From assembly GCA_002104905.1 (NCBI GenBank), contig MCFE01000032.1, forward strand, positions 154,244 to 218,243: DNA of 64,000 nucleotides, written 5' to 3'. Below the pieces are notes generated by a model. That model searched no databases, was not told where the DNA came from, and saw only the letters and a program-made list of their open reading frames with translations. Positions 1-64,000 of this stretch are shown one piece after another. The position numbers and the translations under genes were made by a program. The first letter of the stretch is position 1, and every line of letters starts with the position of its first letter. The stretch is from Basidiobolus meristosporus CBS 931.73. Its lineage: Eukaryota; Fungi; Basidiobolomycota.

Positions 1-277
1 CATACCACAACCCTCAGTTCTTCTGTTGAAATCACAGTAATAAACATCTGAAGATTTCAACTGCTCCACACATTTTCTAAGAAGGACTGATATGAAACAG
101 GTAAATATGGCACCATTCCGCCCAATCCGTTCCAGACGAGATGAGATCGCACATAGAACCCGCGATGCTCCGATGGCCTAGAACCATATACGATTTCGAG
201 CCTATATAAAATGCAATCACGCATCAGCGTAGCCATCACCCAACCTATCATTAACATTTCATAACCCAAGCAATCTA

Positions 278-640
278 ATGCCCGTTCTAATCAGCGCTAT
301 AGTGCTCTCATCTATATGCACCTTTCTTCCTATCTCGCTCTATCTACTCAAAAGTCACATGATAGATAAAGGCGACACCCGGAGATTTCATGATCCATCT
401 GCCATTCACCTAAAACGCAAACTGGCCTCACAACAAGCTATGATCAATTTGCCAGTGATCTCGTCGGCTCAAATGGAGAGCCATGTTTGCTGCATATGCT
501 GTGACCATTTCGACTCCCATGTAATAAGGAGAATGCCCTGTGGACATTGCTTTCATCAGGATTGTATCTTCTCCTGGCTGCTAGTGTCTAATACTTGCCC
601 ACTTTGCAGATACGAAATGGAGACCATCCGACTTATTTGA
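278..640 (+). CDS. Small RING-H2 zinc-finger protein (putative E3 ubiquitin ligase) with hydrophobic N-terminus
   Basis: Intronless 120-aa ORF. RING-H2 pattern CCICC...PCGHCFHQDC...W...CPLCR; N-terminal hydrophobic stretch LISAIVLSSICTFLPISLYLL. Confidence 0.85.
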   Translation: MPVLISAIVLSSICTFLPISLYLLKSHMIDKGDTRRFHDPSAIHLKRKLASQQAMINLPVISSAQMESHVCCICCDHFDSHVIRRMPCGHCFHQDCIFSWLLVSNTCPLCRYEMETIRLI

Positions 641-1086
641 ACCATCAATCTAGGCTCCTCAGTATATATGATATGCCATTACACATGTACAAAGTTAATA
701 AATCCTGTATCACTACCCTTTCACTTCACAGCAATGAGGATTGAAAATTTTCCCCCTTTGAACGAGGGTTACAGTTGTCGCTTAAGCAGCAAGGACTCCA
801 CCATATGCATAGATTGGGATGCTTATTTGAAGGGCTTTTGTCGTCTTTAATGAGAAGGGTTACTGTATTTACCAGGCTTAGAAGGATTATGCTATGTACG
901 AGGATTAGGAGGCTTTAAAGTGATATTAAGTGTATTTAACTATATATTTGGCATCAAAGATTGAAGGGTAGGAAATAATCAACATGTCAAAGCATTTACA
1001 AAGTGAAGATATGTACATGTCAGCAATATACAGGGAGCCGGTCTCAACATCAGCACGATCGAATTCACAAAGAGGAAAAGACTCCT

Positions 1087-1473
1087 CTATTCATGCTCTT
1101 TCTCGAGCTCACCCCGACAAAGAGGGCACGCATTGGTGATGTCGAGCCAGGAAAATATACACTTCTGATGGTACATATGCCCGCATGGTAACTGGCGTAT
1201 CACATAGTGATGGTGATCGCTCAGCTGCTCTAGACATATGGCACATGTATCGTCCACAGCACACTGCACGACTGGGAGGTTATGTTTGGCAGCTGTAGCC
1301 GGCGGATTAATCTTGGTTGGAGAGCAGAGCCAAGGCGGGATTTCCAGTTCCATATTGTCAAAGTTTATATCGAATAGGAGGTCGCTGGTTAACTCCAGGA
1401 GATTTGTGAATACAGAGAGCATTCGGCTTACACTTGAGGAAATAAGGTTAGAGTTTTGAGGTAGGAAATTCAT
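1087..1473 (-). CDS. Small RING-H2 zinc-finger protein (putative E3 ubiquitin ligase), paralog of 278-640
   Basis: 128-aa ORF with CAIC...PCGHMYHQKCIFSW...CPLCR; shares NLPV and VIR..PCGH..HQ.CIFSWL...N.CPLCR.E.E with the neighbouring gene. Confidence 0.85.
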   Translation of the reverse strand: MNFLPQNSNLISSSVSRMLSVFTNLLELTSDLLFDINFDNMELEIPPWLCSPTKINPPATAAKHNLPVVQCAVDDTCAICLEQLSDHHHYVIRQLPCGHMYHQKCIFSWLDITNACPLCRGELEKEHE

Positions 1474-2290
1474 TTGAGTACAGCAATGGGAGTCAATCTC
1501 TCTGGTTTTTATAAGCTAAACAGTCAAGAAGATCTCATGGTCACTATAGACGCATGATGACCCTTATGGATATTGTTTCAATCAAGATTTATTCCAGGTC
1601 CACCCCTTCAGGCCATTTAGCAACTAAATTGTAGCCCAAACAAAAATAAGCCCACTTGCGCCACCTTTTTCGAAAGTATCTTAGCAACTCCGGGCCTCTA
1701 AATGGAAATCTGTCTTAAACCCAACCTTTCTATATTTGTTATAGCAAGGGTTTGGCCGTCCCATCACGTGCTTCCGATGGAACGAAAATCACGGAATTTT
1801 CCACGGTCATCACGCACGGAACTAGAATGCGATAGTTTAGGACTAATAACTGATCTCGAACACGAATTTAACCTTGGTGACTCCAAACCATTTACGGGAA
1901 TAATTTCGGACATTAATAGAGATCTTCGCTCTCTTAGCCATTGTGCACCCTTGTCTATAACTCCATGGAGTCTGGCAAGAGCCCGCTATGCTAATAAAGG
2001 GAAAAATCTAGGTTGACTTCATCCAAGGAGCCTTTTAGACCCTTGGCTAGTATTAACTTCCCTTATCCGGCCACATTCAACTCTACATGTGATTTCAATA
2101 ATGCGAATTCCATCACAGAAATCGTCATGACTATTCCAATTTAATGCGAATCACATTTCCGATGTTGTCTAGCTCTTGGGCGGTTAGCTTTAAACTGCTG
2201 ATCGGTCAGCGGAGTTGTGATGAGCATTCAATGGGCCTTAATTAAGCCAGATTATTTGCATGTATGTATGTACAAGTGCTTACATGTGTG

Positions 2291-2390
2291 AAAATTATGT
2301 TCTGATACACCGATTTCTCTGTAAAAATTATGTTCTGATACACCGATTTCTCTGTATGAAAATTATGTTCTGATACACCAATTTCTCTGA
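2291..2390 (+). repeat. Three tandem copies of a 32-bp unit
   Basis: AAAATTATGTTCTGATACACCGATTTCTCTGT at 2291, 2324 and 2359 (third copy with 2 mismatches). Confidence 0.9.
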
Positions 2391-2564
2391 TTGTATGTTT
2401 GTACCATGACAATATGAAATAGTTAATTACATATCGATCACTGGTCACAATGAAATTCGAGGGCCTACGAATGTGTCCCCTCTTTGTTAATTGTCCGAGT
2501 ACACTAGAGCCAATTTGATGAACATCCATTTTGTCCGGCAGTACTAGCTCCGAAGCAATCCAAC

Positions 2565-5500
2565 ATGAGCTCTCTGAGAGATATTTTGAAAAAGCGTAAG
2601 CCTCGTCCATAAGTGAGGAACAGTTCAGCAAGATCTGTTTAATGACCTAGCTTTTAGGCTTCATCAACGTGATTCGCTCGGTAAAACCTTTAGGAAAATG
2701 GAAGGTTTTGGTTCTTGATGCGCATTCCGCACATCTCCTATCCAATGCCTGTAAAATGTATGACATTCTCGAAGAGAATGTAACATGTAAGCCTCATTTA
2801 TGCGACTCAAGCTTATTTGTATTTGCTGACTATCAACGTTGCAGTAATTGAAAATATCACCAATTCACGACAACCCTTCCCCGACATGGAGGCTATCTAT
2901 ATTTTGTCTCCCACAACATCCTCAGTTTCGCAACTGATCAACGATTTTTCAAAACCAAGCCCTACCTATGCTGCAGCACATGTGTTCTTCATCAGTGGTA
3001 ACTATTGTTTAGTTTGCACCATTTACCCTTCGATGGATTTTATTCAAATACAATCAACAGGCCTTGAAGATAGAAATTTCGATAGTATTTCCCAATCTAA
3101 AGCCATGAAACACATAAAAACTCTTAAAGAGCTTTACTTGGATTTCACTGGTAAGTGTTTGATCACTTGCTCATGCGGTTGCTGTAGATTAATATACATT
3201 TTGCATCAACAGCTTTCGAGTCTAGAGTATATACTCTTGAATCTCCCTCCAGCTTTTTCACACTTTATTCTCCGACTTCAACTCGGCAAGCCTCGATCGA
3301 GCTGCAGAATATAGCCAAGCGTGTACGTATCTTGGAATCATCTGCAAGACTCCATCATGATAATAACGCTCCCTCCTACTAGTTGGTTTCTGTTTGCGCA
3401 TCTTTAGATGTCAAACCTATTATTCGTTATTTTTCACCTGAAGTAGAAACAAATCAGAGCATCATCTCGTGCAAACTTGGGATGCTACTTCAAGCAGAGA
3501 TGGACTTCTATTGTAAGAATCAACAGGATTTCCCCGTATGTATAATCGATTTTCAATGGAATTGGGAACATCTACTCATTCGAACCAGTCAAACAAAAGC
3601 GATGCACAAAGCTTGTTTCTTGTTTTGGATCGTACTATCGATATGAAAGCGCCATTGCTTCATGAGTTTACCTACCAAGCAATGGCCAACGACCTTCTAG
3701 AGATCAAAAATGGGTCGAAATATCAGTTGGTTTATTCGTTTACCTCCAAGCATCCCTCCAGATGATATTGACTTTGATGCACTACCAGGTACAAATACAC
3801 TACAGGATCTGATGCTATTGCTGACAGAGATGTCGTATTGAACGAAGAGGATGATCTCTGGACTGAGATTCGCCACAAGCACATTGCCACGTGCATCGAA
3901 CACCTTATCACCAACTTCAAATCACTTGTTGGTGAGAATAAGGCACTGGGAGGCTTGAACTCTAACAAGTACTTGGCATTCAATTACCATTTCCAAACGA
4001 GCCATCAACTCTAATTATTACCCATCAAGCCAAGCAGCCAACCTTCGAAAACTCAAGGACATGATGAGCTCACTTCCTCAATTTCAAGAACTGAAGGAAA
4101 AGGTCAGTGAACACTCCGAATTTATTGAACGAATCCCGTCTAATCGGACTCTTAGTACTCTGTCCATCTGAGCATTGCCCAGGAGTGTATGGCGATTTTC
4201 GATAGATATAAGTTGGGTGATATCGCCGGTGTGGAGCAGGTGATTTCAATCGAGTCGAAACGTTGTATCACACACGATAGCTAACCAAGTCGCTCAGGAT
4301 ATGGCTACTGGGACAAACGCACAAGGGGAAGCAGTCAGAAATATTATGGTTGACATGGTGCCTATATTATCCTCGGCTGAAATCATGTACGCACACATTC
4401 CCTCATAGCATGTGACATTTCAACCTAATTGCCCTTGTATACTTCTACAGCCCCAACGACAAACTTCGCCTGATTCTTTTATATATGATCACCTATGGAA
4501 ATGTAAAATCCGAGGATTTACGTCGCCTTAGAATGCACGCCAAACTAAGCGACAGAGATGCTGAAGCAATGGAAAACCTAGCATATTTCGAAGGGTCATT
4601 AAGAAATGTATATGCCTCCACGGAATTTCTCCCTTCTCTACATTACTAAATACTAGATCCAGGTGACATGCCCACAAGAAAAATCCACCCGTCGATTCAA
4701 TTTCTTCTCGAGAAAAACCGAAGAACCGGAAGATGTTCCGTATGAACTTTCAAGATTCGTCCCCAATATCAAGAAGATTGTTGAGGTATTCCTACCTGCC
4801 GCATATGCCATTATCTACTCTCAAGCTAATTCCGATTTTTATTCACAGCGTGCGATTCAGAACAACCTCGACTCCACATTGTATCCGTTTGTATCTGAGC
4901 CTGAGGGCGTGAAGCCTCAGGCCGAGCCCAAATTCACCGCAACATCGCTGCGAAGGTATTGTTTAAATTTCGCCATATGAGTCCGTTAGATACACAGATG
5001 CCAACCATGTCGTAATGATAGCGCGAAAGGGAATTGGCAGCGTAGCAATCAACAGAATCTCGTCAGTATCTCGAAGTTTTTCGAATAGTGTCCGGCAGTA
5101 GCTAATTTTCCCAATATGTACAGGCCACATCTCCCACGGGAAAAATCATTCTCTTTGTTGCTGGTGGCTTGACTTACTCCGAGATCCGGTCCATATATGA
5201 ACTTGCCAATGCTACCAAGCGAGAGATATACATCGGTAAACATAAGAGCTCTAATATTCAAGAGCTGCATGTCGTTAACTGAACTTAACATCCCAACCAC
5301 AGGCACAACGCATATTATCAACCCTATACAGTTCGTTCAAGATCTCAGTAACCTTCGCTCACCAAACATCCATAACCCAGTACCGGACTTTGGTGACTTG
5401 AAAATCAATACTCAGGCTGCCCCACCTATGCGCCAACAACAGCTGCAACAACCCCTCACACACCCGACCAGCAACAATGACAACAAGCTAGACACCTCAA

Positions 5501-5586
5501 AATTGACCCCTCCAAACTCGCAACACAGTAAATCCTCCTTCAGCAAAAAAGCCGGGAAGAAGTTGCTCTCGAAATTTGGGTTCTGA
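2565..5586 (+). CDS. SEC1: Sec1/Munc18-family SNARE regulator, multi-exon
   Basis: Exon 1 MSSLRDILKK(R) from ATG 2565, GT 2596 / AG 2657. Later exons give WKVLVLD, KMYDILEENVT, IENI..SRQPFPDMEAIYILSP, RTIDMKAPLLHEFTYQAMANDLL, YELSRFVP and GGLTYSEIRSIYEL; Q/K-rich tail to TGA 5586. Internal exon boundaries were not all resolved. Confidence 0.93.
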
Positions 5587-6113
5587 TCAGAGTTCTCTAC
5601 ACCCAACCGCATAGCATAGCATATCATGACTTAGATGCACTCTTTTCTGAACAAGATGAATCCATTTAATATTTCAATATCTGTTTTACTAAGCTTTTCT
5701 CCTTGATTTTTCTTTACAAAACACTGCAACTCGATCGTTCAAAATAAAGGGATGCTTAATTATCTTATGTAATCAAGATACTCATGCGGAGGTTTCAGGG
5801 ATAACGAGCGATCGGAATCCGGATAAATCTACGATGATGCAAAGATTGATTAATGATATATACATATGCGTAAGGATGGGGATGTGCACCGAATTTATGT
5901 ACGTATATTGTACGTATATATATATATGCATTTGTATGTTGATAAGCGATTCGAGAAAAATTGGAAATTTCTCGGATTCTACGCGATTAGTTGAACGGAA
6001 TCAACCTTTTGGGGTGGACATCCGAAGAGGGAAATGTTTATTTACAAAGTACAATGTATAGTACCGACTACTATTAGTATAATTAGATTAATATGATGTT
6101 TAGGTTTCTAGCG

Positions 6114-7127
6114 TTAATTCTGTGTATCATTTCCTTCGATATGGGCTCGCAGGCATGCGTTGTATTTGTCAGAATCCTGAATCACCAACATATGCCCACA
6201 TCCTTCGAAGGTGATGAGTGGGCAGCCCAGTTGCTTTGCATGGGCCTTTCCGAAGGCATAGGGGATGGCGGAATCTTTCGTGCCATGGATGATCAGAAAC
6301 CGCACTCCATTTTCCCCAATTTTCCGAAGTTTCTTCGGATTGCCGTGATGAGTAATCCCGCTCATTTTCTGCGGAAGTGCGGCCAACGCGGACTGATTAG
6401 GTACCACCGAATTGATCCCATCCATTAGCTCGGTCAGCACCTGAAGATTTGTTTTGCCCTCAACTTGTTGGGACTCCATTTTCAACCACTTGCGTGGGTA
6501 ATTGATTTTCACCAAGGGCTTGGTGATCTCTTGCAGAGATTTGCTCAAAGTTTTCATGGAAAAAAATATTCCCTTGGGGGTTGGGATGGCCGCAAAAAAC
6601 GAGTGCCATGTGCTGGTAAACGTGACGGTTGCGAAGACTTCGGGGGCTAGGCTCACCATCCTCTGGGCAATCATTCCACCAAGAGAGATGCCGACCAGGT
6701 GAACATTGCTTTCCCACTTGAGGGATTTGAGCAACTCCAACGCATCTTTGGCGAACGTTTTGGTGGAGAAGAAACCGGGATGGGCCAAGCTTTCGCCGCT
6801 TCCTCTCAAATCGAACGTGCACACCTGATAATCTTCCAGAGCACCAAAATATTTGGTCTGTGGGAACCAAGTTTCGCACACACTGTTGATACCTAATAAA
6901 AGCGACTTGTTGAGAAAGTGCGTGTCGATGATGGGCGGTCAAAATGGATATTTACCAGTGACAAACAGTACCCTGTACTTGGTGCCTGTGCCGAAGAGCT
7001 GGTAGCGCATCTGGATGGGCTTATGTGACCGGTTGCTACCAATAGAGCATTTGGCGGTGAGAGTGGGGATGGGAAGGAAGTTGGCCGACGGCTTTTTGGT
7101 AGGTTGTCGTAGTATTTTAGAAGGCAT
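6114..7127 (-). CDS. Alpha/beta-fold hydrolase, 2 exons (7127-6956, 6892-6114)
   Basis: Splicing joins VLFVTG|INSVCETW via GT 6955 / AG 6893. Motifs FDLRGSGES, nucleophile GISLGG, HGTKD and GCGHML. Confidence 0.88.
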
Positions 7128-7485
7128 GTTGTATGTGTGAATGGTGGTTGAGCGATCCCTGGGTATATATGGATTTTTTTAAATGGCCGTCACCAGCCCC
7201 CTCCACTTTTGAAAATTTCCATATCTATCTTATTCTGACGACTTCCGGATATGAATAGTCCGGCGGGATGAATGAATCCTACCACCTCCGTAATAAGATG
7301 ATCATTCTCCGAGCCATATGGGTTTGGATTTTCCGTAGTCAACAAAGTAGTAACCATGAATCAACTTACAAATCAATAAATTGGTGTCACCATGAGAGAG
7401 GGCATTGAATGGATCTTAATTGTTTACTCCGCCCAACAACGCTCATGCTTATGCTTATGCTTTATGACCAAACAAGTTTTTCTCC

Positions 7486-7567
7486 TTGCCTAGAGGACGG
7501 CTGCTCTTGGCAAGAGTAAGTTGCCATTGCCTAGAGGATGGCTGTTCTTGGCAAGAGTAAGTTGTCA
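7486..7567 (+). repeat. Tandem duplication of a 41-bp unit
   Basis: TTGCCTAGAGGAYGGCTGYTCTTGGCAAGAGTAAGTTGYCA at 7486 and 7527. Confidence 0.85.
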
Positions 7568-8084
7568 GAAAGCTGCATGACATTGACTGGCCTTTGGAAG
7601 CAATCCGGTTTTCCAGTCACTTGGCATAAACCATGGTCAGAACAATTAACTTGACATGAACACAAGAGCAAGTCTAGATGTTATGTAAATATTGACTGAG
7701 AAAGATGGCCAAATTGGTTCAACATGTGTTATGCGGCAGATCTTATTAATGCTGGTTACTGAACAACCCGCGTTAGCCTTAGCGAATTCTGTTTAGACTA
7801 TCTGGGGAATAGAAGTTCTTCAATGATTACCCGACTTGTACAATTACCCATATTTTGTCTCCTGAATGCACGCATTGGCGTTGAATCGAAAATCTCAACT
7901 CCATATGGGAACATCCACGATTTGTGCATGATAACGGGGGCTTACGTAACTGCGGAATGGTAACGGTTCATGGGAAAAAGTTGTTGTGGAAAACTTTTTA
8001 TAAAAAATTTAATCGACGAATAAGTTAAACATCATGAGATTTACATTGAGAGTTATATGCTGCATATAATGATGGGTTGCTGAA

Positions 8085-8549
8085 TTATTGCTTGGTAAGT
8101 CCAATAACACCGCAAGCTTGGCGGCCACCAGCGTTACCAGTGGTGCTGGAGAGTTCATGACCACCGAGGCCAAGGTCATCCTCACCTTCGTGAACGACGA
8201 CGGTACGACCAATGATGGAGTGGGGTCCGGTGAGTTGAATCAAGGAGTCAGTGACGGAGAGGGTAGCTTGACCGTCCTCAGAGGCAACAACGTTGCCAAG
8301 ATCACCAGCGTGACGGACTTCGGCGTCAGGAGCACCGTGGGTCTTGCCGAAGGGGTTGAAATGGGCACCGGCAGAGGTACATCCGTTGGTGTTGTCACCA
8401 AATTCGTGAATATGGAATCCGTGCTTACCAGGAGCCAAACCGGTAAGGGTAGCCTCGACCTTTACAGGGGAGTTTTCGCTTTCTTGGGTGAAGTAAACGG
8501 TACCTTGGACGGAGGAGTCACCACGGAGAACTGCAACAGCTTTGACCAT
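8085..8549 (-). CDS. SOD1: Cu/Zn superoxide dismutase
   Basis: 154-aa intronless ORF with [32 protein letters not shown] and [13 protein letters not shown]. Confidence 0.98.
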
Positions 8550-8903
8550 ATTGAATTTGAGATTGGATAGTAAGCAACGAAGCTAGGCCCTCTGGGTGTT
8601 TTTAAATAGTTTTTCGAGCAGGGGAGCGGAGGTGCTGAGCTCTTTTCGCCATTTGGATTGCATCTCGTAACGTAGTTGATCCATCTCCATATTAGGTGGC
8701 ATCAGCAATGCTCCACCGACGGCATCTCAGAGATTCATGCCAAAATAATCGAATTTCCTTACCCCTGTAGGTGTTGATTAATAATAGCTAGTTACGATGG
8801 CCCAATCATCAAGGGATGATATCATCCTTGAGAGCATTGCGTTACCTTGCCTTGCTCTCGTCACCATGATGGGGGTGAGGGATATTTGCCTTTCGGGAGT
8901 AGT

Positions 8904-8928
8904 GGGCGATGGGCGGGCGATGGGCGGG
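8904..8928 (+). promoter_or_regulatory. Five-G-tract putative G-quadruplex motif upstream of SOD1
   Basis: GGGcgatGGGcGGGcgatGGGcGGG, 355-379 bp upstream of the SOD1 ATG. Folding and function not shown. Confidence 0.45.
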
Positions 8929-9030
8929 CACACTTCGCATGTTTACCACCGAAGGCCGAATCTCTTGAATGCCATCCAACTGTCAAATATAGTTAGGATA
9001 AATGAGAATACGTCATTCCAAAATTGGTCA

Positions 9031-9240
9031 TATCTATGGTGCTGGTTGTGTTGGATTACTTAAACTGTATATCTATGGTGCTATTTGTACAGCATCGCTT
9101 ATACTGTTTCTATGATGCTGGTTGTATTACATTACTAATGCTGTTTCTATGGCGTTGGCTGTATTGCATTACTAATGCTGTTTCTATGGTGCTGGTTGTA
9201 TTGCATTGCTTATACTGTTACTATGGTGCTAGTCGTATGT
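9031..9240 (+). repeat. 37-bp minisatellite, about 5.5-6 imperfect copies
   Basis: CTATGGTGCT-like cores at 9034, 9073, 9110, 9147, 9184 and 9221; consensus CTATGGTGCTGGTTGTATTGCATTACTAATGCTGTTT. Confidence 0.88.
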
Positions 9241-9375
9241 CCATGATGCGGCCATTAAAGTGTCTCTCTCATTTAATAAATATATGTATGTATATTCTAG
9301 GAGTGAGAATGGTTTGTACTAATAGATGGTGCTATACATTTAACGAGGAGTTTAAAGATGAATGAGTGCGTTTGG

Positions 9376-11180
9376 TCAGTCGTCTTCATCGCTGACCATT
9401 TGATTACGACGGACGGTGGATCTTCTGGTGATCCCGTCGTCTTCATCATCATCGTCATCGTTTTCGCTGACTTCAAGTACGTCGTCCAGATCGTCTTCTT
9501 CCTCATCTCTACTTGATCGTTTGTACTTGTCTGCCTTCTTCTTTGCCCGCATGATTCGGGCTTCGCGCTCCCTTTCTTCTTCGGAGTCTTCTTCATCCAC
9601 TTCGTCGTCATCCACCACAAATCCATCTCCATCTTGGTAGTCGCTGCGACGACCACCACCAGAGTACGAGCGCTCTTCATCCGATTCCGCCTCCAGGTCA
9701 GCTTCAGTAAGGCCTTGGGAGTAACGCGAGGCTTTGTTTCTACGCTGTGACTCGAGTCTTCGCTGGGCACGAAGTCGCTCAGCTTCTTGGGCCTCCAGCT
9801 CCTGCTTGTGCTTCTCGGGGTCGGTGGTGGTGATGAACATCTTGGCTTTTTGTACCTTCCTGTGCTTCCCGGCGATAGCCATGACCATCTTCCTCTGTGT
9901 AGCCCCTGCAACGCTCGCTGGTCGGAACGCCATGGTATCGGTGTAGCGAATCTGAGTCTCGAGTAATCCCTCAACAGGGTGATGGACGATCACATATTGG
10001 TTGTCGTGATCCATTGATTTGGTGTTGATATCAAAGAGCTCCTCTCCGAGCAACAGTGAAAGTGTACCGTCCGACCATTTGACAAACTTGGCATTTGATT
10101 CTTTCTTGAAATCGAAAGCAAATCAGTTGGCGACCGGAAAGCAGTCAATATGGTTTCAAAACCACTTACTATTATTTCGTCGTTGGCGCCCTTGGCATAT
10201 CTCCAGCGGATGGTATTCTCTACTTGAAGTTTGATTTTTTGAGCCCGCTCTTCTTCAGTTCCTTCCTGCTGATCTTCTTCGTAGGTGTCTGGATCAAATG
10301 CCTTGAGCTCCATATTCATAAACTTGGGAAGTCTTGCAAGATAATGCTACGAATTGGCGTAAATAACTGCTTAGTGGGTAGTGGCAAGTAGCGCTTACCT
10401 TGGATTCTTCGCTAACAGGGTGGGGGATATGCTGTAATTGGCATTCGAATGTGATTCGTTCTACAGCTTCTTCCGCTTCGCGATATTTCTTGGCGCCTCT
10501 TGGAGACTGGCTTCCGTAATCACCGCTATTTTGTAGTTCCTTTAGTTGAATGCATGCTAGGCGAGAATCGAAATAAATGCGTACTTGTCATCCTCAGGCT
10601 CACTTCCAAACATCTCCTCGAGTTTCGACTTGCCTTTTTCTTTGTTGGAGGGTTCTTCATCTTCAGGTTCGCTTCCAAACATGCCGTCCAGATCGACTTG
10701 ACTCTTTTTGGGCCCCCTTTCTTCTTCTGATTCGGGATCGCTTCCAAAGATGTCGTCCATTTTGGAAGTCTGTTTCCGTGGTTCCTCGCTCTCCTCTCCG
10801 GAGCTTCCGAAAAGATCCTCAGCGAGGGATTTCTTACGGGCAGCCTCGTTATCCGAATCCTCTCGGGAGAGGCTGCGACGCCGCGAGGAAGACTTGTGAG
10901 ACTTTTGGTACCTCTCTTCATCACTTGAAGAGTGTCTGCTCTTTCGTACTTTACGAGAATCTCGATCGGAATCGGAGCCGCTGGAGATGGCATGTTTCTT
11001 GCTTGAGCGACTCCTTGAGGTCTCTTCCTCAGAATCAGAGTGTCGACGACTGTAGTCTTGGTTGTGCCTTCCTCGGGATTTATCAGAGGAACGCGAATAT
11101 TCATGGTCGGAATGAACTGGACTACGGTCTTCCTCCTCCTCGGAGCCAAACAGATCGTTCATTTTGTCGGGGGAGCTCAT
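9376..11180 (-). CDS. LEO1: Paf1 complex subunit Leo1, multi-exon
   Basis: D/E/S-rich N-terminus with repeated DLFGS motifs. Leo1 core: AFDPDTY, KLQVENTIRWR, ESNAKFVKWSDGTLSLLLGEELFDI; acidic C-terminus. Confidence 0.93.
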
Positions 11181-11547
11181 TCGCGCACGGGTTTCTATTT
11201 GGTCGCTAACTTAGGAGAAAAGATGGTGGAACTTCACTGAACTAATTGACAGTTGAATCGGAATCCAGGGCAACTTGTATGGGCTCTACTGTGGTTTCCT
11301 AAGGCGATGTGGATAGGATGGACGCGACTGATTCATCCCATTTTTCTTTTGATCAATTGAAATTCTGGAGCGGATTTCGGGCCCTTCATTGGATAGCATT
11401 GGTGCGTGGACCTGGGTTTTCTTATGATGTTACTGGTATGTGTGTTCCAAGTGTTTCGTGTTCCCGAGTCAGGTAATTGGAAATTTCTCCATTGTGCCGT
11501 ATATTCCCAACCCCAGTAGACCAGCTATTATTCCCCCTCTTGTTGAC

Positions 11548-12168
11548 ATGGCATCTTCTGAGACGGCACGCGACAAGGATGAACAAGAACAAAGCAGAAA
11601 AGGCTTAGAATCGAAGCTTAAGGAGCTGGTAGAATCCTTGTTGGAGATAGGAATCACTGCGTACGACTTTCAAGCAGAGAGCGGGGATTTGATTTATCAG
11701 AGAATGTAAGGCTTTGAACTTGACCCAAAGTGGCCCCAATTTCTGACCGTGTCTGTTTACCTTAGTGGCGATCTAGTGAATTCTTACTCGCAGTTGAACG
11801 AGCTCAAGGACTCCATTGATATTCATGTCCCGTTCGATGTTCTAAGGTAACCGGTACTTCGACCAAGCCTCCGCATGGAGCTCTCTAACTCGTACCTCAC
11901 AGCTTTATAGAGGATGGCAAGAACCCTGATCTGTTCACTCGCGACTACGTCGAGCGGTTGGCCGCCGAAAGTCACTTTACAAATGGGAAAATCGAAGCTA
12001 TGAAGGTAATTATTGTGGTTGTGCACAGGCCACTTGACATACCCAGAGGACTCAACCAACAACATTTAATGAACCCAGGATTTCCGAGGTATCCTGGAAG
12101 ATGAACTGAAGCAGGCTTTCCCGGAACAGATGGAGGCTTACACCCAGCAACGTTCCCGAACTCCATAG
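11548..12168 (+). CDS. MED10: Mediator subunit Med10 (Nut2), multi-exon
   Basis: Exons give LESKLKELVESLLEIGITAYDFQ, IHVPFDVL, FIEDGKNPDLFTRDYVERLAAESHFTNGKIEAMK and DFRGILEDELKQAFPE; stop TAG 12168. Confidence 0.92.
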
Positions 12169-12546
12169 TTGGATGGATTGGCGTATTCCAAACAGTAGGT
12201 GGAGCATAGCAAGTCCTGCTGCTTCCCTTGCCTCTAACCACTGGATGTATGTTTGACGAAAGACCTGGTGCTGAGTACCCACTGTCGTCACATTTGTCAG
12301 AAACCACCGGTCATCCCACTTCCTCAGTTCTCCCCGCAGTGCAGTCTTAATGGTATATACATGTTTGATTATTAGGGTATTAATAAAGCCAGTGTATGAT
12401 AGTTAGGTACTCATATGTCTCTTGGTGAGATAGTAGATCCAATGTTGATCCGATGGCATTCCAAGATTGTATTTGTTTTTCAGGTGAAGGCTGCTATTCA
12501 ATAATCCAGGAATGATGTAGTGAATACTGAAATTCAATGGTGATAT

Positions 12547-12895
12547 TGTTGCAATATTCTGAGGAGTATTGGAAGTGATGTGGAGAACTAGAAGATTTAC
12601 ATGTTACTCACTTGTAGATTTATTGATCAAAAGTATGGTATTTATACTTTTGATAAAGTAGAGCAAACAAACATGCGGACTTTGTTAAGGAAGGTCCCAA
12701 GAATATGTGTGCAAAGTTTGGGGGCCTTTGGACAACTTTGAGAAAGATCATAATCTGGGTACCTGATAATTTGGTAAAAATAATCTAAGTAAATCCCAAC
12801 AAGATATTTGGTCAGGACAGAATGCTAATCAAAGAATAAGATCTATGTGACTAAGTTGGCATGAAAATCTAGGTGACAACTTAATAATTACAACA
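12547..12895 (-). mobile_element. Solo LTR, copia family A-D (diverged)
   Basis: TGTTG...CAACA, 349 bp, alignable to the LTRs at 16510 and 27871; exact 5-bp TSD GATAT (12542-12546 / 12896-12900). Confidence 0.88.
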
Positions 12896-13094
12896 GATAT
12901 AAGGTGTAGGTCATGGGCCTGGGGCTATGAAAGTATATTAATTGCAGGGATAAGGCTTTGTGATATGTTATGAAATAATGATGAATTACCTTCAGCTCCA
13001 TACACATGCACTACAAATCCACTTAAACTGGGGCTTATGTGCTTATCCACTCTCTGCCTAAGTCTATTATCAAGTGGATTGTAGCTTAAGTAGT

Positions 13095-13804
13095 CCCTAT
13101 GAAAAATAATTTGGTCCCACAGGTTGATCCAATCCAGATCAGCCATCAGGATCCTGCAATGAGTCCATTATAATGCCAGCAGCTTGGAATTATTGCCACC
13201 CTACATGATCTTAATGTGCTCTACATTTATTTGAGCAGACCCAACCAGCTAATACATCCAATAGCATTATATGGCAAGAAACTTGATAGTGTTCTGACAG
13301 CTTCATTGCAAACCTCCACTGGCATTATTATGGCAGTACAGCAGCCTACAGCTAGCTCTGTATAATGCTACTGTACCAATTTACCAAATGGTATATTTTT
13401 CTACCTCCCCTTGCACCATTCATATTACCACTGTAGAATCTCCCCTCTTTATTTGCTTACCTACTACTACCTTGGGTATAACACATATAGTTCAAATAAT
13501 AAAATTATGGCCTGCTGCTTACTAACCTTTACACACATACACACCCACTGCAATTGACACACCTCTATCACCTCAACTTTATGGCTTTTCAGTGTGATGA
13601 CTGCAAAGCTGCCATATTCCCTGTGTTGCTGGTAACATATACATCTTGCAAACATATACTTGGTTGCCACCACTTTTGCCATGAACACCACCTGAATATT
13701 GACAAAGAGCATTTTGGTATTTGGCCAATATGTTCCTCCTCTCTGCTGGATTCTAGTCCCCATTATGGGTGCACTCTAGCTTCTATTGGTTCAAATTCCA
13801 TACT
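13095..13804 (-). mobile_element. CACTA/EnSpm-like element X: terminus plus decayed transposase C-terminus
   Basis: Begins CCCTATGAAAAATAATTT (same as 63367; near-identical to 22051); homologous to 63367-64000. Minus-strand frame ...VEVIEVCQLQWVC..VKV..QQAII resembles fungal CACTA transposase C-termini. Confidence 0.6.
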
Positions 13805-14228
13805 AGACTTGTTCCATTATGCCATGCCAGGGTGTGCAGTGTAATCTGCAGCCAAAAAGAACAATCAGGTGTGGTATTGTAGCTACCAGAAGGCAGGATT
13901 GCTCTTGGACAATTTTTGCACTATGTGGGACAATTCTGCACACTACAGCACAATCTGACACAATGAGGTTGGCATGGACAATTGCACCAACTTGTAATGT
14001 TTGCATCACATGTGCAATTGGATACCATCTTTGATGGTAGGTAAAATCCTAGTACTTGGATATGTTTCTTTAATGTAAATGAAAATAAACTTGTATCACA
14101 CTATAAACTACACTGATACTTACCACTTTTGGTTACCATCACTCCAGTTGGATGGTATGTCAATGGCTGACTGGTCTAAAAGTATCCTGAAAGCTCTGAG
14201 CCCCCAATTGGCTCATTGACCAATACAC
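13805..14228 (-). mobile_element. Element H (putative PHIS/Harbinger-like DNA transposon), terminal fragment
   Basis: Starts AGACTTGTTCCATT, the MITE terminus; homologous to 43376-43800, which starts at the same terminus in a different host sequence. Confidence 0.6.
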
Positions 14229-16320
14229 TGTAGTAAAAAGTTTGTAATTCCACCTGAATATTCACCTAACTTAGTCACTTAGATCATTACCTTCAAATCC
14301 TAGAGAATACTGACCAAATCCTTGTTAGGATTTACTTAGTATATTTTCACCAAAATATCAAGTACCCAGAACATGAAAATTCTCAAAGTTGTCCAAGCAG
14401 CCCCAAACTTTGCACACATGTTCTTGGGACCTTCCTAAATCTATTCTATATATTTGTAACAACAAGACCTTGTATAAAATATAAGCACTACTTTACAGTC
14501 AATAAATCATTAAGTGAGAACCATATAATCTGCTTGCCTTCCCAAATCACTTCCAATATCTCCAAGAATCTTAGAACAGGTAATGAGCCCCAAGCTGTCA
14601 CTCTCTGCAGTGTCTGCTACTGCTATTACTGGAATTCTTCCCTCTGCTGAAAAGTTGGATGGATCTAACTACTAAGTGTGGAATGTGAAGATGAAGCTGC
14701 TGCCACAAGAAAGAGGCCTTTGGGATATTGTCATGGGAGAAGAATGCCCTACTAAAAGCATGGGAGAGGAAGCCTTAAAGTACGCAGAAAGAAGGAACAA
14801 AGAGCCTTTAACTATAGGTGCCTTAATGTTAGAGAAATATTACTAATTCAATGCTCAAGAGCAAAAATGGCAAAGAATGCCTGGAAGGCATTAGAAGACA
14901 CCTACCAGTGATGTTCAGCTGCTAAGAAAATGTATCTTAGACAAAAATTATTTACTACAAAGATGCTGCCAGGAGAAGAAATGAAAATTGATTTAGCAGA
15001 ATTACCCTGCTGGTGGATGAGATGGAGTCTATGGGCATACCAACTACTGATGAGGGTGTGAGAGTAACCATCCTGAATAGCCTGATAGGCAAGTTTCAGG
15101 GCCTTGTATCAGCCCTAGAGTCCAGAACTGAAGATTTAACCTTAAATTACAAGTATGGCAAGGCTCCTGGATGAAAAATTAAGAAAATCAAGTGCCAATA
15201 AGAAGGAAGAAGAAAATGCTTTAATAAGCAATAGTAACAAACAAAGGAGGTACCCAAGACCTTACAAAGGCAACAGCAACCTGTTTTGCAAATACTGCAA
15301 AAGGAAAGGACATACATCAGACCAGTATCTCAAAAGGAGAGATAATCAGCAAAAGAAGCCTGAAAATGGAAATGCTGCAACAACTGAAGATAGACTATTC
15401 ATATCTGCACTAAATGTGACCACAACCAAGGATTCTCAGACATGGTACATTGACTCTGGAGCACCTCAGCACTTTACACACCAAAAAGAACTTTTTATCC
15501 AATACCAAGAAATTTCAATTAAGAAGGTTTTCATGGGTGACAATAGAACACTTGATGCAGTGGGAGAAGGAACTATCCAAGTAAGCCTTAGAAGCAGTGA
15601 AGGAAGCCATACACTGACCTTTAAAGAAGTACTCTATGTACCAGCAATAGCCAAGAACCTACTCTGTAAGCAAGGCCACTGCAGAAGTACTCAGTCTCAG
15701 CTTTTACAATTCTGAATGCAAGATCACTGATTCAAATGGTGCCCATATTGCTTTGGGTATCAGAGATTAGAATCTATACCAGTATACTTATATTCCATCA
15801 TATCTGGAAGCTAATATAAGTAAGTTAAATGAAGAAACAACAATGCTCTGGCACAGGAGATTTGGGCACATCAATTTTGATTATTTATGCAAAATGATCA
15901 AAGATCTGCTAGTTTCCAGAGTAAGAATTGATCCCCCAGCTAATTTGGAGCACTGTGAAGCCTGCATATATGGGAAATAAGCCAGACAACTGTTCAAGAG
16001 CTCTGGGTTAATCAAAACTAAGAAAAAATCAGATCTAATTCCCTCAGATCTGTGTGGACCTATGCAAAATTTATCCTTAGGCAGGATGAAATATTGAATC
16101 ACCTTTATTGATGATTTTAAAAGATACATGTGGGTCTACTTCATGGAGAGCAAGGAGGAGGCTCTGTCTAAGCTCAGGGTGTTTAATGCCATGGCGGAGG
16201 GAGAAGCTGGTGAAAAAATCAAGAAAATATGCTCTGACAATGTTGGAGTATATACCTCAAAACTATTCATCCACTTCTGCAAAATTCATGGGATAAAGCA
16301 TGACACTACCGTACCATACT
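14229..16320 (+). mobile_element. Ty1/copia element A, 3'-truncated and decayed (5' LTR 14229-14578, gag, protease, part of integrase)
   Basis: LTR followed by GGTAATGAGCCC PBS; gag zinc knuckle CKYCKRKGHTSDQ, protease WYIDSGA, integrase [10 protein letters not shown]. Stops and frameshifts. Confidence 0.9.
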
Positions 16321-16509
16321 CACTTGTCAGGATCAAGCCTGGCAATGAATGGAAAACTGCCTTCAGAACAAGATATGGTCACTTTGAGTATAAAGTTACG
16401 CCATTTGGCCTCACAAATGCCCCAGCTGTCTTTCAACACCGGATGAATAACATATCCTGGGAGTACCTTGACCAATTTTTGGTTATCTACCTTGATGATA
16501 CCCTAATCT
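16321..16509 (+). mobile_element. Ty3/gypsy reverse transcriptase fragment (host of copia B)
   Basis: [36 protein letters not shown]...YLDD. Confidence 0.88.
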
Positions 16510-19500
16510 TGTTGTAAGAGTCTTGGAGATATTGGAAGTGATTGTGAGGACAAGTAGATTATGTGGTTTTCACTTAATGATTTATTGAATGTAAAAGTAG
16601 TATTTATACTTTTACCTGGTCTTGGCATTACAAACATGTAGAATAGGCTAAGGAAGGTCCCAAGAACATGTGTGCAAAGTTTGGGGCTGTTTGGACAACT
16701 TTGAGAATTTTCATGTTCTGGGTACCTGGTGTTTTGGCAAAAATATTCTAAGTAAATCCCGACAAGGAATTTGGTCAGTATTCTCTAGGATTTGAAGATA
16801 ATGATCTAAGTGACTAAGTTAGGTGAATATTTAGGTGGAAATACAAATTTTTACAACACTCCCACTCAGCTAAATGCTCATACTGACTAGTCCTAATTTT
16901 GACCTAAGATATTCAAACTTGTCTCTAGCTAATGGTTTGGTAAATAGGTGTGCAATCATTTCATCTGTAGGACAGTAAGCTAAGCTAACTAAGTTATTCT
17001 CTATAGCTTCACATATGAAATGATATCTAATATCTATGTGCTTGGTTCTAGCATGAAAAGTTGGATTTCTACCTAATTGTATACATCCTTGATTATCTTG
17101 AAATAAAGTAATAGGCGTTTTTTGACATAGGCCTAAATCTGTAAACAGCTTTCTTAACCTCATTGCTTCTTTTGTAGCTTCACAGGCTGCCATATACTCT
17201 GCTTCTGTGGTAGAAAGTGCTACGGTTGGTTGCTTTCTTGAATTCCATGAAATTGCTCCTTGACAGTAAAGAAAGGTGTATCCTGTGGTGGATCTTCTGT
17301 CATCTAAATTTTGTTCCCAATCTGCATCAGAGTATCCCACAAGATCCTGTTCTGAATCCTTATAAGTGTATCTTAAGCAGATATCAGCAGTTCCTTTTAG
17401 GTATCTAAATATCCGCTTAACTGCTGCAACATGATCAGATCCATAGTTCTGATTATGTTGGCTGACAACTCTCACTGAATATGAGATATCTGGACGTGTT
17501 CCTAGCATGATATACATCAGACTGCTGACCATAGATTGATAAGGAAAGTCAGGGCTTCCAGATGGCACCAAGCTCTCTTGATTTGGTTGAGTTTTGGACC
17601 AAGTTAAGGTTTGTCTACATTGGGGTAACTGCCGGTTTACAGTCTTCCATTTGGTACTTCTTTAGTATATCTTGAATATACTTGGATTGACTTAGGGTGA
17701 TAGTCTGGGTACTTCTGTCTAAGGAGAACTTAATCCCTAAGTAGTAACTAAGTTCTCATAGATCGGACATCTTGAACTCCTTAGATAGGCTGGATTTAGT
17801 CTCTTCCAATGTTTCTAGGCTATTGGTGGCTATAGTAAGATCATCCACATATAGAGCTAATAGAACTGGATTTGCTCTATCTGGCTTATAGTATATACTA
17901 TAGTCAGCATTAGTCCTTTTAAAACTCAAAGATTCCAAATAAAAATCTATCTTGCAATTCCAGGCTCTTGGTGATTGTTTGAGACCATATAGTGACTTTT
18001 TAAGCTTGCAGACCAAATGGGAGTTATCTTGGTCAACAAACCCATCAGGCTGGTCCATATACACATCCTCATCAAGTTCTCCATTCAAAAATGCAGTATT
18101 TACATCCATTCAATGAATAAAGAACTTGTATTTGGCTGCAATAGCCAATATTAATCTGATGGAATTAAACTTGGCTACCGGTGCAAAGGTCTCAGTAGAG
18201 TCAAGTCCTTTTGTTTGAGAGTATCCTTTGGCTACAAGTCTTGCTTTGTATCTTTCAATTGTACCATCAGCCTTGTATTTTGTCTTGAAGACCCATCTGC
18301 ATCCAATTGATTTTTGGTTGATTGGTAATTTAACCAAATCTCAAGTCTGATTTTCCATTAGGGCCTGATATTCCTCAGTCATTGCAGATCTCCAAAACTT
18401 TGTCTGAGGGCTATTTAGGGCCTCTTTTACAGTCTGGGGTTCATCAATATGGACTAATTAGGCATAGGCTAAGTTTGTACCTTCATTGATATAGTAATTT
18501 GGGCTATTTCTTGTCCAATTGGATCTCCGGGCATTTGGTACTGGAATGATCACTTCTGGGATATTCCTGGGCACTGATTCTGGCTGAACTACGGTTTTAG
18601 AGTTCTCTGGAGTGAAAAAATTCTCATTGTTTTGCTCTGATTCAATCCTGACAATTGGTGGACTTGAGATCAAATTTTAGTCATCATCTGATGTCATTTT
18701 TTGTGAAAATTTTAAATTTTCATAAATAACACATCCCTGGACTTGATCAGCTTCTTTGCTTTGGTATTGTAGAGTCTGTATGCCTTACTCTCATTGCAGT
18801 AGCCCAAAAATATGCATTTTACACTTTTTGGCCCAAATTTTGACTGATTTCCGGCCAGTTTTTTGGCATATGCTGTACACCCAAATATGCTTAGATGTTC
18901 TGCACTTGGTCTGTATCCATACCATGCTTCAAATGGAGTAGAATCACAAAGTATTCTGTTATAACTCCTATTTTTAAGGTATGCAGCTGTGGCAACTGAT
19001 TCCACCCAAAAATCATAGGATAATTTTTGATCATGGATCATAGATCTTGCCATATCAATTATTGACCTGTGAGCACGTTCTGCTACTCCATTTTGCTGTG
19101 GGGAGTATGGTACAGTAGTCTCTTGCTTTATCCCATGAATTTTGCAGAAGTGGATGAAGAGTTTTGAGGTATATTCTCCACCATTGTCAGAGCATATTTT
19201 CCTGATTTTTTCACCAGTTTCTCTCTCCACCATGGCTTTAAACTCCTTGAGCTTAGACAGAGCTTCTTCCTTTCTCTCCATGTAGTAGACCCATGTGTAT
19301 CTTGTATACTCATCAATAAAAGTGATTAAATACTTCATCCCATCTAAGGATAAATTTGTATAGGTCCACACAGATCTGAGTGCATCAGATCTAATTTTTT
19401 CTTAGTTTTGATTAACCCAGAGCTCTTGAATGGTTGTCTGGCTTGTTTCCCATATATGCAGGCTTCACAGTGCTCCAAATTAGCTGGGGGATCAATTTTC

Positions 19501-21133
19501 ACTCCAGAAATTAGCTGATCTTTGATCATCTTGCGCAAATAATCATCATTGATGTGCCCAAATCTCCTGTGCCAAAGCATTGGTGCTTCTTCATTTAAGT
19601 TACTTATATTGGCTTCCAGATATGATGGAATATAAGTCAACTTGTATAGATTCTGATCTCTGATGCCCAAAGCAATATGGGCACCATTTCAATCAGTGAT
19701 CCTGCATCCAGAATTGTCAAAACTGAAACTGAGTCCTTCTGCCGTGGCCTTGCTTACAGAGAGTAGGTTCTTGGCTACTTCTGGTAGATGGAGTACTTCT
19801 TTAAAGGTCAGTGTATGGCTTCCTTCACTGCTTCTAAGGTTTACTTGGATCCTTCCTTCTCCCACTGCATGAAGTGTCCTATTGTCACCCATGAAAACCT
19901 TCTTAATTGGAATTTCTTGATATTGGGTAAAAAGTTCTTTTTGGTGTGTAAAGTGTTGAGAAGCTCCAGAGTCAATATGCCACATCTGAGAATCCTTGTT
20001 TGTGGTCATATTTAGTGCAGATATGAATAGTCTATTTTCAGTTGTTGCAGCATTTCCATATTCAGGCTTCTTTTGCTGATAATATCTCTTTTTGAGGCAC
20101 TAGTCTGATGTGTGTCCTTTCCTTTTGCAGTAGTTGCAAAATAGGTTGCTGTTGCCTTTGTAGGGTCTTGGGTACCTCCTTTGTTGGCTATCATTGCTTA
20201 TTAAAGCATTTTCTTCTTCCTTCTTATTGGCGCTTGATTTTCTTAATTCTTCATCCAGGAGCCTTCCATATACATAATTTAAGGTCAAATCTTCAGTTCT
20301 GGACTCTAGGGCTGATACAAGGACCTGAAACTCATCTGTCAGACTATTCAGGATGGTAACTATCACATCCTCATTAGTAGTTGGTACTCCCACAGGTTCC
20401 ATCTCATCTACCTGCAGGGTAATTCTGTTAATTTGATTTTTCATTTCTTCTCCTGGCAGCATCTTTGTAGTAAAGAATTTTCATCTCAGATACATCTTCT
20501 TGGCAGCTGAACATGACTGGTCAGTGTCTTCTAATGCTTTCCAGGCATTCTTTGCCGTTTTTGCTCTTGAGCATTGAATTAGCAATTTGTCCTTGACATT
20601 AAGACAAATGCAATTAAAGGCACTTTGTTCTTTCTTCTGGTACTTCGAGGCTTCCTCTCCCACGTTTTTAGGAGGGCATTCTTCTCCCATGACAGTATCC
20701 CAAAGGCCTCTTTCTTGTAGCAGCATCTTCATCTTCACCTTCCACACTTGGTAGTTAGATCCATCCAACTTTTCAGCAGAGGGAAAAATTCCAGTAATAG
20801 CAGTAGTAGACGTTGCAGAGAGTAACAGCTTGTGGCTCACAACCTGTTGTAAGAGTCTTGGAGATATTGGAAGTGATTGGGAGGACAAGTAGATTATGTG
20901 GTTTTCACTTAATGATTTATTGAATGTAAAAGTAGTATTTATACTTTTACCTGATCTTGGCATTACAAACACGTAGAATAGGTTAAGGAAGGTCCCAAGA
21001 ACATGTGTGCAAAGTTTAGGGCTGTTTGGACAACTTTGAGAATTTTCATGTTTTGGGTACCTGGTATTTTGGCAAAAATATTCTAAGTAAATCCCGACAA
21101 GGAATTTGGTCAGCATTCTATAGGATATAAAGG
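16510..21133 (-). mobile_element. Ty1/copia element B, near full length, decayed
   Basis: 3' LTR 16510-16858 with PPT TGAGTGGGAG; 5' LTR 20845-21133 lacks ~60 bp at its outer end. Order gag-PR (WHIDSGA)-INT (SDNGGEY, TVPYSPQQNGVAER)-RT (ALYVDD)-RH (GYSDADW); frameshifts present. Confidence 0.95.
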
Positions 21134-22050
21134 CCTCCAATCCTGTGACACATGTAATTGTGCAAAATCTGCTAGACACCAGCCATTTTGACTTCTTCAG
21201 CCCTTGCCAATTCCTGACCAGCAATGGAAGTCACTTTCAATGGACTTCATCATCAACCTCCCAGAATCCAGCCAATTCAATTCAGTCCTGGTAGTGGCAG
21301 ATAGACTCACAGAGATGGCTCACATCCTTCCCTGCTCCAAGAATATAGACATCAAGGAGACTGCCCACCTAGTAATCAAGAGCATTTTCTAGCTCCATGC
21401 AATCCCAAGTGACATTGTATCTGATAGAGGACCACAGTTCATACCAACATTCTGAAAACATTTCATGCAATATCTTGGTGTGCAAGTCAAGCTCTCAACC
21501 ACTTTTCATCCCCAGTTGGATGGTCAGACAGAGAGAATTAAGCAGATCCTTGAACAATACCTCTGGTGTTATATCACATATCAGCAAGACAACTAGACCC
21601 AGCTGCTACCACATGCAGAATTTGCCTACAACAACTCATGTCATAGTGCAACTGGTCTCACTCCATTCTATGCAAATTATGGTTTTCATCTGCAATTCAA
21701 TATTCAGATCCCAATAAACCCTATGAGCCTCCCTGCAGCTCAACATACATCAGCAATTCTAGAAATCCAAGAAACACTCAAGAGAGAACTATCCTTTGCC
21801 CATGAGGGGTACAAGAAGTTTGCAGACAACAAATGGCAGCCTAGCCCCATGCTTAATGAAAGTGATTCAGTATGGCTCTTGAGAAGAAACAATGTTACCA
21901 GCCACCCTTGTGATAAATTACAGTACAAGAAACTTGGGCCATTCAAGATCAAGAAGAAACTTAGTCCAATTATATACCCACCACAGTTGCCACCAAGTAT
22001 GAAGGTTCATGAAACATTCCATGTATCCCTCCTAGAACTATTCCATGAAG
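21134..22050 (+). mobile_element. Ty3/gypsy integrase fragment, chromovirus-like, decayed
   Basis: PIPDQQWKSLSMDFIINLP, VVADRLTEMAH, KLGPFKI...TFHVSLLE; cut by the element X terminus at 22051, before any chromodomain. Confidence 0.85.
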
Positions 22051-23665
22051 CCCTATGAAAAATTATTTTAATGTTCTATCAAAAGGCTGTCAAAAATTTA
22101 AAGTCCTCTGACTAAGAGGTACTAATCCTGTCAGGACACTGTCCATAGACTGTTGAAAAATAATTGCACCCCAGATTTTACAAAAAACTTGGCCAAACTT
22201 TTCATCACAACAATATATAAGTGGCTTTTGATTGGTACCCTGCCAATTTGCTCACTTTCTGATCCAGAACACTCTATCACCTCCTATGTTTGTGTTCATT
22301 CATTGGCTATTGCCTTTTTTTCACACTCCTTACTTCCTGACTCAACCATTTATCTTACTTTGCATGTGTACAAATTGATTTATTTCTGTTGAAGCTTTTA
22401 TTGTACCTGAATTACCAATTATATTGACCTACACAAGTCCCTATACCCTACACTAACATTAGGTGGAGCCCCACACTCAACAAGTAACTCCATTAAAATC
22501 ACCACCTAATAAGTATTTCTGCTGTAATACTCTGGTTTCACAACTTTGGCAAGAACCCAACAACTTTATGCCACTGTTCATTCATTGGTTCCCACATGTC
22601 CTGGTCTTAAGCTGGCACTGCAAGGTCTATCACCTCATCTGCCAGTCCTTGCAATAAATCCCTGCAATATACAAGTGCATTTTCTTGAGCACTGCTCTTG
22701 AAGAGGTTTTGCAACCTCTTGGTACGCCCATTAATGTTCCAACATTCCAATGAAGGCATTGTGATAGTCTTTAGAGTTCTTGATGTTGTAGCCTTGTCTG
22801 TCAGTAGGATCTCCACTCTGTCAACAATGGAAGACATAGAGGCTGTGGTAGATAAATTGCCTTTTTCTGCAAACTCATCTACCTTGCTGGAGTGTAGCTC
22901 CACTGGCTGTGCTTTCAACTCTTGTGAAAACTGCTGCTTTCTTGTAGGTAATTCCTCTTGGGTATGATGGGATTTAGTCTGTTCTGGGATTGCGGCATAA
23001 ATTGGCAAGAACTGCAGCTTTTTTGCATGCTTCCCTGTCTCAGGCTTGGGTAGACTTCCTTCCCTTTACCCATTCCTTTGTCACTGCCAGGTCTTTTGCT
23101 GCTACTTTGTCTGAGTGCTTCTTGTAATGAACTACATGTCCTCCTAGATAAATTCTGCTATGATGCATCTGTTTTAGCCTGCTTGTCCCTTGCTGGCACT
23201 CTTCAGGCAACCTGATGTTTCTTCCCCACTTGTTTTGAGCTCTCAACTGTAGCTGAGATGGGCTCCTGTAAAAGCCACTGGTTTTTACCACTGCCAGGTC
23301 CTACACTGCTACTCTGACTGAGTGCTTCTTGATTGGCACTACACTTTTTCCTTGATAAATGTAGTGCTGGTGCATCTGTGTCTACCTGTTTGTCACTAAT
23401 TGGGACTCATCCAGCTACCTGACATCTCTTTGATGCTTGTCTGGAGCTTTCAGCCCTGCTTGCAACAGGCTCTTGAGGAAGCCACTGGTTTTAAGCCATG
23501 GCACCCTTGTTCTTCTGCCTTTGATATTTCTGCTATTCTTAAGACACTTTCTTAGCATACCAATGAAGGTCCAAAAAACTGTTTGCCTGTTCAAATCCAG
23601 GATAATGCTCATAGAACAAGTCAAGTGCATTCTTCTTGGCTTCAAGTTCCTGATGGTCACATGGT
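22051..23665 (-). mobile_element. CACTA/EnSpm-like element X: left terminus and decayed second ORF
   Basis: Starts CCCTATGAAAAATTATTT; homologous to ~59000-60600; minus-strand ORF remnants 22607-23008, 23040-23291 and 23415-23714. Confidence 0.7.
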
Positions 23666-24275
23666 ATCCAACACTTCTCAGGTGTTTTGTATGTGGGGTG
23701 TTCATTGGGTGCAATAGCCTCTGGTAAAAGCTTGCTAGAATACTTGGGTTCTGTCTCTAATCTGATGTGATGGGAATAAAGCCACAAGCTTGTCAAGGGA
23801 AAGCTTTTGAGCTACAATCCCCAACTTAGTTGGCATCTCAACAAAAGTATGTGCTGGGTTCAGCATCCTTTGAGATGATAATGAACTAAAGCTTCCAAGG
23901 TCAAAACAACTCTAAACTCCACCAGCAGGGACTTGATAAGAATGCAGCTCTGGTCAATAATTACAAAGACAGAAAAGTATCTTTGCCTGTACAAGAACAA
24001 ACTTGCAAAAGAATCAAATATAACAAAAGATACCTACTCTGAGTATTCCTCACAAGTAGTGCCTCCAAGGTTGGTTGGCTGTCAGCAAGGTTTTCTGGGA
24101 GTGTCTGATGGCCAGGGGTTAGAGGTTCAGGTAGCAGCAGGTAGCAGTGATCACACTAACTAAAAAGTTGGTATATTGATAAAAGGGATGATGATTTATT
24201 GTTGAGGGAGTGCCTCCCTTATATACTTTTCTCACTGGCTAAGTGATTACTAATCATGGTGTTCCAGAAGGTTCC
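23666..24275 (-). mobile_element. Partial copy of the 1.07-kb LTR (family R4), inverted
   Basis: Reverse-complement homology to ~37900-38510 and ~62300-62890. Confidence 0.8.
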
Positions 24276-25445
24276 ATCTTACCACAGAGAGAATGTACAG
24301 ATGTCAGCATGCAATTGCAGCAAAGTTGGCAAGCTATAAGCCATTGGCTGCAATATAGAATCAATTGGAAACTGGAGGTACTTAAGATAGAGGGTATCTA
24401 TTGGAGAAAAAGCTTTCCACTGGGAGCAATGCATTGCTTTTAAACAATATTCTTACACTAATGACCAAGTTGTACATGGGGCATTTAAAGTTAAATGAGC
24501 CCTTCAAGATACTGGAGAAGCTTAAGAGAATTGGCAAGATATTACAGAGTATCAGTTACCCTAAGTACTTCTCACAGGTTCCAATTAATATCCATATCCA
24601 TATACAACAATACAAATACAAAGACTGGATGAGCTGGATTAATAATTATGCAAGTGGTGTTCTGAAGCCATTCCTACCAAAAATACATTGGAAGCATTGG
24701 GATTCATATCTGGACATTGTAGGGATATTTATCCTGAAGTGGATCACCAATGCCAACTTGACACATCTACAGCTGTTGTGTGATGAGTTTGTAATGGGAT
24801 TTAAGCAGCTATACTACAAACATAAAGCTGAACACATAGATGTCTGCCGCTTGTGTATCCATTCTCTACTCCATCTTGCTTGGTATATGGAGAATATTGG
24901 GCCTTTCTTCACCTTTTGGAAGTTTCCTATGGTGCAGATGTGTTGGGAGATAGGAAGACAAGTCAAGTTGCAGGTACTACCATATCCCAATCTCATCAAG
25001 AATATTACCTTCAAGTCTGTCATGGATGTGATTAGTAGGCACATGGAGGACAGCCAGGCCAAGTTGGAAAATATTGAGGACAGATGTGCACATGGAGACA
25101 CCCATTCCTATGGCAACAAGAAGCTAAGCAGCCCCAATGCATGGATAATTTGTTAAGTAATGCAAAGTTGGGTTAGGTGCTGCAAGCAACTAATTTTATT
25201 AGGAAAATTCTACCAAGATATGCCAGATTTCTCATGGTCACAAGCCAACGTCTACACCATTCAATATAGAATTCACACAAACAAGAGCCAGAGTGCCCCA
25301 ATGGAAAAAACAGTCAAGTTGCAGATGCTACCATATTTCAATCTCATCAATAATATTACCTTTGAGTCTGTTACGGATGTGTTGAATTGGTTCATGTAGG
25401 ACAGCTAGAAAGTGCTGGAAAATAGAGAGGACAGATGTGCATATG
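24276..25445 (+). pseudogene. CACTA/EnSpm-like transposase fragment (DUF4218-like region)
   Basis: ORF 24401-25156: F..LYY......CRLCIHSLLHLAWYMENIGP...W.FPM...C..I...VK....PY.NL. Segment 24955-25095 is repeated at 25308-25445. Confidence 0.75.
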
Positions 25446-25477
25446 GATTTACTGATGCCTTTGGCATTGAGAAGCTA

Positions 25478-27346
25478 ATGGAAGACTGTAAACCAGCAGC
25501 TACCCCAATGGAGACAAACCTTAACTTGGTTAAAACTCAATCAAATCAGGAGTGCTTAGTGCCATATGAAAGCCCTGAATTTCCTTATCAATCTATGGTT
25601 AGCAGTCTGCTATATATCATGCTTGGACATGTCCAGATATCTCATATTCAGTGGGAGTTATCAGCCAGCATAATCTGAGCTATGGATCTGATCATGTTGC
25701 AGCAGTTAAGTGAACTTTTAAATACCTAAAAGAAACTGCTGATATCTGCTTAAGATACACTTATAAGGATTTAGAACAGGATCTTGTGGGATACTCTGAT
25801 ACCAGTTGGGGACAAAACTTTGAACACAGAAGATCACCACAGGAAACACATTTCTTAACTGTAAAGGAGCAGTTTCAAGGAATTCAAGAAAGCAACAAAC
25901 CATAGTACTTTCTACAATAGAGGCAGAATATATGGCAGCCTATGAAGTTACAAAAGAACCACTGTGGCTAAGGAAGCTTTCTAAAGATTCTGGCTTATGT
26001 TAAGTACACCTACTGCTCTATTTCAAGATATCCAAGAATGCATACAATTAGGTAGAAATCAAACTTTCATGTTAGAACTAAGCACATAGATATTAGACAT
26101 CATTTCATACATGAAGCCATAAAGATCTACTTAGCTAACTTAGCCTACAGTCCTACAGATGAAATGATTGCAGACATACTTACCAACCATTAGATAGAGA
26201 CAAGTGTGAATAGACTTGTTCTGTTGGATAGTGCCACATTGAGCCATGAGTGCCAAATGATGCCATAGCGTGCCAGGGAGGCCAAGTGAGCCTAAGCTTG
26301 GCCACAGAGTGTGAAACATAGCTCTTCATCTTCATGCAGATCAGCCCCTGTGTTTCACCCATTGTGTTGGAGAAAATCCGTTTTTTGACCTTTTTTTTGG
26401 ATCAATGTAGTGCATGATGTGTAAGAGCACAGAAGAATTGAAGACATGCACCTGGTACTCAATACCCATGGCACTCTGAATCTAGCTCCTGTAGCTTGTA
26501 TCATGTCACAAAAATGAATGGCACTCTCTTGGTCCACTGGTACTATCTAGCACTATAAGTGCTTTATATAGGTCTTACTTTAGGGCTAATATTTAAATAT
26601 AGTGCCAGATAGTACCAGTGGACCAAGAGAGTGCCATTCATTTATGTGACATGATACAAGCTACAGGAGCTAGATTCAGAGTGCCATGTGTATTGAGTAC
26701 CAGATGCATGTCTTCAGTCCTTCTGTCCTCTCACACATCTTGCACAACACTGATCCAAATAAAAAGGTCAAAAAATGGATTTTCTCCAATACAAAGGGTG
26801 AAACACAGGGGCTGCTTTGCATGAAGATGCAGAGCTATGTTTCATACTCTGGGGCAAAGTTTAGGTCTGCTATGCCTCTCTGGCATGCAATGGCACTATT
26901 TGGCACTCATGGCTCAATGTGGCACTATCCAACGGAACAAGTCTAATATCTTAGATCAAAATTGGGACCAGTCAGTATGAGCATTTAGTTAAGTGGGATG
27001 TTGTAAAATTTGTAATTCCACCTTGATATTCACCTGACTTGATCACTTAGATTATTACCATCAAATCTCAGAGAACATGACCAAAATCCTTGTAAGGAGT
27101 TACTTGGAATATTTTCACCAAAATATCAGATACCCAGAACATGAAAATTCTCAAAGTTGCTCAAGCAGCCCCAATCTTTGCACACATGTTCTTGGGAACC
27201 TTCCTAAGCCTACTGCACATGTTTGTTATTCCAATACTATGTAAAAGTGCACATGTTACGCTTACATTCAATGAATTATTAGGTGAAAACTACATAATCT
27301 ACTTGTTCTGCTAATCCCTTCCAGTATCTCCAAGACTCCTACAACA
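25478..27346 (+). mobile_element. Ty1/copia element D remnant (RT end, RNase H, 3' LTR 26999-27346), interrupted by MITE 1
   Basis: MEDCKPAATPMETNL and RNase H remnants homologous to 32200-32990; PPT then TGTTG...CAACA LTR. Confidence 0.9.
26212..26944. mobile_element. Palindromic (foldback) MITE, copy 1
   Basis: Inverted arms 26212-26553 / 26602-26944, 48-bp spacer, termini AGACTTG...CAAGTCT; 3-bp TSD AAT relative to the empty copia site GAATATCTT (~32940). Confidence 0.93.
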
Positions 27347-27870
27347 TGTATAGCAGAAATTAGTGATCACTGATTTGCAGTGGCTTGACTTGGATTGCAA
27401 AAAAACTGCATTAGTTGGATCATGACAAATGGTAACCACCTGATGCAAACACATCATCTTTTTCTAGGTTTTTTTTCTCACAGGGATTTCTACTGAAGAA
27501 TTTGGTAGTGATTCACTATGTGCACCTGAACCACCTCCTTGTTGATAATCATACTGGCTACTTGTGTACTTGTAGTCAGTATATTACCTCCTAGTTGATG
27601 AGTGCAATGCTGGAGCTTGGCCATGCTGAATTGCTCCAGACAGTATGACAGAACCAGCTTCAAGTGCCATGCACTGTCACATTAATTTACTTGCCAAAGG
27701 CTCTGGAGGTGGAGGCACTTCATATGGGTCATTGCCAATCAGTTCACCAGAAGTAACTTGCTGATGTTCAGGTGTGCTGGCATGCACAGGCATGATGTGA
27801 TGTGTTGGAATAGCCCTTGGCTGAGTTTAATGTGGTGTCACATTTTGGCATTACTTGGCCTGCTCCAATG
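27347..27870 (-). mobile_element. Element H internal fragment (left flank of copia C)
   Basis: Homologous to ~49200-49600 and ~44020-44300; continues at 33347 after copia C; empty site at ~50060. Confidence 0.7.
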
Positions 27871-30800
27871 TGTTGTAAAAATTTGTATTTCCACCTTAAT
27901 ATTCACCTAACTTAGTCACTTAGATCATTACCTTTATATCCTATAGAATGCTGACCAAATTCCTTGTCGGGATTTACTTAGAATATTTTTGCCAAAATAC
28001 CAGGTACCCAAAACATGAAAATTCTCAAAGTTGTCCAAACAGCCCCAAACTTTGCACACATGTTCTTGGGACCTTCCTTAACCAATTCTATGTGTTTGTA
28101 ATGCCAAGATCAGGTAAAAGTATAAATACTACTTTTACATTCAATAAATCATTAAGTGAAAACCACATAATCTACTTGTCCTGCCAATCACTTCCAATAT
28201 CTCCAAGACTCTTACAACAGGTTATGTGCCCCAAGCTGTCACTCTCTGTAATGTCTACTACAGCTATTACTGGAATCTTTCCCTCTGCAGAGAAGTTGGA
28301 TGGATCTAACTACCAAGTGTGGAAGGTAAAGATGAAGATGCTGCTACAAGAAAGAGGCCTTTGGGATACTGTCATGGGAGAAGAATGCCCCCCTAAAAAC
28401 GTGGGAGAGGAAGCCTTGAAGTACCAGAAGAAAGAACAAAGTGCCTTTAACTGCATTTGCCTTAATGTTAAGGACAAATTGCTAATTCAATGCTCAAGAG
28501 CAAAAACAGCAAAGAATGCCTGGAAAGCATTAGAAGACACCTACCAGTCATGTTCAGCTGCTAAGAAAATGTATCTGAGATGAAAATTCTTTACTATAAA
28601 GATGCTGCCAGGAGAAGAAATGAAAAATCTAATTAACAGAATTACCCTGCTGGTCAATGAGATGGAATCTGTGGGCGTACCAACTACTGATGAGGATGTG
28701 ATAGTTACCATCCTGAATAGCCTGACAGACAGGTTTCAGGGTCTTGTATCAGCCCTAGAGTCCAGAACTGAAGATTTGACCTTAAGGTACATATATGGAA
28801 GGCTCCTGGATGAAGAATTAAGAAAATAAAGCGCAAATAAGAAGGAAGAAGAAAATGCTTTAATAAGCAATGATAACCAACAAAGGAGGTACCCAAAACC
28901 CTACAAAGGCAACAGCAACCTGTATTGTAACTACTACAAAAGGAAAGGACACACATCCAACCAGTGTCTCAAAAAGAAAGATAATCAGCAAAAAATGCCT
29001 GAATATGGAAATGCTGCAACAAATGAAGATAGATTATAGACTTGTTCCGTTGGATAGTGCCACATTGAGCCATGAGTGCCAAATAATGCCATAGTGTGCC
29101 AAGAAGGCTAAGGGAGCCTATACTTGGCCACAGGGTGTGAAACATAGCTCTGCATCTTCATGCAAAGTGGCCCCTGCATTTTGCCCATTGTGTCGGAGAA
29201 AATCCACTTTCTGACCTTTTTCTTGGATCAATGTTGTGCAGGATGTGAAAGAGCACAGAAAGACTGAAGACATGCATCTGGTACTCAATACCCATGGCAC
29301 TCTGAATCTAGCTCCTGTGGATTGTATCATGTCACAAAAATGCATGGCACTATCTTGGTCCACCGGTACTATCTGGCACTATATTTAAATATTAGCCCTA
29401 AAGTAAAACCTATATAAAGCACTTATCGTGCCAGATAGTACCGGTGGACCAAGATAGTGCCATGCATTTTTGTGACATGATACAATCCACAGGAGCTAGA
29501 TTCAGAGTGCCATGGTTATTGAGTGCCAGATGCATGTCTCAGTTCTTCTGTGCCCTTTCACATCCTGCACAACAATGATCCAGAAAAAAAGGTCAAAAAA
29601 TGGATTTTCTCCAGCACAATGGGTGAATCTCAGGGGCTGCTTTGCATGAAAATGAAGATTAATGTTTCACACTCTGCGGCCAAGTTTAGGTCTGCTATGC
29701 CTTTCTGGCACTCAATGGCACTATTTGGCACTTGTGGCTCAATGTGGCACCATCCAATGGAACAAGTCTTATTCATATCTGCACTAAATATGACCACAAA
29801 CAAGGATTTGCAGACATGGTTTATTGACTCTGGAACATCTCAACACTTTACACACCAAAAAGGACTCTTTACCCAATATCAAGAAATTCCAATTAAGAAG
29901 GTTTTCATGGGTGACAATAGGACACTTGATGCAGTGGGAGAAGGAACTATCCAAGTAAACCTAAGAAGCAGTGAAGGAAGCCATACACTGACTCTCAAAG
30001 AAGTACTCTATGTACCAGAAATAGCCAAGAACCTACTATCTGTAAGCAAGACCACTGCAGAAGGACTCAGTTTCAGCTTTGACAATTCTGGATGCAAGAT
30101 CACTAATCAAAATGGTGCCCATATTGCTTTGGGTATCAGAGATCAGAATCTATACAAGTTGACTTATATTCCATCATATTTGGAAGGCAATATAAGTAAA
30201 TTAAATGAAGAAACAACAATGCTTTGGCACAGGAGATTTGGGCACATCAATTTTGATTATTTATGCAAAATGATCAAAGATCAGCTAATTTCCAGAGTAA
30301 AAATTGATCCCCCAGCTAATTTGGAGCACTGTGAAGCCTGCATATATGGGAAACAAGCCAGACAACCGTTCAAGAGCTCTGGGTTAATCAAAATAAGAAA
30401 AAATTAGATCTGATGCACTCAGATCTGTGTGGACCTATGCAAAATATATCCTTAGGTGGGATGAAGTATTTAATCACTTTTATTGATGATTATACAAGAT
30501 ACACATGGGTCTACTTCATGGAGAGAAAGGAAGAAGTTCTGTCTAAGTTCAGGGAGTTTAAAGCCATGGTGGAGAGAGAAACTGGTGAAAAAATCAAGAA
30601 AATATGCTCTGACAATGGTGGACAGAGAAACTGGTGAAAAAATAAAGAAAATATGCTCTGACTGTAGTGGGGAATACACCTCAAAACTCTTCATCTACTT
30701 CTGCAAAATTCATGGGATAAAGCAAGAGACTACTGTATCATACCCCCCACAGAAAAATGGAGTAGCAAAACGTGCTAACAGATCAATAATTGATATGGCA

Positions 30801-33341
30801 AGATCTATGATCAATGATCAAAAATTATCCTATGATTTCTGGGCGGAATCAGTTGCCACTGCTGTTTATCTTAAAAATAGGAGTTATAACAGAATACTTT
30901 GCAATTCTACTCCATTTGAAGCATGGTATGGATACAGACAAAGTGCAGAACATCTAAGAATATTTGGGTGTACAGCATGTGCCAAGTAACTGCCTGGAAA
31001 TCATTCAAGACTTGAGTCACAAAGTGTAAAATGCATATTTTTGGGCTACTGCAATGTGAGCAAAGCAAACAGACTATACAATACCAGAGCAACAAAGCTA
31101 ATCAAGTCCAGGGATGTGTTGTTTGATGAAAATTCAAAATTTTCACAAAAAATGCCTTCAGATGATGCCAAAAATCTGATCTTAAATCCACCAACTGTCA
31201 GGATTGAATCAGAACAAAACAATGATATTTTTTCACTCCAGAGGACTCTAAAATCCTGGTTCAGCCAGAATCAGTGCTCAGGAATATCCCAGAAGTGATC
31301 ATTCCAGTATCAAATGCCCGGAGATCCAATTGGACAAGAAATAGCCCAACTTACTATATCAATGAGGGTACAAACTTAGCCTATGCCCATTCAGTCAATA
31401 TTGATGAGCCCCAGACTGTAAAAGAGGCCTCAAATAGCCCTCAGACAAAGTTTTGGAGATCTGCAATAACTGAGGAATATCAGGCCCTGATGGAAAATCA
31501 ACCTGGGACTTAGTCAAATTACCAATCAACCAAAAATCAAGATATGCAGATGCAGATGGGTCTTCAACACAAAATACAACGCTAATAGTACAATTGAAAG
31601 ATACTAAGCAAGACTTGTAGCCAAAGAATGCTTTCAAACAAAAGGACCTGACTATACTGCAACCTTTGCACTGGTAGCCAAGTTTAATTCCATCAGATTA
31701 ATATTGGCTATTGCAGCCAAATATAAGTTTTTTATTCATCAAATGGATGTAAAAGCTGCATTTTTGAATGGAGAACTTGATGAGGATGTGAATATGGACC
31801 AGTCTGATGGGTTTGTTGACCAAGATAGCCCCCATTTGGTCTGCAAGCTTAAAAAGTCACTATATGGTCTCAAACAATCACCAAGAGCCTGGAATTGCAA
31901 GATAGATTCTTATTGGGAATCTTCAAGTTTCAAAAGGAGTAATGCTGACTATAGTATATACTATAAGCCATATAGAACAAATCCAGTTCTATTAGCTCTA
32001 TATGTGGATGATCTTATTATAGCCACCAATAACCTAGAAACATTGAAAGAGACTAAATCCAGCCTATCTAAAGAGCTCAAGATGTCCAAACAAGGAGAAC
32101 TTAATTACTACTTAGGGATTAAGTTCTTCATAGACAGAAGTACCCAGACTATCACCCTAAGCCAATCCAAGTATATTCAAGATATACTAAAGAAGTACCA
32201 AATGGAAGACTGTAAACTGGCAGCTACCCCAATGGAGACAAACCTTAACTTGGTCAAAACTCAGCCAAATCAAGAGAGCTTGGTGCCATCTGAAAGCCCT
32301 GACTTTCCTTATCAATCAGAGATTGGCAGTCTGATGTATATTATGCTAGGAACACGTCCAGATATCTCATATTCAGTGGGAGTTGTCAGCCAACATAATC
32401 AAAACTATGGATCTGATCACATTGCAGCAGTTAAGCAGATTTTTAGATACCTAAAAGGAACTGCTGATATCTGCTTAAGATACACTTATAAGGATTCAGA
32501 ACAGGATCTTGTGGGATACTCTGATGCTGATTGGGGACAAAAACTAGAAGACAGAAGATCCACCACAGGATACACCTTTCTTTACTGTAAAGGAGCAATT
32601 TCATGGAATTCAAGAAAGCAACCAACCGTAGCACTTTCCACCACAGAGGCAGAGTATATGACTGCCTGTGAAGCTACAAAAGAAGCAATGTGGTTAAGAA
32701 AACTTTATACAGATTTAGGCCTATGTCAAAAAACGCCTATTACTTTATTTCAGGATAATCAAGGATGTATACAATTAGGTAGAAATTCAACTTTTCATGC
32801 TAGAACCAAGCACATAGATATTAGACATCATTTCATATGTGAAGCTATAGAGAATAACTTAGTTAGCTTGGCTTACTGTCCTACAGATGAAAAGATTGCA
32901 GACATATTTACCAAACCATTAGCTTGAGAGAAGTCTGAATATCTTAGGTCAAAATTAGGACTAGTCAGTATGAACATTTAGCTGAGTGGGAGTGTTGTAA
33001 TAATTTGTATTTCCATCTAAATATTCACCTAGCTTAGTCACTTAGATCATTACCTTCATATCCTATAGAATATTGACCAAATTCCTTGTTGGGATTTACT
33101 TAGAAAATTTTTGCCAAAATACCAGGTACCCAGAACATGAAAATTCTCAAAGTTGTCCAAACAGCCCCAAACTTTGCACACATGTTCTTGGGACCTTCCT
33201 TAACCTATTCTACGTGTTTGTAATGCCAAGATCAGGTAAAAGTATAAATACTACTTTTACATTCAATAAATCATTAACTGAAAACCACATAATGTACTTG
33301 TTCTCCCAATCACTTCCAATATCTCCAAGACTTTTACAACA
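27871..33341 (+). mobile_element. Ty1/copia element C, full length, inactivated
   Basis: LTRs 27871-28219 and 32993-33341 (349 bp, ~17 substitutions by hand count); PBS GGTTATGTGCCC; PPT TGAGTGGGAG; TSD CAATG/CAACG. RT-RH ORF 31704-32927; MITE at 29038; 49-bp duplication at 30566. Confidence 0.96.
29038..29769. mobile_element. Palindromic (foldback) MITE, copy 2
   Basis: Arms 29038-29379 / 29428-29769 (342 bp each); 48-bp spacer is the reverse complement of the copy-1 spacer; TSD TAT relative to the empty site GACTATTCATATC (~15395). Confidence 0.94.
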
Positions 33342-33346
33342 CAACG

Positions 33347-34477
33347 GACATGTGTCTAAATGTGCAATTTGGTGAGTTCTGGTAGTTTTGCTCTGAAGCA
33401 TGCACATTTATCTCACATGTGTTGACTTGATGCAGGGCACTTTTATTAGGGGTGTTGGTGTAGAATGGACTGACATGTGCTGGCATGCTGAATTTGCAGG
33501 GGATGGTAAGGAATCCAGCAAGGCATGCTGGCACAATCTGGACGCAGTTACTTGCAGTCATTATTTTTTCTCTTAAAGTTCACCTTTTGATTCCTCAAGG
33601 TACACACTCACCCTCAGTTCAATACCTTAGCACTATTGCCTTGATGAGTCCTGTGTGTATTGCTCTTGGAAGCCACTTAGCTCTACTAATATATCATATA
33701 GTACATCAGTCATTTGAGGCAAAAACACATTCAAGATCTCCTTGGTTCCCAATGTTGGGGCACAAACAAATGCATCTGGTCTGTACTGTGCAAATTGCAT
33801 GTGGAATTGTTTGCATGTGGCTTCCTCATCAAATCCCCTCACTGTCAGCTCATTCCTGATTTCAATACTTGTCTTTTTATGCATCTTGTTACATACATCT
33901 GCTGTCATCTTCATGTAGAACTCATGGCACAGCATTCTACTCAGCTTCTTCTATCTCTGTCAGCTCTCTGAGGTATCCAGTTCTGCTAGATTAATGAGTA
34001 AGGTCTACATATCTGTATGAAGACTCATCATAGACATGTGGGCCATACTATAATCATTTGGTACAAACTCAAACTGATCTGACATTGATTTTTCCAGGCC
34101 AGACCACACTTGTAAGTTGGGAGATGAGTTTTCTCTGGGTTGTACTCAGGATGTGTTGAGTCTTGGTATTGGGACCATAGTGGCAGATTTGGATAGATTT
34201 ATGAGTAAATCATCAATAAAGTCACCAAGTCATTGTTTGAGAATTTTTTTTGCAACTTAATGATGGGATTCTTGGCAATTGATCAAGATTCAATCATGAT
34301 GCATGAAAAATCAGATAAATTAAGCTGATTGCACCAATCTAATTCTAATCACCTCCACACAATCACATACCTGTTTGGATATGACTTACTCTTCTGCATG
34401 GTTTTTTCTCATCAATCCCACCACTACCACTGGATTTCTGCTTGACACGTCAGAGGAGATCTATACCAGGTACTGTG
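33347..34477 (-). mobile_element. Element H internal fragment with decayed long ORF
   Basis: One minus-strand frame over most of the fragment, with stops mostly explicable as CGA/CAA/CAG C->T changes; homologous to 50060-50740, 44310-44830 and 57624-57980; resumes in frame at 42018. Confidence 0.7.
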
Positions 34478-34890
34478 TGTGGGTTATTACTGACTGTACT
34501 TGGTAGTTGGGAGAGCTATAGATCAAGTCACTACCACTTGGCTCAGAATAGCTTTTGATAGAAGGTTGCAAGATAATAAAGTCTTATGTTCATCACATTA
34601 AATATTTGTCCCTTTCCACTTGTCTCAGTTGAATATACATATATCGCACTGAGAGGGGCTTAGGTGATGAACAATGTGTTATAAAATAGGGGTGTGAACA
34701 CCTTCCTGCTATGGCAAGCATTCTGACTAGGTAAGGACAGAAATAGGAGGAATGTTGTATGGGGGACTCATAGAGAGGATACTGGAGAGACTTTGGGTAG
34801 GACTCTGGGGGAGCTCTTGGGCAAAAAGTTGGTATTAAATTTAGTACTCATATATCCCAGAGGTTAAGAGGGAGCTTTGTCATTGAGGTA

Positions 34891-36576
34891 CTATGGCAAA
34901 CTTGCTTCTCCATAGTCAATTTTGTTTACAGAGCATGGGGAGTCACCATAGTACCATTGATGGTTGTCACTTGCATGGGGATTGCAGGCGTGTACCAGAA
35001 ACCACTCAGCAGCAGAGTGGGGTGCAGCTTGGGTTATTTGAGAGATGTTTTCCATGGAGCCAAACAATTGGCAAACCATAAGGCTCTGGGTGAGCTCCTT
35101 GGGGGGATTGGAGTACAAGCATCAATGCAATAGCGCAATAATGTCTTGCTTCTTTATCTGGCAAATGTTGTTGAGGCTTTGGTGCTCTTTTAAGAGGGCA
35201 TACACTTGGTTGGCAGTCATTAGATATCAATGACAGATTCTTGCTTCTTCTGAGACATATTGTAGTACTTCTATGGAGACTGTGGTGCAATCAAGGCGTT
35301 TTGGCACTTGGCTCATGGTTTCTACAGAGTCAGTGGTGGTTTCTTTGGTTTCCTGGAGTGGGACTTTGTACTGGCTCCTGAGTTGTCCTGTGGTGAACCA
35401 TTGTAATAGTTGTAACACAGCAATTTGGTGGATTGCATGGGTCAACTGGCCAGTATATTTAATCTGCTCACATATCTTCTCCAGGATGCTTCCTTCTTGG
35501 GAATGCAGCTTTACATGTTTGCAGATCTCTCAGAGGAGTCCTTTGAATAGGAGTTCTACCTCTTGTGCTCTTGCAGCTTGTACCAGGTCTGCATATACCT
35601 CAACAACTGTAGCACCTCTCAATGGTAAGTATGCAACAAAATAGGGGGGCTCTTGAAGCCTGGTGAGGGTACAACAGTTGATTCCTTGCATCTTATGTCT
35701 GACTATGTCCACTATGGATATGGGAATCAATGCAGCATCCCTCTCCTTGAAGAGCAAGGAAGCTCCTCTCAGGAGATATACGGTCTTTGTGGGTAGTGTC
35801 TTTATACTTTGTATTGGCGTGAGTAACTTGTCTTGTCCCTCTCTGATTGTTTCTTGTATTATTGTGACTGCTCCAGCAAATGCCTCTTCATAGGTGGCTC
35901 TTGTCACACTTAATGATTGTGTCAAATCTCTCAGCACCTGCAGGTTGGACTTGTTTTTGATATTGTCTTGATTCTTGCTACTGGGGGGAGTATTGCCAGT
36001 TCCAGGTGAAACTATTTCCTTTGGCACTTTCCATATGCATCTTTTTGTTCTCCCTTTTGGGCAAACTTCCTTGCACATATCATTTGTACCTATATTAACT
36101 AAATCTTCTCTAATAAACCTTGTATGTATCCTGTGTCTTTCTCTATCCTTGTCCTGATAACTGTTTAAGCATGCTTTGGTCTTGGTGATGATTGGTAGAT
36201 CATCATGATATAGCTTCAGATGGGCTGGCACTATGTTGCTGACTGTCTTGTTGTTCAGGGTAATGGTGTATTTTGGTCCATGGTCTAAACTGATAACAGT
36301 GCAATGGCCAATCCATTAGGGTGTAAATTGTGGGCAAAACTTGAGGCCTGCAACAGTTTGGTCATACCACACCTTATTGCCTGGTTTCCATTTGTGTCTT
36401 GTTAGTATCTTGCTTTTGGGTGGTGGGAGAGGGTGTTTGTTAGCATTTTTGAATACCTTTATGTATAGGTGAGCAATATAGTGTATCAACCTTTCTACAT
36501 AGTTGCTCTGTGTTGTCAGGGGGGCACCTTTCATTGTCAATCCAGCTTCTTCATGCCACTTGGGCCTTGTCCACAT
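34891..36576 (-). pseudogene. G2 integrase C-terminus (GPY/F module) fused in frame to a ~440-aa unknown extension
   Basis: Track ORFs 36316-36576, 35530-36231, 35227-35445 and 34891-35118 share one frame, separated only by in-frame stops (one TAA, three TGA) with no frameshift. Confidence 0.75.
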
Positions 36577-37469
36577 AGAATTACATATGGGGAGAAACCT
36601 ATTGCTTTATTTGGTATGGTGCACATTGCTAGGAGTGTCAGTGAGAGCAGCTTGGCCCATGATTGGGGAAGTTCACAGTGAGGCTTCTCTAGTATGAGGC
36701 AACATGTCTGGTTCATCCTCCTGCGAAGTCCATTAGTCTGGGGGTAATGTGTGGCCATGAGGACCTATTTCATGCCCATCTATTTGCCCAGGTAGGTCAT
36801 GGTTTTGCTCAGGAAGGAACCGCTATTGTTGGACAGGAGTATCTGAGGATATCCATGCCAGCTGATGAGGTGTTCTAGAATGAGAAGGGTGGCTGTCTAC
36901 TGATCTTTATTTTGGATGGCTTGGGCTCCTACCCACTTTGCAAAATAATGGTAGCATTTATTATGTATTGTTCTCTTTTTTTGTTTTCATAAGCAGGCCA
37001 ACAAAGTCAATCCCTACTTAGTGCAAGGGTAGGTCAACTGGTATTGGTGCAGTGGTCCCTATCTTCTGACTCCGGTTGAGTCTTTTGCAAGTGGTGCATC
37101 TTTGTAATGTATTTGTAACATTGGTCATCATTGTTTTCCAAAAAAATGTCTTTCATAACAGTTTATACATTGTTAGGGGGTTAGCATGCCCAAATGACAT
37201 ATGCCTTTCTTGTATGATATCTTTGCGGGCAGCTAGCAGGGAACCTTGGCTCTGAACTGTCCTTGAAGGAACCATATGTGATTTTCTTATACTTTGTACT
37301 GACACTGTTTCCTTTCAAATTCTCTCTTCTGTTTGTTTATAAAATTTATTTAGGATACTTCCCCTTCTTTTTAAAGCATATTACATCCTTGAAATCATCA
37401 CTGATGCATATTTGGCAAATGGGATAGCAACCAAGGAAGTCTGCATCCTGATGTTTCTTGCCAGCATGG

Positions 37470-38539
37470 TGTAGTGGGGTCACAATGACACTCACCAACA
37501 GATGTACTCATTCCCATATTTTCTACTTCACTATTTCTCTATTATACATATTTTAGTTTTATCCCATTTGTATTACTTGACAAGTACTATCCCATAAGCT
37601 GGCTGACTATCACACCTGCTTACCTTATTGCATAAGTTGTCTCTCACCTTATGTAAGATTACTAGCTGTAAGTGCTTCTATATTGGGCAAGGACCCATAC
37701 CAGCACCTATGACACATGGTTAACCTGTGTTACCATCCCTACTGTTTCCATACCATAAATGGTATCCCTATGCTACACAGATCTCAGAGTACTGATTCCT
37801 GATTGATTGGATGTGCTTTGCCTCTTAGAACCTTCTGGCACCTACTTAGAGTACTCTTAGCTCATTCCAATGTCATTAAGATTTCTATTGATATCTGGAA
37901 CCTTCTGGAACATCATGATTATTATTTGCTTTGCCAGTGAGAAAAGTATATACAGGAGGCAATCCCTCAACAGTATATCATCATCCCTTTTATCCATATA
38001 CCAACTTGTTAATTAGTGTGATCACTGCTACCTGCTTCTACCTGAACTTCCAACCACAGACCACAGGATACTCCCAGGAAACCACGCTGACAGCCAATAG
38101 ACCTTGGAGGCACTACTTGTGAGGAATACCCAGAGTAGGTATCTTTTATTACATTTGATTCTTTCCCAAGTTTGTTCATGTACAGGCAAAGATACTTCTC
38201 TGTCTTTGTAACTATTGTCCACAGCTGCATTCTTATCAAGTCCCTGCTGGTGGATATTACAGTTGTTTTGACTTTGAAGCTTTAGTACATTGTCATCTCA
38301 AAGGATGTTGAGCCCAGCACATACTTTTGCTAAGACACCAACCAAGTTGGGGATTGTAGCTCAGTAGTTTTCCCTTGACAAGCTTGTGGCTTTAATCCCC
38401 TTCACTTTAGTGTAGAGACAAAACCCAGGTATTTCTAGCAAGCTTTTGCTGGAGGTTATTGCACCCATTGAGCACCCCACACACAAAACACTTCAGAAGT
38501 GTTGGACATATCTCTCCCTTGGACTTATACACCACAACA
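37470..38539 (+). mobile_element. 1.07-kb solo LTR (family R4) inserted in G2 pol
   Basis: TGTAGTGGGG...CACAACA; 4-bp TSD ATGG/GTGG (one transition); colinear with 61853-62923. Confidence 0.85.
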
Positions 38540-41500
38540 GTGGTGAATTATCTCAAAGTTGTATTGCTGTAGTCAAAGGGCCCAACATGCTATATGGCTG
38601 GTGAAGTCTTTAGTTTTCATCAGCCAGACCAATGTGCTGTGGTCTTTTACTGTTGTGAATTGGCAACCATGTTTGTATATATGGATTTGCTTAATTGCAC
38701 AAACAACAGCCAGATATTTTATCTTAGCAATAGGGTAGTCACATTTGTGTTTGTTTAGCAAATGGCTCACATAACCAACTAAGTGGAATTAACCAGGTTG
38801 GTGGCAATGTCCCAGTAGAGTGCCTATACCAGTGAGGCTTCCAATACAGTAACTAAAAAATCTCACATCTCAATTGCAAAGAAATAACACTGAGGGTGAC
38901 ATCAGGAAATGTTTCAGCTGATCAAATGCTTCCTTTTGAGGCTCCAACCACATGAAACACTGGCCTTCTGATGTTAATTTATACAGGGGGGCTGCTATTA
39001 TTGCAAAGTTTTTGATAAAGCAGCAATAGTAACCTGCTAATCCTTGAAACCCAAGCACTGCATTGATATTCTTTGGAGCAGGTGTATTGTGAATGGCCTT
39101 TAGTAGTGAAGTAGATGGGTATATCCTATCTAGCAAGATCTTGTGGCCCAGGAACAAATATTTTGTGTACAAGAAGTGGCACTTCTTGGGATGTAGTTTG
39201 AGTTGGTTCCTAAGGAGGGGTGTCAGGATATATTGCACACTATGTATATGTTCTTCTACATCCAGGGAATATATCATGATGTTGTCTAGATACACAATAG
39301 TGCATTCCTGTAGAAAGTTCCCAAGCACCTTATCAATCATCCTTTGTGATATAGCAGGGGCATTGCACATGCCAAAGGGCAGTCACTTCCAAATGTATTA
39401 TCCAAACAATGTGATGAAAGCAGTTTTGGGTTGATCTTCTGGGGCTACTTCTACTTGCCAATACCCAGAGATTAAGTCAAGAGAGCCAAAATATTTAGCT
39501 AGGACTAATCTGTCCAAGAGGTTGTCTATTTGCAGTAGTAGATACATGTCCTTCCAGGAGACAGTGTTCAATTTTTGGTAGTCAATGCAAAAATGTTGCT
39601 TTGCATCCTTCTTTGGGACTATTACTATAGGGGAGGCCCACAGAGAGTTGCTCTCTGCCATGATGTTGTCCTTCAATAAAGTTTCCACTGTCTCTCTAGT
39701 ATATTCTGTGACAATTTTTAGTCCCTATAGGCTTTTTGCTTGATGGGGTATTTGTTTGTAAGGTGGATATGGTGATATACCCTGAGTATATGACCAATTA
39801 CCTGGCTCTTATAGAATACTTGAGCAAGAGGGTGCATTTCTTTCAGGAACTTGTCTTGTAGAGTAGGTAGTAGACTGGGGTCCACATCCTGCTTGGGGAG
39901 CTCCTCTTGTGGTTCCTTACCTGTAGTTGGTCCTTGTTTGTTTCCATCAACTTCCTCTACATTTACAATGGAACTCCTCTAGGCAGTACTACCATGTGTT
40001 GTCCATTGCTAACCACTAAGCATTTCACATTTTGTGCTTCCAATTTTGGCAGTGTCCATACTTTAGGGATAAAGATTCCTGTCAGATGGTCAAATACCTT
40101 TGTTGCGGTTATCATTCTTTTGTACGTTGAATACACTATTGGTGTCTCTGATGGGATCACTGTCTCACTGGTAGATGGTATTTTTATCACCTCTTGTGTG
40201 ATGATCGGAGACTGCGATGGTTTCACCTATTTGATTGTCACATTATTGCTACACACCTTGTTCTCATTGGTGATATGAATCAGTGGGATACTCTTGGTAT
40301 CCCACTTGAGCTCAGATGCACCGTAGAGTATATCCATCTTATGTTGGATAAACCAACTATTCCCAATAAGTAGGTTGTTAGCTGCAATGGGTAGGACCAC
40401 AACATCTTGTTGTATAGGCAGGTTACCTAGCCAGATAGGGAAATTAGGTGCCATGTCTACTGTTGTGTCTAGTTGGTCATTTGCAAGCTGTACTCAAATG
40501 GTGTCATTGAGGACCATATCTAATTTTAGAGGTTTTGGTAATGACTCTGACATGATCAATGTAGAGGATCCTGTGCCAATAAGGGCAAGAATCTCCTTAT
40601 TCTGTATACAAACCTTTACATATGTGCCCTAATTTGGCTTTTGTAGGACTGTCTGGTTGAGATCCAGGGTGTTATCTCCTTCAATCCCACTGGTTCCTTC
40701 ACCTGCTCTCTAGAAGCATGATGTCTATACTTCTTCCTCACTTGGACTGTTCTGACGAGAGGGCTCAAACTGATTGAGTCTGTTGGCCTCCTGGCAAGGG
40801 ACTCTGTATTTGACACCTTCTTCTCCTTTGTTGCCAGTACTGGTTCTTGTCCATACCACTTTTCACATGTGCGGGCTCTGTGACTTATTTCTCCGCATAC
40901 ATAGCATGGAAACTGTTGCTGTGGTTGTTCCATCTGTTGGGTCAGGGCTTGTATTTGGGCCTTTTGACCTACAACAGCTTCCCAAAATGTATTGCCTTCT
41001 TTGGGGGCTTCTTGGACATTATTGATTGAGAGTTCTTGGACCTCTTGTTGTAATTCCTCTGACTCACAGTTACTTGGGAAGGTAATTTTTCCTATCTGAC
41101 AGGGGATCCCCGTTCTTCTATTGCCCATATGACTATGGGGTAGCTCTTGTAGCATTTTACATCCCTGTTGCTCTTTGGATACCCTGCGTCTTATTTTGTT
41201 GTCTAAGCCCATGATTTAATACCTCATGAGCTGTTGTTTGACCATTTTGTCCTTTGGGAGACATCAAGCAAGCTGCAGATATAGCTCTGTGTAGTCTTTG
41301 TAGCTCTCACTACTCCTTTTTGTGAGGACAGTAGAAGGGCATCATAGTGATATCCCTTGGCATAGAGAAATCATGCCATGTAGGCTTCTTCCAGTACATG
41401 CCAGTCACCTTTAATTGCATCTTCCATTCCATAATACCATCACCATGCTGACCCTTCCATACTTCTTGCAAACTCCCTTACTTTCCTATTGTGGTCCCAT

Positions 41501-42017
41501 CCTGCATCAACTGCAACTCTCTCAAACTTGTTGAACCGCTCAAGGGCTCTCTCTCTCTTTCCTTTGTATGCTCTCAGCTTGATTTTAGTAGTCATGACCT
41601 CACTTGTGCATAATTCCGCAGAGATGGTACCAAATCTGTGGGTTATTACTGAGTGTACCTGGTAGTTGGGAGAGCTTGTAGGTCAAGTTAGTACCACTTG
41701 GCACAAAATAGCTTCCAATAGAAGGTAGCAAGGTAATAATGACTTATATTGATTATGCTATGAAGCTCATCCCCTTGCACTTATCTCAGTTGGATTTATA
41801 TATATCTCACTGAGAGAGGCTTGAGTAATAGACAATGCGTTACAAAATAGGGGTGTGAGCACCTTCCTACTATGGTAATTGTCTAACTAGGTAAAGACAG
41901 GAATAGGAGGAAGAAAGTATGTGGGATTCAAAGGGAGGATGCTGGAGAGACTTTAGGTAGGACTCTGGAGGAGCTCTTGGGCAAAGAGTGGGTATTACAT
42001 TTTGTACTCACACTGTG

Positions 42018-42330
42018 GACCATCTGCCCCATTCTACTCAAGGAGATCCCTTGTGAAGCATCTCTGCTACCACAAGAACTATTGCCCTACAAGGTTTCAT
42101 CCACTATTCATAGTAACAGAAGTCCTAGAAGCTTTCATTCCCAGCTGACAGCAATGGAGAGCCACCTTGCAGAGGGTATGAATGACTTAGAGTCTACTTG
42201 GAATACTAGGTTCAGGAACCTCAATAGACTTCCATATCCCAGAGTGTTTGGCAACAGGTTTCATATCAGGAGTATTTTGGACATCATCCCAGTCAGAATA
42301 AAGAGAACTTCTAGAGAGTAGAGACACTTT
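42018..42330 (-). mobile_element. Element H fragment (right flank of G2)
   Basis: Joins 34477 across the CTGTG TSD to match the uninterrupted sequence at ~57965-58040; homologous to 44830-45000. Confidence 0.7.
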
Positions 42331-43375
42331 TATTCTAGTTTATGCTGGCCCTATTGCCTTTGTGTTGCTTGTCTGGATTTAATACATAAGCTACACATTG
42401 GATATGGACATCTTGGAACTGAAGGAATCTACAGCCCTGTAAAAGCCTGAGCATGGTGGCCCAGAAGGAAACAAGATATTAAGAAGCTAGTGAAAATATG
42501 ATCAAATTGCCAAATCAGCCAAGGCCAACCACAGAGAATTGCTGAACTCTTTCCCCTAGAGCCTGTAAGACCATTAGAGAGATGGGAAATTGACTTTATT
42601 GGAAGACTGCCAACCACCAGGAAATGCAACCATTGGATCCTAGTAGCAATTGATCATGCCACCAAATGATCAGTGGCTAAAGCTATACCTGTAGCAAGTG
42701 AATAAGAAGTTGCAAGTTTCATCCACCAAGAGGTCCTTATGAAGTTTGGGTGCCCTATAGAGACTCCATCCAATAGAGGAGCAAATTTTATGGCAAAGAT
42801 ATTGGAAGCTTACCTGGAGATGCAGCACATCAAGTGCCTGAAAACCTTGGCATATCACCCTAGAACTAATGGAATCACTGGGCAATTTAATGGATTGTTT
42901 GGGAAAATGCTGACCAAGTATGTAAATGGAGATATCAGTTGATGGGATGAGTATCTATATCAAGCAATTTTTGCCTGCAGAGTTAGAGTGCACAACACCA
43001 CTAAGCAATTGTCATATTACTAAGTGTATGGATGTAAGCCAAGGATTTCAGAAGATTTCACACAACCAAAGCTTACAGATGCCTTAGAAGATGAGCTCAG
43101 TCAGCCAAGTAGTCACCAGCAGCTGGAACAAAGATGTTAAGAGGCTCAGGCCAGAATATATAAAAGTGTAGAAAAGATGAAGCAGAGATTTGATAGGAAT
43201 ATATCACCAGAACCATTGAGAGTTAAGATCTTTGTATTGCTGCAAAACAACACTCAGAAGAAGTTTGAGACCCAATGGACAGGACCTTTCAAGATCATCA
43301 GAGAATGTCCATTTGAAACTTACCAACTAGTGGAGAGTCCAGGTAATATCTGGGAAGATCTTGTAATTAGATATA
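42330..43375 (+). mobile_element. Gypsy G1-family integrase fragment, decayed
   Basis: Colinear with 54690-55720 (PLERWEIDFIG, AYHPRTNG, QWTGPFKI). Confidence 0.88.
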
Positions 43376-45000
43376 AGAATTATTCCATTGTACCGTGCAG
43401 AGCACGCAGCACAATCTGCAATCTTTAAGAGCAATCAGGTGCAATATTATAGCAACCAATAGGCAGCATTGCTCTTGGACAGTTTTACACCATGTGGGAC
43501 AATCTTGCACACTATGGCACAATCTGACATGATGAGGTTAGCTCAGATGATTGCACCAACTTGTAATATTTGCATCACACTTGCAATTGGATACTGCTAT
43601 TATGGTAGATACAATCTGGTATTTGGATACGTTTCTTCAATGTAAATGAAAGTAAATGCATCTCACAATATGAACTACACTGATACTTACCATTTGGTAA
43701 CATTCACTCCATTGGACGGCATCTCAGAGGTTAATTGATCCAACAGTATCCTGAAGATGTCAGCCTCCAGTTGGCTCTTTGACCAATCCACAAGCTACCT
43801 GATTTGCCATCAAATATCCCACTTTGCCCATTGAGCAAGTAAATCCTGGATCCTAGTGATGAGATAAGGTGTCATAGCTAGCATGAAACCAATCAGATAT
43901 ATGTAAAATAGATCAAATGGCTGCACTGGTGTTGCAGATGATGTATATATATGCAGGAAGTTTATTTGTATAGGTTATGTGTCAAATGTGAGACAACATT
44001 GATATTGTGTATATCAAGAATTAGTGATCACTGATTTGCAATGGCTTGATTTGGATTGCAAAAAGAATGTGCTGCTTACTTCTTGACAAAATATGGCAAT
44101 TCAATGTCATTGCATCATCTTCTCCTAGGTTTTTTTTCTCACAGGGAAAACTACTGAGGTATTTAGTAGTAATTCACTTTACACACCTAAACTACTTCCT
44201 GGCTGACTATCCCCTTGGCTATTTGTGTATTTGTAGTTGGTATTCTGCCTCCTAGTTGATTAGTGTGAAGCTACAGCTTAGCCATGCTTAATTGCTCTGG
44301 ACAATGCTGCTGCTAGATTAATGAGTAAGGACTATATATCTGTATGAAGGCTCATCATAGACACTTGAGCTATACTAAAATTATTTGGCAAGAACACAAT
44401 CAGATCCATCATCAATTTCTCTGATCAAGACCGTGCTTGTGAGCTTTGTCTGAGTTGTACAAATGATGAGTTGAGACTTGGTATAAGGACAATAGTGATG
44501 GACTTTTACAGTAGTGTATTGGTATCAATCTGGTCTTATATAAAATATCAATGGAAACCAAGGTGAATGTGGAATTTTCCACATATTATGCATGATGCAT
44601 CATGAATTGTATTAACATTTATTGGATCACATCAATTGCAGATTTCCTATTTGATTATAGACTTGTGAGTAAAGCATCAATATAAATACCAGTCATTGTT
44701 TGAGGATGATTTTTGCAACATAATGATGGGATGCATGGCAACTGATGGAGATCCAATCATAATGCATGGAAAATCAATAAATAAAGCTGGTTGTGCTAAA
44801 TTGATTCAAATCACCCAAGCCCAATCACTAAGGTTTCATCCCAACATCCATGGCAACAAAAGTCCTAGAAGCTTTCATTCCAAGCTGATAGCAATGGGGA
44901 GCCATCTTGCAGTGCTTATGAATGACTTAGAGCAAGCTTGGAATACTAGGATTGGAAGCTCCAATCAACTTCCATATCCCAGAGTATTCAGCAACATGTT
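43376..45000 (-). mobile_element. Element H terminal fragment with internal deletions
   Basis: Degenerate terminus AGAATTATTCCATT at 43376; homologous in order to 13805-14228, 48940-49480, 33980-34350 and 42080-42260. Confidence 0.65.
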
Positions 45001-45023
45001 CCATACCAATGTAACTCTACTAA

Positions 45024-45392
45024 TGTTACAAGTCTTGGTATAAGAGTTGTAGAGAAATTGCGAGTTTAGCTAGTATTGTATTCACTAAAACTTGGACTGA
45101 TCTTTATTGCGGGTCCAGCAGCTCCTTATATACATTTTGCCAGATCAATTGCTGACTAATTGTATTTCCTAATGTAGGTTGTGGCTGATGACCCATTTGA
45201 TTGCATCATCATCACCCAATAAGATCCTACTTGATGTCTCCATTTCCGTCTGAAAAGGATCAGCTGATTCATTTGCTGACTAATGCTACTGATTTGATAG
45301 ATAATACTGATATACTGATAACTTAAACATATGACTAATTGATTTGACTAAAAAATGATCTCACTTAAACATTCAAGCGTCAGATCATAACA
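45024..45392 (-). mobile_element. Solo LTR, gypsy family G1
   Basis: Reverse complement of the LTRs at 52014 and 55837; exact 4-bp TSD CTAA. Confidence 0.9.
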
Positions 45393-45900
45393 CTAATTCT
45401 TTTTTACAGCTTCCCTCACAAAGTGGTATTGTGTACCTATCTGCTTAGTTCTGCCATGAATGGCAGAATTTCTAGATAACAAGAGACAGCTTTGATTATC
45501 TTTATAAACGTATGTTGGTACATCTGATTTACCGCATAAGTCTTTGAGATATTTTTGTAGCCATATACATATAGTCTCCCTAGTTGCATAACAAGTGGCC
45601 ATAGATTCAACTTCAGTTTTACATAAGGCTATAGTTGGTTATTTCTTGCAATTCCAAGTAATAACTGCACTAGCATAAAGAAATACATACCCAGTGGTAG
45701 AGCATCTGTCAATCAGATCCCTACCGTAATTTGAATTACTATACAGTGGCAGTTGGAATAGTTAACTAGTTTATGCAGAAGTATGGATTGAATCAAGTCA
45801 CAGCAGTTAGGCAGCATTTCACATATCTACAAGGTACCATAAATATGGTACTGTAATACTCTGAAGCAGCTAATAGGCAGATATATGATGATTATAGTTG
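45393..45900 (-). mobile_element. Ty1/copia RNase H remnant of a second, divergent family
   Basis: STTGYVFLYASAVITW..KK.PTIAL, YKDNQSC...RTKQI..QYHFVREAV; interrupted by the G1 solo LTR. Confidence 0.75.
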
Positions 45901-46979
45901 TGACACACAGGGCCATGTAGCATGGAGAAGTAGAGTTATGTTTCACATTGTGAAGCCTAGAACAAGTGCTACGCATCTTTGGTGCCCTTTGGCACTATTT
46001 GGCATTGATGGCTCAAAGTGGTACTATGTGATAGAGCAAGTCTAGTTGCCACTATATAATAATATTGCACCAGCTACTAACTACTTCCTGAATAGTAGCT
46101 AGCTGCCCTTGTCACTTTGGGCAAATTTAGTCTAGTGGCTTCCTGATGCCTTTTGGTGCACCTCAGCCTACTGGATACAGCATGCAGAGTGATAACTCTG
46201 AAGCAGAAGGTTTGTTAAAGAAGTGTAAGCCTATATTGCATCAAAAAGGTACTCTGTATGAGAACACAAAACCCTAATATGCATTGATATAACACCTGTG
46301 GAAGAAAATGTCAAGATTACTTTATGGGGCCAAGTGAGGCCTGTAGTCCATTTGCAGACAAATGAATATATGTTCTGGCTAGAGATGTGGTATGGTTCCA
46401 CCTGTATTAGTTATGGTTGCCTTAAGGATTAACTGCTACTTTTTGCCAAAGCTGTCTCAGGATGCAACCCACTATGCACCTAAAATAGATGGACAGCCAT
46501 CATGTAGCAGGAATTATATGACCCTGAGACCATGCTGACACTAGCTTGCAGCAAAAACTGTAAGGCCTACAAATCAGAGAATGCCACCTTTGCAAGGGTC
46601 CAACTTGCAGAAATCCACTACTCTAGGTGAAAAATATTATTAACACTCTTAATATATTCCAGTACTGCCCCAACAAAAGCTGATCATATGGTCCTGCAAT
46701 ATTCTGTGACTATATAGTATTGCATTCAGTATCAATAAGCTGCAAGCTTTGCTATCATATATGATGATAACTATAACAAGCACCAAGTAGCAACACCTAC
46801 ACTTAAGCTATATACAACAATGCATTTGCCATAGCACCCCCATGCAATGATTCTGGCAGAAACCCTACAGCCTTGTATCATTATTCTTCTCAGGCTCTAT
46901 GAATCCTAGCTTCAGCTATCAATATAAGGTCAAACACCTCCTCTGCTGGTATTTGTGCTCAACCCTTGCAATAATCAAG

Positions 46980-48560
46980 TGTGTTTTCTTGAACACTGTA
47001 GTTTAAGTAGTGCAGCAACCTTGAGGTGTGCCTGTAAATGTTTCAAGTTACACTATATGCATTGTAAGGGGCTTCTGAGTTACTGTGTAATTATATAGTC
47101 TGTCAGTGGGATCTCTACATAGTTTGCAATGTGATATGTGGAGGTTGTGATAGACAAAAAGCCTTTTCTGAATACTCATTTACCCCACTGAAGTGTAGCT
47201 TAAGTAACTGTACTGCCAGCACTTGCAAAAGTGGCAGTTGAATTTATGGTAGTTGTTCTTGACTAGTATGAGGAGAGCTCTTTCTGAACTGATGGCATTA
47301 GTTGGTCAAGATTGCAGCTTCTTTTTCATGCTCTCTTGTCTCTGGTTTAGGTAGGATTTCTTCTTTACCTTACCAATATCATTGCAAAGCCATTGATTCT
47401 ACTTAGACTTGGTGCTTTGTTTGTTGGGGTATATTTCTCCCAGACAAATACTGTACTAACAAATCTTGTACTTTTTGCTTAACCTTGGCTGGCTCCCTTC
47501 TGGCTCCCCATTGTTTGTTTGCTGCTTATTTGGAGCTTTCTTGCCTATCTGTGACAGTAACTTGAGGAAGCCATATGTTTTCACTACGGCACACTTATTC
47601 TTTTGCCTGTAATAGTGTTTGCTATTCATGAGAAAAATTGTTAGTACTCTAACTGTGGTCCAAGATTTGCATACTCATTTTGATCCAGGACAATGCGCAT
47701 AGAGCAGATTAAGTGCATTCTGCTTGGCCTTGAGTTTCCAGTAATAACATAGTATTCTAGTGTCAAGGTGATGCCAGGCTAGACTTCTAATAGCCTCTGG
47801 AATGTTATCCAACTCTTCATCACTGCAAACAATGAAGTCACCAATTTTAAACATCTATTGCTTTTTTGGCCTAGTTAAAGATCACAACTTTTCCTCCCTT
47901 GCTGTAATAAGATTTCTGTGAGCAATATCTCTGGGCACTAGTATTGAGCTTCTGAAGCTTAAGAGTGCTTCCCAGCTGCTAAATTGAGATATTGCTTGAT
48001 TCTGGTCTCTGACATTGAGCTACACATGATCCTACTTTGCAGCAGAGTTACTGCATTTCCTTTCCAGGGTATTAGTTGCACTACATCTTTTATCTGTGAA
48101 TCCTAGTGCTGGGCTATTTCCTGATTTCATTGTGCCTTCACATCTAACCTATTAGCCATTGCCCCTATTTGCCTCAGCAATTCTTTGGCAAGAGCTGACA
48201 ACACACTTGCCAATATAGGTGGTGATAATGTTATGGCAATTATTTGATGGTCTTTTACTGAAAGTACTGCATTAGCTACATTCCCATGTACCTAAGCATT
48301 GTTGACAGCTTGCAGCTCAACAGTAAATCTCAATTGCCTACTTGATTCAGAGCCTGAGGAGTCATCATTATTAATGTGATTATGCACACTGTCAATATGT
48401 CAATTATTAGATGTAGACTTGCTTGTTGCACTCTGTATCAAGGCAAGCTATTGTTTAACATTTCCTGGCTGTTTACTATGGTTAGGTTTGAATGGGAACC
48501 AGACAATGTTGCTTTATCTTGAAACAACAAGCTACCTGCACCAAGTTTAGTTGCTGAGAA
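46980..48560 (-). mobile_element. Highly decayed copy of the element X second-ORF region
   Basis: Patchy colinear similarity to 59620-61370; boundaries approximate. Confidence 0.55.
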
Positions 48561-48939
48561 TTATATGAAAAAGTTCTCTCTAGACCAAGCCTGAATCATA
48601 AGGCAGTTAATAAATTAAGTTTAATGTTTGTATGATATAAAATTGGAAATATTGTGGTTTGTTGTGGCAGTAATGTTACTGATAGGTACTTATGCTAAAA
48701 TATTACCTGTAGCTATATGATTTAGTTTAAATTGCCATCAATTTCAAATAGTATAATATGTCCAGTCTAACTAATACTAACTGGAATATTAATATCCTGG
48801 TTCTGACAAATCCCACTAAGAACATTTGTTTCTTTGATACAAATGCATATCACACCGTAAACTACTCTAATATTTACTATTTTGAATGCTATCACTTCAA
48901 TCAAATGGCATATCAATGGCTAATATGTCTGATATTATC

Positions 48940-50750
48940 TTGAAGCTGCGAGTCAACAATTGGCTCATTGATCAGTACATAAGCTCCCTGATTTGCCATT
49001 AAATATTCCATTTTGCCCATTAAGCAAGTAAGCCCATGATCTGTGTAGTTAGACAAGGTGTCAAGTAAGCATGCATCCTATTGCGTAGGTGCAAATCGGA
49101 TTAAATAGCTGCACTGGTGTTACAAATGATGTGTACATATGCAGGGTGTTTATCATAAGGGCTCTGTCTCAAATGTGAGGCAATCTTGATCTTAGTTGAA
49201 ACACAAACATAGTGATCACAGATTTGCAATGGCTTGATTTGGATCACACAAAAAATGCATTATTTGGATCATGGCAAATGGTAGCAATTCATTGTGATTG
49301 CAATTTCTGCTGCAAGGTTTTTTGTAGTGGGAGTAGTACTAAAGCATTTGGTAGTAATTCTCTTTGCATACCTGACCTACTTCCTTGTTGACCATCTTCT
49401 TGGCTACTTGATTGCTTGTGGTAAGTATTTTGCCTACTATTGATGAGTGCAATGCTGGAACTTGGCTATGCTGAATTGCTCCAGATGATATAACAGAACC
49501 AGCCTGAAGTGGCACATACTGACATTTTTTGTTACTTGCCTAATGCTCTAGTGGCACAGGCACTTTGTGAGGGTCATTGTCAGTCAGTTCACCAGAAGTA
49601 GCTAGCTGAAGTTGATGTTGAAATAATTAGGAATCCTCCTAATTATTAATATATTATGAACTAGCACCAAGTTAAGTGATATATTTCAGATTATTAACTT
49701 AGAAATTAGTTTGTAAGATATATGCTAATTATCAGGAATCAGAGAAGTACAGAATTTTAGGAAAATTTGAAGCTTGTCCAAATGAGCTGAAACTTGCACA
49801 TGTACTCCTGAGACTCCCCTGACAGTTACCAAATAGTACATTTACGTAGTTCTGCAATAAGTATAAATACTGTGTTGTAATGCAATAAAGCAACAAGTGA
49901 ATATCATGTAAATCTTCTAATTCTCCAGTTCACTTCCAATATAGGTCTCTAATATTTTGACAGTTCAGGCATGCCAGCAAGTGCAGGTGCAACATGATGC
50001 ATTGACATAGCCCATGGCTGAGTTTGATGTAATATTACATATTGACCCAACTTGGTGTGCACCAATAGACCTGTGTCTAAATGAGCAGTTTGATGAGTTT
50101 GGGTATATATGCTCCAAAGCACATTAGCTTGAACCAGGGTGCTCTTTGGAAGGGTGTTAGAGTAGATTAGACTAGCATGCATGGCACACCAATGTTGCAG
50201 GGGATGGTAAGGAATCCAGCTGGGTGTGCTGACACAATTTTGATGCCATTGCTTGTGGTCTGTATTCTTCCTTTTGAAGCTCACCTGATTCCTCAAGGTA
50301 TCCACTTACCCTTTGTCTGATACATTGGAACTGTTGCCTTGAAGAGTCCTGTGTGTATTGCTCTTAAAAGCCACTTAGCTCTACTAATATATCACATACT
50401 ACATAATTTATTTAAGGCAAAAACTGATTCAAAATCTCTTGGTTTTTAATACTTGTCTGGCTATATATCTTCTGACATACATCTACTGGCACCTTGATGA
50501 ATAACTTGTGTCACAGCTTTCTACTCAGATTCATCCATCTCTGTTGACTCTTGTGGGTATCTAGTTCTGCTAGATTAATGAGTTGTGCCCAAATATCTTA
50601 ATTTGGTCTGGGTTATACTAAAGAAGAGCTATGACTTGGCATAGGGCCCATATTAACAGATATGGATACATATACAGAAGTGTACTGCCATCAACCTGGT
50701 CTTATATGAATAATCTGAGGACCATTGTGTTTGTGGAATTATCCATATGA
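48940..50750 (-). mobile_element. Element H internal fragment (contains a solo LTR)
   Basis: Homologous to 43760-44300, 27350-27870 and 33347-34000; provides the empty site for copia C. Confidence 0.7.
49616..49962 (+). mobile_element. Solo LTR, distant relative of the copia LTR
   Basis: TGTTG...TGACA, 347 bp, with GTATAAATACT, AATAAA and CACTTCCAATAT in the same order as in the copia LTR; TSD GTTGA/GTTCA (one mismatch). Confidence 0.7.
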
Positions 50751-52013
50751 TAGACTTGTTCTGTTGCACCTCATGGTGTTGTCTTTCTTTAGAATATCAG
50801 TTAAAGGGGCTGCAATACTTGCAAAGGACTTAAAGAATCTCCAATAATAGGAGACCATTCCAAGGAATGATCTGAGTTCTGATATGCTATGGAGCTGCTT
50901 CAGCTTCTTGATGACTTCTATCTTTGTTGGGTCTGGGGTAACTTCTGTGCTAGTCACTATGTGTCTCAGGTACTCAACAAGTTCCTTCAAGAATGCACAC
51001 TTTGTTAGCTTACCATACAGCTTGTTCTCTCTTAGCTTCTTCAAGACCTTTTCAACATGCACCAAGTGTTTCTCAGCTATCTTGCTGCATATCAATATGT
51101 CATCCAGATAGATTACCACAAACTTGTATTCCAGAATGACTTTTAGCATCAAGGTCATGAATGTTGCAGGGGCATTGGTAAAGCCAAAACTCACAACTAG
51201 GAGCTTGTAATGTCGCTATCTGGTCCTGATTGCTGTCTTAGAGATGTCTTCTGGTTTCACCCAATCTGGTTGTACCCTGATATAAGATCAATCTTGCTGA
51301 GTATTGTAGCTCCATTGTGTTGGTCCAAATGCTCATCAATCCAAGGTATGGAGTACTTATTCTTCATGGTAACTGAGTTGATGGCACTGTAGTCAATGCA
51401 CATCCTGAGTGCTACATCCTTCTTTTTTGCAAAAAGTACTGTTGCTCCCCAAGGTGACTTGCTGGGTCTGATGTATCCTTGCTCTGATAACTAACCTATT
51501 TGTCTCTTCATCTATTACAACTCCAATGGACTCATTCTGTAAGGAGTCTTACTGACTGGAGTGCTATCTCCTTTGTCAATGGCATGATCCATGCCTCTGA
51601 CTGGTGGTAGCCTTATGAGTTCCTCTGAAAATACATCTGAATATTCCTTCAAATGAGAATGCACCTTCTGGGATGCTGGAGTAGAAAATTCCTCCTGTAT
51701 ATTATCAAGAAGAACATCTGGGTACCTTTTCTAGGTGCTCTACAGAACTGTGTCTTGCTAAGCTCATTTATTTCACACACACTGAAATTGACCAACTTAA
51801 AATCCAGTTTGGCAGGTAAAATATCATAGGTATTATATTCCTTCTGGATCTGAGTAGCCTGGGATCTTCAGTTGATTGATGGATTACAACAAAATAGCCA
51901 GGTTTTTCCAAGTACAAGGCCAAACTCACAGTTCCAAATGTAAAGGACTGTAGGTCTTCTTCATAGTAATTGGTTTTCATCCTAACTGGCTGAGTAGTAC
52001 GGTTGATTATGTG

Positions 52014-55000
52014 CGTTATGATCTACAGCTTCAATGTTTAAGTTAAATTAGTTTTTAATCAGATCAATTAGTTATATGTTCAGCCTATTAGTATATCAGT
52101 ATTATCTATCAAACAGTGGCATAAGTAAGCGGATGAATCAGCAGATCCTCAGCAGACACAAATAGATATACTAAGTAAGATCTTATTGAGTGATGATGAT
52201 GCAGTCAAATGAGTCATCAGCCACAACTTACATTGGGAAATACAATTACTCAGCAATTGAACTGGCAAAGTGTATCTAAGGAGCTGCTGGAACCTCAATA
52301 AAAATCAGTTCAAGTTTTAGTGAATACTGTTCTAGCTAAGCTCCCTATTCCTCTACAACTCTGATATCAAAACTTGCAACATTGGTAGCAGCTATAACTA
52401 GAAACCTCCCTCCCGATGAAAGAAGAAGCCTTCCTCAAGATGTTCAAAAATCAAGAATGGAAGAATGCTGTGCAGCAAATCCTGGCCCAACAGCAACAGT
52501 TATTCCAGATCCTTAGCCAGCAGCAACAAGGAATGGCTACAATGGCCCAAAGCCAGCAAAACCCTGTCAAGAGCAACTTAAGTGTGAAGGTCAACCGGTA
52601 CCATGGTAGGATCAATGAAAACCTGGGAACTTAGCACTTCCAGATTGAAGAAACTTTCATGGCTAAGGGAATTGCTCCAGATAGCTAGTTACATTATGCA
52701 GCCACTTACCTGGCAGATGCAGCTTTACAGTGGTACCACAACAAGATCTGGTAAGCCACCATGGTGGGATGCTCAACAATCTCTACCTGGGATGAGTTTG
52801 TGTCAGAAATTCCAGATGCTTTTGAACCTCCATACCAGCAGACACTATTAAGCTTAAAGTTGAAGAAACTCAGACTGAAAGGAATGGCTCAATAGTACAT
52901 CGATGAATATAGATGTCTACTTGGACAAATTGAAAGAATGGACCCCCTGGATCAACTGGAATACTTTAATGATGGGTTGAAAGAAAGAACTGGCAAGGAA
53001 GTGAGTTATCAGAGACCCCTGGCTATTGAAGAAGCCATCAGGATTGCCATGACCATACCTCAGCTAGGTTTGGAGTTGGGAGGTTCACAGTAACTAATCA
53101 GCAAGGTTACAAACACTATGAAAGAAGACAATCATATGCAGTGCCAATGGAAGTAGATGCTTTGCAGAAGATTCCTACCGCAGAAGCTTGTAAGAAGAAA
53201 GGACTCTGCTTCAATTGCCACCAGTAAGGACTTATTGCAAAGTAGTGCCCTCAGAGAAGAAATGGACACCAGCCATGAAGAACCTTCATACATATTGAAG
53301 CCCTTAAGCTCAGTAACATGGAGGATGAACTTGAAGAAGACTCAGACCTCACCTTCCATATGACAGATCATTACCTATTCCAGAGGGCTATTTTGTTGCA
53401 ATCCATCAATCAACTGGAGAACCCATGCTACTCAGATCTAGGAGGACAACAAGACCTATAGCTATTATTGGCCAGACTGGATTTCAACTAGGTCAATTCC
53501 AATGTGTGTGAAACAAGTGAACTTAGCAAGACACAGTTCTATTGAGCACTTAGAAAAGGCACCCAGATTATTCCCATGGCAGTATTATAGGAGGATTCCT
53601 CTACTCCAGTACCCCAGAAGGTTCAGACTCTTTTGAAGGATTATTCCAACATATTTCCAGATGGACCTGCCAGCCTACCACCAGTCCAAGACGTGGATCA
53701 TGCCATTGGCTCAGGAGTTAGCCCTCCAGTGAGTAAGACACCTTATGGAATGAGTCAAGTGGAATAGGAAGAGATGAAGAGACAAATAGATCATTTATTG
53801 GAGCAAGGATATATCAGACCCAGCCAGTCACCCTGGGGAGCACCTGTACTTTTTGTGAAGAAGAAGGATGGAACACTCAGGATGTGCACTGACTACAGAG
53901 CCCCCAACTCAGTTACTATGAAGAATAAGTACCCCACACCTTGGATTGATGAGCTTTGGACCAACTCAATGGAACCACTATATTCAGCAAGATTGACCTG
54001 ATGTCAGGATACTACCAGATTAGGGTGAAGCCAGAAGTCAACCTAAGACAGCAATCAGGATCAGATATGGACATTACAAGTACTTAGTCATGAGTGTTGG
54101 CCTCACCAATGCCCCTGCAACAGTCATGACCCTGTTTCAGACTGTCTTCCAGGAGTACTTAGACAAGTTTGTGATAATCTACCTAGATGACATATTGATA
54201 TACAGCAAGACAGTAGAGGATCACATGGTGCACATTGAAAAGGTCTTGAAGAAGCTAAGAGAGAACAAACTATATGGCAAGCTAGCTAAGTGTGAATTCT
54301 TCAAGGAACATGTTGAACATCTGGGACACATACAACTGCCACTATTTTGAAGGAGTCAAATGCACTGTGAAGACTGAACATGCCTCCCTCAAGTATATAT
54401 TTACTCAGAAGGTACTCTCTAGAGAATGACAAGATGGAGTGAATACATTCAGCAATTTGATTTGGAGATTGTCTACTGCCCTGCAAAAGACAACACAGTT
54501 GCTAATGCTTTATCAAGATTAGAACAAGTTGCACAACTTAACTTGGTGCATGAATCAGATTGGCCTAGCCTATTACCAAAGTACTTGGAGGACCAAGCCA
54601 TTCCTAATGAGGTGGATAATGAGATCAAGAAGATAATCCAGGATGAAGCCAGCAAATTTGTGGTACAGGATGAAACACTCTACCAAATTGTTGATGGGAG
54701 CCCTATTGCCTCTTGCCCTTATGTTGCTTGCCTGGATTTAATACATCAGCTACACAATGGATATGGTCATCTTGGAGTTGAAGGAACCTATAGCCTTGTG
54801 AAAGCCAGAGCATGGTGGCCCAGAATGAAAAAAGACATTGAGAAGCTAGTAAAAATATGCCCAAGTTGCCAAATCAACCAAGGCCAACCACAGAGATTTG
54901 CCAAACTCTTTCCCTTGGAGCCAATAAGACCATTTGAAAGATGGGGAACTGACTTTATTGGAAGATTGCTAACTACCAGGAAATGCAACCATTGGATTCT

Positions 55001-56208
55001 AGTAGCAATTCATCATGCTTCTAAATGGCTAGTGGCTAAAGCAGTACCTGTACCCAGTGAACAAGAAGTTGCAAGTTTCATCTACCATGAGATCCTTATG
55101 AAGTTTAGATGCCCTGTAGAGATTCAACTTCATAGAGGAGCAAAGTCTATAGCAAAGACATTGGAAGCTTACCTGGAACTGCAGCACATCAGACACTCAA
55201 AAACCTTGGCATATTATCCTAGTACTAATGAAGTCACTGAGCAGTGTAATGGATTATATGGAAAAATGCTGACCAATTATGCAAATGAAGCTGTCAGTAG
55301 ATGGGATGAGTATATAGACCATGCACTCTCTGCATGCAGAGTAAGAGTGCACAACACCACCCAACAATTGCCATTTTACTCAGTGTATGGATGTGAACCA
55401 AGGATTCCAGGTGATCTCACACAACCAAAGCTTACAAATGTCTTAGAAGTTGAACTCAGTCAGCCAAGTAGACACCAGCAGCTGGAACAAAGACATCAAG
55501 AGGCACAGGCAAAAGTATCTCAAAGTGCAGAAAAGATGAAGCCGGGATTTGATAAGACTATATCACCAGAATCATTGACAGTTAGGAACTTTGTTTTGCT
55601 GAGAAACAATACTTGGAAGAAGTTTGAGCCACAAAGGACAGGTCCTCTTATGAGCATCAGAGAATGTCCATTTGCAACTTACTAACTAGTGGACAAACAA
55701 GGAAATATCTGGGAAGATTTAGTTCATAGAGACAGACTGAAGCTTGCAAGACTTGCCAACAATACTGAACCTTCAAGATGTTAATATCATAAGAAAAGTG
55801 ATTCAGGAGAACCCTCTCAGCTTCAGTAGGGGAGAATGTTATGATCTACCGCTTAAATGCTTAAGTTAGACCAGTTTTTAGTCAAGTCAATTAGTTATAT
55901 GTTTAGCCTATCAGTATATCAGTATTATCTACCAAATCAGTAGCATTAGTCAGCAGATGAGTCAGCAGACACTTATCAGACAGGAATAGATATACATTAA
56001 GTAGGATCTTATTGGGTGATGCTAATGCAATCTAATGAGTCAACAGCCTCAGCCCACATTGGGAAATACAATTAGTCAGCAATAGATCTGGCAAAAATGC
56101 ATATAAGGGGCTGCTGGAACCTCAATAAAAATCATTTCAGGTTTTAGTAAATACAATACTAGCTAAACTCCCTATTCCTCTACAGCTCTTATACCATGGC
56201 TTGTAACA
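52014..56208 (+). mobile_element. Ty3/gypsy element G1, internally deleted, with both LTRs
   Basis: LTRs 52014-52381 and 55837-56208; PBS TGGTAGCAG; PPT AGGGGAGAA; 4-bp TSD TGTG. RT (YLDD, 54090-54350) and integrase ORF 54426-55685; protease and most of RNase H missing. Confidence 0.92.
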
Positions 56209-56747
56209 TGTGAGAGTTCCCAACAGCTATTGAGACTGAAGTGGATTTTGTGGGTTCCAACTTGATTCCAGCTTTCAAAGCAAATTGCTTTGACATGTAC
56301 TCATGCAATGCTCCTTAGTCAATCATGATCTAGGCAGTTATTCCATTGAATACTCCACTGAAGCATAATAGCTTTCCTGAGTTTGTGGTCATCTGGAATA
56401 AGTGTTTTTCTGTCATATGGAAGGTGAGTTCTGAGTTTTCTTCAAGTGCATCCTCCATGTGACTGTGCTCAAGGGCTTCAATATGGCTGAAGGTTTGTGA
56501 TGGCTGGCATCAATTTCTTCTGTGAGGGCAGAACTTTGCAATATGTCCCTGCTTGTGGCAATTGAAGCAAAGTCCTTTCTTCTTACAAACTTCTGAGGTG
56601 GGATTCTTCTGCATAGCATCTATTTCTGTTGGCACTGCTTCTGATTGTCTTCTTTCATAGTGATTGTAGCCTCTCTGATCAGTCATTGTGGGCTTTCCAA
56701 CTCCAAGTATAGCTTATTTATAGTCAACAGCAATATTGATGGCTTCT

Positions 56748-57014
56748 TGTTATGAATAGACACACGGCAGGAGAGTAGAGCTAGGCAAGGCAGGACCAGG
56801 AAAGGACTTAGGTGTGGATCAACAAGGCAAGATATGCTTCCAAGGCAAGGCTGTTTATTCAAGACCTGTATTTATCCAACTGAGGAATACATAAGGGGGG
56901 ATAAGACTATATATACTTCTTGGCAATATGGATGCCAAGAGATATTGGCTAATACTGATGGGGTTCTGGGGTGAGGCATAGTAAGTGTGCCAAGATAGAA
57001 TAAACTGCAACTCA
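56748..57014 (-). mobile_element. Probable solo LTR of another family, replacing part of the host gag
   Basis: 267 bp TG...CA with minus-strand TATA and AATAAA; no TSD because flanking host sequence is deleted. Confidence 0.55.
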
Positions 57015-57499
57015 CTTAGCCTTGAAAGCTTCTTCAATATGGAGGAGCCAGGTTCCCAGGTTTTCATTGCCTTTACCATGGTACCAGTTGACCTTCACAC
57101 CAAAGTTGATCTGGACAGGGTTTGCTGGCTTTGGGCCATTGTAGTCATTCCTTGTTGCTGCTGGCTAAGGATCTGGAGTAACTGTTGCTGTTGGGCCTGG
57201 ATTTGCTGCACAGCATTCTTCCATTCTTGATTTTGGACATCTTGAGGAAGGCTTCTTCTTTCATTGGGAGGGAGGTTTCTAGTTATAGCTGCTACCAATG
57301 TTGCAAGTCTTGATATAAGAGTTGTAGAGGAAAAGGGAGCTTAGAATAAGTAAAATAGGTAAGGTATTATTAATGCACAGTATATTGATACAAGATGACA
57401 TCCACCAAGAGAATTGTGTCTGGAGCATTGTGAAGAATATATAAAGAAATAAAAGCACTGTTCTGAGTAACATTAGTAAGATTGAGTACAATCACCAGT

Positions 57500-58030
57500 A
57501 ACTCTATCCTACCACTGGCATAATGGTAGAAATCAAAGTGCCAGCAAGTGCTGTAGAGTACCAGATTGATTGAGCACTCTAAACAGGCTGGCACTATATG
57601 GCACTATCTAACATAACAAGTCTATTATACATGATACATTTTGGATAGTGTTGCAATGGATCAGATCACATCAATGGCAAATTTTCAATTTGACTATAGA
57701 CTTGTGAGTAGATCACCAATAAAATCTCCAAGTCATTGTTACTGGATGATTTTTGCAACATAATGATGGGATTCATGGCAATTGTTGGAGACTTAATCAT
57801 AATGCATTGAAAATCAAATAAATTATGCTGATAACACCAAATCAATTCATATCACCTCTGCTTAGTCACATACCAGTTTTGGTATAACTTCCTCATCTGA
57901 ATGGTTTTTCTCATCAATCTCATCATTACCACTGGATTTCCTTTTGCCACATTAGAGGAGATATATACCAAGTACTGTGAGCCATCTACCCTAATCCATT
58001 AAAGGAGATCCCTTGTTAAGCTTTTCTGTC
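57500..58030. mobile_element. H/MITE-type terminus (ends 57623) followed by an element H internal fragment
   Basis: GGCACTATCTAACATAACAAGTCT resembles the MITE end; 57624-58030 is homologous to 34190-34477 plus 42018-42080. A similar degenerate end lies at ~45990-46043. Confidence 0.55.
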
Positions 58031-58039
58031 ATTACAAGA

Positions 58040-58995
58040 ATTATTGCGCAAGTTTGAGAATTTTCATGTTCTGGTACTGATCTAAGTGACTAAGTTGGGT
58101 GAATATTTAGGTTGTATCACAAACTTTACAACAATCCATAGAACATTTTCACCAAAATACCAGGTATCCAGAACATGAAAACTCTAAAACGTGTCTAAAC
58201 AGCCCCAGGTCTTGAGCACATGCTCTTGGAACCTTTCTAATCCTATTCTACATGTTTATAATGCCAACATGATGTAAAGGTATAAATACTACACTTATAT
58301 TCAATAAATCATTAAGTGAGCACTACATAATCTATTTGTCCTCCCAATCACTTCCAATATCCTCAATACTCCTAATATATAAGCTACAATAGGACCATTT
58401 CCAAGTGATCATAACTTTGTCATTAGGTGGTCTGATCACCATCAAGTCTATCATATGTCAGGCATTTTAGATGGCAAAACTATGGCACAATCTGGCCATA
58501 ACATTGCTCAGAGGGTCAAGTATTGCAAGCTGCCAACCATATTACAGCCTCACTAAGGGATTCTCACAGTTTATGGTGATTGGATGCACTTGGGAGACCA
58601 GAATATTTCCATAAAGAACAAGACATAGGGGAAACCATTGTTTGAATTGTTGTAAAAGTTGTAATTCCATCTAAATATTCACCTAGCTGGGTAACTTTTA
58701 TCATTACCTTCAAAACCTAGGGAATACTGACCAAATTCCTTGTTGGAATTTACTTAGAATATTTTCACCAAAATACCAGGCACCCAAATCACAAAAATTC
58801 TCAAAGTTGTCCAAACAGCCCCAAACTCTGCACACATGTTCTTGGGACCTTCCTTAACCTATTCTATGGGTCTGTTATGCACAGACCATGTAAAAGTATG
58901 AATACTACTTTTGCATTCAATAAATAATCAAGTGAAAACCACACAATATACTTGTACTCCCAATCACTTCCAATATCTCCAAGACTCTTACAGCA
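58040..58995. mobile_element. Cluster of copia-family LTR pieces, including a complete LTR at 58648-58995
   Basis: Deleted minus-strand LTR piece (~58040-58131), partial plus-strand LTR (~58140-58375) and a full plus-strand LTR without a clean TSD. Confidence 0.8.
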
Positions 58996-58999
58996 ATTG

Positions 59000-61900
59000 A
59001 ATGGTTGAAAAAATATGTCAAAAGGCCGTCACAAAGTTAAAATCCTGTGACTAAGTGGTACTGATCCTGTCAGGACACTGTCCAGAGACCATTGAAAAAT
59101 AATCACACCCCAGATTTCACAAAAAACTTAGTCAAAATTTTTCATCACAACAATACAGAAGTGGCTTTTGATTGGTTCCCTGCCAATTTGCTCACTTTCT
59201 GATACTGGACACACTATCACCTCCTATGTTTGTGTGTGTTGATTGGCTATTGCCTTTTTTTCTCACTCCTTACTTCCTGACTCAATCATTCCTCTTACTT
59301 TTCATGCGTACAAATTGATTTATTTCCGTCAAAACTTCTGTTGTACCTCAATTGCCAATTGTATTGAGTTATGCAAGTCCCTATACCCTGCACTAACATT
59401 AACCCCAACCCCACACTCAACAAGTCACTCCATTAAAATCCACCACTCAATAAGTGTTTTTGCTGTAATACTCTGGTTCAACAACTTTTTCAAGAACCTA
59501 ATGGCTTTATACCACTCTTTATTCACTGGTTCCCACACATCCTGGTCTTCAGCCAGCACTGCAAGGTCTAGCACCTCATCTGCCAGTCTTTGCAATAAAT
59601 CCTTGCAATATTCAGGTGCATTTCCTTGAGCACTGCTCTTGAAGAAGTGCTGCAACCTCTTGGTGTGCCTATTAATGCTCCAAAATTCCACCAAAGGCAT
59701 TGGGATATTCTTTTGAGTTCTTGACGTGGTAGTCTTGTCTGTCAGTGAGATCTCCACCCTGTCAACAATGGAGGATGTAGAGGCTGAGGTAGACAAATTG
59801 CCTTTTTCTGCAAACTCATATACCTTGCTAGAGTGTAGCTCAGCTAGCTGTGCTTCCAACTCTTGTGAAAACAGCTGTTTTCTTGTTGGTAGTTCTTCTG
59901 GGCTATGATAGAATTCAGTCTGTTCTGGGCTTGCGGTGTTAATTGGCAGGAACTGCTGTTTTTCTTTCATGCCTCCATGTCTTTGACTTGGGTAAACATT
60001 TCTCCCTTTGCCTTTTCCTTTATCACTGCCAGGCCTTTTGCTGCTAGTTTGTCTGAGTGCTTTTTCTATTGAGCTACATATTCTACTTGATAAATTCTGC
60101 ACTGACACATCTGTTTTGGCCTGCTTGTCCCTTGCTGGCACTCTTCTGGCAACCAGATGTTTCTTTTCTGCTTGTTTTAAGCTCTCAATTGTAGTTGTGA
60201 CAGGCTCCTGTAAAAGCCACAGGTTTTTATCATTGCCAGGTCCATCACTGCTACTTTGACTGAGTGCTTCTTGAGTGGTACTACGCTTTTTCCTTGATAT
60301 CTATATTGTGCTGGTGCATCTGTGTCTGCCTGCTTGCCCCTAATTGGCACTCTTCCAGCTACCTGACATCTCTTTGACACTTGTCTTGAGCTTTTGGCCC
60401 TGCTTGTAATGGGCTTTTGAGGAAGCCACTGATTTTTAGCCATGGCACCCTTGTTCTTCTGCCTCAGATAGTTTCTGCTATTCTTAAGATACTTTCTTAG
60501 CAAATCAGTGCTGGCCCTGCATCTGTTTGCCCATTTGAATCCAGGATAATGCTCATGGAGCAAGTCAAATGCATTCTGCCTGGCCTTGAATTCCTGATGC
60601 TCCCAAGGTATGCTGGCCTCAAGGTGATGGTGTACTAGACTTCTGACAGCCTCTTGTATATTAGCCAACTCTTCATTTTTGCACTCAATGGCTTCACAGA
60701 TCTTCAATGTCTTTTGATTTTTAGGCTTCAGTCTAGATACCACATTGTATCCTTCCCATGCTGTGATAGGTCTTTCTGTGGGTTTTAACTTTGGGCACCG
60801 TAGTTGTGCTTCAAAGACTATTTGGTGTTCCTCTGCTGTTAAATTGGGAATGGCTCAATTCTTGGCTGTGACATTGAGCTACTTGAGTTCCTTCTTTGCA
60901 GCAAAGATACTGCTTTCTCTACCTGGGATATTGATTGCTCTACATTTATAATCTACTCATCCTGTTTCTGGACTATTTCCTGACTTCTCTGAGTCATTGC
61001 ATCCATCCTATCAGTCACTGCACCTAATTGCTTCATTAATGCTTTGGTAAGAGCTGACAACATACTTGGTAATATAAGTGATGGTGATGTTATGATGGCT
61101 ACTTGCTGGTCTTCAGCTGAAGGTACTCCATTTGCTACACTCCCATCTGCCTGAGCATAACAGTCAGCTTGTGGCTCCACAGGGGTTCTCAATTGCCTAC
61201 TAGACTGAGAGCCTGAGGAGTTTGCATTATTACCTTCAGCAGGCAGACTGTCAACATGGCCTTTTTTGGATGTAGTCCTGCTTGTTGCACTGAATGTCAA
61301 AGCAAGCTGTTGTCCAGCCATTCTTCTGCTGCTGTTGGTGGTAGGGCTTGGTTGGGAACCTGATGACTTTGCTTTATTTTTTAGCAGCATATATATGGAA
61401 GTGAGTCAAACCAATGGGGAAATAGTGTTACATGTATGTGTGTATGTGGTGCCACAACTTTAATCACAATGCTTACTATTGCAGGGCATCATTGAATCTT
61501 ACATTCATGTAGGTGCAATATCTCAAATACAGGACTTTCTTAAATTCACATGAGTATTGACCAAAAAATGATACAATAGCTTTACATTGTTGTAGGTCAA
61601 ACTGTTTGCCCCATGGACAAGACTACTTTGACTCAATGCTGTAAGAGAAGAGAAAAAAGACCATGTGGCTATTGCAGTAAGTCTCCCAGCCATGAAGCAC
61701 ACAGACAGCATAAGAAGTTTTACAAGCATCATGGCCAGTGTTTTGCCATACAAGTCATATTTGACCATTCATTAGTCACTACTGTACCAAATTATCTTGC
61801 TGGCCAGTTGATACTACTATATTAGCACCTGGCTGTCTTTGTCACCTTGTGCTGTAGTGGGGTCACAGTGCCACCCACTGACAGATGTGCTCATTCCCAT

Positions 61901-63366
61901 ATTTTCTACTTCCCTATTTCTCTACTACACTTATTTTAGTCTTATCCCATTTATGTTACCTGATCAGTACTATCCCATAAGCCAGTTGACTATCACACCT
62001 GCTTACCTTATTGCATAAGTAATACCTCACTTTATGTAAGATTACTAGCTGTAAATGCTCCTATATTTGGTAAGTACCCACACCAGTACCTGTGACACAT
62101 GATAAACCCATGTCACCATCCCTACCATTTCCATACCATATATGGTATGCTTATGTTACACAGGTTTCAGAGTACTGATTCCTGATTGGTTGGCTATGCC
62201 GTGCCACTTAGAACCTTCCAGCACCTACTTAGAATACTCTTAGCCCATTCTGATATCGTTAAGATTTCTATTGATCTCCAGAACCTTTGGGAGCACCATG
62301 ATTAGTAATCACTTAGCCAGTGAGAAATGTATATAAGGGAGGCAATTCCTCAACAATAAATCATCATCCTTTTTATCAATATATCAACTTGTTGATTAGT
62401 GTGATAATTGCTACCTGCTGCTACCAGAACTTCCAATCCCAGACCACAAGACACTCCCAGGAAACTGCGCTGACAGCCAACTGATCTTGGAGGCACTACT
62501 TGTGAGGAATATTCAGAGTAGGTATCATTTATTATATTTAATTCTTTTCCAAGTTTGTTCTTGTACAGGCAAAGATAGTTTTCTGTCTTGGTAACTATTG
62601 ATCACAGCTGCATTCTTATCAAGTTCCTGTTGGTGGAGCTTACAGTTGTTTTGACTTTGGATGCATTAGTACATTGTCATCTCAAAGGATGCTGAGCCCA
62701 GCACATACTTCTGTTAAGATGCCAACTAAGTTGGGGATTGTAGCTCAATAGTTTTCCCTTGACAAGTTTGTGGCTTTATTCCCCATCACATCAGAGTAGA
62801 GACAGAACCCAAGTATTCCTAGCAAGCTTTTGCCAGAGGTTATTGCACCCAATGAACACCCCACACACAAAACACTTGCAAAGTGTTAGACATATCTCTC
62901 CCTTGAACTTATACATCACCACAGTACAAACTGAGTCAGGTGAGTTTGTGACTCCTTTAGGCTCACCTCAGCCTTCTGAATATGGCACACAGAGTGATAG
63001 CTCTGACAAAGAAGGTTCACTGATGGAATGTGAGCCTATCTCCCCTAACAACTGTGCCACATATGAGCCTGGTCAGATCCCTATATGCAATGAGACAACA
63101 CCCATTGAAACAAATGCCAAGGATACTTCATGGAGCCAAGTCAGCCAAGTAATCCATCTACTGGTGAATGACGTAATGTTGTGGCTAGAGAAGTGGCATG
63201 TTTCCACTAATATCAGTAATGGGGGCTTTGAGCATTTATTACTACTTCTTCCCAAAATCATTCCAGGATGCAACTTACCATGTACATGGTACAAGTGGAT
63301 AACTGTCATGTGGTTGGCAACATATGAGCCCAAGACTGCCCTGATTCCAGCATGTGTAAATAGCTG
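59000..63366. mobile_element. CACTA/EnSpm-like element X: decayed second ORF (minus, ~59425-61390) divergent from transposase 5' part (plus, 61613-63366)
   Basis: Minus ORFs include PWEHQEFKARQNAFDLLHEHYPGF...LLRKYLKNSRNY. Plus strand has CGYC...H..H (61613-) and, after the R4 LTR, W.....IS..GF..LL.LL..I.PGCNLP..Y....IPACVNSC, typical of CACTA transposase N-termini. Confidence 0.7.
61853..62923 (+). mobile_element. 1.07-kb solo LTR (family R4) inserted in the element X transposase
   Basis: TGTAGTGGGG...CACCACA; 4-bp TSD GTGC/GTAC (one transition). Confidence 0.85.
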
Positions 63367-64000
63367 CCCTATGAAAAATAATTTGGTTCCATATGTGGAT
63401 CCAATCTAGATCAGCCGTACAGATCCCATTAAGAGACCATCAAAATACCCTCAACATGGAATTAGTAACACTCCTAATAATCTTATAATGGGATCATGAT
63501 AGTGTTTTGCTAATTTACAACCAAACAAAGGGATAAAACTTGACAATATCTTATTGGTGCTGTGACAATATTTGCATGGTATTGTTGTGGTCTTTCAGCG
63601 CTCTATAACTATTTTAGGTGGATCCAGTTAGCCAGAACATGCAATTGCCTTATATGGCAAGAAACTTGGCAGTATTTTGACAGCCACACAGCAAGACTCT
63701 GATGGCATTATACCAGCAGTATGACAGCCTACTGCTGGCTCTGTATAATGCTATTGTACCAATTGACCAAATGGTATTTCCTTTTTCTACCTCCCCTTGT
63801 GCAACTCATATATTCCACTGTAGAATAACCCCCTCTTTATTTTGCCTACACACTACTACCTTGGGTATTCCACATATAGTCTGAATCAAAAAATACTATG
63901 GCCTGCTGCTTACCAACCATCTACAAACATGCACACTTGCTGCAATTGACATACTTCTATAACCTCAACTTTGCAGCTTTTTAGTGTGATATTTTCAAAG
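63367..64000 (-). mobile_element. Second element X copy (terminus plus transposase 3' region), inverted, runs off the window
   Basis: CCCTATGAAAAATAATTTGG at 63367, immediately after the ACVNSC codons; homologous to 13095-13600. Confidence 0.7.

Follow-up and report, generated by a model that had tools for sequence, protein, structure and literature searches.

What does the integrase frame of a fungal Ty3/gypsy retrotransposon encode once it has passed the end of the recognised integrase, and did that additional region belong to the element, to its whole family, or to neither? The question is raised by the decayed element here termed G2, which lies on the minus strand of the window (the whole stretch of 64,000 nucleotides that was analysed). 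A preliminary description of the locus had noted an integrase frame that runs on well beyond its GPY/F module, and had interpreted the extension as a captured or novel targeting, anti-silencing or accessory domain that was maintained as coding sequence during the active life of the element. The features of G2, listed from its 5' to its 3' end, are as follows; the extension, or tail, occupies the interval between the GPY/F module and the 3' LTR.

41637..42012, minus strand: 5' LTR of G2, 376 bp (TG...CA), with the target-site duplication CACAG at 42013-42017
40619..41595, minus strand: gag, split across frames (ATG at 41595), whose zinc knuckle, CX2CX4HX4C (CYVCGEISHRARTC), is read from the ORF translations
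39966..40493, minus strand: protease region, assigned by position and by an LLIGNSWF-type motif alone (Pfam gave no match)
38873..39724, minus strand: reverse transcriptase (Pfam RVT_1, E 5.5e-15 and 1.6e-4)
38576..38788, minus strand: RNase H (Pfam RT_RNaseH, E 5.8e-13)
37467..38541, strand not assigned: nested dispersed repeat of about 1075 bp, lying between RNase H and integrase and flanked by TGGTG
37021..37314, minus strand: integrase zinc-binding (HHCC) domain (Pfam Integrase_H2C2, E 4.1e-5 and 0.2 on two halves)
36540..37006, minus strand: integrase catalytic core, heavily broken, with ...SNNSGSF... and ...YHPQTNG... legible in short pieces that give no Pfam rve match
36199..36381, minus strand: GPY/F (SH3-like) module, read directly, ending in ...HLKLYHDD and interrupted by a TAA at 36318-36316
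34478..34852, minus strand: 3' LTR of G2, 375 bp, with the target-site duplication CACAG at 34473-34477

G2 is a complete Ty3/gypsy element (Metaviridae), possessing both LTRs, the CACAG duplication and the series gag, putative PR, RT, RNase H and IN, and is a dead copy. The order of reverse transcriptase, RNase H and integrase along the minus strand, as assigned by Pfam, is that of Ty3/gypsy elements, and the LTRs open with TGTG... or TATG... and close with ...CACA. The two LTRs are 82% identical (K2P 0.21, with three gap runs), and the copy is therefore old. The GPY/F module returned no match to its Pfam family (SH3_Tf2-1) because the TAA splits it; no Pfam match to gag was found within G2, and a search of the element against Rfam gave no match. 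Among annotated proteins, relatives of the reverse transcriptase piece reach at most 41% identity, and none was found for gag.

The nested repeat that separates RNase H from integrase is a separate insertion, foreign to the original G2. Other copies are found in the window at 61850-62925 (87%) and, reversed, at 23667-24276 (88%), and contigs from public sequencing runs display a joint, 37465->38540, that passes across it. The depth of such contigs over the repeat (3e5-9e5) is 30-100 times that over G2 (about 1e4), which places the repeat among the most abundant in the genome. A stretch within it at 38349-38400 looks tRNA-like; ARAGORN found no tRNA in the repeat, and Rfam returned nothing.

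A nest of LTR elements of about 50 kb adjoins an island of host genes at 2784-11210, which encodes Sec1, an alpha/beta hydrolase, an intronless Cu/Zn SOD and Leo1 and has a higher G+C content (0.45-0.48). The SOD protein has exactly one match in the public gene index, on contig MCFE01000032.1 of the fungal assembly GCA_002104905.1 (Basidiobolus meristosporus CBS 931.73, an early-diverging fungus sequenced by the JGI); it locates the window near the end of that contig and bears out the fungal context assumed in the preliminary description. A much younger Ty1/copia element at 28000-33341, with LTR pieces that are 96% identical and a pol open for more than 400 codons, lies within about 1.1 kb of the 3' LTR of G2, and related copia copies are found at about 15-21 kb. 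Direct repeats of 78-86% identity bracket G2 (33983-34313 versus 44310-44776, and 42101-42268 versus 44841-45008) at a spacing of about 10.3-10.5 kb; the target of the G2 insertion may have been an older repeat-bounded element, or such an element may lie next to it. Long open frames on the minus strand at 59428-60300 and 22610-23406 have no Pfam match and display a common pattern (...QEALSQSSS.GPG..KN.WLLQEP...); they look like another repeated coding family. A 256-codon open frame on the plus strand at 24386-25153, also without a Pfam match, lies about 2.3 kb downstream of the end of another gypsy integrase (SH3_Tf2-1, 21597-22055) and might represent, in a different family, a further coding region behind integrase.

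Retranslation of the minus strand from 34888 to 36345 gave the peptide that had been quoted in the preliminary description (KFCPQFTP*WIGHCTV...VPAHLKLYHDD), and bore out its claim of a frame that continues from the GPY/F module for about 1.3 kb, nearly to the 3' LTR. Beyond ...HLKLYHDD, from which no stop separates it, the frame extends for 435 codons (36198..34894) with zero frameshifts, so that the four ORF fragments that had been joined do belong to a single minus-strand frame throughout. It is interrupted at three positions (35532-35530, 35229-35227 and 35124-35122), each of them a TGA, as had also been reported, and is closed by a TAG. The interruptions divide the tail into four pieces:

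35533..36198, minus strand: tail piece A, 222 codons, read by translation
35230..35529, minus strand: tail piece B, 100 codons, between the first and second TGA
35125..35226, minus strand: tail piece C, 34 codons, ending at the third TGA
34894..35121, minus strand: tail piece D, 76 codons, with a His/Cys/Trp-rich end, followed by the TAG at 34893-34891

The gap between that TAG and the start of the 3' LTR at 34852 measures 38 nt, and the tail thus fills the whole space up to the expected position of the polypurine tract.

The openness of this frame bears directly on the possibility that it arose by chance in non-coding sequence at the 3' end of the internal region. Across 34891-36240 the tail frame contains three internal stops and the terminal one, and the other five frames contain 29, 18, 19, 12 and 22. 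For each of 3000 first-order Markov simulations based upon the element's own composition, the least interrupted of three frames was taken; its stops averaged 22.6 and numbered at least 11 in every simulation, as compared with three in the tail. Elsewhere on either strand of the window, an equally open run of 435 codons (three stops or fewer) occurs only in two pol genes of copia type and in one further gypsy pol; the tail is as open as the recognised transposon coding regions of the window, and must therefore have been coding when the G2 copy was inserted. Its openness has also outlasted the divergence of the LTRs to a K2P of 0.21. A chance frame would agree with the missing homologs and the poor fold predictions described below, and with nothing else; it is ruled out by the stop statistics and is of negligible probability, the last in order among the rival explanations. 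The tail once encoded protein as part of G2, in the reading frame of the integrase.

The depletion of CpG to which the preliminary description had pointed is present as well. Over the whole window the ratio of observed to expected CpG is 0.24, accompanied by an excess of TpG (1.34) and CpA (1.31) and by a TpA ratio of 0.79. Since CpG depletion and a TpG/CpA excess occur here without an excess of TpA, the pattern appears to reflect the loss of methylated CpG by deamination and not RIP-type mutation; it reaches its extreme in the gypsy tail, where the CpG ratio falls to 0.08.

Whether the tail is a property of this copy or of its family was addressed with contigs of four public runs, placed upon positions 34470-40400 at 80% likeness. 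Two runs of organism A contributed about 8,900 and 10,600 contigs, and a run bearing a second organism label about 970; the organism A contigs over the stretch number in the thousands and range from 80% to 99% likeness. Summed depth per bin, a crude measure that counts all relatives of at least 80% likeness, was approximately 6,000-15,600 over the tail versus 7,500-19,700 over the integrase, with similar values over the reverse transcriptase. The tail thus reaches about the depth of the integrase and reverse transcriptase, and is a standing component of a family with many copies rather than a private insertion: it is carried family-wide. The preliminary description had let its interpretation depend in part upon other copies keeping the region, and the depth indicates that they do. 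Among the best-supported 12 of 46 indels relative to the G2 copy, none lies in the tail and four lie in the integrase (36974, 36979, 37133 and 37238), and a deletion joint (34781->36043) was found in a single contig. A tail piece of 355 nt under the second organism label aligns without gaps at 82% identity, and the divergence of the tail under that label is similar to that of its integrase and protease pieces.

The tail pieces were searched separately for protein relatives, B through D against Pfam, with B and D also compared with the PDB and subjected to length-limited or narrow searches. Pieces A through D matched no Pfam family, the sole match (AIRC, E 0.21) being at chance level. A PDB sequence search with piece A (plus the integrase end), B and D returned nothing, a match to MreB at E 0.055 again corresponding to chance. 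HMMER, run in full with the 222-residue piece A against 1.84 billion representative proteins (a library that may not include the host assembly's own proteins), gave 0 matches at E<=0.001. No match was obtained in a word-based protein search with a 261-residue tail piece, in metagenome scans with that piece and piece D, or in a viral-contig scan with piece A. For pieces A and B the ESM Atlas gave either no usable match or, at best, a score of 0.81 against unnamed clusters; these scores are low and carry no evidential weight. Within the window, no second copy or paralog of the tail was found by phmmer against all six-frame segments or by blastn and tblastx, and phmmer against the six-frame segments found no similarity between the tail and the rest of the element. 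An account of such a tail was not found in the published literature that was searched. The position that had been taken beforehand, that the tail lies outside described domains, was upheld by the Pfam searches with all four pieces and the PDB searches with A, B and D. As part of the best overall reading of the locus, and judged from its sequence, the tail is probably an orphan, lineage-restricted region, and not a chromodomain, an envelope, an RNase H or another described accessory domain.

These same searches bear upon the idea that the tail was a passenger, that is, a fragment taken once by a master copy from the host's genes or from a different mobile element, and dispensable for transposition. 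Capture of foreign ORFs by LTR retrotransposons is known (PMC5408684, PMC9289625), and the dissimilarity of the tail to the remaining element would agree with such an origin. However, piece A has no relative of any length among the 1.84 billion representative proteins, the frame of Pol has been kept exactly and the space to the LTR filled, and the region reaches full family depth and recurs, at about 82% identity, under the second organism label. With no donor found, the frame exact and the depth full, a passenger is the less likely explanation, and is considered improbable.

The composition of the tail is uneven along its length. Its first residues, to approximately position 87, are hydrophilic and basic, with a net charge of +9 and with 59-86% disorder-prone residues, and piece A beyond that point is of a mixed helix/strand sequence type; the overall pI is 8.3. 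The His/Cys/Trp motif that had been described at the end of the tail can be read in piece D. AlphaFold2 models computed from single sequences reached pLDDT values of 35 (piece A) and 39 (piece D). A membrane-like segment was not found in the tail (the top Kyte-Doolittle mean over 19 residues was 1.21), and no segment resembling a signal peptide was seen in it.

These properties weigh heavily upon the reading in which an endogenous retrovirus-like element carried the tail as its envelope-like gene. Such a gene would be expected ahead of the 3' LTR, where the tail is located, and piece A contains a basic R-T-K-R site. Against those two points stand the lack of any signal peptide-like or membrane-spanning segment, the absence of a Pfam match to an envelope or fusion protein, the fusion of the tail to Pol, and the host itself, which is a walled fungus. 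An envelope is effectively excluded by the lack of a membrane segment, the lack of a Pfam match and the fusion to Pol, and its probability is minute.

Basic tails behind an integrase core are familiar from the Ty1 and Ty5 elements, where they are poorly structured and carry a nuclear-import signal together with a short host-factor-binding motif. They resemble the tail of G2 in being basic and in following the integrase core, but belong to another superfamily (Ty1/copia), are much shorter, and lack a large structured part. Chromoviral chromo-integrases of fungal Ty3/gypsy elements, of the Tf1, MAGGY and Tcn1 type, offer a comparison within the same superfamily: in these, a module fused to the integrase steers integration to chromatin (PMC3248453, PMC2864245). 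As in G2, the accessory module of the chromo-integrases stands behind GPY/F at the C-terminus of the integrase, whereas a chromodomain comprises approximately 50-60 residues and the G2 tail 435. Pieces A through D gave no match to Pfam Chromo at E<=1, and no chromodomain-like motif was recognised in them by eye, so that G2 does not group with the chromoviruses on this feature; the earlier statement that the tail contains neither a chromodomain nor a transmembrane segment agrees with this result and with the hydropathy maximum.

A further comparison is provided by plant elements of Tat lineage III, in which Pol carries a C-terminal RNase H of archaeal type and additional ORFs, enigmatic in function, characterise the lineage (PMC4408406). 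G2 shares with them a Ty3/gypsy Pol lengthened at the C-terminus by a further domain; the Tat elements, however, reside in plants and their addition is an RNase H, whereas G2 resides in a fungus and its tail has no match to RNase H or PMD. The absence of any RNase H family match in pieces A through D sets G2 apart from a Pol of the Tat lineage III type.

Elements with an ORF3 or env gene constitute the last group, and include insect errantiviruses, plant Athila elements with env-like genes, and the ORF3 types of bdelloid rotifers (PMC5408684, PMC13524379). Like G2, they possess several hundred extra codons between integrase and 3' LTR, often without recognisable homologs. In contrast to G2, in which the tail is in frame with Pol and contains no membrane segment, the added coding regions of these elements form ORFs of their own, many of which contain membrane segments or enzyme domains. 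The fusion to Pol, the low hydropathy and the lack of a Pfam match distinguish G2 from envelope-bearing elements of the errantivirus and Athila type, and neither Pfam (pieces A through D) nor the PDB (pieces A, B and D) provided a match that would ally its tail with the enzymatic ORF3 types of bdelloids, such as GDSL esterase, DEDDy exonuclease and dUTPase.

The tail might nevertheless represent a separate ORF3 product, released from Pol by the protease or translated from a message of its own, with a role outside integration such as anti-silencing, RNA binding or particle assembly. Its location between integrase and 3' LTR is the site at which ORF3 or env is found in retrovirus-like elements (PMC5408684), and its length of 435 codons far exceeds that of known integrase tails. 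Yet the G2 copy displays no stop or change of frame on the way from integrase into tail, none of the listed runs in which the stretch occurs is recorded as RNA, and a function of this kind lacks the backing of homology. Such a product is unlikely, and ranks first among the rival explanations, followed by the captured passenger, the envelope-like gene and the chance frame.

With moderate confidence, then, the tail is read as a decayed Pol region of a fungal Ty3/gypsy family, an orphan that was most likely an accessory module attached to the integrase. According to this reading, which argues from position, from sequence character and by analogy with other additions to the end of integrase, the tail formed an in-frame continuation of the integrase, immediately behind GPY/F, within the Pol polyprotein; its basic and probably disordered first 87 or so residues would have served as a linker and as a segment for nuclear import or for contact with DNA or chromatin; and the structured remainder may have served to tether the integration complex, with a host factor or a chromatin state as its anchor. 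Targeting, tethering or nuclear import is regarded as the likeliest function of the tail because it occupies the position of the chromodomain in chromoviruses and because a basic linker leads into a larger, apparently structured part. More specifically, and only tentatively, the tail may be a new lineage-specific domain, fused to the integrase in a Ty3/gypsy clade of early-diverging fungi and without a detectable protein relative, in which a module for targeting or for countering host defence took the place of the chromodomain. The interpretation offered in the preliminary description thus stands in part, insofar as the tail was formerly coding and fused to the integrase (from the frame), is regular in a multi-copy family (from the depth) and falls outside described domains (from Pfam and the PDB).

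The broader interest of the region derives from what such additions do elsewhere. Additions to the C-terminus of integrase, whether a chromodomain or the tails of Ty1 and Ty5, set the landing sites of retrotransposons, and extra ORFs represent steps towards retrovirus-like lifestyles. The tail is at present a well-supported anatomical oddity; an orphan region of 435 codons carried across a whole fungal gypsy family would, if the reading is true, constitute a new case of an addition to integrase and a candidate module for tethering or counter-defence.
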